Below are positions 1 to 64,000 of a stretch of DNA of 64,000 bases, one piece after another. Location: IMG/VR virus record IMGVR_UViG_3300012016_000001, positions 1 through 64,000 of that record, one strand, 5' to 3'. Numbering within the stretch: position 1 is the first letter of the stretch; each line of letters starts with the position of its first letter. Both the position numbers and the translations under genes were made by a program. The DNA comes from a virus. Taxonomy: Duplodnaviria; Heunggongvirae; Uroviricota; Caudoviricetes. A model generated the notes under the pieces. The model saw nothing but the letters and a program-made list of their open reading frames with translations, was not told the origin of the DNA and did no database searches.

Positions 1-2
1 CA

Positions 3-809
3 GATGTTAAAAGTTTGTATCCAAAAACTTATCAAAGAGAATTGGTTAATAAACAATTTAATCAACTCATTGATGTAGCTAAACAGGATATGAATCGTCA
101 AACTGGCTTTATAGTGGCTCTTGATGTTTCAGGGTCAATGACCTCTAAAGCTCCAGGTACAGGACGTTCTGCTTATTCTGTTGGGCGTGCTATGGCATTG
201 TACTTCTCTGAATTATTAAAAGGTAAGTTTGCACATACATTCTTAGCTTTTAGTAATACAGTTGTGATAGATAGATTTGAAGGTAAAACTCCTTTAGAGA
301 AATATTACAATGGATATAGAAAGTATGATGCTTGTAACACTAACTTCTTCCAGATTGCTCAGTTGTTTGTGCAACTAAAGAATAGAGGATACAAAGAAGA
401 AGATTTTCCAACAGGTATCGTATGTATATCTGATGGAGAATTTGATAGACCTGGAGGAGACTGGAATAGTACTGGTGATTCTGATTGGAGATATAGAGGA
501 AAAGAAACCAGAGAGACAGTCTTTGAATCTTTTAAGAATCATTTAAAGAAAAATGGCTTCTCCGAAGAGTATGTTGATAACTTAAAAATGGTTCTTTGGG
601 ATGTTCCAAGCTATTACTATAGTTCTAGTCCAGATGTAAAGTTTGAAGCTCTTGCAGACACTCCAAACATTTTCCACATGAGTGGATATGACCCTGCAGG
701 TATTGCTTTCTTAACAGGAACATCACAAGTACAAGTAATTCCAAAAACTCCAGAGGAGTTATTTGAGGCTGCTATGCAGCAAGAGTTAATCCAATTGCTA
801 AACATTTGA
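3..809 (+). CDS. von Willebrand factor A (vWA) domain protein, 5' end outside window
   Basis: Frame is open to the window edge. MIDAS-like motif VALDVSGSM and downstream ISDGE motif. Confidence 0.6.
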   Translation, partial: DVKSLYPKTYQRELVNKQFNQLIDVAKQDMNRQTGFIVALDVSGSMTSKAPGTGRSAYSVGRAMALYFSELLKGKFAHTFLAFSNTVVIDRFEGKTPLEKYYNGYRKYDACNTNFFQIAQLFVQLKNRGYKEEDFPTGIVCISDGEFDRPGGDWNSTGDSDWRYRGKETRETVFESFKNHLKKNGFSEEYVDNLKMVLWDVPSYYYSSSPDVKFEALADTPNIFHMSGYDPAGIAFLTGTSQVQVIPKTPEELFEAAMQQELIQLLNI

Positions 810-819
810 ACCTTTTTAC

Positions 820-848
820 CCCTCCTGCTGTGAAGTCCGAGGGTTTTT
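820..848 (+). terminator. weak terminator-like hairpin
   Basis: CCCTC (820-824) pairs with GAGGG (839-843), followed by TTTTT. Confidence 0.3.
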
Positions 849-854
849 ACACTT

Positions 855-1259
855 ATGAATCCAGAGAAAATTCCTGTAGAGTTCTTGTTGAAGATGAGTA
901 GGCAAGAATGTGGCGCTTTGAAATCTTACATTCAAGAACTTGAGGATACTATCAAGGAAAAGGATGAAATAATTTTAAAGCAGGAGAAAAAAATTAAGAA
1001 ATTACAGAAAATAAGGCGTCTAAATTCTGTTGTACAACAAGTTGATACTCAAATAAGTAACATTCTTAGCACAAAGAACAGAATAGATGAAGCTCCTGAA
1101 TACAAAAGAGGTAAACGTAAAATTCAACTATATAATAGAATGGCTAAATGTTACAATGTTTGGTATTCGGGCTGTAAGATTCTTATCCCTCTCATGGATG
1201 AACTCGTGCATCCTAAAAAATACGAGAATCCTGAGCCGTCCTCTGAGACTACCACTTAA
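855..1259 (+). CDS. hypothetical protein (coiled-coil-like, Lys/Glu rich)
   Basis: + strand ORF in a packed co-directional array. Confidence 0.5.
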   Translation: MNPEKIPVEFLLKMSRQECGALKSYIQELEDTIKEKDEIILKQEKKIKKLQKIRRLNSVVQQVDTQISNILSTKNRIDEAPEYKRGKRKIQLYNRMAKCYNVWYSGCKILIPLMDELVHPKKYENPEPSSETTT

Positions 1260-1279
1260 CTGGAGCTTAGGAACAAGTT

Positions 1280-1567
1280 ATGCTAGTTTTTGTTACCACT
1301 TCCGCTGAAGATCGATTTGTGATCTTCTTAAAGACTAATGTATGTCAAGTAGTATATAATAAAAGAGAACTTCGGTTTGAATCTACTATAGACAAGTTAG
1401 TTACAATGAAAGATTTCTTGCTTAACTTTGGAGTAAATCAAATAGAATTACGAGAATATTCTTCTCCAGGTAAAGGAGCGATTATTATTAAAGATGATGT
1501 ATATATACAACTAGATGATAAAGATACTATTAGAGGTCTAACTGTTCCAGTGTTTACTATTATATGA
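1280..1567 (+). CDS. hypothetical protein
   Basis: + strand ORF whose stop overlaps the next start (ATGA). Confidence 0.45.
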   Translation: MLVFVTTSAEDRFVIFLKTNVCQVVYNKRELRFESTIDKLVTMKDFLLNFGVNQIELREYSSPGKGAIIIKDDVYIQLDDKDTIRGLTVPVFTII

Positions 1568-2565
1568 AACCTTCAGAATTAATAAAATCTTTAAGTCCTA
1601 ATGGTTATATAGATACTGGGTTAATGTATTCTAGTGGTGAACCATATGCTGTAGATATATGTAATCTTTATAAAGCTGGTGTTCCTATTGATATTTTAGA
1701 TACTCTTAAAGAATACAAGATGTATGATTTATTCTCCGTAGAAAATAATATGTCCTTACTAAAAAAAATAGAACACCCAAGTCAAATTACTGGAGGATTT
1801 GCAATATCTCCAAAATTGGCTGATACAATAACAAGTTTTTATGGTAGGGATAAATTATTAGAAACAGGAAGAGCAGTAAATCAACATGGGTATTATTCTG
1901 AAGAGGAATTAACAAGTTCAGTATTCTTAAAACATGCTTTAGAAAGGTCTTCAGATTATCTACCTTTTACATTGATTAGTAGTTTAGTTAGAACTAATAA
2001 GAATTGTGAAAGAAGTTTAGAAGCTGCTAAAAAGGCATATACCCTTTATAAAGGGAATGTGGACTTGTCCTATTTAAATAGGGAGCATCCATGTGGTACT
2101 GTATTCTTTATGAGAGATAATCTTATATCTTTAGATGCTTTTAGTATTATTGTTAGTATATATGGAAGAGTTGTTAAAGAGAAAATACAACTAAATATCG
2201 ATACTCTTCCAGATATAAATGATGCTTATAAAAAGTACAGGACAGAAAAAGCACCTATTCCTTCAAACTATATAAAGGAATCAGGTAGAAGTATTAATAG
2301 TTTATTTAATGTCTATTCAGAAAATGACTTAGAACCAACTGACTGGGAAATTGTTGATACTACATCTGGTTATCCAATGTATATAGCAAAGAATGGTGAC
2401 AAAACTGTTGCTACTATTGTAGGCAAGACTAATGAAGAAATATTAGAAGATATAAATAAGAAAATTGAAAGGAATAACGAGTTATATGGTGTTAATTTAA
2501 ATCCTGTGTTACTCTCAACTATAGGAGATTTTTTCTTGCCTACTGTCTTTACAGTTCACTGTTAA
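1564..2565 (+). CDS. hypothetical protein
   Basis: 333-aa ORF with ATGA overlap to the upstream gene. Confidence 0.55.
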   Translation: MKPSELIKSLSPNGYIDTGLMYSSGEPYAVDICNLYKAGVPIDILDTLKEYKMYDLFSVENNMSLLKKIEHPSQITGGFAISPKLADTITSFYGRDKLLETGRAVNQHGYYSEEELTSSVFLKHALERSSDYLPFTLISSLVRTNKNCERSLEAAKKAYTLYKGNVDLSYLNREHPCGTVFFMRDNLISLDAFSIIVSIYGRVVKEKIQLNIDTLPDINDAYKKYRTEKAPIPSNYIKESGRSINSLFNVYSENDLEPTDWEIVDTTSGYPMYIAKNGDKTVATIVGKTNEEILEDINKKIERNNELYGVNLNPVLLSTIGDFFLPTVFTVHC

Positions 2566-2638
2566 AGACTGTTAAAGTATTTGATACCAACACATAGAAA
2601 TTATATATTTACAACACCGACTTGGCAAGGAAAATTAA

Positions 2639-2710
2639 AGAGGTCTTACAGCAACTTGAAATCTAACTTATGCTTAATTTAGGAAGAAAGGAGTAGTTTT
2701 TCAGACCTCT
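2639..2710 (+). ncRNA. CAGCAA-box long-range-helix element, copy E1
   Basis: AGAGGTCT (2639-2646) pairs with AGACCTCT (2703-2710). CAGCAA lies at 2649-2654, 2 nt after the 5' arm. Confidence 0.5.
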
Positions 2711-2738
2711 GCTTAATTGAATCTAGCAATAGGTTCAT

Positions 2739-2813
2739 GGGTGGTTAGCTCAGCTGGCTGGTAGCAAATGACTGTTAATCATTAGGCCGTGGGTTCGAGT
2801 CCCACACCGCCCT
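2739..2813 (+). tRNA. tRNA-Asn(GTT)
   Basis: Hand-folded cloverleaf: acceptor GGGTGGT/ACCGCCC, anticodon loop CTGTTAA, T-arm GTGGG-TTCGAGT-CCCAC. Confidence 0.85.
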
Positions 2814-2818
2814 CTTAA

Positions 2819-2931
2819 AGGTGTGCTGCGTCCTTATGGACTACTCAGCAAATTTATTTCCTACGATCATAAATTTGTAAAATTAACACGAATGAAGGGT
2901 AAATGGATCAATCGAGGCAGGAGGCACACCT
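2819..2931 (+). ncRNA. CAGCAA-box long-range-helix element, copy E11 (variant with an extra inserted hairpin)
   Basis: AGGTGTGC (2819-2826) pairs with GCACACCT (2924-2931). CAGCAA at 2846-2851 follows a GTCC-ttat-GGAC hairpin. A second 10-bp helix, GAAGGGTAAA (2894-2903) with TTTACCCTTC (2963-2972), interleaves with it. Confidence 0.4.
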
Positions 2932-2976
2932 GTTAAATCAAAATCTGTATTAGAAAGTGAAGTTTACCCTTCTAAT

Positions 2977-3050
2977 GCTCCTTTAGCTCAGTTGGATAGA
3001 GCAATAGCCTTCTAAGCTATGGGTCGTTGGTTCGAATCCAACAGGGAGTA
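2977..3050 (+). tRNA. tRNA-Arg(TCT)
   Basis: Acceptor GCTCCTT/AGGGAGT, D-arm GCTC..GAGC, loop CTTCTAA, T-arm GTTGG-TTCGAAT-CCAAC. Confidence 0.85.
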
Positions 3051-3055
3051 CTAGT

Positions 3056-3178
3056 ATGAAAGAAAAATTAAGACAATGGTTCTATTCAATTAATGTCAAT
3101 AAGTATAGACATTATTTTGAGGAATGGTATTCCAATTTAACTCCTCAACAATTAAGATGGTATGAAAAAATATTCTAG
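3056..3178 (+). CDS. small hypothetical protein (40 aa) ending in TAG; would extend to 3208 if TAG is read through
   Basis: ATG at 3056, TAG at 3176-3178, next in-frame stop TGA at 3206-3208. Confidence 0.3.
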   Translation: MKEKLRQWFYSINVNKYRHYFEEWYSNLTPQQLRWYEKIF

Positions 3179-3210
3179 ATTAGACGAATTAAAGTAAAAA
3201 ATAAGTGAAA

Positions 3211-3834
3211 ATGAAGAAATTTTTAGTACTCATGTTTGCCTTACTAATGGCTATTAGTTTTTAGAGTTGCACCAACTGTAGTGGTAATCCCAGTCTAAAC
3301 AGTCCTGTTAAAACTGAACTTGTAGTGGATCAAGCTATTAGCTTAGATAACTAGTACATGTTCATGAATTATGGTGAGAACTATCGTTGGTTTGAAACTT
3401 GCGTTCTTATGGACGATTTCCTAGATGAGGAAACTGATGGAAGTGTTAATATGGTTGTTAATATCTATCAGGTTGCAAAAGGTGATGATAAATCTTTCGA
3501 TGTTAAAGTATTCAAGTTTCAACACTTAAAAGATGGAACTGTTTTGAAAGATTCTGTTGCTGGTTTTTGGATAGAAGATAATCCTTTGAATGATTCAACT
3601 ATAAAGATTGATTACAAGGAAGCCTTTAATCTTGTTCAAAAGGTAAATCTACCTAAACCACATACTAGAAATGCTATTCTAAGGAATCCTCTTGGTCCTC
3701 TAGACACTAATCCACAGTGGGTGTTCGGAAATATCCGTGAACAAATATGGGTGGATGCAACCACAGGAGAAATTAGAAAATCAAATCCAGCATTTCCTGA
3801 TGAATTAAAAATGCCTCTTGGTGAATGGCCCTGA
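3211..3834 (+). CDS. putative lipoprotein containing two in-frame TAG codons (3262-3264 and 3352-3354)
   Basis: ATG at 3211 encodes MKKFLVLMFALLMAISF-TAG-SC, a signal peptide plus Cys. It is in frame with track ORF 3358-3834, and the only interruptions are two TAGs. Confidence 0.55.
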
Positions 3835-3919
3835 TTTCACTCTTTGAGCTAGTTGGGAAACTAGCATGTAAAACCGATATTTTTCATAAATTATTAGGAG
3901 CTACGAGTTAGCTCCATTT

Positions 3920-3993
3920 GGGGGTAGTGGTGTAAATGGCTAACACATAATCCTTGCAAGATTAAATTTAGGGTTCGAGTCCCTCTACTTCCA
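3920..3993 (+). tRNA. tRNA-Ala(TGC)
   Basis: Acceptor GGGGGTA/TACTTCC with a G3:U70 wobble (Ala identity), loop CTTGCAA, T-loop TTCGAGT. Confidence 0.8.
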
Positions 3994-3997
3994 CATA

Positions 3998-4065
3998 CAG
4001 AAGACACACAGCAAGTGCTTTATAATAAAAAATTTTAGGGAAATTTAATAATTATAAGTCTTCTG
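3998..4065 (+). ncRNA. CAGCAA-box long-range-helix element, copy E2
   Basis: CAGAAGAC (3998-4005) pairs with GTCTTCTG (4058-4065). CAGCAA at 4009-4014. Confidence 0.5.
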
Positions 4066-4070
4066 ATTTT

Positions 4071-4146
4071 GGCTTGTTGAGCCCACTGGAGTGGGAACTT
4101 GACTGTCACTCAAGTAAAACAAAGGGATCGATACCCTTGCAGGCCG
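4071..4146 (+). tRNA. tRNA-Asp(GTC), atypical D-arm and T-loop
   Basis: Acceptor GGCTTGT/GCAGGCC, anticodon arm CTTGA-CTGTCAC-TCAAG, T-arm AAGGG-ATCGATA-CCCTT with A at position 54. Confidence 0.55.
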
Positions 4147-4203
4147 CTAAATCAAAACTAATGAGTCTCTAAAGTATTTTTAAACAATTAAAGTGTAACC
4201 TGT

Positions 4204-4461
4204 ATGATTAACTCGATTCCTATAATGGACCAGAAGATTATTGATAAGTATTTTCCTGGCCAAGCAGTCAAGTCAATCATGCGTACACCGTTAAAGTCTG
4301 TGAGAGGCTATTCACTTGAAGGAAACAAAGGATTGCTTATAAGCACTCCGAAACTTAAACACCTTCTTGCTCTTTATGCTTCTCAGATAGCGTTACAAAC
4401 AAAATGGAATACTTCCCTTAATAAGGAAGGAGACCATTTGATTTGTCTCTTGTACCCTTAA
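4204..4461 (+). CDS. hypothetical protein (85 aa) between tRNA genes
   Basis: Track ORF. It is preceded by the 15-mer AACAATTAAAGTGTA, which recurs at 8315. Coding status is uncertain. Confidence 0.3.
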   Translation: MINSIPIMDQKIIDKYFPGQAVKSIMRTPLKSVRGYSLEGNKGLLISTPKLKHLLALYASQIALQTKWNTSLNKEGDHLICLLYP

Positions 4462-4472
4462 ATGGGTAATAC

Positions 4473-4543
4473 TGGTCCTTAGTTTAGTGGTAAAACGATG
4501 GTCTCCAAAACCATTGTCATCTGTTCGATTCAGATAGGGCCTG
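4473..4543 (+). tRNA. tRNA-Trp(CCA)
   Basis: Anticodon arm ATGGT-CTCCAAA-ACCAT, T-arm ATCTG-TTCGATT-CAGAT. The acceptor has one mismatch in either register. Confidence 0.7.
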
Positions 4544-4576
4544 CAATCACTAAAGGGAAAAGAAACTGTAGTTTAT

Positions 4577-4647
4577 GGGCAATTGTCCGAGCGATTAGGT
4601 GGCGGACTGCAAATCCGTCTAGACAGGTTTGACTCCTGTATTGCCTT
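4577..4647 (+). tRNA. tRNA-Cys(GCA)
   Basis: Acceptor GGGCAAT/ATTGCCT, anticodon arm GCGGA-CTGCAAA-TCCGT, T-arm ACAGG-TTTGACT-CCTGT. Confidence 0.75.
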
Positions 4648-4685
4648 CATCAAATGATGTTGATTTTTTGCATATTAATGACTTT

Positions 4686-4713
4686 AGTGTCTGGTTCGTG
4701 AGAATAGGACACT
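4686..4713 (+). ncRNA. conserved-loop hairpin H1 (loop TGGTTCGTGAGAATAG), 9 nt upstream of a tRNA
   Basis: Stem AGTGTC/GACACT. The loop is shared with H2-H4 while the stems differ. Confidence 0.5.
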
Positions 4714-4721
4714 TTTTACAT

Positions 4722-4793
4722 CGCAGGGTAGAGCAGTGGTAGCTCGCAAGTTTCATAAGCTTGAAGTCGTTAGTTCGAATCTAACCCCTGCAA
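4722..4793 (+). tRNA. initiator-like tRNA-fMet(CAT)
   Basis: CGCAGGG..CCCTGCA gives a C1-A72 mismatch as in bacterial tRNA-fMet, and overall similarity to E. coli tRNA-fMet in the acceptor and D-arm. The anticodon stem CAAGT/GCTTG lacks the three G-C pairs. Confidence 0.75.
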
Positions 4794-4799
4794 CAAATT

Positions 4800-4883
4800 G
4801 GGAGTTTATTCCGTAAGTGGTAGCGGGGCTGACTGTAAATCAGCTTGCTTTTGCATCGGGGTGTTCGACTCACTCAGCTCCCA
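4800..4883 (+). tRNA. tRNA-Tyr(GTA), long variable arm
   Basis: Acceptor GGGAGTT/AGCTCCC, anticodon arm GCTGA-CTGTAAA-TCAGC, long variable arm, T-arm GGGTG-TTCGACT-CACTC. Confidence 0.8.
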
Positions 4884-4887
4884 CTTT

Positions 4888-4959
4888 GGCCTTATAGTTC
4901 TAATGGTAAAACACCGCACTTGTAATGCGGATTTCTCAGTTCGATTCTGGGTAGGGCCT
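4888..4959 (+). tRNA. tRNA-Thr(TGT)
   Basis: Acceptor GGCCTTA/TAGGGCC, anticodon arm CCGCA-CTTGTAA-TGCGG, T-arm CTCAG-TTCGATT-CTGGG. Confidence 0.8.
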
Positions 4960-5027
4960 CTATGCATCGGCTTAGGACTGTTGCGTTACGCTTCCTCATG
5001 GTGATACCTTTAAGGTAGAGGAAGAAA

Positions 5028-5086
5028 GGAGTACACACAGCAATGTTTTTATACAGTTATGATATTGCAGAGTTGTTTTGTACTCC
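5028..5086 (+). ncRNA. CAGCAA-box long-range-helix element, copy E3
   Basis: GGAGTACA (5028-5035) pairs with TGTACTCC (5079-5086). CAGCAA at 5038-5043. Confidence 0.5.
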
Positions 5087-5090
5087 GTAT

Positions 5091-5116
5091 GAGGTTGGCT
5101 TTGTCCAACCTCTTTT
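5091..5116 (+). terminator. terminator-like hairpin abutting the next tRNA
   Basis: GAGGTTGG (5091-5098) pairs with CCAACCTC (5105-5112), followed by TTTT. It could instead be a processing hairpin. Confidence 0.4.
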
Positions 5117-5205
5117 GCCCTCATCGTATATCGGTCAGTGCTGGAAACAGACGATTACCCCTGCCTTTTAAGCAGGTAAGCATGGTTCGACTCCATGTGG
5201 GGGCA
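5117..5205 (+). tRNA. tRNA-Lys(TTT) with about 17-nt expansion of the D-arm (89 nt)
   Basis: Acceptor GCCCTCA/TGGGGGC, anticodon arm CCTGC-CTTTTAA-GCAGG, T-arm CATGG-TTCGACT-CCATG. The D region is GTA-T-ATCG...CTG-GAAA-CAG...CGAT-TAC, an extended helix carrying a GAAA-capped hairpin. Confidence 0.6.
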
Positions 5206-5244
5206 CTATAAAAATCAAGACAATAAAAGTAGTTTTTAAGAAAT

Positions 5245-5376
5245 AAAGAAGTCTTACAGCAATAACAATTAATCTAAGTTTACCAAAAAGCGCTGAACTT
5301 GTAGTTCAATGGTAGAATACCTTTTTATTAAAAAGGAGATGACGGTTCGAATCCGTGTGGCAAAAAAGACTTCTTT
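5245..5376 (+). ncRNA. CAGCAA-box element, copy E4, enclosing a tRNA-like core without a conventional acceptor stem
   Basis: AAAGAAGTCTT (5245-5255) pairs with AAGACTTCTTT (5366-5376). CAGCAA at 5257-5262. Inside are a D-arm GTTC-AATGGTA-GAAT, the hairpin CCTTT-TTATTAA-AAAGG, and a T-arm ACGG-TTCGAAT-CCGT. Confidence 0.5.
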
Positions 5377-5379
5377 TAT

Positions 5380-5452
5380 AGAGCTATCCTCTAATAGGTT
5401 AGGAGACGTGACTGATAATCACGCAATCCCAGTTCAAGTCTGGGTAGCTCTA
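5380..5452 (+). tRNA. tRNA-Ile(GAT)
   Basis: Acceptor AGAGCTA/TAGCTCT, anticodon arm CGTGA-CTGATAA-TCACG, T-arm CCCAG-TTCAAGT-CTGGG. Confidence 0.85.
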
Positions 5453-5526
5453 CAATCGTCCAAACAAAAAGTAATACAAACAAACATTTATCAAACTAAA
5501 CATTCAGCAAAACACAATAAGAATAT

Positions 5527-5550
5527 TTCTGCTTAGGCAGAAGTGTTTTT
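5527..5550 (+). terminator. small rho-independent terminator-like hairpin
   Basis: TTCTGC-ttag-GCAGAA followed by GTGTTTTT. Confidence 0.45.
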
Positions 5551-5558
5551 AGTGTAAA

Positions 5559-5595
5559 CTCCTGGAGTACGTGTACTCTGGGAGGGTTTTGTTTT
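5559..5595 (+). terminator. rho-independent terminator
   Basis: 12-bp stem CTCCTGGAGTAC/GTACTCTGGGAG (with G-U pairs) followed by GGTTTTGTTTT. Confidence 0.65.
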
Positions 5596-5601
5596 GGACT
5601 C

Positions 5602-5631
5602 AGCCTCATCTAGTTGCAAATAGGTGAGGCT
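5602..5631 (+). ncRNA. conserved-loop hairpin H4 (loop TCTAGTTGCAAATAGG), 4 nt upstream of a tRNA
   Basis: Stem AGCCTCA/TGAGGCT. The loop is related to those of H1-H3. Confidence 0.4.
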
Positions 5632-5634
5632 TTA

Positions 5635-5709
5635 GGGGCAGTAGCGCAGGTGGTCAGTTCGCGCCAGTCTGAAAAACTGGAGATCGTGGTTCAACTCCAC
5701 GCTGCCCCA
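5635..5709 (+). tRNA. tRNA-Phe(GAA)
   Basis: Acceptor GGGGCAG/CTGCCCC, D-stem GCGC/GCGC, anticodon arm CCAGT-CTGAAAA-ACTGG, T-arm CGTGG-TTCAACT-CCACG. Confidence 0.85.
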
Positions 5710-5729
5710 CAGAATAGTATATTACTATA

Positions 5730-5798
5730 AAGAGGGCTCACAGCAAATTCATTCTAATTTTTTTCGCCATTATAAGTTTGATTAGCTAAAGCCCTCTT
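5730..5798 (+). ncRNA. CAGCAA-box long-range-helix element, copy E5
   Basis: AAGAGGGCT (5730-5738) pairs with AGCCCTCTT (5790-5798). CAGCAA at 5741-5746. Confidence 0.5.
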
Positions 5799-5805
5799 AA
5801 ATATA

Positions 5806-5869
5806 CAGGGTACAGACAGCAAACTTTATTTTAGGTTCGAACTTTTAACTCGATGTGTCTAGTACCCTG
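5806..5869 (+). ncRNA. CAGCAA-box long-range-helix element, copy E6
   Basis: CAGGGTAC (5806-5813) pairs with GTACCCTG (5862-5869), extended by AGAC/GTCT across a 1-nt bulge. CAGCAA at 5817-5822. Confidence 0.5.
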
Positions 5870-5874
5870 CCTAT

Positions 5875-5947
5875 AAAGGAGTCCTACAGCAAATTTGTCT
5901 TACATTCCGAATTGTCATTTCAGAAGAAAAAGAAAATGGACTCCTTT
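5875..5947 (+). ncRNA. CAGCAA-box long-range-helix element, copy E7
   Basis: AAAGGAGTCC (5875-5884) pairs with GGACTCCTTT (5938-5947). CAGCAA at 5887-5892. Confidence 0.55.
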
Positions 5948-5979
5948 TTAAATGAATAACCAATTATAAAATATATTAA

Positions 5980-6043
5980 GGAGGGCATGCAGCAAAAAGT
6001 TTGTAAATAGCGTGTCTGTGTAACATACTTAACAGTGCCCTCC
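5980..6043 (+). ncRNA. CAGCAA-box long-range-helix element, copy E8
   Basis: GGAGGGCA (5980-5987) pairs with TGCCCTCC (6036-6043). CAGCAA at 5990-5995. Confidence 0.5.
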
Positions 6044-6081
6044 GTTTTTATGAAAATGTTTTAACTATTTAAATAGTAACT

Positions 6082-6876
6082 ATGCAAAAATTAAATGTTT
6101 TATTAGCTCTTAGAGAGAAGTTAGCTAATCGTTATGCCCAAATGAACGGTGACTATACTTCATTCTTTAAGAACAAGCAAGGAGCGTTTCAAGGTACGCT
6201 CAAGACACACTCTCCTTTAGATGGGTATGCAGTAGATTCTACTAAAGTAGCTAATGTGAGAGTTATTACCACAGTCAATGAAAAAATGGATTGGTGGTTG
6301 AAAGAAGCTCTAGACTATTTTAACACAGCTTTGGCTATTGAAGCATCTAATGGGCAAGGTGCTCCTACAGTTGAACTAGAATTCGATGGAAGAACTTACG
6401 GTCCTTTCCCAGCTACTGTGTTATTAAGGCTTCGTGGCATTATAGAGAACGATAAGTTCGCTACAATGCTTGGTAATATTCCTGTTAGAGAGGAGACCAA
6501 AGTTTGGTTGCCTATTGATCAGGATGAAGATTACAAGAGAAGAGGTAATATCTTCCAAACAGAAAGACAAGAAGGTGAGACTCGTACTACAGAAACACAT
6601 GATGAAATCTTGAAAGATCCTAACTTAGATCCAGCTCATCTTCCTTCTAATTACCGTGCTCAAGTAACTCAAGTTAAGAGAACAGTTAAGACTGGAGATT
6701 ATACTACTCAGTCATTTACTGGTGAATGGACACATCAGCAACGTGCTAATCTTTTAAAAAGAAGAAGTGCATTGCTCGATGCTATCAATGTTGCCTTACA
6801 AAAAGTCAATGACCGTGAGGCAATTGAGTGTAAAGTAGATGATCTATTCAGACATCTCATTTATGGACAAAATTAA
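6082..6876 (+). CDS. hypothetical protein embedded in the tRNA array
   Basis: 264-aa ORF with no recognised motif. Confidence 0.55.
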   Translation: MQKLNVLLALREKLANRYAQMNGDYTSFFKNKQGAFQGTLKTHSPLDGYAVDSTKVANVRVITTVNEKMDWWLKEALDYFNTALAIEASNGQGAPTVELEFDGRTYGPFPATVLLRLRGIIENDKFATMLGNIPVREETKVWLPIDQDEDYKRRGNIFQTERQEGETRTTETHDEILKDPNLDPAHLPSNYRAQVTQVKRTVKTGDYTTQSFTGEWTHQQRANLLKRRSALLDAINVALQKVNDREAIECKVDDLFRHLIYGQN

Positions 6877-7010
6877 ACTTTAAATATTGACCCTAGCTTT
6901 AGCTTCACACTTTAGCTTTACAGAATCCTAGATAGTAAGCATCAATGTTGTGGTCAAAAGCTTTAGCGAAGTTGATTACAGTGTATTACTTACCTTGACG
7001 ACTATTATCG

Positions 7011-7154
7011 CTCGGTAATCGCGGGTTCAAATCCCGTCCCGCCCTCAAACAGAGTTCTTCTGAACTCTGCCCTTTCATGTTACTTTAGTCATTGCTTGTG
7101 AAAGTAGTGACTATATGGGCGGGTCGTCTAGTGGTTAAGACTCCGGGTTTTTAA
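7011..7154 (+). tRNA. circularly permuted tRNA-Lys(UUU)-like gene: 3' half (7011-7045) lies upstream of the 5' half (7117-7154)
   Basis: The 3' half is CTCGG-TAATC-GCGGG-TTCAAAT-CCCGT-CCCGCCC-T. The 5' half is GGGCGGG-TC-GTCT-AGTGGTTA-AGAC-T-CCGGG-TTTTTAA. Acceptor and anticodon stems are complementary only between the two halves. Neither half has a partner in the normal gene order. Confidence 0.55.
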
Positions 7155-7228
7155 GCATCAGCATTATAGGGTAAAATGTAATACGCAAAAGTTCATGGAT
7201 TAGTAAGACGGATTTGTCGCTAATCCTA

Positions 7229-7301
7229 GGGAGAGTAGCTCAGTGGTTAAAGCAATAGTCGCTAAAACTATCGATCGAGGGTTCGAATCCCTCCTCTCCT
7301 G
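7229..7301 (+). tRNA. amber-suppressor tRNA, anticodon CTA (reads UAG), with G at position 33
   Basis: A 73-nt canonical cloverleaf: acceptor GGGAGAG/CTCTCCT, anticodon arm ATAGT-CGCTAAA-ACTAT, T-arm GAGGG-TTCGAAT-CCCTC. Confidence 0.75.
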
Positions 7302-7364
7302 CTTATGTTACCATATTATATTATTTTTTCGTTAGTATCTGTCTGTGAAGATCGATACTAAGTC

Positions 7365-7459
7365 AGCGGGTTATGCAAATGGTAAAGCAGTAGTTTATCT
7401 ATGTGAGTACGTATAGTTCTAGGCCAGTACTCTTGGGAGTTCGAGTCTCTCACCCGCTA
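7365..7459 (+). tRNA. 95-nt tRNA-like gene, anticodon undetermined
   Basis: Perfect acceptor AGCGGGT/ACCCGCT, D-arm TGC-AAATGGTAAA-GCA, T-arm GGGAG-TTCGAGT-CTCTC. The 44-nt central region has no canonical 5-7-5 anticodon arm. Its best helices are GAGTAC/GTACTC and CTATG-(8 nt)-TATAG. Confidence 0.4.
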
Positions 7460-7498
7460 CAAATTAATTTAAAACAAATTGGGTAAAAAATAACCTAT

Positions 7499-7646
7499 AA
7501 AGGAGACGAACAGCAATTTCAACGTTTTGCATTTTGGTTGCCGAAGTTAGGGTTCGAATCCCTAGTCCTCCCTAATGGGAGGATTAGTGTAACTGGTAAG
7601 TGTGAAGTTAAGCACACGATAGCACGCGTTTTTGTTGGTCTCCTTT
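7499..7646 (+). ncRNA. CAGCAA-box element, copy E9, enclosing tRNA-Ser-like pieces in permuted order
   Basis: AAAGGAGAC (7499-7507) pairs with GTCTCCTTT (7638-7646). CAGCAA at 7511-7516. Inside, the T-arm TAGGG-TTCGAAT-CCCTA and GTCCTCC are followed after 6 nt by GGAGGAT, the same acceptor as the tRNA-Ser at 7851. Confidence 0.45.
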
Positions 7647-7850
7647 TAAAATATTTTCCCTCTTAAAGGTTTTGCTAGGAATCTAGCTTATCAGGGTATG
7701 CTCTAAGCTCTTAGTTACGGTGCACACGTTCTGAGTTTGAGTAGTGTATTATAAGTTCACCCATAACTGCAGATAAAAGTGAATGAAATTTACACGTCCT
7801 TAGGATTACTAAGAGGGATAAGGGAGAGATTTATTAATCTCTCCCCGAAT

Positions 7851-7940
7851 GGAGGATTAAGCCTAATTGCTAAGGCAGCGGTCTTGAAAACCGCCAGTAG
7901 TCGGTAAAACGACGTGTGGGTTGGAGTCCCACATCCTCCT
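7851..7940 (+). tRNA. tRNA-Ser(TGA), long variable arm
   Basis: Acceptor GGAGGAT/ATCCTCC, anticodon arm GCGGT-CTTGAAA-ACCGC, long variable arm, T-arm GTGGG-TTGGAGT-CCCAC. Confidence 0.85.
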
Positions 7941-7942
7941 CT

Positions 7943-8233
7943 ATGAGTAAATGTAAGACAAGTAAATGTAATGCAGCATGTTGTTACAACATCTGCTTTA
8001 AAGAGAATGAGCTTGAACGATTTTCTGTACGTATTGTAAATCCTGTTATAGATACTATTCCACTTCCTTGGGGAACTATGGCTAAAACTAATGAGAATAT
8101 GGATTTAAATAAATGTCCATTTCTTAGAAAGGATTTAAAGTGCAATATATACGAAAATCGTCCAGAGGTGTGTAGGTTGATGGGAGTTATTCCTAAGATG
8201 CCATGTAAGTATTTAAAGGAGAGTAAACCTTGA
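7943..8233 (+). CDS. YkgJ-like CxxCxxCC zinc/iron-chelating domain protein
   Basis: Motifs KCNAACCY and CPFL..KCNIYENRPEVCR. ATG at 7943; the track ORF N-terminus (7916) overlaps the tRNA-Ser. Confidence 0.6.
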   Translation: MSKCKTSKCNAACCYNICFKENELERFSVRIVNPVIDTIPLPWGTMAKTNENMDLNKCPFLRKDLKCNIYENRPEVCRLMGVIPKMPCKYLKESKP

Positions 8234-8303
8234 GGGTGATAGGGGCTGTTTGCTAAACAGTACGCTCGCTTCGGCGGGTGCGGATCGAGACCGCTGCTCT
8301 CCT
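8218..8303 (+). tRNA. tRNA-Ser(GCT), long variable arm; overlaps the last 16 nt of the upstream CDS
   Basis: Acceptor GGAGAGT/GCTCTCC, anticodon arm GCTGT-TTGCTAA-ACAGT, variable arm containing CGC-TTCG-GCG, T-arm TGCGG-ATCGAGA-CCGCT (49-65 mismatch). Confidence 0.65.
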
Positions 8304-8328
8304 CGCTAACTTTTAACAATTAAAGTGT

Positions 8329-8445
8329 ATGGAAGATTTAAATTACAAGTATGAAAAACCTGATAAACCAATTCAGGTTAATGTTCCAAGTAAACCACGA
8401 TTTAAAGTCAACCAAGAAGGTGGCGACACGCGTTGGTATACATGA
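8329..8445 (+). CDS. possible 38-aa ORF (coding status doubtful)
   Basis: ATG directly after the repeated 15-mer AACAATTAAAGTGTA. The region downstream looks structured rather than coding. Confidence 0.2.
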   Translation: MEDLNYKYEKPDKPIQVNVPSKPRFKVNQEGGDTRWYT

Positions 8446-8669
8446 ACTCCGACCATCCACAATGTCGTAAACTTAGGTGGCGTAGGAAAAGAAACTACTT
8501 TCCTGTTAGGTACGAGAACCTAATTTAGCTTTGTCAGTTTCGCTGAGGAAGAAACGACTATGTGACCTAGTCAGAAAATTAGGCAGAACTGTGGACGCAC
8601 AGCGAATAGAAGGTGGGTAAGATTGCGACTTGAGAACTCTATATGTCTTATAAACCTGCCTTCTCTTTA

Positions 8670-8743
8670 GGGCCTCTAGCACAATAGGTTAGTGCAACAG
8701 ACTCATAATCTGTAGGTTCCGAGTTCAAGCCTCGGGGGGCCCA
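8670..8743 (+). tRNA. tRNA-Met(CAT), either elongator or tRNA-Ile2 type
   Basis: Acceptor GGGCCTC/GGGGCCC, D-stem GCAC/GTGC, anticodon arm ACAGA-CTCATAA-TCTGT, T-arm CCGAG-TTCAAGC-CTCGG. Confidence 0.85.
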
Positions 8744-8759
8744 CTAAACACCTTTAAAT

Positions 8760-9554
8760 ATGAAATTAATAAGTAAAGAACGGACTGGCGGAAATCCAGC
8801 TATTGAAATTGAAATGGACAAGGTGGATAACCTAAGAGTTTTAGATATTATCCATTCTTTGGTTGATGCTCAAGGTAGAATCTATCCAATACCATTCTCC
8901 TTTATAAAGAATGATAATGAGGATACCTTGAACGTGGTAATGCAAGTGTTAGGTTTGTATACCTTTCCAACTCTTGAACTAACTGAATGGTTAGAAGAAC
9001 AAATAGATGAATACACTGAAGGTTACGAGCCTGCTATAGAAATATGTGCAGGAAGTGGATGGATAGGTAGACAACTTCAAATACCTACTACTGATGCCAA
9101 AATCCAAGAAGATCCTAAAGTGCGGAATCTATATTTAATGAGTAGTCAAATTCCTATGATATATCAGGATGATGTTGAAAAGATAGAAGCTCTTGAGGCA
9201 GTTAAAAAGTATAATCCTGAATATGTAATAGGTAGCTACGTTACTTCTACTGAAAGAATTAAGAAAAATAATAAAAGAAAGACTATCTATTTAAATATAC
9301 CTTTACCAAGCGGAGGATTTATAAAACAAAATATGATGGAGCTTGCAGAAAAGGAGATTCCGTTTTTTGGAGTTAATGTTCAAGCTATAATAAGGAGAGT
9401 GCATAAGACTTTCTTAGTTATAAATGAAAGAACCCATTATAACGAATCTTACTTGAGTATGCCACATAAGTCATATAAGTTTCCTTGGCTTGTAACTAGA
9501 GGTGATATTAAAAAAGGTCGTGTTTTAATATATGAGAACAAAGGATGGACTTGA
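8760..9554 (+). CDS. hypothetical protein, possible SAM-dependent methyltransferase fold
   Basis: AIEICAGSGWIG resembles methyltransferase motif I (weak). Confidence 0.45.
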   Translation: MKLISKERTGGNPAIEIEMDKVDNLRVLDIIHSLVDAQGRIYPIPFSFIKNDNEDTLNVVMQVLGLYTFPTLELTEWLEEQIDEYTEGYEPAIEICAGSGWIGRQLQIPTTDAKIQEDPKVRNLYLMSSQIPMIYQDDVEKIEALEAVKKYNPEYVIGSYVTSTERIKKNNKRKTIYLNIPLPSGGFIKQNMMELAEKEIPFFGVNVQAIIRRVHKTFLVINERTHYNESYLSMPHKSYKFPWLVTRGDIKKGRVLIYENKGWT

Positions 9555-9775
9555 AGTTTAGACGTTGCAAATGTTCACTTTCTCCAAAGGATATGGTTTT
9601 TACTTTTAAAACTCCAGTTAAACTCTGCGAGTATGAAGGTAAACAGTATATCATTATGGGGAGATTGAAAGAAACAAATAGAGAAAGTAAGAAATTATTA
9701 GAATTTCTATTTGGAGACGAAATTGTGTATACAAAACAATTAATATTAGTTCCAAGAGATTTCTTTTTCATCTAA
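9545..9775 (+). CDS. hypothetical protein
   Basis: 76-aa ORF overlapping the upstream stop by 10 nt. Confidence 0.4.
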   Translation: MDLKFRRCKCSLSPKDMVFTFKTPVKLCEYEGKQYIIMGRLKETNRESKKLLEFLFGDEIVYTKQLILVPRDFFFI

Positions 9776-9834
9776 GGGAGATGTGTCAGCAATTATTAAC
9801 TTTCTTATTGGTTTTAGTTTTTGGTTAGTCTCCC
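9776..9834 (+). ncRNA. CAGCAA-box long-range-helix element, copy E10
   Basis: GGGAGA (9776-9781) pairs with TCTCCC (9829-9834). CAGCAA at 9787-9792. Confidence 0.4.
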
Positions 9835-9841
9835 GTAACCT

Positions 9842-9879
9842 GGGGATAGGGTAAATGTTTACCCTTCCCCTATAATTTT
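9842..9879 (+). terminator. terminator-like hairpin
   Basis: GGGGATAGGGTAA pairs with TTACCCTTCCCC (one bulge), followed by tataatttt. Confidence 0.45.
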
Positions 9880-9886
9880 CTTAATA

Positions 9887-10696
9887 ATGTTAAATTTTGG
9901 TTTAAAACATTGTCATTCTTCTAATTGGCACAAGAAGTTTCCAAGAAAGAAGATTGAACATGAGGACCCAAAGCATCTAGGGATGCATCAACACCTTAGA
10001 CTACGTAATGAGTGGTTTGAGGGAAGACAAGGTTTTCTTTCCATTAAAGAGATTCGTAAGTTCTTGGAAGCAAATCTTGGTAAGAATGTAGATGAAGTAT
10101 TCTCTGAATTTGTTAAACGTGCTAAAAGATATAAGCATGATGTTAGTCTTAGAGAAAGATTCTTTGCACAGTTAGACCCAGACACTAGGTATGGTTCTGG
10201 TTATACTTTAGATATACAAAACAAAATAGTAAAGGTTAAAGAAATTAAAGTTCACAGGATACGTGACAACGAAGCTCGTGTATTTAATGAAGTAGCTTAT
10301 CCTTATAATATTAATCAGTATTTAAGAGAAACGGAACTTACTTATATAGGAGATTTTTATCTAAGAACTAGACATTGGAATTGGGTAAAAGCACCTGTGT
10401 ATGTATGTAGTAAGGAATGGTATAACTTAGTACTGACATATGGAGTAGGCAAGAAATATACTAAAATGAATGAAATGCAAAGGATACATATATTCTTTAA
10501 TAAGTATATTGCTGTAGGAGTTCCAAAGAAAGGATATGCTACTCGTGCTGAACCTACTGGTAATACTATATGTATCTGTAATCACGAAATGCGAGAGTAT
10601 AAACACGTTAAGTATCCATATACAACAATGGATTGCGAGTCTGATTATATCTTCCTTACTAAGGGAGGAGAAGATACTAATTGGTACGTATATTAA
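9887..10696 (+). CDS. hypothetical protein
   Basis: 269-aa ORF. Confidence 0.55.
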   Translation: MLNFGLKHCHSSNWHKKFPRKKIEHEDPKHLGMHQHLRLRNEWFEGRQGFLSIKEIRKFLEANLGKNVDEVFSEFVKRAKRYKHDVSLRERFFAQLDPDTRYGSGYTLDIQNKIVKVKEIKVHRIRDNEARVFNEVAYPYNINQYLRETELTYIGDFYLRTRHWNWVKAPVYVCSKEWYNLVLTYGVGKKYTKMNEMQRIHIFFNKYIAVGVPKKGYATRAEPTGNTICICNHEMREYKHVKYPYTTMDCESDYIFLTKGGEDTNWYVY

Positions 10697-10704
10697 ATAG
10701 ATTA

Positions 10705-11063
10705 GGGCCTGACCGGATTTGACGGCTTCTGAAGGTAAATCACTCACTCATGACTGATGGAAAGACATCAAAAAAATTAAACGGAGAAAATAACACAACT
10801 CCCCGCGCTAAAGTTGTTAGCATCGTTTATAGAGCTGCAGCTTGATCGACGCCTGGTAAAAGGGTAACCAAGGAACATAATACCCTTAATTTCTTTATTT
10901 TTAGCCAATAATATTCTGCGCCTATCGGAGATATAACTAAATAGGCTGGTGGAAAGTCAGACAACAGTCTGCCCCAGAGAAGGAAACTCTTATAAAACCT
11001 ATGAGTGTAAGAATGTGATGAGAATAGGATTCGCGGACGAGGGTTCGACTCCCTCCAGGTCCA
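10705..11063 (+). ncRNA. ssrA: tmRNA (SsrA), one-piece
   Basis: The 5' end GGGCCTGACCGGATTTGACGG and the 3' end GGACGAGGGTTCGACTCCCTCCAGGTCCA closely resemble bacterial tmRNA termini. Acceptor GGGCCTG/CAGGTCC has a G3:U70 pair. Internal tag ORF at 10783-10845. Confidence 0.88.
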
Positions 11064-11317
11064 CTTGTTAAATAATGTTAAATTTATTGTGGATTTATAT
11101 TGTTATTTATATATTTAATCCTGTAAAAACGTTCATTATAGTAAAGATAAAATGTTCCAGCACTCACGGCTACAAACTGAGTGACTAGTGTTCAACAAGA
11201 GCGCAGTATTACTATCACAGCTGAACTATAGAGGCAGTGAAGACTTTATGGTCGAACTGAGGGCAGTTTAGTCTGGAACAATCTAAGCTGTTCTCTTTAC
11301 TTGTGAAATTCATAAAT

Positions 11318-11345
11318 ACCTTTCGGTTCGTGAGAATAGAAAGGT
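11318..11345 (+). ncRNA. conserved-loop hairpin H2 (loop GGTTCGTGAGAATA), 4 nt upstream of a tRNA
   Basis: Stem ACCTTTC/GAAAGGT. The loop core is identical to H1. Confidence 0.5.
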
Positions 11346-11348
11346 TAT

Positions 11349-11421
11349 GGCGGAATGATGTTTAATGGTAGCATGCTACTTTTGGGAAGTAGTCGAGTCG
11401 GTTCGAGTCCGGTTTCTGCCA
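11349..11421 (+). tRNA. tRNA-Pro(TGG)
   Basis: Acceptor GGCGGAA/TTCTGCC, anticodon arm CTACT-TTTGGGA-AGTAG, T-loop TTCGAGT. Confidence 0.8.
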
Positions 11422-11429
11422 CTATTGTT

Positions 11430-11502
11430 GCAACGTTAGTGTTAATGGTTAGCAAGAGGCCTTGCCAAGGCTTAAGAGTGAGTTCGAATCTCATACGCTG
11501 CT
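11430..11502 (+). tRNA. tRNA-Gly(GCC)
   Basis: Acceptor GCAACGT/ACGCTGC (one A-C mismatch), anticodon arm AGGCC-TTGCCAA-GGCTT, T-arm GTGAG-TTCGAAT-CTCAT. Confidence 0.75.
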
Positions 11503-11646
11503 CTCCACCGTCGAAATGGCTGAGACGTTAAGTAATTGCCAGACAGATACCCTTACTAAAGCAACAAGGGCGTGAATTATAGGTAACCAACGAGAAGAGA
11601 ACCTTTTGAAAGAGCCCCAACCCTAAGTGGAACTGGGTGGGGACCT

Positions 11647-11717
11647 GCGGGATTCGTTCAATGGTAGGACACTAGCCTTCCAAGCCTGTGATGTCGGTTC
11701 GATTCCGGTATCCCGCA
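11647..11717 (+). tRNA. tRNA-Gly(TCC) with a weak anticodon stem
   Basis: Acceptor GCGGGAT/ATCCCGC, loop CTTCCAA. The stem CTAGC/GCCTG has two central mismatches. Confidence 0.6.
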
Positions 11718-11887
11718 CCTACAGACTATTATTGCTGCAGAAGTAATAGTATCGAAGCAGCCCATACCCTCCGTCCGGCTGGGAGAAATCGTTCGTTCCG
11801 TACCTGAGCACCGAGGTATCTGTAGAAGCGTTAGTTAGAGTTACCTATGAGGGACGAGATGCCCTGTTGAAACTCGAAGGTGTACAT

Positions 11888-11961
11888 GGTGTAGATGGCC
11901 GAGTGGTTTAGGCGCAAGTTTGTGGCACTTGTTTACGCAGGTTCGAATCCTGTTCTACACC
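11888..11961 (+). tRNA. tRNA-His(GTG) with a G-1:C73 pair
   Basis: G-1 plus acceptor GTGTAGA/TCTACAC plus C73. Anticodon arm CAAGT-TTGTGGC-ACTTG, T-arm GCAGG-TTCGAAT-CCTGT. Confidence 0.85.
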
Positions 11962-11979
11962 CAATTAAATATTTTAATT

Positions 11980-12183
11980 ATGAAAGAAAGAATAAGAAAG
12001 ATTATTGAAAGAATTACTGAACGTAAAATTACAAATGATGATGAGCCTATAGAGATGGATAGTATAGACACTATGGAAGTTATAGTAAGTCTAGAGTATG
12101 AATATGACATCCATATAGATACTATTATAAAGGAGGATTTATCATTAAATGATTACGTTGAGTTAGTTAGGAGCATGGTGTAA
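11980..12183 (+). CDS. acyl carrier protein-like small protein
   Basis: 67 aa with EMDSIDTMEVIVSLEYEY, which matches the ACP DSLD phosphopantetheine-site helix. The track ORF N-terminus overlaps tRNA-His. Confidence 0.55.
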   Translation: MKERIRKIIERITERKITNDDEPIEMDSIDTMEVIVSLEYEYDIHIDTIIKEDLSLNDYVELVRSMV

Positions 12184-12252
12184 TGGTAGCACATCTGACT
12201 TTGACTCAGAAGGGAGCGTGAGCCACTGCAGGTTCGAGTCCTGCTGCTCCTA
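12169..12252 (+). tRNA. tRNA-Gln(TTG) with a 17-nt variable region; overlaps the last 15 nt of the ACP-like CDS
   Basis: Acceptor AGGAGCA/TGCTCCT, anticodon arm TCTGA-CTTTGAC-TCAGA, variable region AGGGAGCGTGAGCCACT (GC-GTGA-GC mini-hairpin), T-arm GCAGG-TTCGAGT-CCTGC. Confidence 0.7.
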
Positions 12253-12290
12253 CTTGTCTCCATTAAGGAGAATTTTAAAGGTGTTTGTTC

Positions 12291-12320
12291 AACTCACTGG
12301 TTTGCGAAAATAGGTGAGTT
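12291..12320 (+). ncRNA. conserved-loop hairpin H3 (loop TGGTTTGCGAAAATAG), 6 nt upstream of a tRNA
   Basis: Stem AACTCAC/GTGAGTT. Confidence 0.5.
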
Positions 12321-12325
12321 TAAAT

Positions 12326-12410
12326 GCTGCGTTCGACTAGTGGCTTAGGTCACAAGACTTTCAATCTTGTAGGATGAAAATCCTCAGGGGTTCGAATCCC
12401 CTACGCAGTA
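12326..12410 (+). tRNA. tRNA-Glu(TTC) with a 16-nt variable arm
   Basis: Acceptor GCTGCGT/ACGCAGT, anticodon arm CAAGA-CTTTCAA-TCTTG, variable arm T-AGGAT-GAAA-ATCCT-C, T-arm AGGGG-TTCGAAT-CCCCT. Confidence 0.75.
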
Positions 12411-12414
12411 CTAA

Positions 12415-12488
12415 GGGAGCTTAGTTCAGTGGTTTAGAACACTGCCCCTACAAGGCAGGAGTCGATAGTTCGAATCTATCAGTTCCCA
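12415..12488 (+). tRNA. tRNA-Val(TAC) with C at position 33
   Basis: Acceptor GGGAGCT/AGTTCCC, anticodon arm CTGCC-CCTACAA-GGCAG, T-arm GATAG-TTCGAAT-CTATC. Confidence 0.8.
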
Positions 12489-12515
12489 CGACAACTTTGT
12501 AAATCAACTGGGAAA

Positions 12516-12556
12516 AGCCTGGACAGTGCGAAATATCATTGTCTAGGCTTTTATTG
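12516..12556 (+). terminator. rho-independent terminator closing the tRNA array
   Basis: AGCCTGGAC (12516-12524) pairs with GTCTAGGCT (12541-12549), followed by TTTTATT. Confidence 0.65.
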
Positions 12557-12591
12557 TGTTATGTTTATCTTAATATTAGTACTTTGCCTTG

Positions 12592-12627
12592 TTTGGTTTA
12601 TTTACCAATTATTAGAGATTAGATTTG
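12592..12627 (+). promoter_or_regulatory. possible Bacteroidota-type promoter (-33 TTTG, -7 TAGATTTG)
   Basis: TAGATTTG at 12620-12627 matches TAnnTTTG. An upstream TTTG lies at 12592-12595, a spacing somewhat longer than the consensus. Confidence 0.25.
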
Positions 12628-12688
12628 ATATGCCTTTTATATGGTTTACATGGAAAGGTAATAGAAATTATATTAGATTATTTTAACT

Positions 12689-13108
12689 ATGTTAGATTAT
12701 GAGATTTACACTGATGGTGCTTATAGCAACACCAGAAATCAAGGCGGAATTGGAATTGTAATAATTAAAGATGGAGAATACGTATATAAGTATTCTAAAG
12801 GCTTTGAGAATACAACCAATAATCGAATGGAAATGATGGCAGTAATGGCAGCATTAAATGCTATTAAAAATCCAATCAATTCTTTAGTTATCTATACAGA
12901 TAGTCAGTATGTTATAGGATGTGCTACTCTTGGATGGAAACGTAAAAAGAATGTAGAATTGTGGATGAAGTTCGATAAGGTATTTGAGCAGGCTACGAAG
13001 CTTGTCAAAACTCCAATTCGTTTTGAGCATGTAAAAGGTCATGCTGATAACGTTTATAATAATCTTTGTGACGAGATAGCAGTAAATGCTTCTCACGAGG
13101 TATTATAA
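12689..13108 (+). CDS. rnhA: ribonuclease HI
   Basis: YTDGA...MEMMAVMAAL...IYTDSQYV...VKGHADNVYN, the RNase H DEDD-type motif order. Confidence 0.85.
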   Translation: MLDYEIYTDGAYSNTRNQGGIGIVIIKDGEYVYKYSKGFENTTNNRMEMMAVMAALNAIKNPINSLVIYTDSQYVIGCATLGWKRKKNVELWMKFDKVFEQATKLVKTPIRFEHVKGHADNVYNNLCDEIAVNASHEVL

Positions 13109-13150
13109 ACGGGGGTGCCAGGAAAATCCTGGTGCCCCCGTCAACTTTTG
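13109..13150 (+). terminator. rho-independent terminator-like hairpin
   Basis: 15-bp stem ACGGGGGTGCCAGGA/TCCTGGTGCCCCCGT followed by a weak T-run. Confidence 0.55.
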
Positions 13151-13154
13151 TTAA

Positions 13155-13364
13155 ATGGCAAAATTTATTATGAAACAATACATAGACAAAGACGCTTTAG
13201 TAGCGGAGATAAAAAGAAGAATGGATGAGAACCGAGAAAAACAGTCATTACCTCAATATTTTGGTATGATTGAAGAAGATTTAAACATTCTTTCTTTCCT
13301 TGACACCCTCGAAGTGAAAGAGGTAGACTTAGAGGAAGAAAATAAAAAAGTATATAAAAGATAA
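13155..13364 (+). CDS. hypothetical protein
   Basis: 69-aa ORF. Confidence 0.45.
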   Translation: MAKFIMKQYIDKDALVAEIKRRMDENREKQSLPQYFGMIEEDLNILSFLDTLEVKEVDLEEENKKVYKR

Positions 13365-13380
13365 TACTTGTGGTTACTGT

Positions 13381-13611
13381 GTGCCAGGAACTGAAGAATC
13401 TTCCAAATATTTTTTTGAACTTGGGCTTCAAACAAGAATTGATAAAGAACTTGTTAAAGAATTATATTCTCATATTGATAGTATTAAAGATACTGCCGAT
13501 AGAATGACAAGTGGTAATTTTATGCACAATAGAGCAGCAATCAAGTTTTCAGCAAACACTATTGCAAAAGTATTAGAACTGATGGGTCTTAAAGTACAGA
13601 AAGGAGAATAA
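13381..13611 (+). CDS. hypothetical protein (GTG start)
   Basis: 76-aa ORF with no ATG start available. Confidence 0.35.
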   Translation: MPGTEESSKYFFELGLQTRIDKELVKELYSHIDSIKDTADRMTSGNFMHNRAAIKFSANTIAKVLELMGLKVQKGE

Positions 13612-13614
13612 GTT

Positions 13615-13812
13615 ATGAAACAAGATAATAAAGATTTATGTAAAACTTGTAAACATTATTGGAAAGATTTTCCATTACCTTTAGATAGGGTTATATCTCA
13701 TTGTGAAATTCTCGATGAAAAATATGGATTATCTATAAACATGGATGATAAAGTTCCATATCCTTGTTTAAAATGCCCATTTAATTCATATATTAAAAAT
13801 GAAAAGTTATGA
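13615..13812 (+). CDS. small Cys-rich (zinc-binding-like) protein
   Basis: CKTCKHY...CEILD...CLKCPF. Confidence 0.45.
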   Translation: MKQDNKDLCKTCKHYWKDFPLPLDRVISHCEILDEKYGLSINMDDKVPYPCLKCPFNSYIKNEKL

Positions 13813-14264
13813 ACCAAGAAGATAAAAAACTATTACTGAAAGACCTTTGTGCAAGATTGCCATATAGAGTAATTGTAGATTATGCTTATAATACCTTCAA
13901 AAATGGGTTAAAAGAGGGTAAATTAACTATTCTTACTTGTAATCTATTAAGCACATTCATATCACCTAGAATGAATGAGACTAATGAATATATTAAGCCA
14001 TATCTCCGTCCAATGTCTTTAATGACTGAAGGAGAATTTAAAAAACTAAAAGAGTATAGTGGATTGAAATATGAACAACTTGATTTAGCTTCATTTCAAA
14101 ATGGTACATATAAATGCCTTGATTTCTATTTATCAGAAGTGCCATCTTATATTGTAATATTAGTATTTGATTGGCTCAATGCACACCATTTTGACTATAG
14201 AGATCTGATTAAGCGTAATTTAGCAATTGCTGTAACAGAAGAGAATAACCCTTATGAGAATTAA
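13809..14264 (+). CDS. hypothetical protein, paralog family A (copy 1)
   Basis: Shares MxQEDKxLLLKDLxARLPY and NxHHFDYRxLI with ORF 14484-14873. Confidence 0.55.
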   Translation: MNQEDKKLLLKDLCARLPYRVIVDYAYNTFKNGLKEGKLTILTCNLLSTFISPRMNETNEYIKPYLRPMSLMTEGEFKKLKEYSGLKYEQLDLASFQNGTYKCLDFYLSEVPSYIVILVFDWLNAHHFDYRDLIKRNLAIAVTEENNPYEN

Positions 14265-14487
14265 AATTGGACACGGAACAAATGGCTATATTTTTGAAGA
14301 GATAGAAAAAGTAAAAGCTTGTAATTATTGTATACATTTTAAAGGTTATGGTTTACATGCTTGCAGTGGTCATTGTTCCAAGTTTGGTAAAGATGTTAAT
14401 GGAGGTTATATTGGTGTTTACTCTGAAACAGCAATAGAGTGTGGTGATTTTGAAGTAAGACCTGAACTATTAAAAATAAATATATGA
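14254..14487 (+). CDS. hypothetical protein
   Basis: 77-aa ORF. Confidence 0.4.
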   Translation: MRIKIGHGTNGYIFEEIEKVKACNYCIHFKGYGLHACSGHCSKFGKDVNGGYIGVYSETAIECGDFEVRPELLKINI

Positions 14488-14873
14488 AACAAGAAGATAA
14501 AGAACTACTATTAAAAGACCTTAGTGCAAGATTACCTTATGGAGTAAAGGTACAAGTCGGCGAGGATATGTGTATGACACTTAGGCAAATTGATTCTAAT
14601 TGTTTTTGCGAGTGTTGGGGAAATGAAGATTTTAAATGTCATTCAAGGTGGATGCTTCCATTCCTCCGCCCAATGTCAAGCATGACTGAGGAAGAAAAAG
14701 AAGAATATATTAGTATTAAACAAGGAGAATGCAATGGTTGTGTTCTTACAGGAAAAGGTGACCAGAATACAGAATTTTTATTGGTAGATTTTTTCAATTC
14801 TCATCATTTTGACTATCGTGGTCTAATTGAGAAAGGTCTTGCGTTAGAAGCACCTGAAGGAATGTATAAATGA
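14484..14873 (+). CDS. hypothetical protein, paralog family A (copy 2)
   Basis: See 13809-14264. Confidence 0.55.
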   Translation: MKQEDKELLLKDLSARLPYGVKVQVGEDMCMTLRQIDSNCFCECWGNEDFKCHSRWMLPFLRPMSSMTEEEKEEYISIKQGECNGCVLTGKGDQNTEFLLVDFFNSHHFDYRGLIEKGLALEAPEGMYK

Positions 14874-15046
14874 TTGTTATGATTACAATAATTAAAAATT
14901 ATATTCAATGTGATGAGTGTAATACACACTTATCTTATGATAATAAAGATACTTATATTTCTTACAATTGGAATCATACACATCAGGTCTTATATGTAGA
15001 CTGTCCGAAATGTGGTAATACAATTGCAATAAAACGAATTGAATAA
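14870..15046 (+). CDS. small zinc-ribbon-like protein (58 aa, below track cutoff)
   Basis: ATGA overlap with the upstream gene. CDEC...CPKC motif pair. Stop lies 2 nt before the next ATG. Confidence 0.4.
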   Translation: MIVMITIIKNYIQCDECNTHLSYDNKDTYISYNWNHTHQVLYVDCPKCGNTIAIKRIE

Positions 15047-15048
15047 CT

Positions 15049-15396
15049 ATGGCAACAATTAAGAAAGAAGAATATCCAATAAAAAATAATGGATTTTATT
15101 GTTTAGGTAAATACTATGACTGTAAATTTGCAATTAAGCGGGATATTAAAATGATTCTGCAAGAAGCCAAAGCGTCTCATAAAGATACTTTTGATGAACT
15201 TTATGACAGGAGTACATTAAAGGCAAATAAAATTCAAATATTTGTAGATGAAGATGATGTTCCTATTTATGGAATGATTGTATATCTTATAGACTATAGC
15301 AACGGAAAAAATAGTAGGTATGCTTGTGGTGGATATTACCCATTTTGGGATGATAAACTTTTTCCGCATCCATATCAAGAAAGCATTTGTTGGTAA
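15049..15396 (+). CDS. hypothetical protein
   Basis: 115-aa ORF. Confidence 0.5.
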   Translation: MATIKKEEYPIKNNGFYCLGKYYDCKFAIKRDIKMILQEAKASHKDTFDELYDRSTLKANKIQIFVDEDDVPIYGMIVYLIDYSNGKNSRYACGGYYPFWDDKLFPHPYQESICW

Positions 15397-15411
15397 TAAA
15401 ATAGAATAATT

Positions 15412-15843
15412 ATGACAACAATTAAATCATATACAGATATAGAGCAAAGCTGTAAATTAGCAAAATTTCTGCCAATAGAAAGTGCAGATATGAAAATATT
15501 ACCTTTTACAGAGGAAGAGTATAGAGTGGTATTAATTAAAGATATCGCTGTATGTAATAGAGAGGATGAAATTCCATGTTGGTCACTCGCTGCATTACTA
15601 AATTTATTGCCAAGTGAGTTTACAGAAAAAGGTAAATATTCTACAACCACATATAAAATTAATATACGTAAATATAAGTTTACTGATGAAGTAGATTTAC
15701 ATCAAATTGCTTATGGTAGTTATAAATGGTATGAAGATGGCGGCTATACATGGAAAGATATGATAAACACTGGCGAAAAAGAAAATTTAATTGATGCTGC
15801 ATTTCAAATGATTTGTTGGTTAAAAGAAAATAATAAGTTATGA
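15412..15843 (+). CDS. hypothetical protein, paralog family B (copy 1)
   Basis: Shares KSYTDIEQSxKLAxxLPIESADM and PCWSLAxLL with 15840-16184. Confidence 0.55.
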   Translation: MTTIKSYTDIEQSCKLAKFLPIESADMKILPFTEEEYRVVLIKDIAVCNREDEIPCWSLAALLNLLPSEFTEKGKYSTTTYKINIRKYKFTDEVDLHQIAYGSYKWYEDGGYTWKDMINTGEKENLIDAAFQMICWLKENNKL

Positions 15844-16184
15844 AAAGTTATACAGACATAGAACAATCAAAGAAACTTGCAGAAATTTTACCAATTGAAA
15901 GTGCAGACATGTACTACCGTAACAATGGAATAGATGCAAAACTTATGTGGGAACACAATACTCCAGAGGTGAAATATCCTTGTTGGAGTCTTGCTGTACT
16001 ACTTAGTATTTTACCAGATTCAATATATAACAATACAAATGAGTTTAGTCAGCTGGAATTTTCAAAAAGAAGTGTTGCCTATCACGATATGAATGATGGA
16101 ATTAAAGTTGGTTCAATTAAAGACAATTTAGTTGATGCATGCTATGAAATGATTATCAAGCTACATAAATTAAATTTATTGTGA
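15840..16184 (+). CDS. hypothetical protein, paralog family B (copy 2)
   Basis: See 15412-15843. Confidence 0.55.
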   Translation: MKSYTDIEQSKKLAEILPIESADMYYRNNGIDAKLMWEHNTPEVKYPCWSLAVLLSILPDSIYNNTNEFSQLEFSKRSVAYHDMNDGIKVGSIKDNLVDACYEMIIKLHKLNLL

Positions 16185-17311
16185 TTATGGAAGAACTTAC
16201 TATAGAACAGAAAGCAAAAGCCTATGATGAGGCTTTAGAAAGGGCAAGAAAAGAACTACATATATGTGGTTCCATTGATTGTGATGCAACAAGACAAATA
16301 TTCAGATTTTTCCCCGAACTCAAAGAGAGCGAGGATGAGAAGATAAGAAAGTCATTACTTGAATATCTACATACGCTTCCAAATCATTATGCTCATAATG
16401 GTGTTTGTGCCCCTGAATGGATTGCTTGGCTTGAAGAGCAAGTTCCAGTTCATCTAAGTCATGATGATGAAATCATGATTAGGCAACTCACTGAGTATTT
16501 TACAACAGGTAAAGGATTGCAAAATACTAATGACACTGTTGTAGAATGGCTTACAGATATTAAAAGGAAACTTGAAAAGCAAGGCAAGCAGAAATCTATT
16601 GATGACTTAACTCAACAAGAGGCTATGGATATTGCTGTTGGCAAATGCTTTGAACAAGGTGAACAGAAAACTACAGACAAGGTCGAACCAAAGTTTAAGG
16701 TTCGTGATTGGGTAGTAGATAAGAATGGAATAGTTAAACAAATCTTATCTTATAAGGATGGTGTATATAGGCACACAGACGGCTATTCTGCAACAATATT
16801 TGAAGATGAGTGGAGAATGTGGGACATTATCCAAGACGCAAAAGATGGGGATATACTTGTTACTATGGATGATGAACGTCCATTTATATATAAAGGTTGT
16901 CTTGATTCTAACCATCCAGATTCACCTGTTGCATATTGCGGAATTAACAGTGAAGGACATTTTCAAATAGGTGGAGATAAGTTTGCCACTTGGTGGACAG
17001 ATAGAAAAGTTCAACCAGCAACTAAAGAACAGTGTGATACTCTACTTAAAGCAATGGCTAATGCAGGATATACATTTGACTTTGAAAAGAAAGAGTTGAA
17101 GAAGATTGAACAAAGTTCTACTTGGAGTAAAGAAGATAAACAATACTTCAATTTTCTTGAAAAACTATTAGAAAATCTACAAGTAAAATCAACAGAAAAT
17201 GAGATTAAAAAAGGAACTGTTAATAATAGCGAATATTATTATAAAGTCATACAATGGCTAAAATCTATCAAAGATAGATATACTTGGAAGTCTGACAAGA
17301 CTTTAAAATAA
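16181..17311 (+). CDS. hypothetical protein
   Basis: 376-aa ORF. Confidence 0.55.
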   Translation: MIMEELTIEQKAKAYDEALERARKELHICGSIDCDATRQIFRFFPELKESEDEKIRKSLLEYLHTLPNHYAHNGVCAPEWIAWLEEQVPVHLSHDDEIMIRQLTEYFTTGKGLQNTNDTVVEWLTDIKRKLEKQGKQKSIDDLTQQEAMDIAVGKCFEQGEQKTTDKVEPKFKVRDWVVDKNGIVKQILSYKDGVYRHTDGYSATIFEDEWRMWDIIQDAKDGDILVTMDDERPFIYKGCLDSNHPDSPVAYCGINSEGHFQIGGDKFATWWTDRKVQPATKEQCDTLLKAMANAGYTFDFEKKELKKIEQSSTWSKEDKQYFNFLEKLLENLQVKSTENEIKKGTVNNSEYYYKVIQWLKSIKDRYTWKSDKTLK

Positions 17312-17312
17312 C

Positions 17313-17537
17313 ATGCCAAAACAATTAACTTTTTTCCCAGAACTAGCTTTGAAACTAGTAACAGATTTAGATGAACTTGCAACTAAGTATTCTTCTAACA
17401 TTCCTATTCCACCTGAAATAGAAGATATAGCTGCTTGGAAAAAGAACACAGAGGAGCATTTTAAAGATGGTGCTAAGATGGTTCTTGCAGATGTTATAGA
17501 TTTGTTAAAAAAGTACACTAATTTACACGAAGTATGA
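17313..17537 (+). CDS. hypothetical protein
   Basis: 74-aa ORF. Confidence 0.45.
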   Translation: MPKQLTFFPELALKLVTDLDELATKYSSNIPIPPEIEDIAAWKKNTEEHFKDGAKMVLADVIDLLKKYTNLHEV

Positions 17538-17647
17538 AGTACAAGAAAATGGAGGCTTATTTAGAAGGTAAGCAAGCATGGTTTGATAAATTACCACAGA
17601 GTGTCAAGAACGGATTGAAAAGACCTGGTTCAGTAAAAACAAGATGA
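17534..17647 (+). CDS. small hypothetical protein (37 aa)
   Basis: ATGA overlaps at both ends fill the gap between track ORFs. Confidence 0.3.
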   Translation: MKYKKMEAYLEGKQAWFDKLPQSVKNGLKRPGSVKTR

Positions 17648-18072
17648 TAAACAGAGTTAAGAATACTATTACCCCTGGATTTACAAAGGAGAATCGAAGC
17701 TCTTTTACATATTGGTTTGCCCACTGGTGTGCTTTCCAAATGACTGCTCTTAATCTTAAAAAATGGAAACCTAAGTATCTCTTTCATGATTGGGAAAAGC
17801 CTTGGATGCGATTATTCTGTAGTTATTCTACGGTACAGAAATGGCATCGATATCATAGAAGGCATCATCCAGAATATGGATTAAAAAATGGATGGGATAA
17901 AGTAGATTGGGACGAAATGATTATAGATTGGGAATCTTGTCATTATACAAAAATAGCGCAACCCTTAAATGTTATAGAAACTTTGAATTCTTTATATTGG
18001 GATAAGCCATATTTTTATATAATGCAAGATAATATTCTACCACGAGTAAAGAAACTAATAATTAATAATTAA
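17644..18072 (+). CDS. hypothetical protein (His-rich WHRYHRRHHPEY segment)
   Basis: 142-aa ORF. Confidence 0.5.
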   Translation: MINRVKNTITPGFTKENRSSFTYWFAHWCAFQMTALNLKKWKPKYLFHDWEKPWMRLFCSYSTVQKWHRYHRRHHPEYGLKNGWDKVDWDEMIIDWESCHYTKIAQPLNVIETLNSLYWDKPYFYIMQDNILPRVKKLIINN

Positions 18073-18074
18073 AT

Positions 18075-18275
18075 ATGAAATTAACTTGGACAAACGCTGT
18101 CTATTTACTAATATGGTTTGTATTAGTTATATTAGGTTTAGATTTAGCACTAGGATGGTTAAACCTTCCTAGTACTTTGGCTAACATCGGAGGATTATTC
18201 CTAATTTTCTCTATAGTTTTTATCTCTGTTAAAACAAAATTATTTACAAATTTTAAAAACCTATTTAAAAAATGA
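18075..18275 (+). CDS. small membrane protein
   Basis: Two hydrophobic segments. Confidence 0.45.
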   Translation: MKLTWTNAVYLLIWFVLVILGLDLALGWLNLPSTLANIGGLFLIFSIVFISVKTKLFTNFKNLFKK

Positions 18276-19057
18276 AGAAAATTTTAATTGGTGTAGTCAT
18301 GGCCTTAATGGCCTTAACTAGTTTAACTAGTTGTGAGCGTGTTGACGCTGGTTGTGAAGGTATCAAGGTATCTCTTTATGGAGATGATCGTGGTATCGGT
18401 GATGTAAATCTGTGTACTGGATGGGTATTCTATAACCCTTGGACAACTCAGATTTACGAGTATCCTACTTATGTCCAGACCGTTGATTATGAACCGTTTC
18501 AAATCAATGCGAAGGATGGATCTAAATTTACAATTGATCCGAATATTAACATTAAAATTGAGGATGGTAAGAGTCCACAAGTCTTCAAAAAGTATCGAAA
18601 AGAGTTAGTTGATGTCATTAATGGGCCTGTACTCAAGTACATTAAAGATGCTTGCCGTATTGAAATCAATAAATTCACTACTGATGAAATTGTATCTAAT
18701 AGAGAATCAGTTGAGAATGCTATTGAAAGAAGATTGGCTGCATCTTTAGTTAAGGAAGGTTTCATTCTTGACCAGTTTACTTCAGGACTGCAATATCCAG
18801 AAACTATCGTTGAGGCTATTAATGCAAAGAACAAAGCTGTACAAGAAGCACAAAAGGCTGAAAACGAAGTAAAGGTTGCAGAAGCTGAAGCTCGTAAGTT
18901 GGTTGTAGCAGCTCAAGCAGAAAAAGAAGCTAATGAACTGAGACAGCAAGCTCTAACTCCGGAGATATTGCAAAAGATGTGGATTGAAAAATGGGATGGC
19001 AACTTACCTACTACTTTAGCAGGTCAGAGTTCTGTTCTATATATTCCCACAAAGTAA
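18272..19057 (+). CDS. SPFH/band-7 (prohibitin/HflC-like) domain lipoprotein
   Basis: Signal peptide with lipobox LTSC. C-terminal Ala/Glu/Lys-rich coiled coil typical of the SPFH family. Confidence 0.6.
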   Translation: MKKILIGVVMALMALTSLTSCERVDAGCEGIKVSLYGDDRGIGDVNLCTGWVFYNPWTTQIYEYPTYVQTVDYEPFQINAKDGSKFTIDPNINIKIEDGKSPQVFKKYRKELVDVINGPVLKYIKDACRIEINKFTTDEIVSNRESVENAIERRLAASLVKEGFILDQFTSGLQYPETIVEAINAKNKAVQEAQKAENEVKVAEAEARKLVVAAQAEKEANELRQQALTPEILQKMWIEKWDGNLPTTLAGQSSVLYIPTK

Positions 19058-19080
19058 CTATTTAAAAAGGAAAATTAGGA

Positions 19081-19314
19081 ATGATAATTAGTTTGGTTAT
19101 TTCAATCATATTGCTTCATATAGCAAATAATACCAAGATAGATGGACAACCACTTCCTTATTGGGCTATGGTTTGCATGGTAGCAATTAGCTTAGCCTCT
19201 TGGCAATCAGCTATTGTAATGCTCTTTATTGCAATTGTAACCCTTTATAAAGGTATTAAAACCGGAGAGATTAGTACTTTAGAATGGATTGAAGACCTTG
19301 TAAATGATCGATGA
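19081..19314 (+). CDS. small membrane protein
   Basis: Two transmembrane-like segments. Confidence 0.45.
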   Translation: MIISLVISIILLHIANNTKIDGQPLPYWAMVCMVAISLASWQSAIVMLFIAIVTLYKGIKTGEISTLEWIEDLVNDR

Positions 19315-19726
19315 TTTTGTTATTCTATCTAGTACCGAAATAGTAAGGTACAAAAATAAACCTTGGTTCAATACAGAAGTTTTCAAACTAACTAGCTTTT
19401 GTGGATACGAGAGTTATATAGTTCCAAAATCAAGACTGGAAGAAAAAGATCCAGAACTTATTGATGAGCTTATTGAAGATTTCGATTGGAACAAGGTAAA
19501 AAGAATAATGGAAGAGTTAAATTGGACATGGTGGGGTAGTGATAATCCTCCTACTATTGAAGAAATGCAAGAGATGGTTCGTAGTTTATATTCTAGTATA
19601 AAAAATAGAGTAGAAAATAACGAATATTGTTTTTGCTCTTCAGGAGGATTTAATCTTACTTTTAATCCAGATAATGAACTTTCTTTAGTTTTTGAAGCTG
19701 TAACAGGCGCAGTCTATAAAGAGTAA
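19304..19726 (+). CDS. hypothetical protein
   Basis: 140-aa ORF. Confidence 0.5.
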   Translation: MIDDFVILSSTEIVRYKNKPWFNTEVFKLTSFCGYESYIVPKSRLEEKDPELIDELIEDFDWNKVKRIMEELNWTWWGSDNPPTIEEMQEMVRSLYSSIKNRVENNEYCFCSSGGFNLTFNPDNELSLVFEAVTGAVYKE

Positions 19727-19727
19727 T

Positions 19728-20204
19728 ATGAGCCTCTCGAAAAGACAGGAGTATAAAAGATTGAAGACTAGTCTTGATAGACTATTTGTATTTCTTCACA
19801 AAAACTATAATATTAATTATGGTGGATGTTGCTGGCTGTCATATTGTTTAGCAAATAATTTAGAAAGATTAGGCATTAATTACGATCTTATTTTATATAC
19901 AGACGAGGATTATACAGAAAAAGATGCTTACTACAACATTAAAGATAGAGTTGAAAATGAATTTCCTACTGGGGATGAAACAACTAATCACTATACTCTT
20001 AGGGTAAGAGGTATGGGAATCCTTAACAAGGACCCAGGTGAACCCTTTATTGTTGTACATGGTATTGATTCTGAAGACCTTAAATGGATATATGATAATG
20101 GAGATTGGAATAAATGCTACAACCCAAAGATTAATTATGAAATTAAAAACTTAGTAGACATAACCTTCAGAATTTATGAAGAAGAAACCAGAGAAATTGC
20201 TTGA
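19728..20204 (+). CDS. hypothetical protein
   Basis: 158-aa ORF. Confidence 0.5.
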   Translation: MSLSKRQEYKRLKTSLDRLFVFLHKNYNINYGGCCWLSYCLANNLERLGINYDLILYTDEDYTEKDAYYNIKDRVENEFPTGDETTNHYTLRVRGMGILNKDPGEPFIVVHGIDSEDLKWIYDNGDWNKCYNPKINYEIKNLVDITFRIYEEETREIA

Positions 20205-20205
20205 C

Positions 20206-20412
20206 ATGCAATGTAAGCGTTGTGGGAAAGTGACCCACCACTACCTCTCTAAAAATGGAGAGATTGGCGAGTACAAATGTGTACGTTGTCAAACAACTAA
20301 TAAAACAATTAAAGTGAAGCCTGAACGTAAAGTTGTCTTTGAAATGGATGCTGAATTTGAGGCTGAACTTAACGCTGGACAAGCTAATGTCAATAATCCC
20401 AGTTCAATCTAA
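20206..20412 (+). CDS. small zinc-ribbon protein
   Basis: CKRCG...CVRCQ. The internal ATG at 20206 follows the upstream stop. Confidence 0.45.
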   Translation: MQCKRCGKVTHHYLSKNGEIGEYKCVRCQTTNKTIKVKPERKVVFEMDAEFEAELNAGQANVNNPSSI

Positions 20413-20423
20413 ATTTACAAAGT

Positions 20424-20909
20424 ATGATTAACAACTCGAATTCTCCTGCTCCTAAAGTAGTTCGGGCAGATGATGAAGATCGTTGGATTGATATCCACGA
20501 TCACGACCTGATGGTATCCCTAGGTATACAACAGCCTTTTTATGAAGGACGTGACCCTTCTGTATGGAGTAAGACTCCAGATGAAAAGGAAAAACTCAGA
20601 GTCTTAAAAGACCGTTGTACTACTATATTACCACGTCCTTGGCCCTATATAGAGCCAAGAGTACCCTTCTATGGTAAGCTTATTGTTCGTATTCGTCCTA
20701 GCAATAAGTTTAAATTCTTCGATAAGCACAAGAACGAACAGAAGAAGACCTACTTCTCTCATAAGCACGTGTGCATATCAGACATTCCTAACATACTGGC
20801 TCAATACTATGTATGGAAGGACAAAGCCCGTCAGACGTTGGTAATATCGTATACTTGGAATGGCAAAACCTACTCCTACAACGAGTTACCTAACTCCAGA
20901 TGGAAGTAG
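20424..20909 (+). CDS. hypothetical protein (TAG stop)
   Basis: 161-aa ORF. Confidence 0.5.
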   Translation: MINNSNSPAPKVVRADDEDRWIDIHDHDLMVSLGIQQPFYEGRDPSVWSKTPDEKEKLRVLKDRCTTILPRPWPYIEPRVPFYGKLIVRIRPSNKFKFFDKHKNEQKKTYFSHKHVCISDIPNILAQYYVWKDKARQTLVISYTWNGKTYSYNELPNSRWK

Positions 20910-21195
20910 AATTTATCCAGCTTCATTCTTTCTTTATGAAGTAGTAACATACAAATTTTTTAATGAAAAGCAGATTAAAGGTAGAGTGGAGTTGGTCAAT
21001 TCTAAATTCTTTAAATCTTCCAAGCCCCTAAAACTAGGGTATAAGATTAAAAGAGAAAAAGATTACTCATTGGAAATGTCTATAGTTTGGGTAGGCGCAC
21101 CAATGGAATATATCAGAGATAATGATTTAAAAATTTATGATCCAAAGAAAAATGAAAAAGGACGTCGTAATGTATCAAAAAGGAGTCATCACTGA
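20860..21195 (+). CDS. hypothetical protein
   Basis: 111-aa ORF overlapping the upstream gene by 50 nt. Start is uncertain. Confidence 0.35.
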   Translation: MAKPTPTTSYLTPDGSRIYPASFFLYEVVTYKFFNEKQIKGRVELVNSKFFKSSKPLKLGYKIKREKDYSLEMSIVWVGAPMEYIRDNDLKIYDPKKNEKGRRNVSKRSHH

Positions 21196-21748
21196 CTTCA
21201 AGGGTGTAGAACATCCATTTATTGTTTGTGCTCTTAGCACTAGTTCATTTAACGAAGACCCCGACTATGATGTCGCACTGACAGTCTATGATGAGGAGTT
21301 GGCAGATTACTGTGCAGATGCTCCTCTTCCTCGTGCTGTGTTCCTTGGAGTTGCAGTGTGTAATCCTGGATCTGATACGAAGGCTGGAGATGAATGGGAT
21401 GAAGAAAAAGGTAAGATGATTGCTCTTGCAAAGGCTAAGGGATTTAAGTTTCTCAAGCCAGAGAAAGCTGCAGCTATCTTCGCCACTCGTCCTGGACTTA
21501 TCAGTGAAATTCTTGTGTCCGCTCTCCTTACTAAGGAGGTCGAACATATAAAGGATTCCCCAGAAAGTGTGATTCCTGGTTACAATCAAATGAAGGCGCG
21601 TTGGGAGCAACAACAAGCTGCTAAGAAGTATCTGAGTGAAACCCCAGAACCACTCTTAGAGCTTGGAGATAAACTCTCTTCCCTCAAAGGAGACGAGGTT
21701 GAGAGAGTAATCAACGTTGCTCTAATTAAGTCTAATGAACAGCAATAA
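21170..21748 (+). CDS. hypothetical protein
   Basis: Track ORF 21137-21748. The internal ATG at 21170 reduces the overlap. Confidence 0.5.
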   Translation: MYQKGVITDFKGVEHPFIVCALSTSSFNEDPDYDVALTVYDEELADYCADAPLPRAVFLGVAVCNPGSDTKAGDEWDEEKGKMIALAKAKGFKFLKPEKAAAIFATRPGLISEILVSALLTKEVEHIKDSPESVIPGYNQMKARWEQQQAAKKYLSETPEPLLELGDKLSSLKGDEVERVINVALIKSNEQQ

Positions 21749-22097
21749 GTTCGTTATAGGCACTTTCATATGTAGTTTCATAGTCTTAGGATGCCTATAT
21801 TATTGGGTAGTCAACTTTTCTCCATGTGTAGTAACTCCAGAGGATATACTACTGAGGAAGGTTGACTCCCTCACTATTAAAGTAGACTCTATAAATAGAG
21901 CTAATGATAGTATAAAAGTAATTATAGACACTACTGAAATTGAAATTCAACATACATATGAAAAGTATATCGAAATTCGTGATCGCATTACTTATCAGTC
22001 TGTCTATTCCGATTGTATGTTCTTCTCAAATTACTTATCCCAGGATAGTCAACGATTCATTGATACTATTAACTTCCAGACAGTTGAAGCATACTAA
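21735..22097 (+). CDS. membrane-anchored protein (N-terminal transmembrane segment)
   Basis: FVIGTFICSFIVLGCLYYWVV hydrophobic segment. Confidence 0.45.
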   Translation: MNSNKFVIGTFICSFIVLGCLYYWVVNFSPCVVTPEDILLRKVDSLTIKVDSINRANDSIKVIIDTTEIEIQHTYEKYIEIRDRITYQSVYSDCMFFSNYLSQDSQRFIDTINFQTVEAY

Positions 22098-22365
22098 TCT
22101 TATATTTGCTGAACATGAAATGCTGTTAAAAAAAGTTGACCTATTAGAAAGTCAAAATCGGCAATTTAGGGTTCTTATGTTCAACTATGAACAACAAGAT
22201 TCTTTAAAAAATAATCTTATTGAAGTTAATAAAGAGTTATACGAAAGTACCATTTATAAGTTAAATGAAAACCTAAAAAAAGAAACTCGTAAGAGAAAAC
22301 TTAGTCAATTAGGTTTATATGGAACTATTGTGGCTGCTTTAGCAACTCTTTTAATTATTAAATGA
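21958..22365 (+). CDS. putative lipoprotein with a C-terminal transmembrane segment (unimolecular-spanin-like topology)
   Basis: MKSISKFVIALLISLSIPIVC lipobox-like signal, central coiled-coil-like region, C-terminal LGLYGTIVAALATLLII. Overlaps 21735-22097 by 140 nt in another frame. Confidence 0.4.
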   Translation: MKSISKFVIALLISLSIPIVCSSQITYPRIVNDSLILLTSRQLKHTNLIFAEHEMLLKKVDLLESQNRQFRVLMFNYEQQDSLKNNLIEVNKELYESTIYKLNENLKKETRKRKLSQLGLYGTIVAALATLLIIK

Positions 22366-22517
22366 AATATACTCGATTAGATAGGGATTCTGAAGGAGTA
22401 CATTATAAGTATCTCGATAGGTCTTGTAAGCAATGCATACGCTATCCATGTTTTGAAGGTATAGAGAATTGTAAGTCTGACTTTGCCAAATACGGTTGTA
22501 AAGATTATAAGGAATGA
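22362..22517 (+). CDS. small Cys-rich protein (51 aa)
   Basis: ATGA overlaps at both ends. Confidence 0.35.
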   Translation: MKYTRLDRDSEGVHYKYLDRSCKQCIRYPCFEGIENCKSDFAKYGCKDYKE

Positions 22518-22819
22518 CTACTATTCTTGCTATATTAGAGGACAAGCTCGACGAAGGTATGGGCTATACCACCTATATATTTAGAAATCTAGAAGAAAAT
22601 AAATGGAATCTAAAATATAAGATGGTAACACGATGCCCTAACTGGGACCATCGTGCAATTAATATAGGCGAGGAAGGGTTTTTAACTTATCAGGACTGCA
22701 AGGCAGGTGAGACTACTTGGTATGATGGAAAAGATTTCCATTATTATAAAACCACTATGTCTCAATTCATGAAATTTATTGCTAGACCTAAACAAGTTAG
22801 TACAGATTACGTAATGTGA
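22514..22819 (+). CDS. hypothetical protein
   Basis: 101-aa ORF. Confidence 0.5.
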   Translation: MTTILAILEDKLDEGMGYTTYIFRNLEENKWNLKYKMVTRCPNWDHRAINIGEEGFLTYQDCKAGETTWYDGKDFHYYKTTMSQFMKFIARPKQVSTDYVM

Positions 22820-22882
22820 GTAAGGACTCACTTAAAAAATAAAGATTATGAAAAATTAAAAAATTGAAAATGTAAGAATTTA

Positions 22883-23773
22883 ATGGGAATTTTAGGTGAC
22901 AAATTGACAGCAGCTAAGGAAGCAAAAAGTAATAACATCAATACTTTCGTTTGGAAAGGTCCTAAGAAAGAGGTTGATGGTAAAGTAGTACAGGAAGAGG
23001 TGATGTTGAAAGACGCCACCGAGGCACAACTGAGAGAGTTCTATGCCCACTGTATGTCAATGTTACATAGCCAAGACAAGGTTAATCCCGGAAGATATAC
23101 ACTTCTTGGTATTATTAAAGAACAAAGAGATTGTTGTAATGCTGAACTTTTCGTGAGATGGCTTGAGAACAAGTATAAGAAAGATAATCCTGTGCGTAAG
23201 GAGTATCATAGATATTTGTATCTTCAGGATTTGCGCACTATCCTTAATAACAATAGGGAACAGTTTGATCTTAGCCATCTAGACCAGTATGCTATTGAGA
23301 CAGTTACGCAGGGAGCTCCAATGGAGTTTCGTGATGTAACTATAGCTAAGGCACAAAGTGCTTGTCTGGACACTCTTGGAGAGTTTAATAAGAAGCATCT
23401 TTCTCTTAACTTTATTACCAAGTTAGGATTGTGGTTTACTCCCGCTGAAATCAAAGACCTTACGGAAAAAGATGAAAACGGAAAGACCAAGGATAGATTA
23501 GCAGTTATTCGTGAACGTCACGGGTTGAAGGCTAGTATTAAGCTTTATATCAATCCAAAGGGACTCAACTATACAGAACTTCGTGCTATGCTTAATTTAA
23601 AGAGCAAGAGTCGTAAGTATTCTGACCTCACTACAGACCAGCTTGTTACTTTACGTGACAAGGTGTTGTTCCGTTTTGAGGAAGAGGTTGATTTCCACAT
23701 CCAGCAATGGGAAGAGCGTATCGAACAGCTCAAGAAAGTTGCTGAAATGAAAGGAATAAATTTGGATGAATAG
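22883..23773 (+). CDS. hypothetical protein
   Basis: 296-aa ORF. Confidence 0.55.
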   Translation: MGILGDKLTAAKEAKSNNINTFVWKGPKKEVDGKVVQEEVMLKDATEAQLREFYAHCMSMLHSQDKVNPGRYTLLGIIKEQRDCCNAELFVRWLENKYKKDNPVRKEYHRYLYLQDLRTILNNNREQFDLSHLDQYAIETVTQGAPMEFRDVTIAKAQSACLDTLGEFNKKHLSLNFITKLGLWFTPAEIKDLTEKDENGKTKDRLAVIRERHGLKASIKLYINPKGLNYTELRAMLNLKSKSRKYSDLTTDQLVTLRDKVLFRFEEEVDFHIQQWEERIEQLKKVAEMKGINLDE

Positions 23774-23842
23774 AGTTCAGCTGGGAGAGGTTCTTTTGAA
23801 TCTCTCCCTTAATCTGCCCCTTGAGACGTTAGTATATTTGCT

Positions 23843-25132
23843 ATGCGGAGTGGGACAGATGATTTGTTTGTAATAGCTGATAGAACAGCACGACAAGAAG
23901 AATGTAGAAGAAAATGGATACAACATAAATGTGTTGGAACTATAGTTGCAGCAACTGGCTTTGGTAAAACCAGAGTTGGAATGAACTGCATAGAAACTAT
24001 AGTAAAGCATTATCCTAACTTCCGTTGTTTAGTAGTAGTTCCTACAGACACACTACAGAAACAATGGAAGAGTCAACTAGATGAAAAAGGTTTAGGTCTT
24101 AACTGTGATGTATTAGTAATAAACACAGCTGTAAAAGAGAAAAGGCAATATCATTTAGTTGTTCTGGATGAAGTACATAGATATGCTAGTGATGTATTTT
24201 CTCAAATATTTAAGCAAGTGGGATTTAAATACATTTTAGGTTTAACTGCAACCTTTGAAAGACTAGATGGAAAGGAAATATTACTATCCAAACATTGTCC
24301 TGTAATAGATTCTATTACTTTGCAGGATGCTATAATGAATGGATGGGTATCTCCTTTTACAGAGTATGAGGTGCTTTTACAAGTAGATAATATAGAAGAA
24401 TATGAACTCCTTAATAAGGAATTCACTGAACACTTTGAATTCTTCAATTTTGATTTTAATTTAGCTATGCTCATGGTTGGTAAAGATGGATGGAAGAATC
24501 GACAGGCGTATCGTGATAAAATATGCCCTAAAGATGCTTCAGCCTCAGACAAAAAATTCCTTTTGTCTAATATAACATATCACGCAATGGGATTTATGAG
24601 GACCATACAAGCCAGAAAGAAATTTATAAATGAGCATCCTAAAAAGATTGAAATTGCTAATAAGATTATTGAAGCAAGAATGGATAAGAAAATAGTTACT
24701 TTTTCAAAGAAAGTATCTATGGCTGAACAGATAAAATATGGTGAAGTATATACAGGAAAAACTTCTAAGAAAAGGAGTGCTACAGTACTTGAAGACTTCA
24801 ACCAATATGCTACAGGAGTACTCAATACTTGTGAAAAAGTAAATGAAGGACTTGATGTACATGGTTTATCTGTCGCTATCATCCTAGGACTAGATTCGGC
24901 ACACCTTAAGGCTATTCAAAGAGTAGGAAGAGTAATTAGACATGAAGCCGGAAAGAAAGCGGAAATATTTAATCTTATCATTGACAAGACTGTTGAAACA
25001 AAGTGGTTTAGTACTTCCCATCCCGAAGGGAGTTATAAAGTCATAGATGAACAAGGACTAGAAAAAGTGTTAAGAGGAGAAGATCCTGGAGAATATGTCA
25101 GACCAGCAACTAAATTCGTATTTAGGTTCTAA
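23843..25132 (+). CDS. superfamily 2 DEAD/DEAH-box helicase
   Basis: Walker A ATGFGKT, motif II LDEVH, later helicase motifs (TATF, QRVGRVIR). Confidence 0.75.
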   Translation: MRSGTDDLFVIADRTARQEECRRKWIQHKCVGTIVAATGFGKTRVGMNCIETIVKHYPNFRCLVVVPTDTLQKQWKSQLDEKGLGLNCDVLVINTAVKEKRQYHLVVLDEVHRYASDVFSQIFKQVGFKYILGLTATFERLDGKEILLSKHCPVIDSITLQDAIMNGWVSPFTEYEVLLQVDNIEEYELLNKEFTEHFEFFNFDFNLAMLMVGKDGWKNRQAYRDKICPKDASASDKKFLLSNITYHAMGFMRTIQARKKFINEHPKKIEIANKIIEARMDKKIVTFSKKVSMAEQIKYGEVYTGKTSKKRSATVLEDFNQYATGVLNTCEKVNEGLDVHGLSVAIILGLDSAHLKAIQRVGRVIRHEAGKKAEIFNLIIDKTVETKWFSTSHPEGSYKVIDEQGLEKVLRGEDPGEYVRPATKFVFRF

Positions 25133-25163
25133 TTTTTGGAAAATAGTTTCAGAAGTCTCTATC

Positions 25164-25301
25164 ATGTTAGCCATAGGAGGCAAATGGTTTTGGAGAGTAG
25201 AACCTAGAGATGGTGCATTAGAATTTTCAGATAAATATTTTATAAGTGCAGCAGATGCAGAACAAGATTTAATAACTTTTCTAAAAAATAAGGTAGTATG
25301 A
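25164..25301 (+). CDS. YegP/DUF1508-like small protein
   Basis: GKWFWRVEPRDGALEFSDKYFISAADAEQDL resembles the DUF1508 repeat. Start chosen at an internal ATG. Confidence 0.4.
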   Translation: MLAIGGKWFWRVEPRDGALEFSDKYFISAADAEQDLITFLKNKVV

Positions 25302-25480
25302 AAGGTTCGGAAATGGTGGAATTGCTTATTCTTGAGCAAATAGTATCAACATATCAAAGTGCACAATTTAAGGGTTTATATGACAAAATGTATGATATGG
25401 AAAAGTTATTAGCTAGATACAATGAGCTATCCATGCTCTTTATGAAACCCTATGTAAAGAATTCCGACTCGGGAGAGTAA
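25298..25480 (+). CDS. hypothetical protein
   Basis: 60-aa ORF. Confidence 0.4.
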   Translation: MKGSEMVELLILEQIVSTYQSAQFKGLYDKMYDMEKLLARYNELSMLFMKPYVKNSDSGE

Positions 25481-25534
25481 TACATCTTTTACAGTAAGAG
25501 ATTAGAACTTCAAAAATCTTAATCTTGAACTGTT

Positions 25535-26152
25535 TTGAATAAATATAACTTAAACATTGATGAGGAGATAGCTATGCTAGAGAAGTATCAGCTAACTCCT
25601 AATGAACTTTTTGTAGTTAGATTGATACTGGTTACCAAAGAAGGTTATCCAGAAAATTATCTCTTTAAGTTTCTTCAAATTAATGATTGTAAGGAAGGTT
25701 TTAGACCAACTTTAGTATCTCTTCAGAACAAAGGAGTAATTCTAAAGAGTTATAAGATTCCTGATAAAGGACAATCTTTTGACCCAGCTGCTATACCTTT
25801 TAGTAAGAACTTTGAAACTGCTTTATATAGGTCAGCTTTTGATATGGGTCAAGAACTCTACGAAGCATATCCAATGTTTGCAGAGATACAAGGTGCTACA
25901 GTTTCTATAAGAGGAATATCTAAAAAGTTTAATACTCTTGAAGATGCTTTTCGTTATTATGGAAAACAAATTAGATGGAATCAAGATACGCACAAGCATA
26001 TTCTTGAACTTCTAGATTGGGCACAAAACAATACTTCTTTCATTAACTTCTCTCTTGCTACATTTTTAGTAGATAGGAAATGGGAAGAGATAGAAGCTTT
26101 GAAGAATGGAGATATTACCAATGTAAACTATAACTCTATGCGCTCCATATGA
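25535..26152 (+). CDS. hypothetical protein (upstream of the replicative helicase)
   Basis: 205-aa ORF with a TTG start or an ATG at 25574. Confidence 0.5.
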   Translation: MNKYNLNIDEEIAMLEKYQLTPNELFVVRLILVTKEGYPENYLFKFLQINDCKEGFRPTLVSLQNKGVILKSYKIPDKGQSFDPAAIPFSKNFETALYRSAFDMGQELYEAYPMFAEIQGATVSIRGISKKFNTLEDAFRYYGKQIRWNQDTHKHILELLDWAQNNTSFINFSLATFLVDRKWEEIEALKNGDITNVNYNSMRSI

Positions 26153-26298
26153 TTACCGAATCAGTATTGGAGTTGATTAAAAGAGGACGTGAAGGGCATA
26201 ACCAAGGTATATCTATAGGTATGCCTAAGTTAGAAAGCATAATAGATGGACTTACTAGGTCTACCTATTATCTACTCTTTGGAGGCACTGGTAGTGGT
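26149..26298 (+). CDS. DnaB-like replicative helicase, exon 1
   Basis: ATGA overlap with the upstream gene. The reading frame ends LLFGGTGSGK-R-stop, so it breaks inside the Walker A loop. Confidence 0.65.
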
Positions 26299-27551
26299 AA
26301 ACGTTAAAATTTCTTAAGGACTGGTTTTGATGATTCATATTTTCTATATTAGTTATAATAAAATTATAACAATATGGAAATTAATGAAAAAATTGAAACT
26401 GGAGTCAAAATGTACCTGAATGGTGATGGCACATTAACACAATTACAGAGTATACTTGGAATTAGTAAAGATTTAATAGTAGCTAGATTAAAGGAATTAG
26501 GATATACAATTAAAAGAGGCTATAAACTATCTACAGTAATAGGGTTAAAGGCTGCTACTGAAGAATATTTAGCTAATTATAATAATAATCCTAGTTTGAC
26601 TCAAATAGCTGCTAAACATGGAATAAAAAGACAAACTCTTTCTTCACACGTTAAAGAATTAGGTTATGAAGTTATTAATCATCAAGATAGATTGAAATTT
26701 GATAACACTATATTTGATAGCATTGATACAGAAGAAAAGGCTTATTGGTTAGGATTTATATTTGCAGATGGATATGTAAGTGATAATAATGATTTTGAAG
26801 TATCTTTAAGTATTAAAGATTTTACTCACTTAAATTTATTGCATTTATTTATGAAGACTGAAAAGCCTGTCGGATTTAATGAGACTAGATGTAGACTATG
26901 TGTGAGAGATACTCACTTAGTAAATACTCTTAAGTCTTATGGTTGTATACCAAGAAAATCCTTAGTCTTAGAATTTCCAGAAGAAAAAATCTTTAAAGAT
27001 ATTAAACTTATAAGACATTTTATAAGAGGATTTGTTGATGGGGATGGATGCATTACTTACATCAATAAGGAACATACAAAGCCTCAACTCTCTATTTTAG
27101 GAACAGAGCAATTTCTAAATAAACTTCAGGAGTATTTACCTATTGATTTTATACATCAATTAGGATATAATAATAAATCTAAGAGTTTAGTAACTAGAGT
27201 TTTATCCTTTAATGGAAGTACTGCTTACAATGTTTGTAAGTTTCTATATCAAAATTCTAAAGTGTACCTAGATAGAAAATATGAGAAATTTTTAGAAATT
27301 TGCCGTTCAGAGGAGGAATCTTCTGAATTATTACTGGGCAAAAACGGTGAAGGCTGTGATGCTCCCGCCGTGGTAAATTCAGAAATTGCGAAAGGTTCTG
27401 AATCACCGTACAGCGTAGAGAGTGAATAAATATAATCTCTCCAAGAGTGCCTGGCACCCCAACTGAAATAAGTGGGTGAAAACGTACGCGGGACTTAAGC
27501 AAATAAGAAGCTTAAGAAACTAAGATAAAAAGCTTAGTGGTAACAAAATCG
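26299..27551 (+). mobile_element. group I intron carrying a LAGLIDADG homing endonuclease gene
   Basis: Splicing GGT|...tcG|AAG ACT ACC restores GGTGSGKTTF. The 5' exon ends in T and the intron ends in G. GC-rich paired segments occur near the ORF 3' end and downstream of it. Confidence 0.6.
26374..27429 (+). CDS. LAGLIDADG homing endonuclease (double motif) with N-terminal HTH-like repeats
   Basis: YWLGFIFADGYV and IRGFVDGDGCI motifs. Confidence 0.8.
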   Translation: MEINEKIETGVKMYLNGDGTLTQLQSILGISKDLIVARLKELGYTIKRGYKLSTVIGLKAATEEYLANYNNNPSLTQIAAKHGIKRQTLSSHVKELGYEVINHQDRLKFDNTIFDSIDTEEKAYWLGFIFADGYVSDNNDFEVSLSIKDFTHLNLLHLFMKTEKPVGFNETRCRLCVRDTHLVNTLKSYGCIPRKSLVLEFPEEKIFKDIKLIRHFIRGFVDGDGCITYINKEHTKPQLSILGTEQFLNKLQEYLPIDFIHQLGYNNKSKSLVTRVLSFNGSTAYNVCKFLYQNSKVYLDRKYEKFLEICRSEEESSELLLGKNGEGCDAPAVVNSEIAKGSESPYSVESE

Positions 27552-28490
27552 AAGACTACCTTTGCCTTATATTCCTTTATATATAGGCCTTTAGTCGAAA
27601 ATTTAGACAATGACGACTTTCGAGTCATATACTATTCATTAGAGATGTCTGCTGATATGTTGTTCTTAAAACTATTATGCATGCATATATGGGATGAATA
27701 TCATATTGAAGTATCTCCTAAAGAATTAATGTCTAGAAAGAAAAACTATATTCTTGATGAAGACCTATATAAAATAGTGCTAGAATGTCAACCTTGGCTA
27801 ACTAAAGTAGAACAGAAAATTACTGTCTATGATAGAGCATTAAATGCACAAGTTCTCTATGCTAATTTACATAGTGAATTAGAAAAAGAAGGAGAATTTA
27901 TCAATACTGATAAGCGTATCCTTTTTAAAGCAAAGAATCCAGATAAAATCATTCTTGTATGTATGGACCATATTGGTCTAGTTCGTCCAGGACAAGGATC
28001 TACTCTTAAAAATGAGATAGATTTATGTAGTAAGTATCTCTTAACCTTTAGAAACATATGTGGTATTAGTCCACTTGTTCTAATGCAAATCAATAGAGAT
28101 TCTACTTCTACTGATAGACGAAAACTAGATATGATTGACCTCAAGTTGAGTGATATCAAAGATAGTGGTAATCCATCTCAGGATGCTGAAGTTATTCTAG
28201 GTATTCTTTCTCCACATAGAGAGCAACTAAATAAGTACAGAAAATATGATATTACTCAACTAGAGGACAAGTTTAGAAGTATTTCTATTCTTAAATCTAG
28301 GTATGGTGAATCTGAAATACAAATTGGAAGTGCATTTTATGGTAAGGCTGGATTATTTAAGGAATTACCAAAGGGTGAGCAGATAACTTGTTATGACCCT
28401 TATATGGACGTTAGTTATATGTTGTCAGATGAAATTACACAAAATGAAAGAATAGATGAAAACGTAGTCAATTTTAATTTTACGATGTAA
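27552..28490 (+). CDS. DnaB-like replicative helicase, exon 2
   Basis: Continues KTTFALYSF...YYSLEMS...DHIGLV...QINRD, a RecA-like helicase core. Confidence 0.65.
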   Translation, partial: KTTFALYSFIYRPLVENLDNDDFRVIYYSLEMSADMLFLKLLCMHIWDEYHIEVSPKELMSRKKNYILDEDLYKIVLECQPWLTKVEQKITVYDRALNAQVLYANLHSELEKEGEFINTDKRILFKAKNPDKIILVCMDHIGLVRPGQGSTLKNEIDLCSKYLLTFRNICGISPLVLMQINRDSTSTDRRKLDMIDLKLSDIKDSGNPSQDAEVILGILSPHREQLNKYRKYDITQLEDKFRSISILKSRYGESEIQIGSAFYGKAGLFKELPKGEQITCYDPYMDVSYMLSDEITQNERIDENVVNFNFTM

Positions 28491-29189
28491 ATGGCTGAAT
28501 TAATCGCTATTGTTGGTGAATCTGGAAGTGGTAAGACCACTTCAATTAGAAATTTAAATCCAGAAGAGACATTTATTATTTCTACTACAGGTAAAAGACC
28601 TGGTATTAAAGGTGCTAAGAAAAAGTATCCAGATTTTAAGGTAGATAAAGAAACTAAGCAAATGAGTGGCAACTTTTATACTTCTTCAAACATCGACTCT
28701 ATAAAGCAGATGATGAAGATAGTTAATTTAAGAATGCCTAATGTTAAAGTTCTTATTATAGATGATTTTCAGTATTTGCAAGCGTTTGAGGCAATGGCTC
28801 GTGTAGACGAGAAAGGCTATGGTAAGTTTACTGACATGGCTAAACATGCTTATGAAGCGCTTAAGACTGGTATGGATATGAGAGATGACTTGTTCATTGT
28901 AGTATCCACTCATAGTGAAAATACTGGAGATAATCTAAATCCTTACTATAAGATTAAGACACAGGGCAAGATGTTGGATTCTGTGATTACTCTTGAGGGT
29001 CTTTTTACTTATGTATTCTTTACTAGAGTAGTTAATGATGATTCTGCTGGAGTTCAGTATAAATTTCTAACTAACTCAGATGGAACCTGCACAGCTAAAT
29101 CCCCGATGGGACTATTTGAAGATCTACTTATTGACAATGATTTAGATTATGTTATTAAGAAAATCACTGAATATAACGAAGGAGAATGA
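28491..29189 (+). CDS. AAA ATPase (AAA_24/Sak4-like)
   Basis: N-terminal Walker A IVGESGSGKTT and Walker B LIIDDF. Confidence 0.6.
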   Translation: MAELIAIVGESGSGKTTSIRNLNPEETFIISTTGKRPGIKGAKKKYPDFKVDKETKQMSGNFYTSSNIDSIKQMMKIVNLRMPNVKVLIIDDFQYLQAFEAMARVDEKGYGKFTDMAKHAYEALKTGMDMRDDLFIVVSTHSENTGDNLNPYYKIKTQGKMLDSVITLEGLFTYVFFTRVVNDDSAGVQYKFLTNSDGTCTAKSPMGLFEDLLIDNDLDYVIKKITEYNEGE

Positions 29190-29773
29190 TTCAGACATTC
29201 AAGGTGCTCTTTACATATGAGCAAGACGATGAGACCGGTGAAGTGAAGGTAGTAAATAGAGAGGTTGTCAATGACGACCTTCCTAAGGCTAAGAAGACAA
29301 GTAGTAAAACTACTAAGAAAACAGATGAAGACCCAGAACCAAAGGTTACTCTTGAAGATAATAAATATAGTCTGAATGCTGCTGCACTTACTTTGTTAGG
29401 TGTAGAAGCTGATGATCGTATTGATATTAAATTCGAAAAGAGAGAAAAGGGCAGAGTTCCTGTAATAGGGAATAATGTTTACTTTGGAACCCAGGGAGGT
29501 AATAGATTAACTAAATCTGGAACTGTAAGTTATAGAGGTAAAAATCATGACTTGCTAGAAGAATATGGCACAGTATTCACTCTCAAGGCAACTGATAAAG
29601 AAGGTATCTTTGAGATGATTGGTGACAAACCTATTCCAGAAGAAAAGAAAGATGAAAATGTTAAGATTGAAGATGAAGAGGTAGAGGAAATCGGAAGACC
29701 AGAAGATTTAATCGGACTGGTTGATGGTGATGCTACTGAAGCAAATGCAGAAGATCTTGATTTCAATTTCTAA
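29186..29773 (+). CDS. hypothetical acidic protein
   Basis: 195-aa ORF. Confidence 0.5.
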   Translation: MIQTFKVLFTYEQDDETGEVKVVNREVVNDDLPKAKKTSSKTTKKTDEDPEPKVTLEDNKYSLNAAALTLLGVEADDRIDIKFEKREKGRVPVIGNNVYFGTQGGNRLTKSGTVSYRGKNHDLLEEYGTVFTLKATDKEGIFEMIGDKPIPEEKKDENVKIEDEEVEEIGRPEDLIGLVDGDATEANAEDLDFNF

Positions 29774-29791
29774 TTCAAATTTGGTTAAATT

Positions 29792-30523
29792 ATGGCAAAT
29801 GGATTTGTTTTTGGTCCGATAGACAAAGTACAAGCAACAGCTGGTGGTAATCGTCGTTTACGTCCTTGGGATACATATGAAGTTAAGTTTGTAGATGTAA
29901 AGTATGATACTATTAAAGGTAAGAAAGATGAGACTAAGACCTATGAAATGCTGATAGTAAGGTTTGAAAGTGAAGATGGTTACTATGAAGAGCGTATCTT
30001 CAATCCTGGAGAAAAGGGAAATGAAAGATTTGAGAACACGAATAAGGAAGGTCATAAGTACTATTCCGCATCTCCAATGGAGAGACTTCGTATTTTCATT
30101 GCTCAGATGTTGACCGTCCTCAATCCTGATGGAATGAAAAAGATGGTAAAGTTAGCTCCGAAAATCGGCAGCTTTAAGCAATTATGTGAAGTATTTGCTA
30201 AGCTGATGGAGCCAGCTAAGGGTAAAACCACACATCTAAAGTTGGTGGGTCGTACCAATTCTCAGACCAATCGGGTAGAACCTTGTCTTCCAAAATTTGC
30301 TGGTGTCAGCAAGAATGGAGACTTGTTTACTGCAGATAACTTTATAGGAGATAAACTTTTCTTCTCTCCGTATGAGGAAGAGCAGAAGCAGAAGTATTTA
30401 GCTGCTAAGCCTACCAATATGGATGCTGTAGAACCTCCGGTGGAAGCAAGTGTTGACGAACTACCTGCAACAGAAGCTCCCAAAGAGGAAATAGACGACT
30501 TTGAAGGTCTACTAAACAATTGA
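29792..30523 (+). CDS. possible single-stranded DNA-binding protein
   Basis: Sits in the replication module and has an acidic C-terminal tail EEIDDFEGLL. Confidence 0.35.
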   Translation: MANGFVFGPIDKVQATAGGNRRLRPWDTYEVKFVDVKYDTIKGKKDETKTYEMLIVRFESEDGYYEERIFNPGEKGNERFENTNKEGHKYYSASPMERLRIFIAQMLTVLNPDGMKKMVKLAPKIGSFKQLCEVFAKLMEPAKGKTTHLKLVGRTNSQTNRVEPCLPKFAGVSKNGDLFTADNFIGDKLFFSPYEEEQKQKYLAAKPTNMDAVEPPVEASVDELPATEAPKEEIDDFEGLLNN

Positions 30524-30534
30524 TTACGTTTCCT

Positions 30535-30562
30535 GCAGAGGGCCTAGTGCCCTCTGCTTTTA
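30535..30562 (+). terminator. rho-independent terminator
   Basis: GCAGAGGGC-ctagt-GCCCTCTGC followed by TTTT. Confidence 0.8.
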
Positions 30563-30605
30563 TATTAAAGAAAAAAGTCTTATATTTGGGTGTCAATAAG
30601 AATTT

Positions 30606-31631
30606 ATGAGTATGGATTTTAGTTTTTATCTTGAACCTAAAATTACTAAAGACTTTCTTCTTTCTTATAATAAAGAAGAAGTTTACATGTCCTTCTACTT
30701 AGGTATTCCTATTAAAAAGGGATTATTTTGTTCTCCGTTAAGAAAGGATAATACTCCAACTTGTTCTTTCTATAGGAATAAACAAGGTGATTTAATCTTT
30801 AAGGATTTTAATGGTTCTTTTTATGGTAACTTTATTTCAGTAGTAATGTACAAGTACAGCATTGGTTATAATGAGGCTTTAAGAACTATAGCCAATGATT
30901 TTAGCCTTATACATACTCCTGGATATGTAAAGCATAAGGGAATTGTTCGTGATAATATTCCGACTTTTGAAACTCCAGAAACTGCACTCATTCAAGTAGA
31001 AATACAAGAATTTCTTGATTCTGAACTTGAGTGGTGGGCAAGTTATGGAATTACTTCTAAGTTGTTGAAGAAGTATCATGTATACTCTTGTAAGAATATC
31101 TTTTTAAATGGGAATTACTTTATGGCCTCAACCAAATCATGTCCTGCGTATGGTTATTATGGAGGCAAAGAAGACAATGTAGAACTTTGGAGAATATACT
31201 TTCCAAAGAAAAAACAGTATAGATTCCTCACTAATTGGAAAGCTAAACAAGTACAAGGTTATCAGCAATTACCTAAAGAAGGAAAGTTATTAGTAATTAC
31301 AAAATCAATGAAAGATGTAATGTGTCTTGCAGGACTAGGCATTAAAGCTATTGCCCCAAATAGTGAAAATTTATTTATACCAGATAAAATGTTAGAAGAA
31401 TTAAAACAGCGTTTTTCATATATAGCCGTACTATATGATAACGATCTTCCAGGCATTAGTAATATGAATAAGATTAAAAAACAACACCCTGAACTTAAAT
31501 ATCTATGGATTCCTCGTAAGTATGGGGCTAAAGATATTTCTGATTTTAGAAAGAAGTACGGTGAGAAAGTTACTAAACAATTTATTAAAGAAACTATTAT
31601 TAAGGTATGGAAGAGCTCTTTGAAACTGTAG
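30606..31631 (+). CDS. DNA primase (zinc finger plus Toprim)
   Basis: CSPLRKDNTPTCSF zinc-finger-like segment and Toprim LYDNDLPG. Confidence 0.65.
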   Translation: MSMDFSFYLEPKITKDFLLSYNKEEVYMSFYLGIPIKKGLFCSPLRKDNTPTCSFYRNKQGDLIFKDFNGSFYGNFISVVMYKYSIGYNEALRTIANDFSLIHTPGYVKHKGIVRDNIPTFETPETALIQVEIQEFLDSELEWWASYGITSKLLKKYHVYSCKNIFLNGNYFMASTKSCPAYGYYGGKEDNVELWRIYFPKKKQYRFLTNWKAKQVQGYQQLPKEGKLLVITKSMKDVMCLAGLGIKAIAPNSENLFIPDKMLEELKQRFSYIAVLYDNDLPGISNMNKIKKQHPELKYLWIPRKYGAKDISDFRKKYGEKVTKQFIKETIIKVWKSSLKL

Positions 31632-31849
31632 AGTTAATGAATAGTTCTAGCTATAAAGACAGATTTATAGCTGAATACTGGCAGAATAAGATAAGGTATG
31701 ATAAATTGCAGAATATGGTAAATAATTGGGACAGCTTAAAGTTTAAGCCTACGTGTCCGTTATCTATTTATCTATTGCAGTTAGAATATATGGAAAAGTA
31801 TATTGCTATACTTGAAATGAGAGCAGTTGCAGAAGGCATTGTATTATGA
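31607..31849 (+). CDS. hypothetical protein
   Basis: 80-aa ORF. Confidence 0.4.
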   Translation: MEELFETVELMNSSSYKDRFIAEYWQNKIRYDKLQNMVNNWDSLKFKPTCPLSIYLLQLEYMEKYIAILEMRAVAEGIVL

Positions 31850-31860
31850 AAAAGTAGGAA

Positions 31861-32397
31861 ATGAATACTTCCTGTAGAGCTACATTTAAAAATGGCACTA
31901 CTAAAGACTTCGCTTCCATTGAAGAAGCGGCACAGGAAACAGGACTCACTGTTGCGTCAATCAAAATCAGATGTAACAAACCTGGATGTGGAGGAAAAGA
32001 CAAAACCACATTCGAATGGTTAGATGAACACACTAAACGTTCCTATCAAGCAAAGAAATCTAGAAGTAAAGGAGCTTCTTGGGAACGTGAAGTTATAAAT
32101 AGGTTAAAAGAAATAGGATTTACTGGTTGTGTAACCTCCAGAGGAGAATCTAAAAAGGTTGATAATAACAAAATTGACATAATAGATACTGAAGGAAAGT
32201 TACCAATTAATATACAATGTAAACAGTATCAAAATACTCCTTCTTATTTTACTATAAGAGATGCTTGTACTGATAAGTCAAAACCTTTTGTAGTCATGTG
32301 GAAGAAATCACCTGAAGGTGGTGAAAATAGTAAAGGAGCTATTGCTATGGTAGATGCAGATTATTTCTATTATCTTTTATCCCTAACAAATAAATGA
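31861..32397 (+). CDS. possible Holliday-junction-resolvase-like nuclease with an N-terminal DNA-binding module
   Basis: GASWEREVINRLKEIGF...DIID...IQCK resembles the archaeal Hjc/PD-(D/E)XK pattern (weak). Confidence 0.35.
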   Translation: MNTSCRATFKNGTTKDFASIEEAAQETGLTVASIKIRCNKPGCGGKDKTTFEWLDEHTKRSYQAKKSRSKGASWEREVINRLKEIGFTGCVTSRGESKKVDNNKIDIIDTEGKLPINIQCKQYQNTPSYFTIRDACTDKSKPFVVMWKKSPEGGENSKGAIAMVDADYFYYLLSLTNK

Positions 32398-32609
32398 GTA
32401 ACTATGTTTATGCTGTAGCTTATGACGATAACGTCATGAGAAGTATCTCTGCAAGTTCTATAAGAAATGCAGAAGACAAAATTATAGATAGGTTTAGAGA
32501 CGATTACGAGATTGAAAAAGAATTTAATAATTATCGTGAATTTAAGGATTACATGTGGGATAACTATGAAGTATTAGTTTCTAACCCACAAGATATTGAA
32601 GCCCTATGA
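32394..32609 (+). CDS. hypothetical protein
   Basis: 71-aa ORF. Confidence 0.45.
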   Translation: MSNYVYAVAYDDNVMRSISASSIRNAEDKIIDRFRDDYEIEKEFNNYREFKDYMWDNYEVLVSNPQDIEAL

Positions 32610-33124
32610 GAATTGGATTAGATTTAGATGGAACTATAGATGATTTCATGAATCCTTATTTAAAAAGGTTTGGATATCCTAAAAAGAGTGATTCTGAAAT
32701 AACACATAATGTACAACGTATACTTTCTAAAGATAAGAATTTCTGGTTATCTCTTCCAGTACTTAGGACTATAGATTTTATTCCAGAACTATATTGTACC
32801 AAACGAGTGAATCCAAAACAATGGACTCGTAAATGGTTAATATCTAATGGTTTTCCAAATCGTCCTATATATCAAATGTATTATCAACATGGCAATAAAG
32901 CAACTATGATTAAAGGACGGGTGGATGTATTCGTGGATGATTCTATATCTAACTTTATAAAGTTAAATTTATCTGGAGTTCCATGTCTACTGATAGACCA
33001 GCCTGATAATCAAGAATGGGGGCCTATAGGTAGAATCTTTACCCTTAATAAAGAAGAAATAATAGATGCATACAATTTACTTATAGATACTGGAATGTTC
33101 GATAACTTTAAGAACCTGTTATGA
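32606..33124 (+). CDS. HAD-family 5'(3')-deoxyribonucleotidase-like protein
   Basis: N-terminal DLDGT (DxDxT) motif. Confidence 0.5.
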   Translation: MRIGLDLDGTIDDFMNPYLKRFGYPKKSDSEITHNVQRILSKDKNFWLSLPVLRTIDFIPELYCTKRVNPKQWTRKWLISNGFPNRPIYQMYYQHGNKATMIKGRVDVFVDDSISNFIKLNLSGVPCLLIDQPDNQEWGPIGRIFTLNKEEIIDAYNLLIDTGMFDNFKNLL

Positions 33125-34194
33125 TAGACGTATATAGTGCAGTCAAATTAAAGCCCCTAACTGATTCCATCATTATAAAGGATATTTCTGATGCAGAATA
33201 TTTCTCCAAATCTTATAGCGATTATATCAGTAATTCTAGATTAAAACTTATCAATCCAGATGAAAAAGGCACTCCAAAGAAATTCTTTGAAGGATTAAAT
33301 AATAATAAGATATATTCTGATGCTCTTATATTCGGTAGCGCTGTACATGAACTTACATTACAGCCTACCGAATTTGTTTTATCTGATATAGATAGACCTA
33401 CAGCAAAAGCTGGATTCATGGCTGACTATATATATGACAACTACATAGGACCCTGCGGAGATAATGTGGGAGAAGTAATAGCAGCTCTTGAGGATTCTGT
33501 ATTTATAGAGGCTTCTGATGAAGTTGACTATTATAAAGGAAAAATGAATGAAGATAAGATTAGTGCACTAAGAGAAAAATGTGAACTATATTGGGTTAAT
33601 AGAGCACTTTTTGAAGAAGACTATACGGGCCCAACTCCAATATATCTCCCATCTAAAATGAGAGAGCAGTTAAATTCTGTTCTCGAATCCTTTAATAAAA
33701 ACAAGAGATTTAAAGAATTATTACATCCTACTGGTCTATTAGAAGATCCTATATCTATGAATGAGACCACTATCTTAATGGACATGGAATATACAGTAAC
33801 ACTACCTGAAGGTCAACAGGAAGGAATACTACATCTAAAGTCCAAGTTAGATAATTTTACTATAGACAATGAAAATAACACTATTACTGTAAATGATGTT
33901 AAGACTACTGGAAAGTATATTACTGAGTTTGCTAGTAGTGCTTTTAATTTCTTTCATTATTATAGAGAGTTAGGAATGTATACTTGGTTGCTTAGACATG
34001 CAGCTGCTAAATATTATAACATATTTAACCCTATTATTAAGAGTAATTGCTTAGTAATAGAAACTTTCCCAGGATATTTTACTAAGACTTATGAACTTAC
34101 TAAAATGGACTTGGCAAGAGGTATGCAAGAATTTGGTTGGTTGTTACGTCAAGTAGCTTATTTCAAGGCTAAATATGACTTACAAGGAGCTTGA
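33121..34194 (+). CDS. PD-(D/E)XK family nuclease
   Basis: GSAVHELTLQP and VNDVKTT motifs. Confidence 0.5.
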   Translation: MIDVYSAVKLKPLTDSIIIKDISDAEYFSKSYSDYISNSRLKLINPDEKGTPKKFFEGLNNNKIYSDALIFGSAVHELTLQPTEFVLSDIDRPTAKAGFMADYIYDNYIGPCGDNVGEVIAALEDSVFIEASDEVDYYKGKMNEDKISALREKCELYWVNRALFEEDYTGPTPIYLPSKMREQLNSVLESFNKNKRFKELLHPTGLLEDPISMNETTILMDMEYTVTLPEGQQEGILHLKSKLDNFTIDNENNTITVNDVKTTGKYITEFASSAFNFFHYYRELGMYTWLLRHAAAKYYNIFNPIIKSNCLVIETFPGYFTKTYELTKMDLARGMQEFGWLLRQVAYFKAKYDLQGA

Positions 34195-34501
34195 AGCAAT
34201 TTATAATAAATATTTTAGCTTAGGAAACTTAAATATTAATATAAACAATAAGTTTGCACTTATATCTTTGATATGTTATATAACTACTTCGATGCAAAAA
34301 AAGAAACCTGATGTTACTTATTATCAAGTAGTATATAAGATATGCGATACACTCGGATTTGAGGAAGACTTTATAAAAGGATTAGCAATAATGTGTGAAA
34401 ATTTTGGATATGGTTGTAAAGACTTTCCTACATTCAATATTGCTCCAAAAGATATGGTTCAAACTTGTCGTGACATATTAAAAACTTATATGCCATTTTG
34501 A
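34175..34501 (+). CDS. hypothetical protein
   Basis: 108-aa ORF. Confidence 0.45.
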   Translation: MTYKELEAIYNKYFSLGNLNININNKFALISLICYITTSMQKKKPDVTYYQVVYKICDTLGFEEDFIKGLAIMCENFGYGCKDFPTFNIAPKDMVQTCRDILKTYMPF

Positions 34502-34640
34502 CCGAAAACGAATTGTTAAAAATTGTAAAATTTTGGCAATTCATTTGAGATTAGAACTAGAAGTTAGTAGATTTGTTTCACCAACCTTCGGGAAGGAGAA
34601 AGTTCAAAGATGAACTTAATTTTAGATTAATTAACATTCA

Positions 34641-34676
34641 TTTAGTTGTCCGTTAGGATGAGCAAATGTATATTTG
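34641..34676 (+). promoter_or_regulatory. Bacteroidota-type promoter candidate (-33 TTTAGTTG, -7 TATATTTG)
   Basis: TATATTTG at 34669-34676 matches TAnnTTTG. A TTG ends at 34648, 20 nt upstream. Lies in a 223-nt intergenic region ahead of 34725. Confidence 0.4.
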
Positions 34677-34724
34677 TTTAGATGAAGATGATTAATACGA
34701 ATTAATGTTAAAACTAATTGAATT

Positions 34725-35273
34725 ATGGAAACAAAAGTAATTAATTTCAAGAAACTAGAAGTTACAGGTGCTACAAAAGAAGAGGCTATAGCAAAGGCTC
34801 CATTCCAGATTATAGGTGATGCTACTCAGGCTTTCAAGAATTGGAAGAAGAAACAGACTGATGGTATTACAGATGCAATGATTAAGGCTTTCTGTCTTGA
34901 GTATATCGAGAAGAAGTCTAAGAGTGCCGCTGGTATTGGATATTCGATTACCGTCGAAGCTGCTGTTGCTGACACTCGCGAGCGTCCTTACAAGATCAAT
35001 GATGTCAAGAATGAGAAGGGTAAGAGAAAGTACGTTACTACATATGAGCTTGTTGATGATGTGACAGGTGAGGTAGTAGGTATGACTCAAGAGACAAAGG
35101 CTGTTGCTAAAGAGCAGGCAAAGGAACTTTACAAGAAAGGCTTTAAGCATAATATTACTTGTAAGTACACCAAGCAAGTTCTAGATGGCGAACCCATTGC
35201 ATTCACTGCCGAGTATACTCCCTCAAAGAGTTCTAAGGTAGGTACATATATGGTCTTTGGCGTCGAGGCCTAA
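34725..35273 (+). CDS. hypothetical protein (stand-alone unit with its own promoter and strong terminator)
   Basis: 182-aa Lys/Glu-rich ORF. Confidence 0.6.
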   Translation: METKVINFKKLEVTGATKEEAIAKAPFQIIGDATQAFKNWKKKQTDGITDAMIKAFCLEYIEKKSKSAAGIGYSITVEAAVADTRERPYKINDVKNEKGKRKYVTTYELVDDVTGEVVGMTQETKAVAKEQAKELYKKGFKHNITCKYTKQVLDGEPIAFTAEYTPSKSSKVGTYMVFGVEA

Positions 35274-35297
35274 TAACTTCTAACATATAAGTTTTGT

Positions 35298-35337
35298 TGG
35301 GAGTCTGCTTTAACGAGCGGGCTCCCATTTTTTTTTT
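35298..35337 (+). terminator. rho-independent terminator
   Basis: TGGGAGTCTGC pairs with GCGGGCTCCCA, followed by T10. Confidence 0.85.
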
Positions 35338-35348
35338 CTATTCCAACA

Positions 35349-35930
35349 GTGGAAACTGTCTCAATGAAAGTAAGCAATTTTATTCATGTTAATGGTCTAG
35401 AGATACTAGACCAAATATTTGACGAAGAACATAACGATTTTGAACTGGAAGAGGTAATTGAAGATGTATATAAGATGATGACTTATAAAGCTAGTAATAT
35501 GCAAATTATGACCGTCAAAAAAGGTTTCTATAAATCTAGAGAAAAGACTGATGGTTATATGAATTTTGGAGATAATTTTTATGGACTGCAAGAAGTCAAA
35601 AGAAAAGTAACCAATACTAAGAACCAATATAAAAAGCAATTATTACAATCTCTTAGGTATTTATGGTTATATAGGAATGACCCTTCTATAAAGGTATTTA
35701 TACTAAATTCTGAGAAATTTTATGTATATGTACTTAGAGAGGATATAGAGGATTTAATAAATGCTCTTGCTCCTTTATTTGCTAAGTCTACTAAGTCAGC
35801 TTGTAGAACTTGGGATGATATAGATTTAAGAGTTACAATTCAGAAATGGAATGTCCCTTTTCATTCTGTATTATTAAGGGATTTATCTTTAGATACTACA
35901 CTAAAAGAAATTTGTAAACAAATAGCATGA
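35349..35930 (+). CDS. hypothetical protein
   Basis: 193-aa ORF (GTG start or ATG at 35364). Confidence 0.5.
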   Translation: METVSMKVSNFIHVNGLEILDQIFDEEHNDFELEEVIEDVYKMMTYKASNMQIMTVKKGFYKSREKTDGYMNFGDNFYGLQEVKRKVTNTKNQYKKQLLQSLRYLWLYRNDPSIKVFILNSEKFYVYVLREDIEDLINALAPLFAKSTKSACRTWDDIDLRVTIQKWNVPFHSVLLRDLSLDTTLKEICKQIA

Positions 35931-36637
35931 TTACTAGAGATGAAGTACTGATTAGAGCAAGTATGGATTGCTTAAAAGATCTTTATAAGTTAGCACAACC
36001 ATCCGTAGATTGGGATGACTTTATGCAAGAGAATAAAGAATATGCTATAAAGTATAAAGAGTGGGATGATTGGAAAATTAAGAAAGTACCTCATCCAGAA
36101 TGGGAAGGCAAGTCTATGATAGAAATTCTTGGACCTCGTCCTTATGAGTTTCATTACCTTCCCAAAGATATAATGAAAGAAATAACAGACTCTTATGTTA
36201 GAGCTTATAGAATAGATACACAACAAGAACTTCTTAATACAATAGAAATCTTGAAAAGTTATTGTAAAGATACTATCATAGATAAATATATAGATGAACA
36301 TATTGATGAAAGTGGAAATTGGCATCCTGGATATAGAGGTTATGAACATCCTGATAATTTAGAAAAAGAACTATATCAAGTGCTTAAAGAATATTTTGAT
36401 GATTCTGAAACCGATACAAATGTTGTTGCTAAAGAATTACAAGATAAATTCTTTGGATTTCTTGATATGGCAGGGAAGTTTTATAGTTGGAATAGAGACT
36501 TGAATGCCTTTAATACTACTGTTTACTTAGGTCCAAGTCCAAGTTCTAACAAACAAGCTGTTATAGATAATTGGAAGAAATATAGAAATAAAGATATTAC
36601 TATAGATGACTCTATTTATGAAAATGAAGAGGAATAA
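35927..36637 (+). CDS. hypothetical protein
   Basis: 236-aa ORF. Confidence 0.55.
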   Translation: MITRDEVLIRASMDCLKDLYKLAQPSVDWDDFMQENKEYAIKYKEWDDWKIKKVPHPEWEGKSMIEILGPRPYEFHYLPKDIMKEITDSYVRAYRIDTQQELLNTIEILKSYCKDTIIDKYIDEHIDESGNWHPGYRGYEHPDNLEKELYQVLKEYFDDSETDTNVVAKELQDKFFGFLDMAGKFYSWNRDLNAFNTTVYLGPSPSSNKQAVIDNWKKYRNKDITIDDSIYENEEE

Positions 36638-37416
36638 TGGAAGTAACTATTGAACAACTATTACAGGGAAAAGGAACCCTTATTAAGAACAAGGAGTATT
36701 GGCCTACTGAGGCTTATGTATCTCCCTTTATAAAGAGATTACAACCTATAATAAAGAAATTTGAAATAAAGGTGGAAACTCCATCTCAAATTACTCTTAC
36801 TCAGGATGGTCAAATAAATACTAAAGATATAACCTATAATAGAGTTTGGATTCAAGGTGTACTTCCAGATGAATATCAAATTGATAACCATGATGATGTA
36901 ATTGGTATGGTTTATGGTCTTGATGTTCGTAAACCTGTCGTTAAGTTTTATAGAGGAGGACTTAACAGGGCTTGTACCAACTTATGTGTATTTAATCCAG
37001 ATTCGTTAGTAGTTAGAGAACTTAAAAATGAAGAAGCAATAGACTTTAGACCTGTAGATGCCCTTATTAAGCAAGCTAATGAACTAAAGGTATTTTTACA
37101 GAAATTACATAGTACAACATTCTCTAGAGATCCTCAGAACCTTAACGAGCACCTGGGTCTATGGATGAGAAGGTCTTGGTCTATGGAATATAATAATGGA
37201 GTATCTAAAGCGTCTCTTGCATCTAGTGTAGTAGAAGGAGCATTTAAACTTTTGTTTGAGAAAGAAGACTCTGATTACTTTGTTTCTCCAAATGAAAATA
37301 CTAATATGTTTAATGTTTATAATGCTTTTACTCAACTTATATCTAATGACAGAGACAAGGATATAATGAATAAAGTAGAGAAGACTTTATTACTTAAAAG
37401 CATTCTGGATGTATGA
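36637..37416 (+). CDS. hypothetical protein
   Basis: 259-aa ORF. Confidence 0.55.
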   Translation: MEVTIEQLLQGKGTLIKNKEYWPTEAYVSPFIKRLQPIIKKFEIKVETPSQITLTQDGQINTKDITYNRVWIQGVLPDEYQIDNHDDVIGMVYGLDVRKPVVKFYRGGLNRACTNLCVFNPDSLVVRELKNEEAIDFRPVDALIKQANELKVFLQKLHSTTFSRDPQNLNEHLGLWMRRSWSMEYNNGVSKASLASSVVEGAFKLLFEKEDSDYFVSPNENTNMFNVYNAFTQLISNDRDKDIMNKVEKTLLLKSILDV

Positions 37417-37733
37417 TTAACTTTCTTATTCTTTACTTTTGCAATTTAGTCTTAGATTATCCCTTACAAGGTACTTTCTTAGCTGAGTATAAATGTAAAA
37501 ACAATTATATTTTGTTTGTACATTGTGCCATATGGGCATTAGGACTATCCATAGTTCTTATTCCACTTGGATTATTTGCTTGGTGGAAAGTGGTAATGTT
37601 ATTAGTAGGTCATTATGTTATTGACTATTGGAAATGTAGAGGACTTTATAAAAAATGGAATATAAAAGATTGGACATCATTGTATATTGATCAAGCATTA
37701 CACGTAGGACAACTCCTATTGTGTTTATTTTGA
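37413..37733 (+). CDS. small integral membrane protein
   Basis: Three hydrophobic segments. Confidence 0.5.
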   Translation: MINFLILYFCNLVLDYPLQGTFLAEYKCKNNYILFVHCAIWALGLSIVLIPLGLFAWWKVVMLLVGHYVIDYWKCRGLYKKWNIKDWTSLYIDQALHVGQLLLCLF

Positions 37734-37782
37734 TCTTGAGAATTACATAATTATTTATTATATTTAATATCTTGTGTTAAAT

Positions 37783-39474
37783 ATGGAAATAATGAAAGTA
37801 ATTAAACGTGATGGAAAATTGGAGGAATTTGATGCCTCTAAAATAAAGGCAGCTATTAGGGCTGCCTTTAAAAGTGCAGATGAAGAATTTGACGAAGAAT
37901 TAATAGATGATATATTCAATGATCTTCCTTTATGGGATGAAATGACTATTGATTCTATAGAAGATCAAATAATTGAAGTTCTGAATGACTTTAACTATGA
38001 AAATGTAGCTAGAGAGTATCTATTCTATAAATGGGAACACCAGAAAGCTCGTAATTTAGCAGAGAGCAAGAGGTCCTTTATAGAAAGATATAAAGAAGCT
38101 ACTAATACTGCAAATGCTACTATAGATGACAATAGTAATGTCGGGAATAAGAATATAGGTATACTTAATGCAGAAGGCCACAAGACTGAGAATATTTTAG
38201 TTAGTAGGGCAATGATAAAGAGTAAACTTAAAAGCTTGTTTCTTGACTTTGATGCTAAACAGTATGTAAGAGACTTGAAAAGTCATATAATTTATAAGCA
38301 TGACGAGTCTAGTTTTATGGGTGCTATTGCTCCTTACTGCTGTTCTATATCTATGTATCCTTTCCTCATAGGAGGAATAAAGGGTATAGGTGGTCTTTCT
38401 GCAGCTCCTAAGAATCTTGATAGTTATTGTGGAATGTATGTTAATCTTATATTTGCAATAGCTGGGCAGTTTGCTGGAGCAGTTGCTACTCCTGAATTTT
38501 TATTGTATTTTGACTATTTTGCACGTAAACAATGGGGAGATTTATATTATCAAAAACCTAATGTTCAGACTACCAGTGATTATGTACTACGTAAAATGAC
38601 AATACAAAAGGAAATACATCAATATTTTCAACAAGTTATTTATAGTATTAATCAACCAGCAGCTGCAAGAGGTATGCAATCTGCATTTGTGAACTTTGCA
38701 TATTTTGATAAACCATTTTTTGAAGCAATGTTTGGAAATTTTGTATTTCCAGATATGTCTACTCCTAAGTGGGAATCTCTAAATTGGTTACAAAAAGAGT
38801 TTATGCGATGGTTTAATTCAGAAAGATGTAAATGTATTCTAACTTTCCCTGTAGAATCTTTTGCTCTTATTTATAAAGATGGTAAGTTCTTAGATGAGGA
38901 AAATGCAAAGTTTGTTGCAGAAGAATACTCTAATGGTCATAGCTTTTTTACATATATTTCTGATACTGCTGATAGTTTGTCTTCTTGTTGCCGCCTCAAA
39001 AACAAAGTGGATACAAAAGAATTTAACTTTACCAATGGAAACATGGGTGTGGAGACGGGCTCAAAGAGTGTTATAACTCTTAATTTAAATAGGATTATAC
39101 AAGATTGGTGTAAGTTTATAGGAGGAGTTCCGAAAGTGGGAAATCAATATGACAGTTTACGTCTTTATTTAAGAAATATTCTTCAAAGAGTATATAAATA
39201 TCATATAGCATATAATGAATGCTTATGGGATATGTATGATGCTGGATTACTTCCAGTTTATTCCAATGGATTTATATCTCTTAACAAGCAATATCTAACT
39301 ATCGGACTTAATGGACTTAACCAGGCAGCAGAATTCTTAGGCATTGAGTGTAATGTAAATCAAGAATATCAAGACTTCTGCCAAGCTGTATTCTCTATCA
39401 TAAAGGAAGCTAATTCTGAAGCTAATGGAAAATACTTTGGACACAAAGTTACATTTAATACTGAATGTGTCCCT
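37783..39474 (+). CDS. nrdD: anaerobic ribonucleoside-triphosphate reductase NrdD, exon 1
   Basis: N-terminal ATP-cone (VIKRDGKLEEFDASKI) and class III RNR core ending FNTECVP at the predicted 5' splice site. Confidence 0.8.
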
Positions 39475-40504
39475 AGACTCAGTGGGGACGTTAAACCTCT
39501 ATTGATTGACTTGGAAGCCCCTAGAGGGCAACAGGGCGCAAGCAGAAGCGTTTGTAAGTTTCGTGCAGCGTGAACGACTAAGTATAGAGGCTCCTTAAGT
39601 TACTGCAGTGATGCAGTTCTTTTGGGAGATGCGATAGTCTGAACTCTATGGTAACATAGAGAGGAAATTTGAAGAAATTTCCCATCCAAACTTGTTTTCT
39701 CATAAAACACTTATTAAGTTTGTTCTATGTAATAAATGAAAATGTTATTTAAAATTTTTATGAAAATGGAACAAGAAGTACGTAAGTGTTGTATTTGTGG
39801 AGCGTCAGTAGGAAATGGAACTGACAAAGTTTACAAATTTTCAGATGGAAATATGTATTGCAAGAAGCACTATCTTCAGATGTATAGACATGGACATATA
39901 ATAGAAAGAACTATATATGATCCAAATGAATATATAGAATATGAAGATTATGCAGAATGTATATGTTATGATAAATCTGGAAATGAGAAAGGAAGAGTAA
40001 AAATAGATCTAGATAAAGTTTCTTTAATAAAAAAGCATAAAGTGTACATAAGAAAACAAAATGACAAAATTTATGCAGCGATTTCCATTGATAATAAAAA
40101 GGTAATGCTCCATAGATATTTAATGGAAATAATTAATGAAGAATATTCTATTAATAAAGTTGTTGATCATATAAATGGAGATTCTTTAGATAATAGGATT
40201 TCTAATTTAAGAATTTGTACACATAAACAAAATATGCAAAATATAAGAAAGAAAAATAAAATAGTAGGAGTATCTAAAAGTCCTAATAAAAATAATAGAT
40301 GGATTGCAAGAATAATGCATAATTATAAAACTATTAATTTAGGATATTTTGATACTTATGCAGAGGCCACTTTAGCTCGTATACAAAAAGAAAAGGAAAT
40401 CTGTGGAGAGTATGGGCCTAACAAGGATTTATTTTACGTTTTGGATCTCCCTTCTCCATTGGAAGAATTACAAAAATTTGTTCCAGAAGGGGTGTAACAG
40501 AATG
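39475..40504 (+). mobile_element. group I intron carrying an HNH-AP2 homing endonuclease gene
   Basis: Splicing CCT|...aatG|GCT GAA restores the conserved VPAE. The 5' exon ends in T and the intron ends in G. A GC-rich structured 260 nt, including GATAGTCTGAAC (group I core-like), precedes the ORF. Confidence 0.65.
39736..40497 (+). CDS. HNH homing endonuclease with an AP2-like DNA-binding domain
   Basis: VDHINGDSLDNRISNLRICTHKQN (HNH) and NRWIARIMHNYKTINLGYFDTYAEA (AP2-like). Confidence 0.75.
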   Translation: MKMLFKIFMKMEQEVRKCCICGASVGNGTDKVYKFSDGNMYCKKHYLQMYRHGHIIERTIYDPNEYIEYEDYAECICYDKSGNEKGRVKIDLDKVSLIKKHKVYIRKQNDKIYAAISIDNKKVMLHRYLMEIINEEYSINKVVDHINGDSLDNRISNLRICTHKQNMQNIRKKNKIVGVSKSPNKNNRWIARIMHNYKTINLGYFDTYAEATLARIQKEKEICGEYGPNKDLFYVLDLPSPLEELQKFVPEGV

Positions 40505-40978
40505 GCTGAAAGTTTAGCTGCTAAGAATTATAATTGGGATAAAGAAGATGGATATTGGGTACCTGAAGATACTAATCTATACGCATCTTATATATTTAAG
40601 CCTAATGATAAGTCTGTAAGTATTCTAGATAAAATTACATTACATGGTTCTAATTATATAGGAGATTATTTAGACGGAGGAAGTGCTGCACATATTAATC
40701 TAGCAGACCATCCTTCTTTCTTCCAAGCCTGGAAAATTCTAAATTTTGCAGCAGAACAAGGATGTCAGTATTTTACTTTTAATGTTCCTAATTCTGAGTG
40801 TCAAGATTGTGGATGGATAGGTAAAAAACCAGTAAAAGTATGTCCTAGATGTGGTTCTACGCATATAGATTACTATGATAGAATTATTGGTTATTTAACT
40901 AAAATACGTAATTGGGCAGATTGCCGTAAAATTGAACAAAAAACTAGAGTTTATGAAAAATTCGAAGATAGAGCCTGA
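40505..40978 (+). CDS. nrdD: NrdD, exon 2 (zinc ribbon and glycyl-radical motif)
   Basis: CQDCG...CPRCG zinc ribbon and DRIIGYL glycyl-radical-type C-terminus. Confidence 0.8.
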   Translation, partial: AESLAAKNYNWDKEDGYWVPEDTNLYASYIFKPNDKSVSILDKITLHGSNYIGDYLDGGSAAHINLADHPSFFQAWKILNFAAEQGCQYFTFNVPNSECQDCGWIGKKPVKVCPRCGSTHIDYYDRIIGYLTKIRNWADCRKIEQKTRVYEKFEDRA

Positions 40979-41004
40979 AGGAAAAACTCCTCCAGGCTTT
41001 TTTA
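40972..41004 (+). terminator. rho-independent terminator
   Basis: AGCCTGAAGGA pairs with TCCTCCAGGCT (one mismatch), followed by TTTTTT. Confidence 0.75.
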
Positions 41005-41070
41005 TTGGATGTCCAGAACAAGAGTTCTATTTAGAGATGAATAAAAGTAAAGCTAATAAAATAGAAGAAT

Positions 41071-41337
41071 ATGTTAACAGCTAAAGAAGCTAAGGATATA
41101 TCTGAAAATCCTATTTCTTGGTTAGAATCTCATATATTAAAAGAAGCTAGAAAAGGAAGAACTTCATTAGTTCTAGATTTTTCAATACCTCCGGAATATG
41201 AGAGTCTGCTAGGGAAACTAGGTTATACTGTTACACAAATTCAAGAAGATATATTTGGAGAAACTCCCTATGGATACACAGATGAAGTGATTAGTTGTAA
41301 ATTTAAAACAATTATACAATGGACGGATCCGAAGTAA
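41071..41337 (+). CDS. hypothetical protein
   Basis: 88-aa ORF. Confidence 0.5.
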   Translation: MLTAKEAKDISENPISWLESHILKEARKGRTSLVLDFSIPPEYESLLGKLGYTVTQIQEDIFGETPYGYTDEVISCKFKTIIQWTDPK

Positions 41338-41660
41338 AGAGAAGAAGAAAGGAACTTGAACAATACTTTGAATCTCTTTATGATAAAGACAAAATCTTTA
41401 TAATAGAGAAAGCTAAAGAGTATTCCAACGGAAATAAAGAAATTGCTCAAGCATATCTAGATGGATATAAAGAGTCCATTAGAAATCCTCATACTCGTAT
41501 AATACGTTTAATAGTAATGTATACTCTTGACTATATTCCTTACTATAGAAAGATTCCTACTATTAAACATATAACTACTTGTATAAGAGATATATTTAGA
41601 AACAAACTGTACCCTAAGGAATCATTTAACGAAACAAATGAAGATTCTGATAATTCCTGA
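41319..41660 (+). CDS. hypothetical protein
   Basis: 113-aa ORF. Confidence 0.45.
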   Translation: MDGSEVKRRRKELEQYFESLYDKDKIFIIEKAKEYSNGNKEIAQAYLDGYKESIRNPHTRIIRLIVMYTLDYIPYYRKIPTIKHITTCIRDIFRNKLYPKESFNETNEDSDNS

Positions 41661-42375
41661 TGTACATGGCCGGAGATTCTGGAGAGAACCATGTGAAGAC
41701 ATGTCCCAATGGGATAAAGTAATATTCTTAGGAGATTATGTTGATCCTTATGAAGGAGAAGCTACTAAAAAAGATACTGTAGAAGAGCTTAAATCTATTA
41801 TAGCTCTTAAAGAGATATATAAGGATAAAGTAATATTACTCTGGGGAAATCATGACTTATTTTATTGGTGTAAACCGTACAGGGAAATGCTTGAGTACTG
41901 GTCCAGGCATGACTATAACAGACACGACGAGATACAAACCATTTTTAACCAAGCAAACAGCCTCTTTCAGTTTGCCTATTCGGAAGGTGACATATTATTT
42001 ACTCATGCAGGAGTAAACAATTCTTTTGCACGTTTCTTGGTAGATGATTGTGGATATGACTGTATAAATGCAAAGCATATTAATGATTACTTTGGTAAGG
42101 AAGAAAATCAAAAAGAACTTGCTAAAGTATCTATGTATAGGTGGGGACCAGATAGATATGGAAGTATAGTATGGAGTGATATTCGTGAAATTTATGGGCA
42201 AACCCCTTGTCTAGATTTAGAAGGTATATTCCAAATATTTGGGCATACATATGCAAAAACTTATATTATGACTAAATATTTCGCTATGCTTGACATGGGA
42301 AGAGAGTGGTTTCAACTGTTAGATGGAGTATTATTAGATAAGGATAATAATTTACTAAAAATTACAAAACTATGA
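41638..42375 (+). CDS. metallophosphoesterase (Ser/Thr phosphatase-like)
   Basis: IIPDVHGR, GDYVDPY, GNHD, GHT motifs. Confidence 0.7.
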   Translation: MKILIIPDVHGRRFWREPCEDMSQWDKVIFLGDYVDPYEGEATKKDTVEELKSIIALKEIYKDKVILLWGNHDLFYWCKPYREMLEYWSRHDYNRHDEIQTIFNQANSLFQFAYSEGDILFTHAGVNNSFARFLVDDCGYDCINAKHINDYFGKEENQKELAKVSMYRWGPDRYGSIVWSDIREIYGQTPCLDLEGIFQIFGHTYAKTYIMTKYFAMLDMGREWFQLLDGVLLDKDNNLLKITKL

Positions 42376-42743
42376 TTACTGGTATTGAAAATCTTCCACG
42401 TACAAAACAGAAGGCTGTTTTAGAATTTATTTCTTCAGAATTTGATCTTGATGAGGCTATAAAAATAGATGAAGAAGATGATGATATTATCTTAATTAAT
42501 GATAACAGATATTTTGTTATTCATCCTTATGAAGAAAATGAGTTAATAGATGATGTTAACGATAATAGATTTGAAGCTGCTTTTGAAAATCTATCTGAAG
42601 AACAAAGAAGTTATGTAGACAAAGATAAATGGATAGAGGACAAAGGTTTACAAGATTTTATAGACTACCTTAAATATGAACTAGATGAAATGCCATCTAA
42701 AGATTACTTAGTATTTGGTGGTTATCATTTCTATGAACTTTAA
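42372..42743 (+). CDS. hypothetical acidic protein
   Basis: 123-aa ORF. Confidence 0.5.
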   Translation: MITGIENLPRTKQKAVLEFISSEFDLDEAIKIDEEDDDIILINDNRYFVIHPYEENELIDDVNDNRFEAAFENLSEEQRSYVDKDKWIEDKGLQDFIDYLKYELDEMPSKDYLVFGGYHFYEL

Positions 42744-43204
42744 TGAAGTTTACTGAATATGAAGTCGTTTTAAGGGAAATTCCTGACGAAATAACTTTAG
42801 CTATTAACATAAGTAATTGTCCTTTCCATTGTGAGGGTTGTCATAGCCCTCACTTATGGGAGGATGTAGGAATGAAACTAACTGCCCCTCTTTTATATCA
42901 AATGATTAAGAGGAATAATGGTATTACTTGTGTATCATTTATGGGAGGCCCATTTAAAGAAGTTAGTGTATGGTCGGACTGGATTCACAAAGTGTTTCCT
43001 GATTTAAAAACTGCATGGTATACTGGAGATTCTACTCTTCCCATATTTGAAAATTCATTAGATTATATAAAAGTAGGAAAATATATAAAAGACTTAGGTC
43101 CACTTAATAGTCCTACTACTAATCAAAGACTATATAAGATAGTTAAACTAGAAAGTGGATTTAAAGGAGTTATGAATATTACTCCACGTTTATGGAAAAA
43201 TTAG
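42743..43204 (+). CDS. nrdG: anaerobic RNR activating protein NrdG (radical SAM)
   Basis: CPFHCEGC (CxxxCxxC) motif. Located near nrdD. Confidence 0.75.
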   Translation: MKFTEYEVVLREIPDEITLAINISNCPFHCEGCHSPHLWEDVGMKLTAPLLYQMIKRNNGITCVSFMGGPFKEVSVWSDWIHKVFPDLKTAWYTGDSTLPIFENSLDYIKVGKYIKDLGPLNSPTTNQRLYKIVKLESGFKGVMNITPRLWKN

Positions 43205-43524
43205 AAATGCGATTAATTAAGCCTCTATATGTAAGTTCAAGATATGGATGGCATGAATTCATTCCATTTACAAATAGATGGGATGGACTTGGCGAAGAAA
43301 AACTTCGTCCTGACCAGCAAGAATTTATGATTCCAGAATCTTATTATAGGATAATAGGAGAAGATTTCACTGCTCCTGAATCTTTAGACTTAGACGGAGG
43401 CCCATTTATATCTATAGGAAGTATAATAGAAGATATATTTTATTCAAAAGATAATAGATACAGAATAGATAAATTTGATTGCCGTGGTAAATATCCAATA
43501 CTTATATGCAGCAAATTGCAGTAA
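43192..43524 (+). CDS. hypothetical protein
   Basis: 110-aa ORF. Confidence 0.45.
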   Translation: MEKLEMRLIKPLYVSSRYGWHEFIPFTNRWDGLGEEKLRPDQQEFMIPESYYRIIGEDFTAPESLDLDGGPFISIGSIIEDIFYSKDNRYRIDKFDCRGKYPILICSKLQ

Positions 43525-43673
43525 TTGACTATACATTAGGATGTATAGATATATATACTATTCCAAGGGAAGAAGATCCTCAAGAATGGTTAGACAAGAA
43601 TAATAAATGGAATCCTAGTAGTTGTGAATGGATAGGACACGATGGTATTTTACCTATTACTATTCATGCTTGA
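43506..43673 (+). CDS. small hypothetical protein (55 aa)
   Basis: Fills the gap between track ORFs. Its stop overlaps the helicase start. Confidence 0.3.
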   Translation: MQQIAVIDYTLGCIDIYTIPREEDPQEWLDKNNKWNPSSCEWIGHDGILPITIHA

Positions 43674-45072
43674 TTTTACTAAATTAACTGAAGAACTTAA
43701 GAAACCTAAAAGAGAATTTGAGCTTGGAGAAGAACAACTCCAGGCTCTTTCCCTTATTAAGGACTTTATAAAGAATAGTAAAGATATTGCTTTTTCCTTA
43801 TGTGGTTCTGCAGGAACTGGAAAAACAACGTTGGAAAAAGAAATAATAGATTTTCTAAATGATGAATGGATTGATTATTCATTATGCGCTCCAACACATA
43901 AAGCTGCATTAGTTATGCGTCAAACTACAAAAGAAGATGCTATTACTTTGCATAAGTTATTAGCATTATCTCCTAATGTTGAAATACTTGATTTAGACTT
44001 TAGAGAGTTACAATTTAAAACTTCTAGAGTAGTTAATGCTATAATTCCAAAAAGTGTAGTTATATGTGATGAAGCTTCAATGATTAATGATGATTTATTC
44101 GATCTTCTTATTCAAAAATGTTCAGATAAGAAAGCTAAGATTATATTTTTAAGTGATAGTAAGCAACTTAACCCTGTTAAAAGTAGAAAGTGTTCAAAAG
44201 TATATGATTTACCTAACCAGTTTGAGTTGACTCATATATATAGGCAAGCCCAGGAAAGTGCCCTTACACCGCTTCTAGCAAGGCTCAGAGAGCATAAACT
44301 AGGTCACCTGGACAGTAAGCAAGGTGAGGCAGGAAACCTCATTGTAACCTCTAATATGAAGGAATTTTTAGAGGCAGCTAAAGTGCAATTTTTGGAAGCA
44401 ATTGATACACGAAATATATTGCAAACTAAAATTGCTGCCTATACTAATACGAGAGTATCTCTCTTTAATCAAGCTATTCGTAACTTTTTATGGAATGATG
44501 AAGAGCCCTATCATAAGGGTGAATTTTTAACTTCTTACGAAAATGCTGATTTTGAAGGTACAATGTTCTATAACTCAATGGATTACGTAGTTGCAAATGA
44601 ACCTGAAGAAGTTACTACTGAACTTCCTCACTTCTATGCAAAGGTAAAAGGTTATCTTTTAGATTTATGGGATGCCTATGATAAATACACAAAAGAGTGT
44701 TTTATTCTATCTAAAGATAATCCAGAAATTGTTTTTGAACAATTAGCATCTATCCTTGAAGCGATAAGATTCAAAGCAATTGAATCCAAACAAACTAGTT
44801 CCTTTAAAGCCTCTTTATATTGGAAACAATATTATGAATTACTTCATAGTTTTGTGACTCCTATACCATTGGTTTATGAAGGGAGAGTTGTTAGAAAGAA
44901 GTCTTTTGATTACGGTTATGCTTCTACTTCACATAAGTTACAAGGTTCCACTTATAATACGATATTCGTAGATTTAAGGAATATTAATACTTGTACTGAT
45001 GAAGCTGTTAAAAAACAATTACAATATGTAGCTTTATCTAGGACTAGAACTGATGCTTATGTATTACAATGA
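43666..45072 (+). CDS. Dda/RecD-like superfamily 1 DNA helicase
   Basis: GSAGTGKTT, CAPTHKAA, VICDEASMI, SHKLQGSTY, YVALSRTR motifs. Confidence 0.8.
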   Translation: MLDFTKLTEELKKPKREFELGEEQLQALSLIKDFIKNSKDIAFSLCGSAGTGKTTLEKEIIDFLNDEWIDYSLCAPTHKAALVMRQTTKEDAITLHKLLALSPNVEILDLDFRELQFKTSRVVNAIIPKSVVICDEASMINDDLFDLLIQKCSDKKAKIIFLSDSKQLNPVKSRKCSKVYDLPNQFELTHIYRQAQESALTPLLARLREHKLGHLDSKQGEAGNLIVTSNMKEFLEAAKVQFLEAIDTRNILQTKIAAYTNTRVSLFNQAIRNFLWNDEEPYHKGEFLTSYENADFEGTMFYNSMDYVVANEPEEVTTELPHFYAKVKGYLLDLWDAYDKYTKECFILSKDNPEIVFEQLASILEAIRFKAIESKQTSSFKASLYWKQYYELLHSFVTPIPLVYEGRVVRKKSFDYGYASTSHKLQGSTYNTIFVDLRNINTCTDEAVKKQLQYVALSRTRTDAYVLQ

Positions 45073-45254
45073 TAGCTACTATTAATGTAAGTGAAGACAT
45101 ATTAAAAAGATTTAAAGGTTTTGAAATTCACTCATACTATGATAACTTTAGTATACCTATAGCTTATATAGAAGAAGCTGGACAGATAAAATTCATAATT
45201 TACAATGCCGATTATGATAGAATTAGTGCTTGTATCAAAAAACTTAGAGGATGA
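45069..45254 (+). CDS. hypothetical protein
   Basis: 61-aa ORF. Confidence 0.4.
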   Translation: MIATINVSEDILKRFKGFEIHSYYDNFSIPIAYIEEAGQIKFIIYNADYDRISACIKKLRG

Positions 45255-45495
45255 ACAGAAAGTCTTGTCTAGAGAATCTCCTAGCGGGTATTATTTTTCT
45301 TTTCTTGATCTTGGCTCTAAGTTATGCAGGACTGATGCTTTTGCATTAAAAAGTGAGTGGGGAGCAAGAGAAGACCCGTTTGCCTTAGTAAAAGATAAAG
45401 ATAAAGTACTTAGATGTTTTTATAGCGAAAAAGGTAATAATGTAATAGATGAGGCTTTAGAATTTATAAAATGTTTACAGGAAAGTTATGATTGA
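45205..45495 (+). CDS. hypothetical protein (start uncertain)
   Basis: 96-aa ORF overlapping the upstream gene by 50 nt. Confidence 0.4.
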
Positions 45496-45919
45496 AGTTC
45501 TTGTTAAAAAAGATGACTCTATTGAGTATCCAAAGTATGAAACTCCTCAAAGTGCTGGAGCTGATCTTAGAAGTAAAATAGATACAATCGTACCTGCTAA
45601 TGGCAGAGTATTAATTCCAACTGGACTATTTATTACTTTGCCAAATGGTTATGAAGCACAAGTAAGACCTCGTAGTGGCTTAGCTCTTAAAAAAGGAATT
45701 ACAGTACTTAATACTCCAGGTACTATAGATGCTGATTATAGAGGAGAAGTAGGAGTTATTCTATTTAATACTACAAATAAAGATTTCCCTGTAGCAAAAG
45801 GAGATAGAATTGCTCAATTAGTCCTTAATAAGGTAGAACAGATTAAATGGATTGAAGTGAACGAACTGGATAAAACAGAACGTGGAGATGGTGGTTTTGG
45901 TTCAACTAAAATTAAGTAA
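45488..45919 (+). CDS. dut: dUTP pyrophosphatase
   Basis: [46 protein letters not shown] motifs. Confidence 0.9.
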
Positions 45920-45921
45920 TT

Positions 45922-46278
45922 ATGAAAAAGTTTCAAGAATTAATTTCGGATAATACAAGTGCCTCACTAAAGCGTCGTGCTGCTCAAATTTCAACAAGTG
46001 CTGAAATTGCACAACAAAACTTAGTCAATGCTTTAAAGCAAGAAAAAACTAATGTAGAATTAAAGATTGCTAGTCTTACTGATTTAGCTCCAGATTCAAC
46101 TGAGTCATTACGTCCAGGTTCAAAGGACTGGGATGCAGTAACTTGGGTAAAGAATCTACAAAATGCCAAACAAGAACTTTATCAAATTGAGATTCAACTT
46201 AAGCTTGCCCAAGAAACATTTGACGAATATTTTACTGATAAAGAATGGATGGTATATCTTGTCAAGAAGAACTCATAA
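45922..46278 (+). CDS. hypothetical protein
   Basis: 118-aa ORF. Confidence 0.5.
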   Translation: MKKFQELISDNTSASLKRRAAQISTSAEIAQQNLVNALKQEKTNVELKIASLTDLAPDSTESLRPGSKDWDAVTWVKNLQNAKQELYQIEIQLKLAQETFDEYFTDKEWMVYLVKKNS

Positions 46279-46709
46279 CTGAACGTTATGATTATCTTAA
46301 AAAGAATATGACTCCAGACTCCCATCTTTCTATATTCAGTATAGCAAACTGGAAAGACCCATGGGGGTTTGGAAGAGATAATGTAGTAAAAGCTGATGAC
46401 TTATACGCTGAAGTATTACTTTCACTTGGATACGTATCTAATCTTAATGAATGTAATACTTTAAGTGAAGACGAAGATAGTGGTCTTATATTTATTACAT
46501 TAAAATCAAAAGATCAATTTGGAATAGTATATATAGTTGATAGTTATTCAGATCTTCCAGAGTATATTGAGGATTTGTTTAATCACGTTGCTGTTCAAGT
46601 TCCTAATAAAGTTCCAGTTCAACTTAAACAAGTATCTAAACCTAATAAACCAGATAATCTTGTTATTAACAGAATGAAATTATTCAATAATGACTTACCA
46701 ACTCTTTAG
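46245..46709 (+). CDS. hypothetical protein (alternative start at 46308; TAG-TAA tandem stop)
   Basis: 154-aa ORF. Confidence 0.45.
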   Translation: MDGISCQEELITERYDYLKKNMTPDSHLSIFSIANWKDPWGFGRDNVVKADDLYAEVLLSLGYVSNLNECNTLSEDEDSGLIFITLKSKDQFGIVYIVDSYSDLPEYIEDLFNHVAVQVPNKVPVQLKQVSKPNKPDNLVINRMKLFNNDLPTL

Positions 46710-46989
46710 TAAGGGTATTAAAAAATACCAAGATTTCAATGAAATCTTGGATAAATTGGATGACTTAGGTCTTCATTTAGTTGAATCTAATCTGATAGAA
46801 GATGCATATTCAATATTTGATATTTGGATAGAAAGTATTCTTAATGAAGAAGGTCAAGATTTAATCTATTGGTGGTTATTTGAAGATGTAGAAAAGATTA
46901 TATATGAAGATGGAAAGTCTGATATTAATGTTGAAAAACTAGAAGACTTATATACATATATGCACTCTTTAAATATGTTTAAGTTATAA
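46690..46989 (+). CDS. hypothetical protein
   Basis: 99-aa ORF. Confidence 0.45.
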   Translation: MTYQLFSKGIKKYQDFNEILDKLDDLGLHLVESNLIEDAYSIFDIWIESILNEEGQDLIYWWLFEDVEKIIYEDGKSDINVEKLEDLYTYMHSLNMFKL

Positions 46990-47002
46990 CAATGGGAGAA
47001 AA

Positions 47003-47503
47003 TTGAATATGCTAGACATTGATAACATACATGTTGATTTAGATATAGTATTATCTAAAAAGACTACATTAAAGCAGTTACTTAATCCAACTGAGTTAGC
47101 TTCTTTAAAGTCTAAAGCTATTAAAAACCACTATGATGATGCAGCCATAATGGAAGCAGCTCATAGGCTTATTAAAGAGAACATTGCAGATTACTTAGAT
47201 AATTCTGATTTTCTTGATGCTAATGTAATATTAGAAACAGACCCTTATATAATTAAGGCTATGGAACTAATGCAAGCTAGTCAACGAGACGCTGGAATAT
47301 TACTTGTAGAAAAAGAGTATAAATATCCGGGATGTTGGGTAAATGATATAGCTAATGCATTAAGAGAACTTAAATGTAGTAGTGATATGTATAACACATT
47401 GGTATGGGATGCTTATTATGTACATAATTATACTAATAATGAAAATATCCCGGGATGGAAAAACCTTCAAGATGTGTTAGAAGATTACTATGACACACTA
47501 TGA
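47003..47503 (+). CDS. hypothetical protein
   Basis: 166-aa ORF (TTG start or ATG at 47009). Confidence 0.5.
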   Translation: MNMLDIDNIHVDLDIVLSKKTTLKQLLNPTELASLKSKAIKNHYDDAAIMEAAHRLIKENIADYLDNSDFLDANVILETDPYIIKAMELMQASQRDAGILLVEKEYKYPGCWVNDIANALRELKCSSDMYNTLVWDAYYVHNYTNNENIPGWKNLQDVLEDYYDTL

Positions 47504-48708
47504 CATTAGTTACTAGAGACAGTAAAGGTAAAATCAGAGTCGTTGATATATGGACGAATCACGACTCTGATTCCTCTACTATATGTAGAGAGACTTACCA
47601 ATATCTAGGAAAACATACAAGACAACCTGATATTGTAATAGAAGCTGGAAAAGCTGGGCGTGATATTGCAGCACAATGTGAATTACAATTTATGTCTCAG
47701 TTAAAAAGTTATAAAGATAAAGGTTATAAAGAATTAGAAAAAGACATATCTAAGTATACAGAAAAAGAACTAAATGAAATAGTTGGAGATACTATTACTA
47801 ATCAGCATGGTGTACAAAAACCCATGTTAGCTAAGCAAGCTGACAAAGTGTCTCAAAAGGCTATTGATAAAGTTCCTTACTGGTACGCGAGCAGAAAAAT
47901 AGATGGAGTACGCTGTTCTTTCTATTTAGATGGGGATACTATAAGAACATCTAGTAGAGGAGGAGAGGACTACGATTGTGCTTGTATGCACTTTATAAAT
48001 AATGAAAAATTAAAGAAATTCTATGAAAGGCATCCTGGAATAGTCTTAGATGGTGAACTATATAAACACGGACGGAGCCTTCAACAAATCTCAGGCGCTG
48101 CAAGACTTGAAAAGAATGCTGTAGACTGTGACTGGCTAGAATATTATATTTATGACATCGTAGACACTAACAGAACGTTTGAAGAAAGACTTAAAGTGTT
48201 GGCTGCAATTAAATATGAACTTGGACTCGGATTCAATCCAGAAAGAGAATGGAAAGAAGGAGAACTACAGTTCCAAATGGTTCCACAACAAAAGGTGTCT
48301 GGCTTCAAGAATATAAATATACTTCACGATATTTATGTATCAGAAGGATGGGAAGGAGTCGTTATCAGAGACCCATCTAAAGTGTATAGACCTAATGGGC
48401 GTACCAATGATATGATAAAATTTAAGAAGTATAAAGATGCAGAATTTTTAGTTATAGATTATGAACTAGGTCTTAGAGGTACTGAAGATATGACCTTTAC
48501 TTGTACTACTCCTGCTGGACTAGAGTTTAAGGCTAAGCCTTGGGGAGATAGAGCTATTAAAGAGGAATATGTAAAGAACTTTAAAACTAAGTATCAATAT
48601 AAGTTAGCAAAGATTAAGTTTTTCTATTATTCTAACGGAAATAATGAAAAGACTGGAGTTCCACTTCAACCATCACTTATATGTTTCCGTGATAAATCTG
48701 ATATGTAA
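47500..48708 (+). CDS. ATP-dependent DNA ligase
   Basis: Nucleotidyltransferase motifs: I SRKIDGVRC, III LDGELY, IV EGVVIRD, V MIKFKKYKD. Confidence 0.7.
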   Translation: MTLVTRDSKGKIRVVDIWTNHDSDSSTICRETYQYLGKHTRQPDIVIEAGKAGRDIAAQCELQFMSQLKSYKDKGYKELEKDISKYTEKELNEIVGDTITNQHGVQKPMLAKQADKVSQKAIDKVPYWYASRKIDGVRCSFYLDGDTIRTSSRGGEDYDCACMHFINNEKLKKFYERHPGIVLDGELYKHGRSLQQISGAARLEKNAVDCDWLEYYIYDIVDTNRTFEERLKVLAAIKYELGLGFNPEREWKEGELQFQMVPQQKVSGFKNINILHDIYVSEGWEGVVIRDPSKVYRPNGRTNDMIKFKKYKDAEFLVIDYELGLRGTEDMTFTCTTPAGLEFKAKPWGDRAIKEEYVKNFKTKYQYKLAKIKFFYYSNGNNEKTGVPLQPSLICFRDKSDM

Positions 48709-48890
48709 TGTTTATAACTATTAGTGATTTTGATGGAAATGTTATAAAGTTAAATAAATCTTTAATAAATAGATTGTTTCCTAATGCCTGTGTAGATATT
48801 AATAGTTATGAAAAAGCTATGGAAACTCTAGGTATTGAATCTTTTGATAAGGTTATAGACGGAAAAATAAAATTACATATTAGAAAATGA
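48708..48890 (+). CDS. hypothetical protein
   Basis: 60-aa ORF. Confidence 0.4.
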   Translation: MFITISDFDGNVIKLNKSLINRLFPNACVDINSYEKAMETLGIESFDKVIDGKIKLHIRK

Positions 48891-49162
48891 TTCCTTCTAA
48901 GTTTAAAATTGGAGCACAGTGGTTTACTGTAGAATTTGTAGATGAATTAGATGAAGAATATGGAGAATTTAGCTATACTCCTCCTATTATAAAGATAGCG
49001 AAAACATTAGACGGAGAGGAAATTCCTCAAAACCAGCTAGAAGCAACTTTCTGGCATGAATTTTTTCATGCTTTTCAGTACATGTTTAATTGTGAGACCG
49101 ATGAAACACAAGCTCAATGTTTTTCTAACTTTATGATGGAGTTTTTAGAAACTAGACAATGA
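48887..49162 (+). CDS. small HExxH motif protein (metallopeptidase-like)
   Basis: FWHEFFHAF. Confidence 0.4.
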   Translation: MIPSKFKIGAQWFTVEFVDELDEEYGEFSYTPPIIKIAKTLDGEEIPQNQLEATFWHEFFHAFQYMFNCETDETQAQCFSNFMMEFLETRQ

Positions 49163-50553
49163 AATTACAAGTAAGTAAAAATGCAAACGTAAACTACCTT
49201 TCTAAGGTAATAGAAATAAAAGAATTTGTTAAGCATCCAGATCCCAAAGTTGAAAGAATTAAGTGTGCCGTAGTAGATGGATTTATAATTACAATAGGAA
49301 TAGATAGTCAGCCTGGTAAATATGTCTATTTTCCTGTGTTATCACAGATAAATCCTAATCTATTACAATATCTTAATTTATATAGGAATGCTGAAAAGAA
49401 TAAAGACCCAGAGAAAACTGGATATTTTGAAGATAAAGGAATAGTAAAAGCAATCAACTTAAGAGGTGTAAAATCGGAAGGTTTCCTACTTCCCTTAGTA
49501 GACTTACAAAACTTTATTATAGACCAAGTTAATGTTGATTTAGGAGATGTAGAGGCTAATGTTGAATTTGATGAAGTAGAACATGAAGGTAAAACGTTCT
49601 GGATATCGAAAAAGTACGTCGTCCCTGTTAGAGGTGAAGGAACTCAATCACAAGGTGGAAAAGTACGCAAGCAAAAGAAAGGACTCGATAAAATTATTGA
49701 CTCCCAATTTAGATTCCATTATGACACAGTTATTCTTAAGAAATGTCCTTACGTAATTCAACCCGATGACCTTATACACATTAGCAGCAAGTGGCACGGC
49801 ACTTCTGGTATATCTGCTTACGTGCTATGTCATAAGAAACTTAACTGGAAAGAACGCATCGCTAGATGGTTAACTGGAGAATCATTTGATACTTATGACT
49901 ATATATATGCTTCTCGTACTGTAATTAAAAATAAATATTACAATGAGGGAGTAACGTCAGGTTATTATGATTGCGATGTATGGAAATACGCAGATGAATA
50001 TATTAGACCTTTTCTAGATAAAGGAATGACTGCCTATTATGAAATAGTCGGCTATCTTCCTAATGGAAAAATGATACAAAAAGATTATGATTATGGATGT
50101 GTTCCTCCTGTAAAAATAATTGACCCAAATACAGGTAAAGAGGTAGTTCAATATAAACAAGGAAAACAATTTAAGGTATATGTTTATAGAATAACTCTTA
50201 CTAATGTAGATGGTAAAGTACACGAATTTTCTGCACATGAAGTACAAATATGGTGTAAACAGAGGAGCATTATGCCAGTTCTAGAATACTATTATGGTTA
50301 TGCCAGGGATTTATATCCAGATGCTGTCGGAGATAATTGGTCTGTTAATTTCATGGATAATCTTGCCAATGATAAGAATTTTCATATGGAGCAGAATTCG
50401 CCTGAGTGCATTAATAAAGTTCCTCATGAAGGATTAGTCATTAAGAAAGAATCTATGAAATCAGAGGCTTGGAAAGTTAAGTGTTTTAAATTCTTAGGTA
50501 AAGAACAAGACGCTGCTCTTGCTGGAGAGACTAATATTGAGGACAATGCGTGA
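49159..50553 (+). CDS. RNA ligase (Rnl2-like nucleotidyltransferase)
   Basis: Motif I-like SSKWHGTSG (compare KxHGxN of T4 Rnl2), motif IV HEGLVIK, motif V WKVKCFKF. Confidence 0.5.
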   Translation: MKLQVSKNANVNYLSKVIEIKEFVKHPDPKVERIKCAVVDGFIITIGIDSQPGKYVYFPVLSQINPNLLQYLNLYRNAEKNKDPEKTGYFEDKGIVKAINLRGVKSEGFLLPLVDLQNFIIDQVNVDLGDVEANVEFDEVEHEGKTFWISKKYVVPVRGEGTQSQGGKVRKQKKGLDKIIDSQFRFHYDTVILKKCPYVIQPDDLIHISSKWHGTSGISAYVLCHKKLNWKERIARWLTGESFDTYDYIYASRTVIKNKYYNEGVTSGYYDCDVWKYADEYIRPFLDKGMTAYYEIVGYLPNGKMIQKDYDYGCVPPVKIIDPNTGKEVVQYKQGKQFKVYVYRITLTNVDGKVHEFSAHEVQIWCKQRSIMPVLEYYYGYARDLYPDAVGDNWSVNFMDNLANDKNFHMEQNSPECINKVPHEGLVIKKESMKSEAWKVKCFKFLGKEQDAALAGETNIEDNA

Positions 50554-51395
50554 AACAAATAACGATTAAACAAAGTATTACCAATAGAGATAGGGATTCT
50601 GTTAATCTTTATCTCAAGGATATTGGTAAAGTAAAGCTCTTATCTGCTGAACAAGAAAAAGAAATAGCTCGTAAGGCTAAGGCAGGAGATAAGAGAGCAA
50701 GAGATAGACTTATTGCAGCTAATACTAGATTTGTTATTACAGTAGCTAAACAATATCAAGGACAAGGTCTAGATTTAGAAGATTTAATAAGTGAAGGTAA
50801 TATAGGTCTTATTAAGGCAGCTGATAAATTTGACCCAGATAAAGGATATAAATTTATTTCCTATGCTGTATGGTGGATAAGACAATCTATATTACAAGCA
50901 TTATCAGATAAATCTAGAACTATAAGATTACCTTTAAATCAAGTGGCTATGCTTAATAAAGTAAGAAAAGCTATTTCTGAATTTGCAGGTAAAAATGAAA
51001 GAGACCCTTCAATGAAGGAACTTTCTGAAATTACTGGTATAAATGAATCTAAAATTACTAGTATTCTTAATATGTCAGTACATATGTTATCTGTAGATTC
51101 TCCATTTAAAGATGAAGAAGAAGGTACTCTTATTGATATTATCCCAAATAATAATAGTCCAAAAGCTGATGCAGCACTTATAAAAGCATCTAAAGAGCAT
51201 GACCTTGTTAAGATATTATCTATACTTGGTCCACGTTCTCATGATATAATTCGTATGTACTTTGGACTGGGGGTTAGAGAAATGACTCTAGATGAAATAG
51301 GAAATAAATTTGGAGTTACTAGTGAAAGAATAAGACAGTTAAAGGAAAAAGCGTTAGATGCTATTAAACCAAATGTTCAAAAATATCTAAAGTGA
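50550..51395 (+). CDS. sigma-70 family RNA polymerase sigma factor
   Basis: Region 2 (FVITVAKQYQGQGLDLEDLISEGNIGLIKAADKFDP...YAVWWIRQ) and region 4.2 (TLDEIGNKFGVTSERIRQL). Confidence 0.85.
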   Translation: MKQITIKQSITNRDRDSVNLYLKDIGKVKLLSAEQEKEIARKAKAGDKRARDRLIAANTRFVITVAKQYQGQGLDLEDLISEGNIGLIKAADKFDPDKGYKFISYAVWWIRQSILQALSDKSRTIRLPLNQVAMLNKVRKAISEFAGKNERDPSMKELSEITGINESKITSILNMSVHMLSVDSPFKDEEEGTLIDIIPNNNSPKADAALIKASKEHDLVKILSILGPRSHDIIRMYFGLGVREMTLDEIGNKFGVTSERIRQLKEKALDAIKPNVQKYLK

Positions 51396-51598
51396 GATTC
51401 TTAGTCGAATTTGAAGAAAATATAACTACTCGTAGAATGGTAAGAGCTATAATAGAAGCTGATTCAGAGAAGGATATCAAAGATGAGATATTTGAAGGTA
51501 ACTATGAAGTAGATGATTGTTTTGATTGTTATGATACAGATTGGGAATTCATAAATATAAATAGTATTAAACCTTATGATAAAAACGTGGAAAGTTAA
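51392..51598 (+). CDS. hypothetical protein
   Basis: 68-aa ORF with GTGA overlap. Confidence 0.4.
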   Translation: MRFLVEFEENITTRRMVRAIIEADSEKDIKDEIFEGNYEVDDCFDCYDTDWEFININSIKPYDKNVES

Positions 51599-51914
51599 AA
51601 TTTATTGTCCTTACGGAGAGGAAGTTTTTGTTGCTTATGCAGAAGAAAACCCAATAGATAATGAATTAATTTCTTGGGATGAACTGAGGGAGATATATCA
51701 AGAATTATGGGATAGTTATGGATATATAGTAACAGACCATACTGATGCAGATCCAGATGAAGAAGCTTATGAAGAAGAGTGTGAACAACTGTATGAAGAC
51801 TTTATGTGTGATACAGGAGCATCTGCAGAAGAAATGCCTATAGAGAAGATTAAATTATATACATCTAATGGTTCTGACCCAGAAATAATTTACGACGAAC
51901 GAAATGAAAAGTAA
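51576..51914 (+). CDS. hypothetical acidic protein
   Basis: 112-aa ORF. Confidence 0.45.
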   Translation: MIKTWKVKIYCPYGEEVFVAYAEENPIDNELISWDELREIYQELWDSYGYIVTDHTDADPDEEAYEEECEQLYEDFMCDTGASAEEMPIEKIKLYTSNGSDPEIIYDERNEK

Positions 51915-52584
51915 TTTTATCCATGTTTGCTTTATTATTGATGAAAGTTCATCAATGTACAACTCTGTAAGTGACGTAAAAGGAGGATTCAAGAAGATTA
52001 TAGATGAACAAAAAGCTAATAAAGAAGGTTCTTGTGCTATCTCTATATTTAGATTTGCAACAACTCCAAAAGAGGCTGACTTTATAATGAAAGATGTTAA
52101 CGAAATAGAAGGAAATATAGAATATAATCCTTCTGGTTGTACAGCAATGTATGATGGAATAGGAGTAGCTATAGATGAAATTGGAGAACGTTTAGCCACT
52201 ATGCCTGAAGATGAACGTCCTGAAAAGAACCTTATAGTTATTATGACTGATGGAGAAGAGAACTCTTCCCATATTTATCAACCTTCTAAAGTACATGAGA
52301 TGATTAAGCACCAAGAGCAAAAGTATAATTGGACATTCCTTTATATAGGCACTGATATTACTAATGCTAATGATGCTGATAGAGTAGGAATTGGACGTAA
52401 ATTTGCCACTACAAGAAATAAGATGTATAAAGGTTATAATACTATAAGTAGTATGACTTCTTGTTATAGAGCTACTAAGGGAATGGCAGAAAACAGATAT
52501 GCTGTTATGGACATGTATCTTGATGCTGCAGTTACTGATAGTAATGCGGAATATAAAGCTGATACTGGAATTGAAATAAAATGA
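51904..52584 (+). CDS. vWA domain protein
   Basis: MIDAS-like FIIDESSSM and MTDGEEN. Confidence 0.65.
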   Translation: MKSNFIHVCFIIDESSSMYNSVSDVKGGFKKIIDEQKANKEGSCAISIFRFATTPKEADFIMKDVNEIEGNIEYNPSGCTAMYDGIGVAIDEIGERLATMPEDERPEKNLIVIMTDGEENSSHIYQPSKVHEMIKHQEQKYNWTFLYIGTDITNANDADRVGIGRKFATTRNKMYKGYNTISSMTSCYRATKGMAENRYAVMDMYLDAAVTDSNAEYKADTGIEIK

Positions 52585-52760
52585 CCTACAGAGTTCATTG
52601 TCACGAGCTAGTCTGGATGAACACTATATATGAAGTAGAAGCAGATTCTCCAGAAGATATAGAAGATATAATACTCTCAGGAGAGGCAAACGAAGTTCAA
52701 GCAGATTTTGATTGTTTAGATCAATGTGATATAGAAAGTATAATACCTATTGATGAATAA
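52581..52760 (+). CDS. small acidic protein (59 aa)
   Basis: ATGA overlap. Fills the gap between track ORFs. Confidence 0.3.
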   Translation: MTYRVHCHELVWMNTIYEVEADSPEDIEDIILSGEANEVQADFDCLDQCDIESIIPIDE

Positions 52761-53649
52761 AATTATATTATGTCAAGGCATTCAAGGCTCAGGTAAATCT
52801 ACCTGGGCCAAAGCCTGGGCTAAGGAAAACCCAGAGCATAGAGTAAGACTCAATTATGATGACCTACGTAACATGTTAGGAGTTTATTGGGTACCATCTA
52901 GGGAAGATATGCTTAAAGCTATAGAAGAAGCCTTTCTTACTAAGGCTGCAACAAAGAATTGGGATATTGTTATAGATAATATGAACTTGAATCCAAAAAC
53001 TATTGCTAAATATGAGGAATGGGCAGCAGTTAATGGTTATCAACTTGAAAAGGTTCTATTTGATACTCCAGTAGAAGAATGTATAAGAAGAGATGCTATG
53101 CGCCCTAATCCTATTGGTGAAGTAGTTATCAAACGTACTTGGAATACCTATAGAAACTATATAATACAAGAGAGTATTAAAAAGATGAAAGAAAGAGAAC
53201 TTAAACAAGATCCTAATCTTCCACACTGTATTCTTGTAGATATGGATGCTACTCTCTTTTTAAATACTAGTGGGCGTCCTTTTTATGGAGATAATTTGGA
53301 ACCTACTGATATATTAAAAGATGAACCTATTCCAGGTACTATAGCCTTAGTAAAGGCTTATCAAGCTAGTGGTAATCTAGTATTTGGATTAAGTGGGCGC
53401 GAAGATATACAAGGTATTCGTTTGAACACTGAAAAACAATGTGCTAACCAAGGAATATATCTTGATAAATTATTCTTACGTCCAAAAGGTTCTCGTAAAA
53501 AGGGAGACGAGCAAAAGAAAGAACTATTTGAAAAATACATTAAAGGGCAGTTTTATGTAGACTTTGTTCTTGAGGATTCTTCTAAAGTAGTTAAAATGTA
53601 TAGAGATTTAGGACTTACTGTTCTACAACCAAATGAAGGAAAGTTCTAA
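52753..53649 (+). CDS. polynucleotide 5'-kinase/3'-phosphatase (T4 Pnkp-like)
   Basis: N-terminal IILCQGIQGSGKSTWAKAW closely matches the T4 Pnk P-loop. C-terminal HAD motif LVDMDATL. Confidence 0.8.
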   Translation: MNKIILCQGIQGSGKSTWAKAWAKENPEHRVRLNYDDLRNMLGVYWVPSREDMLKAIEEAFLTKAATKNWDIVIDNMNLNPKTIAKYEEWAAVNGYQLEKVLFDTPVEECIRRDAMRPNPIGEVVIKRTWNTYRNYIIQESIKKMKERELKQDPNLPHCILVDMDATLFLNTSGRPFYGDNLEPTDILKDEPIPGTIALVKAYQASGNLVFGLSGREDIQGIRLNTEKQCANQGIYLDKLFLRPKGSRKKGDEQKKELFEKYIKGQFYVDFVLEDSSKVVKMYRDLGLTVLQPNEGKF

Positions 53650-53660
53650 ACCAATCTATC

Positions 53661-53789
53661 ATGAATAAGATCTATCAAGGATTTATAAATAAAGGATACA
53701 ATAAGGCTCTTAAAGAACTTTTAGAGATTGCTGAGGATATTGATGATACCTATATGATAGAAATTATAAAAAATAAGTTAAAATGGTAG
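53661..53789 (+). CDS. small hypothetical protein (42 aa, TAG stop)
   Basis: Fills the gap between track ORFs. Confidence 0.25.
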   Translation: MNKIYQGFINKGYNKALKELLEIAEDIDDTYMIEIIKNKLKW

Positions 53790-54370
53790 TTATTAAATCA
53801 CAAAGTCAGGTATTCGATAACGGAGCACTTGATATGGCAATGAACCTTTTACACGTACAACAAGGTGAATGGAGTAATTGTCCAAAAGAAAATCTATTTC
53901 TAGACTTTAGAGGAAATCTCTATAAAGATGAAAAAGATAAGTGGAAAATTACGGGATTTGAACTTGATGAAGAGTTTGTAGAAAGAGACTATAAAACTAA
54001 TGAAGTTAAAGGTCCAGCCCACGAATTAGATATGTTTCCAATTGAGAAACTTATTAAATGGGACTTAGACGGTTATATAAAATATCCTCTTATCAATATA
54101 AAATCTATCAAATTCTATTCAGATACATGTAAGAGTTGGAGAGAAAATATTCCTTGTATTACTATAGAAATTGAATCTGATAATGATGAAGCTATAAGAG
54201 AAATCTTTACAATGCTAGCAGGTCTTGCTAATGGTGGTCACTGCTGTGGAGGATATATTAGAGTTAATAAAGATCAAATGTTACATGGTGGGCATGTAGC
54301 TAACTTTGGACTAGATGGAGACGGTTCAGATAGAATATATTATGTCGATGATAAAGAAATGCCCTTATGA
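53783..54370 (+). CDS. hypothetical protein
   Basis: 195-aa ORF. Confidence 0.5.
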   Translation: MVVIKSQSQVFDNGALDMAMNLLHVQQGEWSNCPKENLFLDFRGNLYKDEKDKWKITGFELDEEFVERDYKTNEVKGPAHELDMFPIEKLIKWDLDGYIKYPLINIKSIKFYSDTCKSWRENIPCITIEIESDNDEAIREIFTMLAGLANGGHCCGGYIRVNKDQMLHGGHVANFGLDGDGSDRIYYVDDKEMPL

Positions 54371-54636
54371 AAAATACAGTAACCATTGAACAAGTAAAAG
54401 AAAATATGCAAGATGTAATAGTACGTACTTTAGATGACTTTGGTAAGCCTTGTACTTATGTAACAGTACGTATGAAGAATGGATTTACACTACGTGAATC
54501 TACTACTTGTGTAGATCCAGCTAACTATAACGAAGAAATCGGAAAAGAAATTTGTTTAAGAAAAATTGAAGATAAGATTTGGTTTTTACTTGGATACCAA
54601 CTTCAAGAAGACTTATACCGTAGTGGAGTACTATGA
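54367..54636 (+). CDS. N4 Gp49/Sf6 gp66-like phage protein
   Basis: NGFTLRESTTCVDPANYNEEIGKEICLRKIEDKIWFLLGY fits that family's pattern. Confidence 0.5.
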   Translation: MKNTVTIEQVKENMQDVIVRTLDDFGKPCTYVTVRMKNGFTLRESTTCVDPANYNEEIGKEICLRKIEDKIWFLLGYQLQEDLYRSGVL

Positions 54637-54764
54637 AAATGAGAAATTGCTTCGGATGTGGTTATCATAGAATAGAAAAAGATGAGAATGGAATACCATA
54701 TCATTACTGTCACGATAGAGATTGTAGAGTAAACCCACATGAGCCTGAATGTAATTACGACTAA
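54633..54764 (+). CDS. small Cys/His-rich protein (43 aa)
   Basis: CFGCG...HYCHDRDC...C. Confidence 0.3.
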   Translation: MKMRNCFGCGYHRIEKDENGIPYHYCHDRDCRVNPHEPECNYD

Positions 54765-54783
54765 AGGAAACTTATTGAAGAAG

Positions 54784-55134
54784 ATGACTAAAGAAGAATT
54801 TTTATCTAAACGTACACCAGTATTTGTAGACCCAGAGATTGGGACTATAACACTGGTTAATAATTCTAATTTGAAAGATAAAGATTTTGCAGAAATATTT
54901 TCAAATATAAAAATTAGTTGGCTAGACACAACAAGAGGATACCTACTAGATGATTTTCTGATGTTGTATATAAACGATTATGAAATTCCACGTTTTCATA
55001 TAGGTTGTTGTACTTACTTTTTCAATATGTTTCCTAATATAAACTGGTTAGGATTAGGGTGCAATAAAGGTAAACCTGGAGAAATATGGATACCAAAATT
55101 AATAGTTAGTAAAGGTGATATATGTAGTCTCTAA
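54784..55134 (+). CDS. hypothetical protein
   Basis: Track ORF 54739-55134. The internal ATG at 54784 avoids overlap. Confidence 0.45.
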   Translation: MTKEEFLSKRTPVFVDPEIGTITLVNNSNLKDKDFAEIFSNIKISWLDTTRGYLLDDFLMLYINDYEIPRFHIGCCTYFFNMFPNINWLGLGCNKGKPGEIWIPKLIVSKGDICSL

Positions 55135-57388
55135 TCAAACATCTTTCTATTCTAGATTTTCTAGAATTTCTATAAAAGAATCTTTAGATATTATAAAACA
55201 ATGGGAAAGTATTCAATATGACTCTGAGACTCTTGGTAAGGATGCTCACTGTGGTAAACCTCTTTCTGCGCAATTTGGTTCTCCTAAAAAGGATATTCAA
55301 ATTGTAGTTGATTGGACAACAGTAGATGCTCGTAATTATAAGGAAGTTTTAGAAAGTAAACTAATTGTAGGTCAGAATTTAAAGTTTGATTTACAATGGT
55401 TATATAACTATAGTATTACTCCCTTAAGAGTATATGATACTATGATTGCTGAGCAACTCATTTATTTAGGATTTCCTCCTGCAGGTAAACCAGGAGGAAT
55501 ATCCTATGCTTTGAATGAAATTGCGATGCGTTATCTTGGTAAGTATATTGATAAAACTGTTAGAGGTCAGATTCAGTGGAGAGGATTAGATGATGACGTA
55601 ATAGAATATGCAGCAAACGATGTAGTAGACCTAGTAGATATAGCTAAAAAGCAAATAGAGATATGTAAAGAACGTAAATGTATGCGAGCTCTTCAAATTG
55701 AAATGTCTTTTGTTCCTGTTATAGCTTACTTAGAGTGGTGTGGAATTAAATTAGACGTTACTAAATGGAAAGCTAAGATGCAAAAAGACGAAAATAATAG
55801 ACTTAATAGACTTGAAAAATTAAATCAATTCCTTGTTAAATGGTATCAAGATAATAATGGAAAAGATAATATGGTTAGTGTTCCGTATATAGTATCTTCC
55901 TTTATAAAGGAGAATATACAAGAACCTCCACCTAATGCTAAACCTACTTCTCGCCCATATAAAAAGGAGGGAAATGAAGACGATCTTTTCCAGAATTATT
56001 CTATTCCATTCTATATTACAAATAAAAGTGGAAAGATAATCCCATTTATAAAAATAGATTTACAAGGTGATTTATTTCTAGGTTTTAATACCGGTCCACA
56101 ATGTGTACTTAATTGGGATAGTTCTGACCAAGTTATTTATTTCTGTCAACTACTAGGATTTAATACTAAAGTAGAAGATAAAGTTACTGGTGAAGATAAA
56201 GATTCTGTAGTGGAAAAGGCTCTAAAAGTCCAAAAAGGAATAAATGATGAATTTTTAAATCTATATTTTGATTATAAAGAAGCATCTAAAGTGTGTAGTA
56301 CTTATGGTCAAACATATCTAAATGCAATTAATCCTAATACAGGAAGAATTCATACTAACTTTAAGCAATTAGGAGCTTCATCAGGAAGAATGGCATGTGG
56401 AAGTAAACAAGCTAATGATGATTTAGCTAAACTTAAACACGAAGAACTTTCTAAACTACCTTCTAAATTAAGAAAATGTGGTTATCCACAATTACAAAAT
56501 CTTCCAGCTGACCATGATACTAGAGGGGCATTTGTACCTGAAAAAGGAAATCTAATGTGTTCTTGTGATTATTCTGCTCTAGAAAGTAGACTTGGTGCAG
56601 ATATATATCAAGAACAATCTATGATAGATGAATATCTATATGGTACTGGAGATATTCATTCTTTAACAGCTAAACATTGTTTTCCTAAAGAACTAGAAGG
56701 TATTGAAATTAAAGATATTAAGAAACTTAGACCTGATTTGAGAAGTAGAGCTAAGCCAGTAGAATTTTCTCAACAATTTGGAGGAAGTGCAAAAGCTATT
56801 CAAAGTGCTTTAGGTTGTACTGCAGCAGAGGCAAAAGAAATAGCAGAAGCATATAACAGTGGTTTTGCTGGTATAGCACGCTTCAAAGATATAGGGTTTA
56901 AGAAAGTATGTAGAGATGGTTATGTTCTTATATGTAAATATACTGGACATAGAACTTATATGCCAGATTGGCCAGAGTGGAGAAAGGCTATGGATGATGA
57001 AGAATTTTGGGATGAATATGATGCTGCTAAAGACACTTTACCATATAAAGAGTTTAGTAAAACAGCAGTCTATCATAAAGCTTCTGAATTAAGAAAAACT
57101 TCTTCTAAATGGTCTAGACTAGCTCTTAATTCTCCTACTCAAGGTACTGGCATTATCATTTTAAAAGATGCTATGTCTAACTTCTTTAAATGGATAATTG
57201 ATAATAAGTTATTCAATATAGTTAAAATATGTGATTTAGTACATGATGAAGCTGTAATCGAATATCCAAAATCTATGCCAGAAGTAGCTAACATTCTCAA
57301 GGATATAATGGAAAAGTCCGCAGAAAAATTCTGTAAGGCTTTACCTATTCCTGCTGCTCCAGAAGTTGGAATGTGCTGGTTGCATTAA
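55115..57388 (+). CDS. family A DNA polymerase with 3'-5' exonuclease domain
   Basis: Exo motif YDSETLG. Polymerase motifs DYSALESRL (A), RSRAKPVEFSQQFGG (B), LVHDEAV (C). Confidence 0.85.
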   Translation: MIYVVSNQTSFYSRFSRISIKESLDIIKQWESIQYDSETLGKDAHCGKPLSAQFGSPKKDIQIVVDWTTVDARNYKEVLESKLIVGQNLKFDLQWLYNYSITPLRVYDTMIAEQLIYLGFPPAGKPGGISYALNEIAMRYLGKYIDKTVRGQIQWRGLDDDVIEYAANDVVDLVDIAKKQIEICKERKCMRALQIEMSFVPVIAYLEWCGIKLDVTKWKAKMQKDENNRLNRLEKLNQFLVKWYQDNNGKDNMVSVPYIVSSFIKENIQEPPPNAKPTSRPYKKEGNEDDLFQNYSIPFYITNKSGKIIPFIKIDLQGDLFLGFNTGPQCVLNWDSSDQVIYFCQLLGFNTKVEDKVTGEDKDSVVEKALKVQKGINDEFLNLYFDYKEASKVCSTYGQTYLNAINPNTGRIHTNFKQLGASSGRMACGSKQANDDLAKLKHEELSKLPSKLRKCGYPQLQNLPADHDTRGAFVPEKGNLMCSCDYSALESRLGADIYQEQSMIDEYLYGTGDIHSLTAKHCFPKELEGIEIKDIKKLRPDLRSRAKPVEFSQQFGGSAKAIQSALGCTAAEAKEIAEAYNSGFAGIARFKDIGFKKVCRDGYVLICKYTGHRTYMPDWPEWRKAMDDEEFWDEYDAAKDTLPYKEFSKTAVYHKASELRKTSSKWSRLALNSPTQGTGIIILKDAMSNFFKWIIDNKLFNIVKICDLVHDEAVIEYPKSMPEVANILKDIMEKSAEKFCKALPIPAAPEVGMCWLH

Positions 57389-57418
57389 CTTGTTTTAACA
57401 CATTAAACTTTAAATATT

Positions 57419-58009
57419 ATGAACAAAAGATGTAGATTACTTTTAACAGCTAAGTGTCCTAACAACTGTCCATTATGTTGCAATAAGCAATTCAATTTGG
57501 AAAAGGACGTTCCCGTCATTGATAGATGGGATTACGATGAATTTATCCTTACGGGTGGAGAACCTTTACAATTCCCTATTTCAGTTATTGAAACTATTCA
57601 TAACATTAGTGCTGTAACTGATTATATGGGAATTAACCCTAAGTTTTATCTGTATACGTCAATTTGTAATCCTATAGTATGGAATGAATTACTTTCATAT
57701 TTAAATGGGATTACTTATACGACTCATACTAGGGCTAATGCTAAAGAACTGATTCAATTGATTGGAGTATTTAAGAATCTTAATGCCGGTTATGATGAAG
57801 TTCTTCCAAACCTCTGTAACATTCAAAATAAGTCTGTATGGTTAAATCTATTCCCAGAAGCCAAAGACTTAATTGATACAGAATTAGCTATGACCTCATA
57901 TAGTTGGGATGACATATCCAGGTATTTTCGTATTAAACCAATGGAATGGCTAGAAAACTGTCCAGTTCCTGAAGGTGAAGACTTTAGAAGAATTAATAAT
58001 CTTTGGTAA
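57419..58009 (+). CDS. small radical SAM protein (second one in the window)
   Basis: CPNNCPLC (CxxxCxxC) and LTGGEPLQF. Confidence 0.55.
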   Translation: MNKRCRLLLTAKCPNNCPLCCNKQFNLEKDVPVIDRWDYDEFILTGGEPLQFPISVIETIHNISAVTDYMGINPKFYLYTSICNPIVWNELLSYLNGITYTTHTRANAKELIQLIGVFKNLNAGYDEVLPNLCNIQNKSVWLNLFPEAKDLIDTELAMTSYSWDDISRYFRIKPMEWLENCPVPEGEDFRRINNLW

Positions 58010-58012
58010 AAT

Positions 58013-58222
58013 ATGTGGATAGCACGTGATTATGATGGTAGTCTTTACATGGGTAAAGATAAACCTACCAGAGGTACTAGAAAAATGTGGCTGTGGAAGG
58101 ATCAACCTTCCCAGTCTATTCTAATGGAAGGTTTTCCTTTTGAAGATCTTCCTAACTTTATAAAAGAGTTAGAATGGAAAGATGCTCCTATCCAAGTTAA
58201 ATTTGAAATCAAGAAAAAATGA
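58013..58222 (+). CDS. hypothetical protein
   Basis: 69-aa ORF. Confidence 0.45.
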   Translation: MWIARDYDGSLYMGKDKPTRGTRKMWLWKDQPSQSILMEGFPFEDLPNFIKELEWKDAPIQVKFEIKKK

Positions 58223-58344
58223 CAGTACAAGTCATCATTAGTAAAGATATTGAAGATACTTCTGTAGAAGAAATATCTGAATACTTGGATCTGAGATATT
58301 TAATTACACATGGTTGGATTATAGATAATATTAGTTCTATATGA
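58219..58344 (+). CDS. small acidic protein (41 aa)
   Basis: ATGA overlap. Confidence 0.3.
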   Translation: MTVQVIISKDIEDTSVEEISEYLDLRYLITHGWIIDNISSI

Positions 58345-58496
58345 TAAATATAATTTTAACTATCATTGGGATACTACTAATCATTAATTTAGTATCGTTT
58401 GCTTGGGCTATATATAAAGCCCCATATATGGAAGATTATGAAGATTATCTTATTAGGACAGAATCTAATTATTTAGGACAACGGATTAAAGAATGA
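58341..58496 (+). CDS. small membrane protein (51 aa)
   Basis: IILTIIGILLIINLVSFAW hydrophobic segment. ATGA overlaps at both ends. Confidence 0.35.
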   Translation: MINIILTIIGILLIINLVSFAWAIYKAPYMEDYEDYLIRTESNYLGQRIKE

Positions 58497-59458
58497 ATTT
58501 TATTGAACCTTCTGTTGAAATTATCCAGCAAGAGCCTGGAATTGATGGAATGATGAAGATTATTGAATTAGCAGGTAGAACTGCTTATAAGTCAGAAGAT
58601 CATATAACAGAAGATTCAGCAATAAAATTCGTTAAGATGTTAAAGCAAAGAGACCATGGTGCTGCTTTAGAACATGGTACTTGTTATCTTGCTATTCCAA
58701 GAGATAAATGGAAAGAAATTGTAGATGATTTTAAAACTCCATATAAGTGGAATGGATTTGATCATAGAAACTCAGATTTCGTTTATCTAACTACTAATTA
58801 TAGAGTATTAGTAGAGAATAATCATGAACAATTACTAGATTTTATAGTAACTCCAACTGAAGATGAATTCCAATGGAATGATGGTGTGTATCAGCATTTT
58901 CATAGGAGAATTACTGTAAAGTTTATATGTGATAGAGGAGTAAGCCATGAATTTGTTAGACATCGTGTATTTAGTTTCCTACAAGAAAGTACTAGATACT
59001 GTAATTATAGTAAAGATAAGTTTGGAGGAGTGACATATGTTATTCCTAGATGGATACATGATTTGCAACAAGAAGAGGCTAAATATGTAGATTCTCTTAC
59101 TGGAGTACCAAGAGATCATGTATTAAATGAGGAAGGAATTGCTCTCGTAATGACTCTAGCAGTATTAGATAGAACAGGTGCTGACTTTGTAAATGCATTA
59201 GAACAAGCAGAACGTTCTTATCTAAATATGTTAGGAGGATATGACGGGTATAAGTTAACTCCTCAACAAGCTCGCCAGGTCCTTCCTAATGCTCTTAAAA
59301 CTGAACTAATAATGACAGGTACTATAGAACAATGGGAAGGATTTTTCAAGCTAAGATGCGCACCTAATGCACATCCTGATGCTAGATATTTAGCTATGCA
59401 ACTACGTACTATGTTTGAAGAAAATGGTTATATTAAAAAATTACCTGAACAAGATTAA
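58493..59458 (+). CDS. thyX: flavin-dependent thymidylate synthase ThyX
   Basis: RHRVFSFLQESTRY (RHRxxSxxxxSxR). Confidence 0.85.
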   Translation: MNFIEPSVEIIQQEPGIDGMMKIIELAGRTAYKSEDHITEDSAIKFVKMLKQRDHGAALEHGTCYLAIPRDKWKEIVDDFKTPYKWNGFDHRNSDFVYLTTNYRVLVENNHEQLLDFIVTPTEDEFQWNDGVYQHFHRRITVKFICDRGVSHEFVRHRVFSFLQESTRYCNYSKDKFGGVTYVIPRWIHDLQQEEAKYVDSLTGVPRDHVLNEEGIALVMTLAVLDRTGADFVNALEQAERSYLNMLGGYDGYKLTPQQARQVLPNALKTELIMTGTIEQWEGFFKLRCAPNAHPDARYLAMQLRTMFEENGYIKKLPEQD

Positions 59459-59693
59459 ATGGTGGTGGAGAAATCATAAGTGGATAGACAAAAGAAAATT
59501 TTACGTATTGCCTAAGGAGTATGACGTATTTTGGTTAAATTCTTGGCAGAAGGAAAAAGCAAAAAGTTTTAAAAAAGAACATAAATCCAACTTCTACCAG
59601 TATAGATTTACTCCTGGACCAATAGGTGTAGGCTGTAGTATTTGGTGTGAAGATTGTGACCCTTATGATATAACTGATTATGATATATGGTAA
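59415..59693 (+). CDS. hypothetical protein (start uncertain)
   Basis: 92-aa ORF overlapping thyX by 44 nt. Confidence 0.4.
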   Translation: MKKMVILKNYLNKIKWWWRNHKWIDKRKFYVLPKEYDVFWLNSWQKEKAKSFKKEHKSNFYQYRFTPGPIGVGCSIWCEDCDPYDITDYDIW

Positions 59694-59929
59694 ATGAAGA
59701 AAAACAACAAAAAGTAGAAGCAATGCAGGAACTTCTTGAAAATGAAGATATTAAAAGAATGTGGCTGAAAATGCACACTCCTTGGATACATACAGATAAA
59801 AAGGTAGGACGTAATGAAATATGTCCCTTCTGTGATTCAGGAAAGAAGTATAAGCATTGTGAATGCTATAAGAAGAAAGATGTAGCTAAATTCAGATTAG
59901 ATACAAAACATACAAAAGGATGGAACTAA
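59687..59929 (+). CDS. SEC-C motif small protein
   Basis: NEICPFCDSGKKYKHCEC. Confidence 0.5.
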   Translation: MVNEEKQQKVEAMQELLENEDIKRMWLKMHTPWIHTDKKVGRNEICPFCDSGKKYKHCECYKKKDVAKFRLDTKHTKGWN

Positions 59930-60537
59930 TAAAGAAATATGAGAATGGGGACAACCTGTTCTTTACATCTGATACCCACTTCTATCATGCCAACATTATA
60001 AAGTTTTGTGGTCGTCCATTTGAAGACGTAGAAGAAATGAATAAAACTTTAATAGACAACTGGAACAAAACTGTTGGAAAGAATGATATTGTTTATCATC
60101 TTGGAGACTTTTGCTTTGCAGGTTCAGCTGCATGGTACTCTTTACTTAGTCAATTAAATGGAAGAATTCACTTAATAGTTGGAAATCATGATGAAAAGAA
60201 TCTTAGGCAGGGTTATTCCCAAATGTTTGAGTCAACATCCTATCAGCAGCGCTTACTTATTGAAGGTTATAATGTGTACCTTAATCATTATCCTTATCTG
60301 TGTTATCCAGGGTATAAGCCCTATACAATGCAGCTTTTTGGTCATATTCATAGTAGCCACAATAAGTTTGATGGAATGGACGCTCAAATTGCGAAAGCTC
60401 AGTTACAACCATCTCAATATGATGTGGGAGTAGATTGGAATAACTTTACTCCCATTAGTTGGGAAGAGATAAAACAAAAGATTATTAAACAAAAAGAAGA
60501 AAATGTTAATATGTACGGTAAATCCAAAAAATTATGA
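59920..60537 (+). CDS. metallophosphoesterase
   Basis: FFTSDTHF, LGDF, GNHD, GHIH motifs. Confidence 0.7.
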   Translation: MELIKKYENGDNLFFTSDTHFYHANIIKFCGRPFEDVEEMNKTLIDNWNKTVGKNDIVYHLGDFCFAGSAAWYSLLSQLNGRIHLIVGNHDEKNLRQGYSQMFESTSYQQRLLIEGYNVYLNHYPYLCYPGYKPYTMQLFGHIHSSHNKFDGMDAQIAKAQLQPSQYDVGVDWNNFTPISWEEIKQKIIKQKEENVNMYGKSKKL

Positions 60538-61103
60538 ACAAAACTCTAATTATCGTAGACCCACAGTATGACTTTATAGAAGGTGGAAAACTTCCAGTAG
60601 AAGGAGGTAAACAAGCGTTAGACAATGTTGTTGATTACCTTAATTCTGGAGAGGTATCTTTAGTCATCATCACACAAGATTGTCATAATGGAATGCATTG
60701 CTCATTTAAAGAGCAAGGAGGACCATGGCCAGAACATTGTGTTGAAGGAACTCATGGAGCAGAAATTTATAAACCTATATTAGATGCTATAGAGAAAAAC
60801 CATATTATGGTCTATTATCTACAGAAAGGACATTACTTAGAAGAGTATTCTGCTTTTCGTAGACAAACAGAAGGATATGCTCACTGGAAAGAGTATTCTA
60901 CAGAAGATGATAGAGAACCTTATATTCAGTTCCATGAAGATGAAATAGTTCAAATTTGTGGATTAGCTGGAGATGTTTGTGTTATGAGGACTGCTATAAT
61001 CCTTAAAGATATCAAACCCGTAATCATTGAAGATTTAACTGCTTCTTTAAATGCTGATAACTTTAGGAAACTTGCAGACATAAATGGAATTACAATAGTA
61101 TGA
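60534..61103 (+). CDS. pncA: nicotinamidase (isochorismatase family) PncA
   Basis: IIVDPQYDF (Asp), QDCHNGMHCSF (metal-site D-x-H...H-x-SF pattern), ICGLAGDVCV (catalytic Cys). Confidence 0.7.
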   Translation: MNKTLIIVDPQYDFIEGGKLPVEGGKQALDNVVDYLNSGEVSLVIITQDCHNGMHCSFKEQGGPWPEHCVEGTHGAEIYKPILDAIEKNHIMVYYLQKGHYLEEYSAFRRQTEGYAHWKEYSTEDDREPYIQFHEDEIVQICGLAGDVCVMRTAIILKDIKPVIIEDLTASLNADNFRKLADINGITIV

Positions 61104-61915
61104 TTAATAATCCAGTTTTAGGAGCAATCATAGGGGACATAATAGGTGTTCCCTATGAGTTCCTTCGAGTGCCTGGGACTAGTATTCCTAAGAATTTCCC
61201 ATTGTTCAAGAAAGATAGTCATTATTCAGATGATTCTGTAATGACTCTAGCTGTAGCAAGATGGTTATTAGAAAAAGATTTAAGTTCATCTGCCTTAATA
61301 AAGTGCATGCAGGAAGTTGGACAAGCACATCCAAATGCAGGTTATGGTGGAATGTTCAGAAGATGGCTATGGGATGAAAATCCAGTCCCATATAATAGTT
61401 GGGGAAATGGCTCAGCTATGCGTGTCAGTCCAGTTGCCTGTGCTTTTGATACAGAACAAGATGTCTTGAAATATGCAAAAATATCAGCTGATGTGTCACA
61501 TAATCACCCAGAAGGTGTAAAGGGTGCACAAGCTATTGCTTTTGCTATTTGGGCAGCACAAGATTGTTGGGGAAAAGATCCTATTAAATTTGAAGTAAGA
61601 GATTTTACTCAGTATGATTTAAATAGGACTCCTAGAGAAATCATAGATTCTGGATATTCTTTTGAAGTAAGTTGTCAAAAGTCTGTGCCTGAAGCAATAT
61701 GCTGTTTCTTAGATAGTAATTCTTATGAGGAGACTGTAAGAAAGGCTGTCTTACTTAAAGGAGATACAGATACTCAAGCTTGTATGGCTGGAGCTATAGC
61801 TGCAGCTTATTGGGGAATTCCAGAAGATATTGCAAGAAAAGGTATTGACTTACTTCCTGGAGACCTATTTGATATTTTGTATGATTTTAGTGACGAATTT
61901 AATTTACCATTATGA
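61100..61915 (+). CDS. ADP-ribosylglycohydrolase family protein
   Basis: GAIIGDIIGVPYEF, SDDSVMT, GDTDT motifs. Confidence 0.7.
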   Translation: MINNPVLGAIIGDIIGVPYEFLRVPGTSIPKNFPLFKKDSHYSDDSVMTLAVARWLLEKDLSSSALIKCMQEVGQAHPNAGYGGMFRRWLWDENPVPYNSWGNGSAMRVSPVACAFDTEQDVLKYAKISADVSHNHPEGVKGAQAIAFAIWAAQDCWGKDPIKFEVRDFTQYDLNRTPREIIDSGYSFEVSCQKSVPEAICCFLDSNSYEETVRKAVLLKGDTDTQACMAGAIAAAYWGIPEDIARKGIDLLPGDLFDILYDFSDEFNLPL

Positions 61916-63093
61916 TTTTAAGTATTTTAGACACTGATTTGTATAAGTTTACGACATCGTATGCTTATCAAAAGTTATACCCTAAAGCAATGGGTACGTT
62001 TGAGTATGTAGACAGAAATAACAACGTCTATGAGGATTCTTTTTTAATAGCCTTGAAAGAACAAATTAATATCCTAGAGACTATTAAATTAACACCTTCT
62101 GAATTCTTCAGTATACTTAATAATAAGTGGTTATCTAGATTTATTCCAACTTCTTATTGGGAATGGTTAAAGCAATTTAACTTTGAACCTAATAAGATTA
62201 AAGTCTGGCTTGATGAAAATAAACATTTACATATTACAGTTACTGATTACTTATATAAGGTGACTCTATATGAAGTTCCGTTACTTTATACAGTATCTGA
62301 ATGCTACTATAAGTACTATAATAAGTTAGCTAATTATGATTTGATGTTTGATAATTTAAAACAGAAAATCACTTTTGCTAATGAAGAAAATCTAATATTT
62401 TCTGAATTTGGCACTAGAAGAAGGTATTCTTCTAATATACATGAACAAGTTATTAAATATCTAAAAGATCATTCTAAAACTTGTGTAGGAACTTCTAATG
62501 TTTACTTTGCATTAAAATATGATATGATGCCCTGTGGTACTTTTCCACATGAATGGGTAATGTTCCATGGTGCAGTATGGGGATTTCAACAAGCTAATGA
62601 ACTTGCTATGAGAGACTGGGTAAGATGCTATGATGGAGATTTAGGAACTGTACTTGTAGATACATACACTACTAAATTTTTCTTAAAGCAATTCTCACGT
62701 AAGTATAGTAAGTTGTTTGATGGTCCTCGTATTGACTCTGGAGATGAAAGAGAGCTTGGAGATTTATTCATAGAGCATTATAAAGCTCTTAATATAAATC
62801 CACTTACTAAAACTTTAGTAATGAGTAATGCTCTTACATTTCCTAAGTTTAAAGAGATTAGAGATTATTTTGCTGGACGTATTAATGTTGTCGCTGGAAT
62901 AGGCACTAATCTTACCAATGACTGTGGAGTTGTACCACTCAATGAAGTTATGAAACTTATAGAATGCCAAGAATATGAAGGAGCACCTAAACTCCCTTGT
63001 ATTAAACGTTCTGATGATAAAGGTAAACGTCTGGGCAATGCTGTACAACATGATATCTTAGACCATATTTTATTAAATGCCTCGCAAGTCTAA
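61912..63093 (+). CDS. pncB: nicotinate phosphoribosyltransferase PncB
   Basis: N-terminal LDTDLYKFT, EFGTRRR, and C-terminal phosphoribosyltransferase core. Confidence 0.7.
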   Translation: MILSILDTDLYKFTTSYAYQKLYPKAMGTFEYVDRNNNVYEDSFLIALKEQINILETIKLTPSEFFSILNNKWLSRFIPTSYWEWLKQFNFEPNKIKVWLDENKHLHITVTDYLYKVTLYEVPLLYTVSECYYKYYNKLANYDLMFDNLKQKITFANEENLIFSEFGTRRRYSSNIHEQVIKYLKDHSKTCVGTSNVYFALKYDMMPCGTFPHEWVMFHGAVWGFQQANELAMRDWVRCYDGDLGTVLVDTYTTKFFLKQFSRKYSKLFDGPRIDSGDERELGDLFIEHYKALNINPLTKTLVMSNALTFPKFKEIRDYFAGRINVVAGIGTNLTNDCGVVPLNEVMKLIECQEYEGAPKLPCIKRSDDKGKRLGNAVQHDILDHILLNASQV

Positions 63094-63358
63094 TAAAAAG
63101 GAAAAGGTGGTTATGCCTACTAGACCAGTAGGTGTACCACCCAAGCCTAAAGAAAAGTTGACTCCTGGACAAGTCTTGTATTGTTGGTATCCTCCAACTA
63201 ATGAATTCTATAAGAGGGTATATTTAAGAGATTATAAGGGAGAAGATGAAATCTTATGCGCAGATCCAGATACTAAGCAGCAATGGATTTTAAATCAATC
63301 TCATTTACATAGTACAATTTTAACTGAAAAAGAGTATGTGGAACAAATGGATAAATGA
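63077..63358 (+). CDS. hypothetical protein
   Basis: 93-aa ORF. Confidence 0.45.
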   Translation: MPRKSNKKEKVVMPTRPVGVPPKPKEKLTPGQVLYCWYPPTNEFYKRVYLRDYKGEDEILCADPDTKQQWILNQSHLHSTILTEKEYVEQMDK

Positions 63359-64000
63359 ATCTGTAGAGTGCCTTAAATGGTATATAGAAAGAAACAAACT
63401 TAAGAGTGTAGTTCTAGGATTAAGTGGAGGTATTGATAGTACTGTATCTGCAGTAATTTGTCATCTAGCTACTAAAGATAATCCTAACTGTACGTTTATC
63501 GGTAGAAGTCTCCCAATTAAAAATGAAGGAGATGATACATCGATAGCTAAAAAGCTTGGACAAGTTCTTTGTAACGATTTTGCAGAAGTGAATTTGTATG
63601 ATTCTTATAAGTTCTTTAGAGATTCATTCTATAAAGAGGAAGAGGAATCAAAGGCTACTCCAATTTCAGATGGAAACATAATGGCTCGTATCCGTATGAT
63701 ATATCTTTATCAACTTGCTTCCCTTTATAAAGGAATGGTTATAGATACGGATAATTTAAGTGAACATCTTTTAGGTTTCTATACACTTCATGGAGATGTT
63801 GGTGACTATAACATAGGAATCAGATACCTCTATAAGCATGAAATATGGGAACTTGCAAAAGAACTGACTAGTTGGGTTCCAAATGCAAAGAAGTTCATAG
63901 AGGAATCTATGGCTCTTGATCCTACAGATGGTAATGTTGGTGGTACAGATATGGACCAGATTGCTCCTGGAATGACATATGCTGATGTTGATTACGTACT
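63336..64000 (+). CDS. nadE: NAD+ synthetase NadE, 3' end outside window
   Basis: ATG at 63336. GLSGGIDS PP-loop motif. Frame stays open to the window end, which is why it is absent from the ORF track. Confidence 0.7.
   Translation, partial: MWNKWINESVECLKWYIERNKLKSVVLGLSGGIDSTVSAVICHLATKDNPNCTFIGRSLPIKNEGDDTSIAKKLGQVLCNDFAEVNLYDSYKFFRDSFYKEEEESKATPISDGNIMARIRMIYLYQLASLYKGMVIDTDNLSEHLLGFYTLHGDVGDYNIGIRYLYKHEIWELAKELTSWVPNAKKFIEESMALDPTDGNVGGTDMDQIAPGMTYADVDYV

What the first reader, a model, noticed from the sequence alone, without database searches (positions are those of the whole stretch)
5245..5376. tRNA-like core lacking an acceptor stem, enclosed by an 11-bp CAGCAA-box helix
Element E4 encloses good D-arm (GTTC-AATGGTA-GAAT), anticodon-arm-like (CCTTT-TTATTAA-AAAGG) and T-arm (ACGG-TTCGAAT-CCGT) modules in the correct order and spacing. 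The 7 nt before position 8 (GAACTTG) have no complement after the T-arm. The only closing helices are a distant 6/7 match (TTTACCA with TGGCAAA, with 16 nt inserted) and the outer 11-bp helix AAAGAAGTCTT/AAGACTTCTTT. The central loop would give anticodon AUU, or a 7-bp stem with a triloop. It links the CAGCAA-box family to tRNA-like folds. It may be a decayed tRNA, a tRNA mimic, or a precursor needing unusual maturation.
Basis: seen in the sequence. Interest (0 to 1): 0.6.

Follow-up and report, generated by a model that had tools for sequence, protein, structure and literature searches.

The report
Circularly permuted tRNA in phage RNA
The "acceptor-less" tRNA core is really a complete tRNA whose last 12 bases (ending in CCA) are encoded in front of the rest; it sits inside one member of a large, apparently undescribed family of small stem-plus-ACAGCAA RNAs that big crAss-like gut phages encode next to a Ro60-like RNA-binding protein gene.

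Summary
The D, anticodon and T arms, the 11-bp outer helix and the ACAGCAA box are all at the stated coordinates. The claim that there is no acceptor stem is wrong. The 3' acceptor strand, a discriminator and CCA (C-TAAGTTT-ACCA, 5274-5285) lie 9 nt upstream of the 5' strand GAACTTG. Rejoined in silico, the pieces form a canonical 74-nt tRNA(AUU) that ARAGORN accepts.

Sibling elements give sub-threshold Rfam hits to YrlA (bacterial Y RNA, a tRNA mimic) and to Dictyostelium Class I RNA, which shares the stem, the CCUUACAGCAA motif and the AAG/CUGU ends.

My best reading is a phage Y-RNA-like scaffold presenting a complete, CCA-bearing, permuted tRNA module. The rival reading is a true permuted tRNA gene matured by cutting and ligation. 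Two relatives carry the amber-suppressor anticodon CUA in phages with in-frame TAG codons.

Verdict: new variant of a known kind, high interest.

The parts
1..809 (+). C-terminal part (vWA domain) of a Ro60-like RNA-binding protein; the ORF runs off the left edge of the window
5245..5255 (+). 5' arm of the outer helix (AAAGAAGTCTT)
   Evidence: Exact 11-bp complement of 5366-5376. One compensatory pair among the three frame-orthologs.
5256..5262 (+). ACAGCAA box; with the preceding TCTT it reads UCUUACAGCAA
   Evidence: CAGCAA was the search pattern; the first box base is A in 73 of the 101 non-redundant family elements. 10 of 11 identical to the Dictyostelium Class I motif CCUUACAGCAA.
5263..5273 (+). 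Leader between the box and the tRNA piece (TAACAATTAAT); variable among orthologs
5274..5285 (+). Upstream tRNA piece: nt 65 (C), 3' acceptor strand TAAGTTT (66-72), discriminator A, CCA
   Evidence: ACCA and the following A run are conserved in L124 and L125.
5286..5294 (+). 9-nt linker (AAAAGCGCT) between CCA and tRNA nt 1; forms the loop of the closed acceptor hairpin
5295..5356 (+). tRNA nt 1-64: 5' acceptor strand GAACTTG, D arm 5304-5318, anticodon arm 5320-5336 (anticodon ATT 5327-5329), variable AGAT, T arm 5341-5356
   Evidence: Rfam tRNA 35.8 bits; ARAGORN on the rejoined sequence; coordinates checked.
5357..5365 (+). Trailer GTGGCAAAA; TGGCA(A/C)AAA is conserved in the three E4-type elements although the tRNA bodies differ
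5366..5376 (+). 3' arm of the outer helix (AAGACTTCTTT)
5380..5453 (+). Canonical tRNA-Ile(gat) starting 3 nt after the element. RNase P cleavage here would define the element's 3' end (inferred)
   Evidence: Same arrangement in L124; in L125 tRNA-Ile follows 34 nt downstream.
2639..2710 (+). Short family member (stem + ACAGCAA, no tRNA module)
   Evidence: model R1 41.8 bits, E 2e-6.
3998..4065 (+). Short family member
   Evidence: R1 36.7 bits.
5028..5086 (+). Short family member
   Evidence: R1 36.4 bits.
5730..5798 (+). Short family member
   Evidence: R1 36.4 bits.
5806..5869 (+). Short family member
   Evidence: R1 30.2 bits.
5875..5947 (+). Short family member
   Evidence: R1 44.1 bits, E 6e-7.
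5980..6043 (+). Short family member (GCAGCAA box)
   Evidence: R1 28.0 bits.
7499..7646 (+). Long family member in the order T arm, closed 8-bp acceptor-like hairpin, D-like region (YrlA-like order)
   Evidence: Fold z-score -4.8; junction-spanning tRNA calls; ortholog at L125 19276-19439.

Best explanation
E4 is one member of a family of small structured RNAs that large crAss-like phages encode on the same strand as, and next to, a Ro60-like (DUF2828 + vWA) RNA-binding protein gene.

Shown:
- Each member has a frame: a covarying 8-11 bp helix joining its two ends, and the single-stranded motif (C)UUACAGCAA just 3' of the 5' arm.
- Between the arms lies a variable cargo.
- In E4 the cargo is a complete tRNA in circularly permuted order. 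Nt 65-76 (with encoded ACCA) come first, then a 9-nt linker, then nt 1-64. The acceptor stem is therefore a closed hairpin, and the RNA's own ends leave the tRNA body at a nick-like point in the T stem (nt 63/64 or 64/65; one base of ambiguity).

Inferred mechanism:
- The element is cut out of the polycistronic tRNA-array transcript. RNase P acting on tRNA-Ile, 3 nt downstream, would make its 3' end.
- The terminal helix plus ACAGCAA motif is the handle bound by the phage Ro60-like protein, as the 5'-strand motif is in Y RNAs.
- The tRNA-shaped module is the effector end. It recruits or decoys tRNA-binding enzymes.
- Because CCA is encoded, RNase P and 3' trimming probably open the acceptor loop, as happens for Mycobacterium smegmatis YrlA. 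That would leave a two-piece, CCA-ended tRNA mimic held together by the acceptor stem and the outer helix.
For: Structure:
- The rejoined sequence is called a canonical tRNA. Chance is about 8e-5.
- In the three E4-type elements 94.8% of cells are paired, against 31-53% in the slid controls.

Family:
- Model R1 was built only from other phages' short elements. It finds 7 short members and E4 itself (22.9 bits, E 0.03, full length), all on the + strand at 2.6-9.8 kb.
- 67 of 67 hits at E <= 0.01 in 346 kb of related loci lie on the strand of the Ro-like gene. There are none in loci without that gene.
- In distant relatives the arrays abut the Ro-like gene with no canonical tRNA nearby.

Precedent:
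- YrlA RNAs lie next to Ro60 genes, have a terminal stem with a 5'-strand motif and a permuted tRNA-like domain, and M. smegmatis YrlA is cut by RNase P and receives CCA (PMC4201824).
- Rfam's YrlA model hits sibling elements (37.9 and 32.5 bits).

Redundancy: permuted copies often duplicate canonical anticodons in the same locus, e.g. Asn GTT in L125 and Thr TGT in L036. This argues for mimicry rather than extra decoding capacity.
Against: - No RNA or binding data exist.
- The Ro-binding motif of known Y RNAs (GNCGAAN0-1G) is absent, and E4 itself gets no YrlA hit.
- E4 lies 4.4 kb from the Ro-like gene, with tRNAs and ORFs between them.
- A complete anticodon loop with U33 and A37, and an encoded CCA, are more than a mimic seems to need.
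- Nearest-neighbour energy does not favour the cloverleaf: -16.9 against an MFE of -28.6 kcal/mol.
- The closest DNA relative, L143, has no E4-type element at this position.
Confidence: 0.55

Rival explanations
1. E4 is a genuine circularly permuted tRNA gene. The leader and trailer (about 10 nt each) are cut away and the ends at nt 64/65 are ligated, by RtcB or an Rnl-type ligase, possibly through a circular intermediate. RNase P and 3' trimming then remove the 9-nt linker. The product is an ordinary tRNA that decodes: AAU in this phage, and the amber codon in relatives.
For: - Full canonical cloverleaf with encoded ACCA.
- The break points give perfect stems in every case, and the leader (9-14 nt) and trailer (7-11 nt) lengths stay similar wherever the tRNA is broken: T stem, D stem or anticodon stem. 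This looks like a measuring device.
- Anticodon loops keep U33 and a purine at 37.
- L124 and L125 carry CUA at the same position. The L124 phage and this phage have in-frame TAG codons in an orthologous lipoprotein gene. No canonical CUA tRNA lies in the 11-21 kb held for those relatives.
- Other members also encode NCCA in the acceptor loop.
Against: - There is no bulge-helix-bulge motif or complementarity between leader and trailer (inspection).
- No self-cleaving ribozyme or other Rfam family matches.
- No RNA ligase or RtcB was found in the 64 kb, only an ATP-dependent DNA ligase.
- The trailer TGGCA(A/C)AAA is conserved, which is unexpected for discarded sequence.
- Some members have the Y-stem in place of the anticodon loop and cannot decode, e.g. 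L133 11111 and L140 10923.
- Anticodons are redundant with canonical genes in the same locus.
- About 73% of family members carry no tRNA at all.
Confidence: 0.2
2. The stem + ACAGCAA frames are only processing or insulating modules of the tRNA-array transcript: spacer hairpins, nuclease entry sites or terminators, with no protein partner of their own. The tRNA pieces inside some of them are rearrangement debris.
For: In the window's lineage many elements end 3-8 nt before a canonical tRNA. The 3' arms are often followed by U-rich sequence.
Against: - In eight more distant phages the arrays have no canonical tRNA nearby and instead abut the Ro-like gene.
- The enclosed tRNAs are complete rather than debris.
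- The same motif, stem and end sequences define independently transcribed Class I RNAs in Dictyostelium.
Confidence: 0.12
3. E4 is a decaying tRNA pseudogene that lies inside a chance inverted repeat.
For: - The AU-only anticodon arm and the odd anticodon AUU.
- ARAGORN does not call it in native order.
- L143 lacks it.
Against: - Every helix and every tertiary-interaction base is intact.
- The upstream acceptor strand + ACCA has p of about 8e-5.
- The frame is detected by a model built from other phages.
- Two relatives have the same architecture.
Confidence: 0.03
4. The elements act at the DNA level, as MITE-like repeats, attC-like recombination sites or hairpin promoters.
For: They are inverted repeats of variable sequence with a conserved adjacent motif, which superficially resembles integron attC sites.
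Against: - Strict single-strand orientation, 67 of 67.
- G.U pairs are tolerated in the arms.
- The arms differ between copies, so they are not transposon ends.
- The contents are RNA-type structures (tRNA, YrlA-like).
- No integrase or transposase is nearby.
Confidence: 0.02

Closest known systems
YrlA (bacterial and mycobacteriophage Y RNA-like RNA; Rfam RF02553; Chen et al. 2014, PMC4201824)
   Same: - Encoded beside a Ro60-type gene.
- The two ends form a stem, with a conserved single-stranded motif on the 5' strand.
- The internal module is a circularly permuted tRNA mimic with T and D arms and a closed acceptor-like hairpin.
- In one species the acceptor loop is opened by RNase P and receives CCA.
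- Sibling elements of E4 get significant sub-threshold YrlA hits.
   Different: - The motif is (C)UUACAGCAA, not GNCGAAN0-1G.
- The partner protein is DUF2828-type, not a TROVE-family Pfam match.
- E4's order is acceptor hairpin, D, anticodon arm, T (break in the T stem), not T, acceptor hairpin, D.
- E4 keeps a full anticodon arm and encodes CCA.
- Up to about 10 copies per genome, many in tandem.
- E4 itself is not hit by the YrlA model.
Dictyostelium Class I RNAs (Rfam RF01414; Kjellin et al. 2021, PMC7919456)
   Same: - Short terminal stem whose sequence covaries.
- An 11-nt motif CCUUACAGCAA directly 3' of the 5' arm; E4 has UCUUACAGCAA.
- AAG at the start and CUGU at the end: the family logo is AAG ... 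CU|GUU.
- Variable interior, about 60 nt; the short phage members have a median of about 63 nt.
- Five tandem phage units match the Rfam model over its full length (34.1-16.5 bits).
   Different: - A eukaryotic family reported as unique to dictyostelids, with its own DUSE promoter and an RRM-protein partner (Rnp1A).
- The phage hits are below the gathering score (41.5). The window's own short elements do not hit at all.
- No Class I RNA is known to carry a tRNA module.
- Homology versus convergence is open.
Circularly permuted tRNA genes of Cyanidioschyzon merolae, some green algae and Thermofilum (from my own knowledge; reviewed in PMC3400036 and PMC4238349, found but not read)
   Same: The 3' part of the tRNA is encoded upstream of the 5' part, with a short linker after the acceptor 3' end. 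Leader and trailer are brought together by a helix. The cloverleaf is complete after permutation.
   Different: Those genes use a bulge-helix-bulge motif, the archaeal/eukaryal splicing endonuclease and a circular intermediate. E4 has no BHB motif and sits in a bacteriophage. I found no report of permuted tRNA genes in bacteriophages.
Two-piece tmRNA from permuted ssrA genes (alpha-proteobacteria, cyanobacteria; from my own knowledge)
   Same: The gene order is CCA-bearing acceptor piece, linker, then 5' piece. Excision of the linker gives two RNAs held together by base pairing. This is the model for how E4 could work without a ligase.
   Different: E4 has no mRNA-like tag region, and Rfam's tmRNA_permuted model does not match it. 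The window has a separate, standard one-piece tmRNA at 10705-11064.

Membership tests
Canonical tRNA gene (RF00005 / ARAGORN) | Contiguous cloverleaf whose acceptor stem is formed by the 5' and 3' ends of one uninterrupted segment | tested here: not met
   ARAGORN makes no call in native order. The Rfam match covers model positions 8-63 only.
Canonical tRNA gene (RF00005 / ARAGORN) | D, anticodon and T arms with the conserved tertiary-interaction nucleotides | tested here: met
   35.8 bits, above the gathering score of 29. U8, A14, G18G19, A15:U48 and TTCGAAT are read from the sequence.
Circularly permuted tRNA gene (Cyanidioschyzon type) | 3' segment upstream of the 5' segment; full cloverleaf after circular permutation | tested here: met
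   5295-5356 + 5274-5285 is called tRNA-Asn(att), 74 nt. It is robust at 115% of the thresholds.
Circularly permuted tRNA gene (Cyanidioschyzon type) | Bulge-helix-bulge motif at the leader/trailer junction | tested here: not met
   Leader TAACAATTAAT and trailer GTGGCAAAA share no 4-bp helix (inspection).
Circularly permuted tRNA gene (Cyanidioschyzon type) | Ligated mature tRNA, or a circular intermediate | not testable with these tools
   Needs RNA sequencing across the 5356|5274 junction.
YrlA / bacterial Y RNA (RF02553) | Encoded adjacent to a Ro60 ortholog | tested here: met
   Same strand, 4.4 kb downstream in the window. Arrays abut the gene in relatives. Ro60-likeness of the protein.
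YrlA / bacterial Y RNA (RF02553) | Stem formed by the 5' and 3' ends | tested here: met
   11-bp helix in E4. The family helix is 87% paired with many double changes, but members were selected for pairing.
YrlA / bacterial Y RNA (RF02553) | 5'-strand motif GNCGAAN0-1G | tested here: not met
   ACAGCAA occupies that place.
YrlA / bacterial Y RNA (RF02553) | tRNA-like domain in the order T, acceptor-like stem-loop, D | tested here: not met
   E4's order is acceptor hairpin, D, anticodon arm, T. Sibling elements such as L142 713-836 and window 7499-7646 do have the YrlA order.
YrlA / bacterial Y RNA (RF02553) | Covariance-model score at or above the gathering score (69 bits) | tested here: not met
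   No hit for E4 at E <= 1. Siblings reach 37.9 and 32.5 bits.
YrlA / bacterial Y RNA (RF02553) | Bound by the Ro60 protein | not testable with these tools
   Needs immunoprecipitation or in-vitro binding.
Dictyostelium Class I RNA (RF01414) | Short stem joining the 5' and 3' ends, with the 11-nt motif CCUUACAGCAA adjacent to the 5' arm | tested here: met
   E4 reads ...GUCUUACAGCAA (10 of 11). Family logo nCUU-ACAGCAA. Motif definition from PMC7919456 and the Rfam consensus.
Dictyostelium Class I RNA (RF01414) | Length 42-65 nt; AAG start and CUGU end | tested here: not met
   E4 is 132 nt and ends CUUUUAU. Short siblings are 50-74 nt, with an AAG start and a CU|GUU end in the logo.
Dictyostelium Class I RNA (RF01414) | Covariance-model score at or above the gathering score (41.5 bits) | tested here: not met
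   The best sibling reaches 34.1 bits. There are no hits in window 5700-6060 at E <= 10.

The most novel reading that the evidence does not exclude
E4-type elements are working tRNA genes in an inside-out form. After RNase P opens the acceptor loop, the RNA is aminoacylated and decodes, either as a two-piece tRNA clamped by the outer helix or after cutting and ligation. In relatives whose copy carries anticodon CUA it would be the amber suppressor. The Ro60-like protein and the ACAGCAA frame would then gate when the phage switches TAG from stop to sense.

A second, independent novel reading: the phage family and Dictyostelium Class I RNAs are homologous ligands of DUF2828-type Ro60 relatives.
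Probability: 0.18. Interest if true: 0.95.

Novelty: new variant of a known kind. Interest (0 to 1): 0.8.

Why it matters
- I found no report of circularly permuted, complete, CCA-encoding tRNAs in bacteriophages.
- The finding ties three separate things together: Y RNAs that mimic tRNA, permuted tRNA genes, and the orphan Class I RNAs of social amoebae.
- It assigns a candidate RNA partner to an uncharacterised Ro60-like protein family (DUF2828/DUF7788). That family is also annotated in plants.
- It gives an abundant group of human-gut phages a testable RNA-protein system.
- If the CUA-bearing relatives turn out to be functional suppressors, it would add a new layer to how these phages reassign the TAG stop codon.
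- Standard tRNA finders miss all of these genes, so phage tRNA inventories and genetic-code predictions may be incomplete.

Tried and rejected
- **Near-identical DNA in GenBank phages:** none.
- **blastn of 4961-6080 against three relatives found through DUF7873:** no hits, and no CAGCAA elements there.
- **Exact pattern for the E4 core in IMG/VR:** nothing.
- **Loose patterns in IMG/VR and metagenomes:** The single metagenome scan gave 0 true E4-type elements out of 120 loci. L123 was a coding-region accident.
- **Purine-rich 5' arm (AAAGGAG) as a Shine-Dalgarno site or the 3' arm as an anti-SD mimic:** dropped. The arms covary freely and no conserved ORF follows.
- **Bacteroidetes-type or sigma-70 promoter, or intrinsic terminator:** the distance from the box to the downstream tRNA varies from 59 to 150 nt and the loops are 40-130 nt, so this was rejected.
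- **Self-cleaving ribozyme at the junctions:** no Rfam ribozyme family matches.
- **Pairing of the box with the trailer:** seen only in 7499-7646, so not general.
- **CCA:UGG pairing with the conserved trailer:** geometrically incompatible with the folded tRNA. Left unexplained.
- **Unannotated neighbour ORFs (1564-2565, 3358-3834, 4204-4461, 6082-6876, 8760-9554, 9887-10696):** no informative Pfam, PHROG, NCBIfam or PDB hit.
- **RNA ligase or RtcB in the window:** not found.
- **Common origin of E4's body with any canonical tRNA of the window, or with the L124/L125 bodies:** identities of 55-69% are background level.

Full report
**Setting.** The window is from a large crAss-like phage. Its DNA polymerase A is 51% identical to that of Kolpuevirus 'frurule'. 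There is no near-identical DNA in GenBank phages. From 2.7 to 12.5 kb the + strand carries 22 ARAGORN tRNAs and a tmRNA. The ORF that runs off the left edge (1-809) is the vWA end of a Ro60-like protein.

**Check of the observation.**
- The sequence at 5245-5376 is as described.
- Rfam's tRNA model matches 5302-5357 at 35.8 bits, above its gathering score of 29, but only over model positions 8-63. ARAGORN calls nothing there.
- The 11-bp helix and the ACAGCAA box are exact.
- The missing acceptor strand is not missing. TAAGTTT (5275-5281) pairs with GAACTTG (5295-5301) at all seven positions, two of them G.U. It is followed by ACCA. It is preceded by C5274, which supplies the fifth T-stem pair with G5341.
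- Joining 5295-5356 to 5274-5285 gives a 74-nt sequence that ARAGORN calls tRNA-Asn(att) with a textbook cloverleaf. This junction is among the only three that survive at 115% of the default thresholds, out of about 1,300 tried. A single shared T leaves the junction ambiguous by one base.
- The full motif arises in 16 of 200,000 shuffles of the upstream 32 nt. It occurs once in 128 kb of window sequence, at E4.
The element is a circularly permuted, complete tRNA, not an acceptor-less core.

**The frame is a family.**
- A stem-plus-box scan found about 10 elements between 2.6 and 9.8 kb, all on the + strand.
- Related IMG/VR and ENA contigs contain many more.
- From 101 non-redundant elements the logo is AAG - stem (8-11 bp, sequence free) - nCUU-ACAGCAA-AU - variable interior - stem - CU|GUU.
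- Lengths are bimodal: 50-74 nt (n=73) and 86-164 nt (n=28).
- I built covariance model R1 from 53 short elements, none from this window. In the window it finds seven short members at E <= 0.002, and then E4 itself over its full length (22.9 bits, E 0.03), despite the roughly 70-nt extra insert.
- In 346 kb of related loci all 67 hits at E <= 0.01 lie on one strand. There are none in three loci that lack the Ro-like gene.
- Caveat: the helix covariation is partly circular, because members were chosen for having a stem. The strand bias and the R1 cross-detection are the independent evidence.

**Permuted tRNAs are a recurrent cargo.**
- I circularised the interior of every long element at all leader/trailer trims and asked ARAGORN for tRNAs spanning the junction.
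- Most genuine long elements scored (10 of 12); some, such as L101/L124 2592-2742 and L131 8794-8902, did not. About 20 chance stem+CAGCAA candidates in coding regions gave none.
- Break points differ between elements:
  - T stem 63/64-64/65: E4, L124 9490-9623, L125 16403-16535.
  - D stem 24/25: L125 15008-15144, Asn GTT.
  - Anticodon stem 29/30: Thr TGT in L036 and L112, Thr CGT in L142.
  - In L133 11111 and L140 10923 the Y-stem replaces the anticodon loop.
- The leader is always 9-14 nt and the trailer 7-11 nt.
- Several members encode NCCA in the acceptor loop.

**E4-type relatives.**
- L124 and L125 hold elements with the same frame (arms AAGAAGTC.., ACCA + A run, trailer TGGCA(A/C)AAA). 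Both lie upstream of tRNA-Ile: directly before it in L124, 34 nt before it in L125.
- On the three-way alignment 94.8% of cells pair, against 31-53% when partners are slid. Eleven pairs change on both sides, including three in the permuted acceptor helix and the 65:49 pair.
- Caveat: E4's tRNA body is only 64-66% identical to theirs, which is the background among unrelated tRNAs. This shows three independent complete tRNAs in one conserved frame rather than classical covariation.
- Their anticodon is CUA.
- Both this phage and the L124 phage have two in-frame TAG codons in an orthologous lipoprotein gene. The window has a canonical tRNA(CUA) at 7229.
- The closest DNA relative, L143, has a different 93-nt element at this position.

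**The neighbouring protein.**
- The full-length relative (599 aa) is DUF2828 + DUF7788 with a weak vWA_Ro60 match.
- tblastn links the window fragment to mycobacteriophage 'Ro-like RNA binding protein'.
- Using this protein as bait recovered 19 loci.
- In eight of the more distant loci the CAGCAA arrays start right at the gene. Units are separated by about 4 nt (GATA), and there is no canonical tRNA nearby.
- The family therefore goes with the Ro-like gene, not with tRNA arrays as such.

**Comparison with known RNAs.**
- *YrlA.* YrlA RNAs are Y RNAs encoded next to Ro60 genes in more than 250 bacteria and phages. They have a terminal stem, a 5'-strand motif and a T / acceptor-like / D tRNA mimic. 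M. smegmatis YrlA is cut by RNase P and receives CCA (PMC4201824). Rfam's YrlA model hits L142 728-848 (37.9 bits, full length) and L133 11144-11214 (32.5 bits), both CAGCAA elements, below its gathering score of 69.
- *Class I RNA.* Unexpectedly, Rfam's Dictyostelium Class I RNA model matches five consecutive units in L139 over its full length (34.1 to 16.5 bits; gathering score 41.5) and one unit in L142. Class I RNAs are defined by a short covarying terminal stem, the motif CCUUACAGCAA beside the 5' arm, an AAG start, a CUGU end and a length of about 60 nt. They were reported as unique to dictyostelids (PMC7919456). The phage logo reproduces each of these features. The window's own short elements do not reach that model.
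- *Literature.* I found nothing on permuted tRNAs in bacteriophages, or on Ro60 or Y RNAs in crAss-like phages.

**Mechanism.**
- *Shown:* the anatomy, the family, its orientation, and its linkage to the Ro-like gene.
- *Inferred:* the element is released from the array transcript, with RNase P at tRNA-Ile (3 nt downstream) making its 3' end. The helix plus ACAGCAA is the protein handle. The tRNA module is the business end. The encoded CCA becomes a free 3' end after RNase P and trimming. This gives a two-piece tRNA mimic, by analogy with M. smegmatis YrlA and with two-piece tmRNA.
- The main rival is true maturation to an ordinary tRNA by cutting and ligation. The constant leader and trailer lengths, the intact anticodon loops and the CUA copies favour it. 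Against it are the lack of any BHB motif, ribozyme or ligase, the conserved trailer, the anticodon-less members and the redundancy with canonical genes.
- A break at 64/65 lies on the T-stem face that EF-Tu contacts (textbook knowledge). An unligated form is therefore unlikely to be a good elongator tRNA.
- Nearest-neighbour folding prefers a non-cloverleaf fold (-28.6 against -16.9 kcal/mol). This is common for AU-rich tRNAs, but it counts as a caution.

**Verdict.** E4 is real, non-random, and more interesting than first described. It is a complete circularly permuted tRNA carried in a Class-I-like / Y-RNA-like frame of a Ro60-associated phage RNA family. It is not a member of any curated family by score. 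It is best filed as a new variant of the YrlA kind of tRNA-mimicking Y RNA, with an open possibility that it is a working permuted tRNA.

Noticed in passing
window 7499-7646; ortholog L125 19276-19439: 148-nt CAGCAA-box element in the order T arm (TAGGG-TTCGAAT-CCCTA), closed 8-bp hairpin (GTCCTCCC-TAAT-GGGAGGAT), then a D-like region. This is the YrlA-like order. The fold is very stable (z-score -4.8). It gets no YrlA hit from Rfam.
   Followed up: partly
window 3211-3834; ortholog L124 about 2483-3112: A lipoprotein-like ORF (MKKFLVLMFALLMAISF*SC...) has two in-frame TAG codons. The first sits just before the lipobox Ser-Cys in both phages. Together with tRNA(CUA) at 7229-7302, this suggests that TAG is read as sense.
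   Followed up: partly
window 5117-5206: ARAGORN calls a 90-nt tRNA-Val(gac). The sequence has a normal CCTGC-CTTTTAA-GCAGG anticodon arm (Lys UUU), and the positional orthologs in L124, L125 and L143 are tRNA-Lys(ttt). It seems to be tRNA-Lys with an extra hairpin of about 15 nt in the D loop.
   Followed up: partly
window 7365-7459: A 95-nt tRNA-like sequence (Rfam tRNA 33 bits, full model) with a 27-nt insert in the anticodon region and a 12-nt insert before the T arm. ARAGORN does not call it. It could be an intron-containing or aberrant tRNA.
   Followed up: no
window 10705-11064; also L140 11875-12215: A phage-encoded one-piece tmRNA (tag GENNTTPRAKVVSIVYRAAA) lies within the tRNA array. 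A relative also carries a tmRNA close to its CAGCAA array.
   Followed up: no
L143 10001-12600: In the ENA relative, the Ro60-like gene is interrupted after 468 codons by a LAGLIDADG-type ORF (an intein or intron). Many database homologues of this protein are fragments.
   Followed up: no
window 26374-27429 and 39736-40497: LAGLIDADG and HNH homing-endonuclease ORFs sit among the replication and nucleotide-metabolism genes (DnaB-like helicase, NrdD).
   Followed up: no
window 5357-5365; L124 and L125 equivalents: The trailer TGGCA(A/C)AAA after the T arm is conserved in all three E4-type elements although the tRNA bodies differ. Its UGG can pair with the encoded CCA, but that pairing is incompatible with the folded tRNA. 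This is unexplained.
   Followed up: partly
L036 3997-3878 versus L105 8787-8667: Two nearly identical E4-like elements (imperfect acceptor) differ in the middle anticodon base, TAG against TTG. This is an anticodon switch between close relatives.
   Followed up: no
window 12169-12253 and 12326-12411: tRNA-Gln and tRNA-Glu are 85-86 nt long, unusually long for these isoacceptors. They may carry insertions like the tRNA at 5117-5206.
   Followed up: no

What the first reader, a model, noticed from the sequence alone, without database searches (positions are those of the whole stretch)
6983..7184. Apparently circularly permuted tRNA-Lys(UUU)-like gene with leader-trailer pairing
What the sequence shows. 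A complete, canonical tRNA 3' half lies about 70 nt upstream of a matching 5' half. The 3' half is anticodon-stem strand CTCGG (7011-7015), TAATC, T-arm GCGGG-TTCAAAT-CCCGT, acceptor strand CCCGCCC (7038-7044), then T. The 5' half is acceptor GGGCGGG (7117-7123), D-arm GTCT-AGTGGTTA-AGAC, anticodon-stem strand CCGGG (7143-7147), then TTTTTAA. The acceptor stem pairs 7/7 and the anticodon stem 5/5 (one G-U), but only between the two halves. Neither half has a partner in the conventional order. The flanks can also pair: GTATTAC (6983-6989) with GTAATAC (7178-7184), TTACC (6990-6994) with GGTAA (7170-7174), and CTAT (7002-7005) with ATAG (7166-7169). That pairing would bring the two anticodon-loop ends together.

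Interpretation. Permuted or split tRNA genes with leader-trailer pairing are established in Cyanidioschyzon merolae and Nanoarchaeum. I know of no phage or bacterial example. The same window encodes T4-like Pnkp and an RNA ligase, the enzyme pair that reseals nicked anticodon loops of tRNA-Lys in T4. A maturation route by end-healing and ligation is therefore conceivable (inference).
Basis: partly seen in the sequence, partly recalled or inferred. Interest (0 to 1): 0.88.

Follow-up and report, generated by a model that had tools for sequence, protein, structure and literature searches.

The report
Phage Y-RNA-like permuted tRNA mimic
The "back-to-front tRNA" is real and strongly conserved, but it is most likely a tRNA-shaped non-coding RNA of the Y-RNA (YrlA) type that works with a phage Ro60-like protein, not a tRNA-Lys gene that is cut and re-joined.

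Summary
Window 7011-7045 is a tRNA 3' half and 7117-7154 a matching 5' half, closed by leader-trailer helices. The same arrangement sits at the same locus in at least 19 distinct relatives. 25 of 36 base pairs show compensatory changes, including the tRNA Levitt 15:48 tertiary pair.

The tRNA-Lys reading fails. The 'anticodon loop' varies in length and sequence between close relatives, lacks U33 in distant ones, and has a pyrimidine at position 37 in four lineages. It merges into a large internal loop carrying a conserved AGCWTYAR motif. I found no BHB motif, splicing endonuclease or RtcB.

T-arm, then acceptor stem, then D-arm, with the anticodon stem continuing into a stem made by the RNA's flanks, is the published architecture of bacterial and phage YrlA Y RNAs. 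The window's left edge encodes a Ro60-like protein (DUF2828 + vWA; its model matches only Ro60/TROVE structures over full length). That gene and the RNA's invariant upstream neighbour DUF7873 are adjacent in distant phages.

The acceptor end looks like a true tRNA precursor: a 7-bp stem followed by N73-C74, as in all 22 tRNAs of the window. RNase P cleavage and CCA completion into a two-piece RNA are therefore likely, as shown for M. smegmatis YrlA.

It does not reach Rfam's YrlA threshold, so I call it a new variant of a known kind.

The parts
3..809 (+). 3' part of a Ro60-like gene (DUF2828 / DUF7788 / Ro60-type vWA), cut by the left edge of the window
   Evidence: Pfam DUF7788 5e-10 and vWA_Ro60 1e-5. 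77% identical to residues 333-597 of the 599-aa L098 protein. The AF2 model of an 85%-identical homologue (pLDDT 89) matches only Ro60/TROVE structures over its full length, E = 7e-9 to 6e-6.
6082..6876 (+). DUF7873 gene, the invariant upstream neighbour of the RNA
   Evidence: Pfam DUF7873 1.7e-32. Lies immediately upstream of the RNA in every relative. Directly follows or overlaps the Ro60-like gene in L114, L118 and L119. Confident model, but no structural match in the PDB.
6888..6980 (+). Conserved leader domain. A hairpin stem TTGACC 6888-6893 / GGTCAA 6953-6958 encloses AGCTTTAG-type repeats and AATCCTAGAT. A further AAGCTTTAGC copy lies at 6958-6967.
   Evidence: Nearly invariant in close relatives. 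The stem covaries: TTGACC/GGTCAA, TCGACT/AGTCGA (L118), TCGACA/TGTCGA (L120, L121). On its own it folds no better than shuffles (z = 0.08).
6981..6994 (+). 5' strands of closing helices H1 (GTGTATTAC 6981-6989) and H2 (TTACC 6990-6994)
   Evidence: They pair with 7178-7186 and 7170-7174. Compensatory changes occur in 4 of 9 H1 pairs and in all 5 H2 pairs.
6995..7010 (+). 5'-side internal loop: TTGACGA bulge, weak helix H3 strand CTATTAT 7002-7008, then CG
   Evidence: Length varies from 13 to 26 nt among relatives. H3 pairs 6 of 7 with ATTATAG 7163-7169 and is only weakly supported.
7011..7046 (+). tRNA-like 3' half: anticodon-stem 3' strand, 5-nt variable loop (C48), T-arm, acceptor 3' strand, T73, C74
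   Evidence: T54 T55 C56 R57 A58 are conserved. C48 covaries with G15. 'TC' after the acceptor strand is invariant.
7047..7116 (+). Spacer inside the acceptor 'loop', with two local hairpins. It is not conserved.
   Evidence: Spacer length is 18-103 nt and unrelated in sequence among relatives. No sigma-70 promoter or intrinsic terminator on the + strand.
7117..7147 (+). tRNA-like 5' half: acceptor 5' strand, T8, D-arm (A14, G15, G18 G19), anticodon-stem 5' strand
   Evidence: G1-C72, G2-C71 and G3-C70 are invariant in the 14 orthologues counted.
7148..7169 (+). 3'-side internal loop (the supposed anticodon loop TTTTTAA), then AGCATCAG, a copy of the AGCWTYAR motif, then H3 strand ATTATAG
   Evidence: The part before AGC is 5-16 nt long and variable in sequence.
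7170..7186 (+). 3' strands of H2 (GGTAA), a 3-nt AAT bulge, and H1 (GTAATACGC)
   Evidence: The 3-nt bulge (AAT, AAG, AAA or AAC) is kept in all relatives.
7198..7226 (+). Conserved trailer hairpin GGATTAG...CTAATCC with loop ACGGATTTGT, ending 2 nt before the next tRNA
   Evidence: It covaries: GGTCAG/CTGATC in L003, GGAATAG/CTATTCC in L028, and the inner stem ATGC/GCAT in L036.
7229..7302 (+). Normal-order tRNA that always follows the unit. Its anticodon loop is the unusual CGCTAAA.
   Evidence: ARAGORN and Rfam tRNA, 60 bits.
7499..7646 (+). A second, smaller Y-RNA-like unit. Terminal stem AAAGGAGAC/GTCTCCTTT, 5' GACGAACAGCAA, and a permuted tRNA-like module at 7538-7611 with a 5-nt acceptor loop.

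Best explanation
The element is the tRNA-like core of a structured non-coding RNA of about 300-350 nt (about 6888-7226) of the YrlA / Y-RNA-like kind. The order is T-arm, acceptor stem, D-arm. The 'anticodon stem' does not end in a decoding loop. It continues through a large internal loop into helices H2 and H1, which are made by the RNA's own flanks.

Shown:
- The fold is under selection, tertiary Levitt pair included.
- It always lies directly after the DUF7873 gene.
- The phage encodes a Ro60-like ring protein (TROVE-type ring + vWA) on the same strand.
- That protein's gene is adjacent to DUF7873 in distant phages.
- Small stem-CAGCAA units and YrlA-like units cluster next to the Ro60-like gene.

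Inferred:
- The RNA is transcribed as one precursor with the downstream tRNA.
- RNase P cuts 5' of G7117. The 3' side is trimmed after T73-C74 and completed to CCA. This gives a two-piece RNA held together by the acceptor, anticodon, H2 and H1 helices, as demonstrated for M. smegmatis YrlA.
- The flank stem and repeat motifs dock the Ro60-like protein and/or DUF7873, while the tRNA-shaped end engages tRNA-recognising enzymes.
- The likely role is tRNA/RNA surveillance or repair, or acting as a decoy, during infection. This sits alongside the phage's 22 tRNAs, tmRNA and Pnkp.
For: - Architecture and conservation: the same 3' half, spacer and 5' half lie at the same locus in L001-L003, L007, L020, L022, L027, L028, L036, L065, L066, L080, L098 and in distant L116, L118-L121.
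- Covariation: 25 of 36 pairs have double changes, 0 of 500 shuffles reach the score, and the Levitt pair switches from G15:C48 to A15:T48 in L003 and L007.
- Published definition of YrlA: T stem-loop, acceptor stem-loop, D stem-loop, with the ends forming the Ro60-binding stem. Found in 254 bacteria and 22 phages. M. smegmatis YrlA has a 7-bp acceptor stem, is cut by RNase P and receives CCA in vivo (PMC4201824).
- Rfam RF02553 YrlA gives significant sub-threshold hits to sibling units next to the Ro60-like gene: L115 728-848 (37.9 bits, E = 4e-5), L106 11144-11214 (E = 0.0015), L118 10203-10320 (E = 0.003). It gives 27.3 bits (E = 0.057) on the finding's orthologue L080 1234-1315.
- Protein: window 3-809 is the C-terminal part of a DUF2828/vWA_Ro60 protein. 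The model's top nine PDB matches are all Ro60/TROVE.
- Gene linkage: Ro60-like and DUF7873 are adjacent or overlapping in L114, L118 and L119, and 1.5 kb apart in L121.
- tRNA-type end signals: all 22 tRNA genes of the window encode N73-C74 followed by T, A or G, and the unit has T73-C74-A.
- No promoter or terminator splits the unit.
Against: - The unit does not reach Rfam's YrlA gathering score. The window copy gets no hit at all, and neither do the L116, L118 and L121 orthologues.
- The published 5'-strand motif GNCGAAN0-1G is absent here (the window has GACGAC, and it is not conserved).
- The Ro60-like gene is 6.2 kb away in the window, beyond the 4 kb seen for published YrlAs, and none lies within 4 kb in L120.
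- The protein is a DUF2828-family relative with no direct Pfam TROVE hit, so it is not a canonical Rsr.
- The tightest synteny is with DUF7873, a protein of unknown fold, so the direct partner could be DUF7873 rather than the Ro60-like protein.
- At about 300 nt with a long conserved leader, it is much larger than known YrlAs.
- No expression, processing or binding data exist.
Confidence: 0.65

Rival explanations
1. A true circularly permuted tRNA gene. The leader-trailer helix directs two cuts, the ends are healed by Pnkp and sealed by a ligase to make an anticodon loop, and RNase P plus 3' processing open the acceptor end. The product is a working tRNA-Lys(UUU).
For: - The joined halves score as tRNA-Lys(ttt).
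- ARAGORN finds no tRNA-Lys among the window's 22 tRNAs.
- The acceptor end has genuine tRNA-gene context, a 7-bp stem and N73-C74.
- Pnkp is encoded in the window.
- The first two bases after the anticodon stem are TT in 13 of the 14 close orthologues counted.
Against: - The loop region is 5-16 nt before a conserved motif. It changes between near-identical relatives (TTGAAAT, TTAAAAT, TTAAAGT).
- 'Position 37' is a pyrimidine in four lineages, and U33 is missing in L116, L118, L120 and L121.
- The lengths of the two junction sides do not compensate each other.
- There is only one 3-nt bulge, so no bulge-helix-bulge motif.
- No splicing endonuclease or RtcB was found.
- L003 and L116 already carry normal tRNA-Lys(ttt) genes.
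- Sibling modules in the same phages have acceptor stems closed by 3-11 nt loops, so they cannot be tRNAs.
Confidence: 0.04
2. A two-piece, CCA-ended tRNA-like RNA that works with DUF7873 alone, independently of the Ro60-like protein. It could be an aminoacylatable cofactor, a decoy for host anticodon nucleases, or a regulator of the downstream tRNA operon.
For: - DUF7873 followed by the RNA is the one invariant adjacency, seen in every locus.
- L120 has no Ro60-like gene within 4 kb.
- tRNA-type N73-C74 end context.
- Four copies of the AGCTTTAG-type motif could be protein-binding sites.
- The published Ro60-binding motif is absent.
Against: - DUF7873 is itself adjacent to or overlapping the Ro60-like gene in four distant lineages. 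That argues for one three-part module rather than independence.
- DUF7873 has no recognisable RNA-binding or catalytic fold.
- Aminoacylation is pure conjecture.
Confidence: 0.2
3. Two decaying tRNA fragments left by a local rearrangement or tandem duplication plus deletion, or an assembly artefact.
For: Neither half has a partner in the conventional order, and tRNA arrays are prone to rearrangement.
Against: - The arrangement is present in at least 19 independent assemblies from different samples. The neighbouring protein diverges down to 42-48% identity.
- Both halves co-evolve, with compensatory changes in every helix and in a tertiary pair.
Confidence: 0.01
4. A two-piece (circularly permuted) tmRNA-like gene. 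The acceptor piece lies upstream of a coding piece with a mini tag frame: GCN-TTA/TCA-NNN-TAA follows the anticodon-stem strand.
For: - The gene order is the same as in permuted tmRNA genes.
- Weak partial hits of cyano_tmRNA and tmRNA_permuted on L005 6233-6287 (E = 0.015 and 0.96).
- A short frame starting with GCN and ending in a stop is present in most relatives.
Against: - G3-C70 is invariant instead of the G3:U70 needed for alanylation.
- It has a complete D-arm and a 5-bp anticodon stem, which tmRNA lacks.
- The 'frame' is one copy of a motif that is repeated three times in the non-coding leader, it lies inside the helical junction, and it is only 3-4 codons long.
- The window already has a standard tmRNA at 10705-11064.
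Confidence: 0.02
5. A permuted intron-exon arrangement. The 134-nt leader and 74-nt trailer would be the two halves of a group I intron that circularises the exons.
For: The flanks are more conserved than the tRNA-like halves. Together they total about 208 nt, the size of the smallest tRNA group I introns.
Against: - No Intron_gpI hit even at E <= 10.
- No plausible P7/P3/P8 core.
- The only R-like string, GACGACTAT, lies 10 nt from the exon.
- The base before the 3' half is not a conserved G. The last bases read TCG, AGT, AAA, GTA, TAG and so on.
- The trailer's conserved part is a simple covarying hairpin.
Confidence: 0.01

Closest known systems
YrlA (Y RNA-like A; Rfam RF02553), especially M. 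smegmatis YrlA (Chen et al. 2014, PMC4201824)
   Same: - Circularly permuted tRNA-like domain (T-arm, acceptor stem, D-arm) with tRNA tertiary signatures, including a covarying 15:48 pair.
- The anticodon stem continues into a stem formed by the RNA's flanks.
- Encoded on the same strand as a Ro60-type protein gene.
- Several Y-like RNAs per genome, and occurrence in phages.
- A 7-bp acceptor stem, as in M. smegmatis YrlA, which is cut by RNase P and given CCA.
   Different: - It fails Rfam's gathering score: no hit for the window copy, 27 bits for one orthologue.
- It lacks the GNCGAAN0-1G motif.
- At about 300 nt, with a conserved 95-nt leader domain and a 3' hairpin, it is two to three times larger.
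- It has an 18-103 nt insert in the acceptor loop.
- The partner protein is a DUF2828-family Ro60 relative, not a canonical TROVE Rsr.
- An extra conserved protein (DUF7873) is always adjacent.
- It lies 6.2 kb from the Ro60-like gene in this phage.
Circularly permuted tRNA genes of Cyanidioschyzon merolae and some green algae, and split tRNAs of Nanoarchaeum (from my own knowledge; reviewed in PMC4090602, listed but not read)
   Same: The 3' half lies upstream of the 5' half on one strand. The leader and trailer pair. The acceptor ends would be opened by RNase P and 3' processing.
   Different: Those systems use a bulge-helix-bulge motif cut by the archaeal/eukaryal splicing endonuclease, and they restore an exact tRNA loop. 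Here there is no BHB, no such enzyme, a bacterial host context (tmRNA, a sigma-70 gene), and no conserved anticodon loop to restore.
Two-piece (permuted) tmRNA genes of alpha-proteobacteria and cyanobacteria (Rfam RF04321, RF01851)
   Same: Acceptor piece upstream of the piece that carries the 5' acceptor strand. The mature RNA is held together in trans by the acceptor stem and a long helix. Rfam gives weak partial hits.
   Different: G3-C70 instead of G3:U70. It has full D and anticodon stems. It has no pseudoknots and no credible tag frame.
Dictyostelium class I RNAs (Rfam RF01414; PMC7919456). This concerns the neighbouring small units, not the finding itself.
   Same: The small units around the finding have a short terminal stem followed on the 5' side by ...ACAGCAA, then a variable body. 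Class I RNAs have a short stem plus an 11-nt motif with T3, C6, C9, A10 and A11 invariant. Rfam gives 32.6 bits (E = 0.013) on L109 5462-5515.
   Different: The hits are below Rfam's threshold. These are phage rather than amoeba sequences. No shared protein partner has been shown. The finding's own RNA lacks the CAGCAA motif.

Membership tests
YrlA / Y RNA-like (RF02553) | tRNA-like domain in the order T stem-loop, acceptor stem-loop, D stem-loop, with tRNA invariant bases and tertiary pairs | tested here: met
   T8, A14, G18 G19 and T54 T55 C56 R57 A58 are kept. The 15:48 pair covaries. All four stems covary.
YrlA / Y RNA-like (RF02553) | The 5' and 3' flanks pair into a stem that replaces the anticodon loop | tested here: met
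   H1 (9 bp) and H2 (5 bp) with a conserved 3-nt bulge. Compensatory changes in 4 of 9 H1 pairs and all 5 H2 pairs.
YrlA / Y RNA-like (RF02553) | GNCGAAN0-1G motif on the 5' strand (the presumed Ro60 contact) | tested here: not met
   The window has TTGACGACTAT (GACGAC), and it varies among relatives. The motif's core GACGAA is present in the window's other unit at about 7505.
YrlA / Y RNA-like (RF02553) | Encoded within about 4 kb of a Ro60 orthologue, on the same strand | tested here: inconclusive
   Same strand, but 6.2 kb downstream in the window. About 950 nt in L118 and L119, and 1.3 kb upstream of it in L121. None within 4 kb in L120. The protein has the Ro60 fold but belongs to Pfam DUF2828, not TROVE.
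YrlA / Y RNA-like (RF02553) | Score at or above Rfam's gathering threshold (69 bits) | tested here: not met
   No hit for window 6870-7700 at E <= 10. L080 orthologue scores 27.3 bits. No hit in L116, L118 or L121.
YrlA / Y RNA-like (RF02553) | Physical binding to the Ro60/Rsr protein | not testable with these tools
   Needs co-immunoprecipitation or in vitro binding.
Circularly permuted tRNA gene (C. merolae type) | 3' half upstream of 5' half on one strand, in one transcription unit | tested here: met
   No promoter or terminator between the halves. The L003 spacer is only 18 nt.
Circularly permuted tRNA gene (C. merolae type) | The leader and trailer form a bulge-helix-bulge motif at the junction | tested here: not met
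   There is one 3-nt bulge opposite nothing, a 5-bp helix, then a 6-13 nt bulge and a large asymmetric internal loop.
Circularly permuted tRNA gene (C. merolae type) | Joining restores a canonical loop with a conserved anticodon, U33 and purine-37 | tested here: not met
   Variable length and sequence. U33 is absent in four distant lineages. Position 37 is a pyrimidine in four close ones.
Circularly permuted tRNA gene (C. merolae type) | A splicing endonuclease and a ligase are available | tested here: inconclusive
   No tRNA_int_endo or RtcB among window ORFs >=150 aa. Pnkp is present. The RNA-ligase hit is weak. Only 64 kb of the genome was seen.
Two-piece tmRNA | G3:U70 alanine identity pair in the acceptor stem | tested here: not met
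   G3-C70 in 14 of 14 orthologues.
Two-piece tmRNA | Tag reading frame with a resume codon, and pseudoknots | tested here: not met
   There is only a 3-4 codon GCN...TAA string, which coincides with a repeated non-coding motif. No pseudoknots. Rfam hits are partial and cover only the T-arm and acceptor stem.

The most novel reading that the evidence does not exclude
Large gut and rumen phages carry a previously undescribed three-part ribonucleoprotein module: a DUF2828-type Ro60-like ring protein, DUF7873, and this roughly 300-nt RNA. The RNA's permuted tRNA-like core would be opened by RNase P and completed to CCA like a real tRNA. That would give a two-piece RNA with a free acceptor end that could be charged. 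It would serve as a scaffold or decoy in tRNA repair, or in evasion of host anticodon nucleases. Around it lie arrays of stem-ACAGCAA small RNAs that resemble Dictyostelium class I RNAs. This hints that such RNAs are partners of DUF2828-type Ro60 relatives.
Probability: 0.25. Interest if true: 0.78.

Novelty: new variant of a known kind. Interest (0 to 1): 0.55.

Why it matters
- **Annotation.** A sequence that looks like the first permuted tRNA gene of the bacterial world is in fact a tRNA mimic. This warns against reading every split or permuted tRNA signature as a tRNA gene.
- **Y RNA biology.** It extends Ro60/Y-RNA biology from canonical TROVE proteins and mycobacteriophages to a large, unstudied DUF2828 protein family. 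That family has 1,238 homologues at E <= 1e-5, including Listeria, Campylobacter, Bacillus and Enterococcus phages.
- **Testable partners.** It names two testable partners for an RNA that Rfam does not contain.
- **Phage tRNA biology.** The tRNA-type processing signals at the acceptor end make the 'cleaved and CCA-tailed Y RNA' seen once in M. smegmatis look like a conserved, selected feature. This bears on how phages protect or repair tRNAs against host nucleases.

Tried and rejected
- **Nucleotide search.** The locus found nothing in 50,697 annotated phage genomes, and an exact permuted-arrangement pattern found nothing in viral contigs. Relatives came from the neighbouring protein and from an 18-mer of the leader. 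Most of that 18-mer's 88 metagenome matches were chance and were filtered out.
- **Group I permuted intron-exon idea.** Rejected: no Rfam hit, no core, no conserved terminal G.
- **Flanking self-cleaving ribozymes.** No Rfam ribozyme hit in the unit.
- **TTGACC as a -35 box.** Rejected, because it covaries with GGTCAA as an RNA stem and the promoter scan finds nothing on the + strand.
- **Leader AATCCTAG pairing with trailer GGATT.** Rejected, because the trailer hairpin covaries locally while the leader stays fixed.
- **Mini-ORF / tmRNA-like reading.** Rejected on G3-C70 and on the motif being repeated in the non-coding leader.
- **Sequence searches for the Ro60 link.** Against the PDB they were not significant. 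The best hit was human RO60 at E = 0.36. Only the fold comparison was decisive.
- **DUF7873.** No PHROG hit and no PDB fold match.
- **AFDB fold search.** Unavailable, so I could not ask whether dictyostelids encode DUF2828 proteins.
- **Helix picker.** My automatic picker chose an alternative, equally scoring pairing for L028/L080 and a shifted register for L007. I reset these three by hand to the homologous register.
Full report
**1. The observation**

- The tRNA 3' half is at 7011-7045: CTCGG, TAATC, GCGGG-TTCAAAT-CCCGT, CCCGCCC, T.
- The matching 5' half is at 7117-7154: GGGCGGG, TC, GTCT-AGTGGTTA-AGAC, T, CCGGG, TTTTTAA.
- The flank complementarities are at 6981-6994 with 7170-7186, and 7002-7008 with 7163-7169.

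ARAGORN finds 22 tRNAs and a tmRNA in the window, but nothing at this locus and no tRNA-Lys. Rfam also finds nothing there. Joined in the conventional order, the halves are called tRNA-Lys(ttt), 73 nt. The native sequence folds with the acceptor, anticodon and leader-trailer helices nested (z = -4.4).

**2. Conservation**

The locus has no nucleotide match among annotated phages. The adjacent protein (6082-6876, Pfam DUF7873) retrieved three viral contigs at 80-84% amino-acid identity. An invariant 18-mer of the leader then retrieved about 20 more loci from viral and metagenome collections, after chance matches were filtered out.

All of them keep the order leader, 3' half, spacer, 5' half, trailer, normal tRNA. 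The acceptor stems differ but stay complementary: GGGCGGG, GGGCGAT, GGGGATA, GGGGCTG, GGGGGCA, GGGGCTA, GGGCGAG, GGGGGTA, GGGGGAG. The spacer ranges from 18 to 103 nt and is unrelated in sequence between lineages.

I ran a gapless 88-column alignment of the helix segments of 14 distinct orthologues and counted pairs:

- 99.4% of cells are paired, against 38-52% when the partners are slid.
- 25 of 36 pairs carry changes on both sides.
- 0 of 500 shuffles reach the observed covariation score.
- The tertiary Levitt pair switches from G15:C48 to A15:T48 in L003 and L007.

The segments were chosen partly by their ability to pair, so the percentage paired is inflated. The double changes are not.

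Five more distant loci were reached through DUF7873 homologues of 42-48% identity. They carry the unit 130-260 nt after the gene: L116, L118, L119, L120 and L121. The element is therefore a real, selected RNA structure, not a rearrangement relic or an assembly artefact.

**3. Why it is not a tRNA-Lys gene**

The stretch after the 5' anticodon-stem strand is not a conserved 7-nt loop.

- It is followed at a variable distance (5-16 nt) by a conserved AGCWTYAR motif.
- Its first seven bases differ between near-identical relatives: TTGAAAT, TTAAAAT, TTAAAGT; TTTAATT versus TTAGTTT.
- 'Position 37' is a pyrimidine in four lineages.
- 'Position 33' is A in L116, L118, L120 and L121.

On the other strand, 13-26 nt separate helix H2 from the 3' anticodon-stem strand, and the two sides do not sum to a constant. 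The junction has a single 3-nt bulge, so it is not a bulge-helix-bulge.

Pfam scans of all window ORFs of >=150 aa find no tRNA-splicing endonuclease and no RtcB. The T4-like Pnkp is real (52750-53649). The RNA ligase is only a weak hit. Relatives L003 and L116 already have ordinary tRNA-Lys(ttt) genes.

**4. What the architecture matches**

A purpose-written scanner for permuted tRNA-like modules found the unit in all relatives. It also found further modules whose 7-bp acceptor stems are closed by loops of only 3-11 nt. One is in the window at 7538-7611. Others lie 200-600 nt downstream of a particular gene in distant phages (L106, L109, L115).

That gene is the one cut by the window's left edge (3-809). 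It hits Pfam DUF7788 and the Ro60 vWA domain. Its full-length form (599 aa in L098) adds DUF2828.

Sequence searches against solved structures were not significant. A confident AlphaFold model (pLDDT 89, pTM 0.88) matches, over about 600 columns, only Ro60/TROVE structures as its nine best PDB hits (E = 7e-9 to 6e-6). Below those, only isolated vWA domains match. Some phage annotators already call homologues 'putative ribonucleoprotein'.

The primary paper on bacterial Y RNAs (PMC4201824) defines YrlA RNAs by exactly this layout: T stem-loop, then an acceptor stem-loop, then a D stem-loop. They have tRNA-like tertiary pairs, including a covarying 15:48 pair, and the RNA's ends form the Ro60-binding stem. 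They were found in 254 bacteria and 22 phages. M. smegmatis YrlA, the one with a 7-bp acceptor stem, is cut by RNase P and receives CCA in vivo.

Rfam's YrlA model (RF02553) independently hits sibling units:

- L115 728-848: 37.9 bits, E = 4e-5, full-length model.
- L106 11144-11214: E = 0.0015.
- L118 10203-10320: E = 0.003.
- L080 1234-1315, the finding's short-spacer orthologue: 27.3 bits, E = 0.057.

None of these reaches the 69-bit threshold. The window copy, and the L116, L118 and L121 orthologues, get no hit.

**5. Gene linkage**

DUF7873 followed by the RNA is invariant. The Ro60-like gene directly precedes or overlaps DUF7873 in L114, L118 and L119. It lies 1.5 kb away in L121. In the window's lineage the two genes are separated by 5-9 kb that consists mostly of tRNA and small-RNA genes. 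L120 shows no Ro60-like gene within 4 kb. DUF7873 gives a confident model but no PDB fold match.

**6. The acceptor end looks like a real tRNA precursor**

All 22 tRNA genes in the window encode N73-C74 followed by T, A or G, which is only the first C of CCA. The unit has T73-C74-A, and 'TC' after the acceptor strand is invariant in all orthologues. G1-C72, G2-C71 and G3-C70 are invariant. No promoter or terminator lies within the unit on the + strand.

Inference: the unit is made as one precursor, RNase P cuts 5' of G7117, the 3' side is trimmed and completed to CCA, and the spacer is discarded. This leaves a two-piece RNA, as in M. smegmatis.

**7. The flanks**

The leader's TTGACC...GGTCAA stem covaries: TCGACT/AGTCGA in L118, and TCGACA/TGTCGA in L120 and L121. 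So it is an RNA helix, not a -35 box. The leader alone, however, is not thermodynamically unusual.

An AGCTTTAG-type motif occurs three times in the leader and once in the junction loop. These copies are candidate protein-binding sites (inference). The trailer hairpin at 7198-7226 covaries and abuts the next tRNA.

**8. Rivals**

- True permuted tRNA: see section 3.
- Two-piece tmRNA-like: excluded by G3-C70, the full D and anticodon stems, and the lack of a credible tag frame. The window also has a normal tmRNA.
- Permuted group I intron-exon: no Rfam signal and no core.
- Pseudogene fragments: excluded by covariation.
- The live alternative is that the RNA's direct partner is DUF7873 rather than the Ro60-like protein.

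**9. Verdict**

It is wrong on identity and maturation.

The element works like a YrlA-type Y RNA but fails two membership tests, the Rfam threshold and the GNCGAA motif. It is also larger, carries an acceptor-loop insert, and is tied to DUF7873 and a DUF2828-type Ro60 relative. I class it as a new variant of a known kind, with an interest score of 0.55.

Noticed in passing
window 2639-2710, 3998-4065, 5028-5086, 5247-5374, 5730-5798, 5806-5869, 5876-5946, 5980-6043, 7499-7646 (+ strand); arrays in L106 10912-11393, L107 7241-7641, L109 5215-5891, L112 11048-11594, L113 10764-11169, L115 514-1017: A family of small units built as [7-9 bp stem]-N0-3-CAGCAA(A)-variable body-[stem']. In the 19 Ro60-like loci I count 110 on the gene's strand and 11 on the other strand. 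Tandem arrays of 4-7 units start 9-370 nt after the Ro60-like gene and are separated by TGATAAG-like linkers. Some units get weak Rfam hits to Dictyostelium class I RNA (L109 5462-5515, 32.6 bits, E = 0.013). Class I RNAs are defined by a short stem plus an adjacent 11-nt motif with T3, C6, C9, A10 and A11 invariant (PMC7919456), and are said to be unique to dictyostelids. A link between DUF2828-type Ro60 relatives and class-I-like RNAs is untested.
   Followed up: partly
window 7499-7646: A second Y-RNA-like unit. It has a terminal stem AAAGGAGAC/GTCTCCTTT followed by a T-run, 5' GACGAACAGCAA (which contains the YrlA-type GNCGAA core), and a permuted tRNA-like module at 7538-7611 whose acceptor stem GGAGGAT/GTCCTCC is closed by a 5-nt loop. 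Rfam does not call it.
   Followed up: partly
L001 7701-7768 and 10373-10446; L022, L036, L055: More permuted tRNA-like modules with 3-11 nt acceptor loops. They are flanked by leader GTTACTTACAAT and trailer TTAAGTAAC plus a T-run. This is a different 5' motif (CTTACAA) from the CAGCAA units.
   Followed up: partly
window 7229-7302 and orthologues (L001 7252-7323, L003 7099-7172, L002 7184-7254): The tRNA that always follows the unit has an anticodon loop of the form C-G-NNN-A-A, with G at position 33 instead of the near-universal U. The triplet differs between relatives: CTA, CCA, TGA, and CACAAAT in L002. ARAGORN therefore calls it Pyl/amber suppressor, Trp, Ser or Cys.
   Followed up: no
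window 7365-7459: A tRNA-like gene (Rfam tRNA, 33 bits) with about 27 extra nt in the anticodon region. It corresponds to the CTA (amber-suppressor-like) tRNA that ARAGORN calls in L002 7331-7408. This may point to stop-codon recoding or to an intron-like insert.
   Followed up: no
window, all 22 ARAGORN tRNAs (2739-12489): Every tRNA gene encodes N73-C74 followed by T, A or G. Only the first C of CCA is templated, which implies a uniform 3'-end maturation rule in this phage.
   Followed up: partly
window 7154-7169 and orthologues: The conserved junction motif reads as a tiny frame, GCN-TTA/TCA-NNN-TAA (for example ALA*, ALV*, ASA*), in nearly all relatives. I judged it coincidental because the same AGCTTTAG motif is repeated in the non-coding leader, but I did not test it.
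   Followed up: partly
window 37774-39573, 39736-40497, 40403-40978: The anaerobic ribonucleotide reductase gene nrdD appears split. Pfam NRDD profile positions 7-414 lie in one ORF and 415-560 in another, with an HNH endonuclease ORF between them. This looks like an intron or homing-endonuclease insertion.
   Followed up: no
window 10705-11064: A phage-encoded one-piece tmRNA (Rfam 68 bits; tag GENNTTPRAKVVSIVYRAAA*) inside the tRNA array.
   Followed up: no
L118 709-785: A RAGATH-1 hammerhead ribozyme above Rfam's threshold (69.8 bits) in a related phage contig, upstream of the Ro60-like gene.
   Followed up: no
window 5302-5357: A partial Rfam tRNA hit (model positions 8-63, 35.8 bits) lacking acceptor strands. 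It lies inside the stem-CAGCAA unit at 5247-5374, so it is probably another tRNA-like module embedded in a Y-like unit.
   Followed up: no
window 26374-27429: An ORF with a LAGLIDADG homing-endonuclease domain and an HTH, just upstream of a DnaB-like helicase fragment (27537-28490, matching only profile positions 32-240). This may be another mobile insertion in a replication gene.
   Followed up: no
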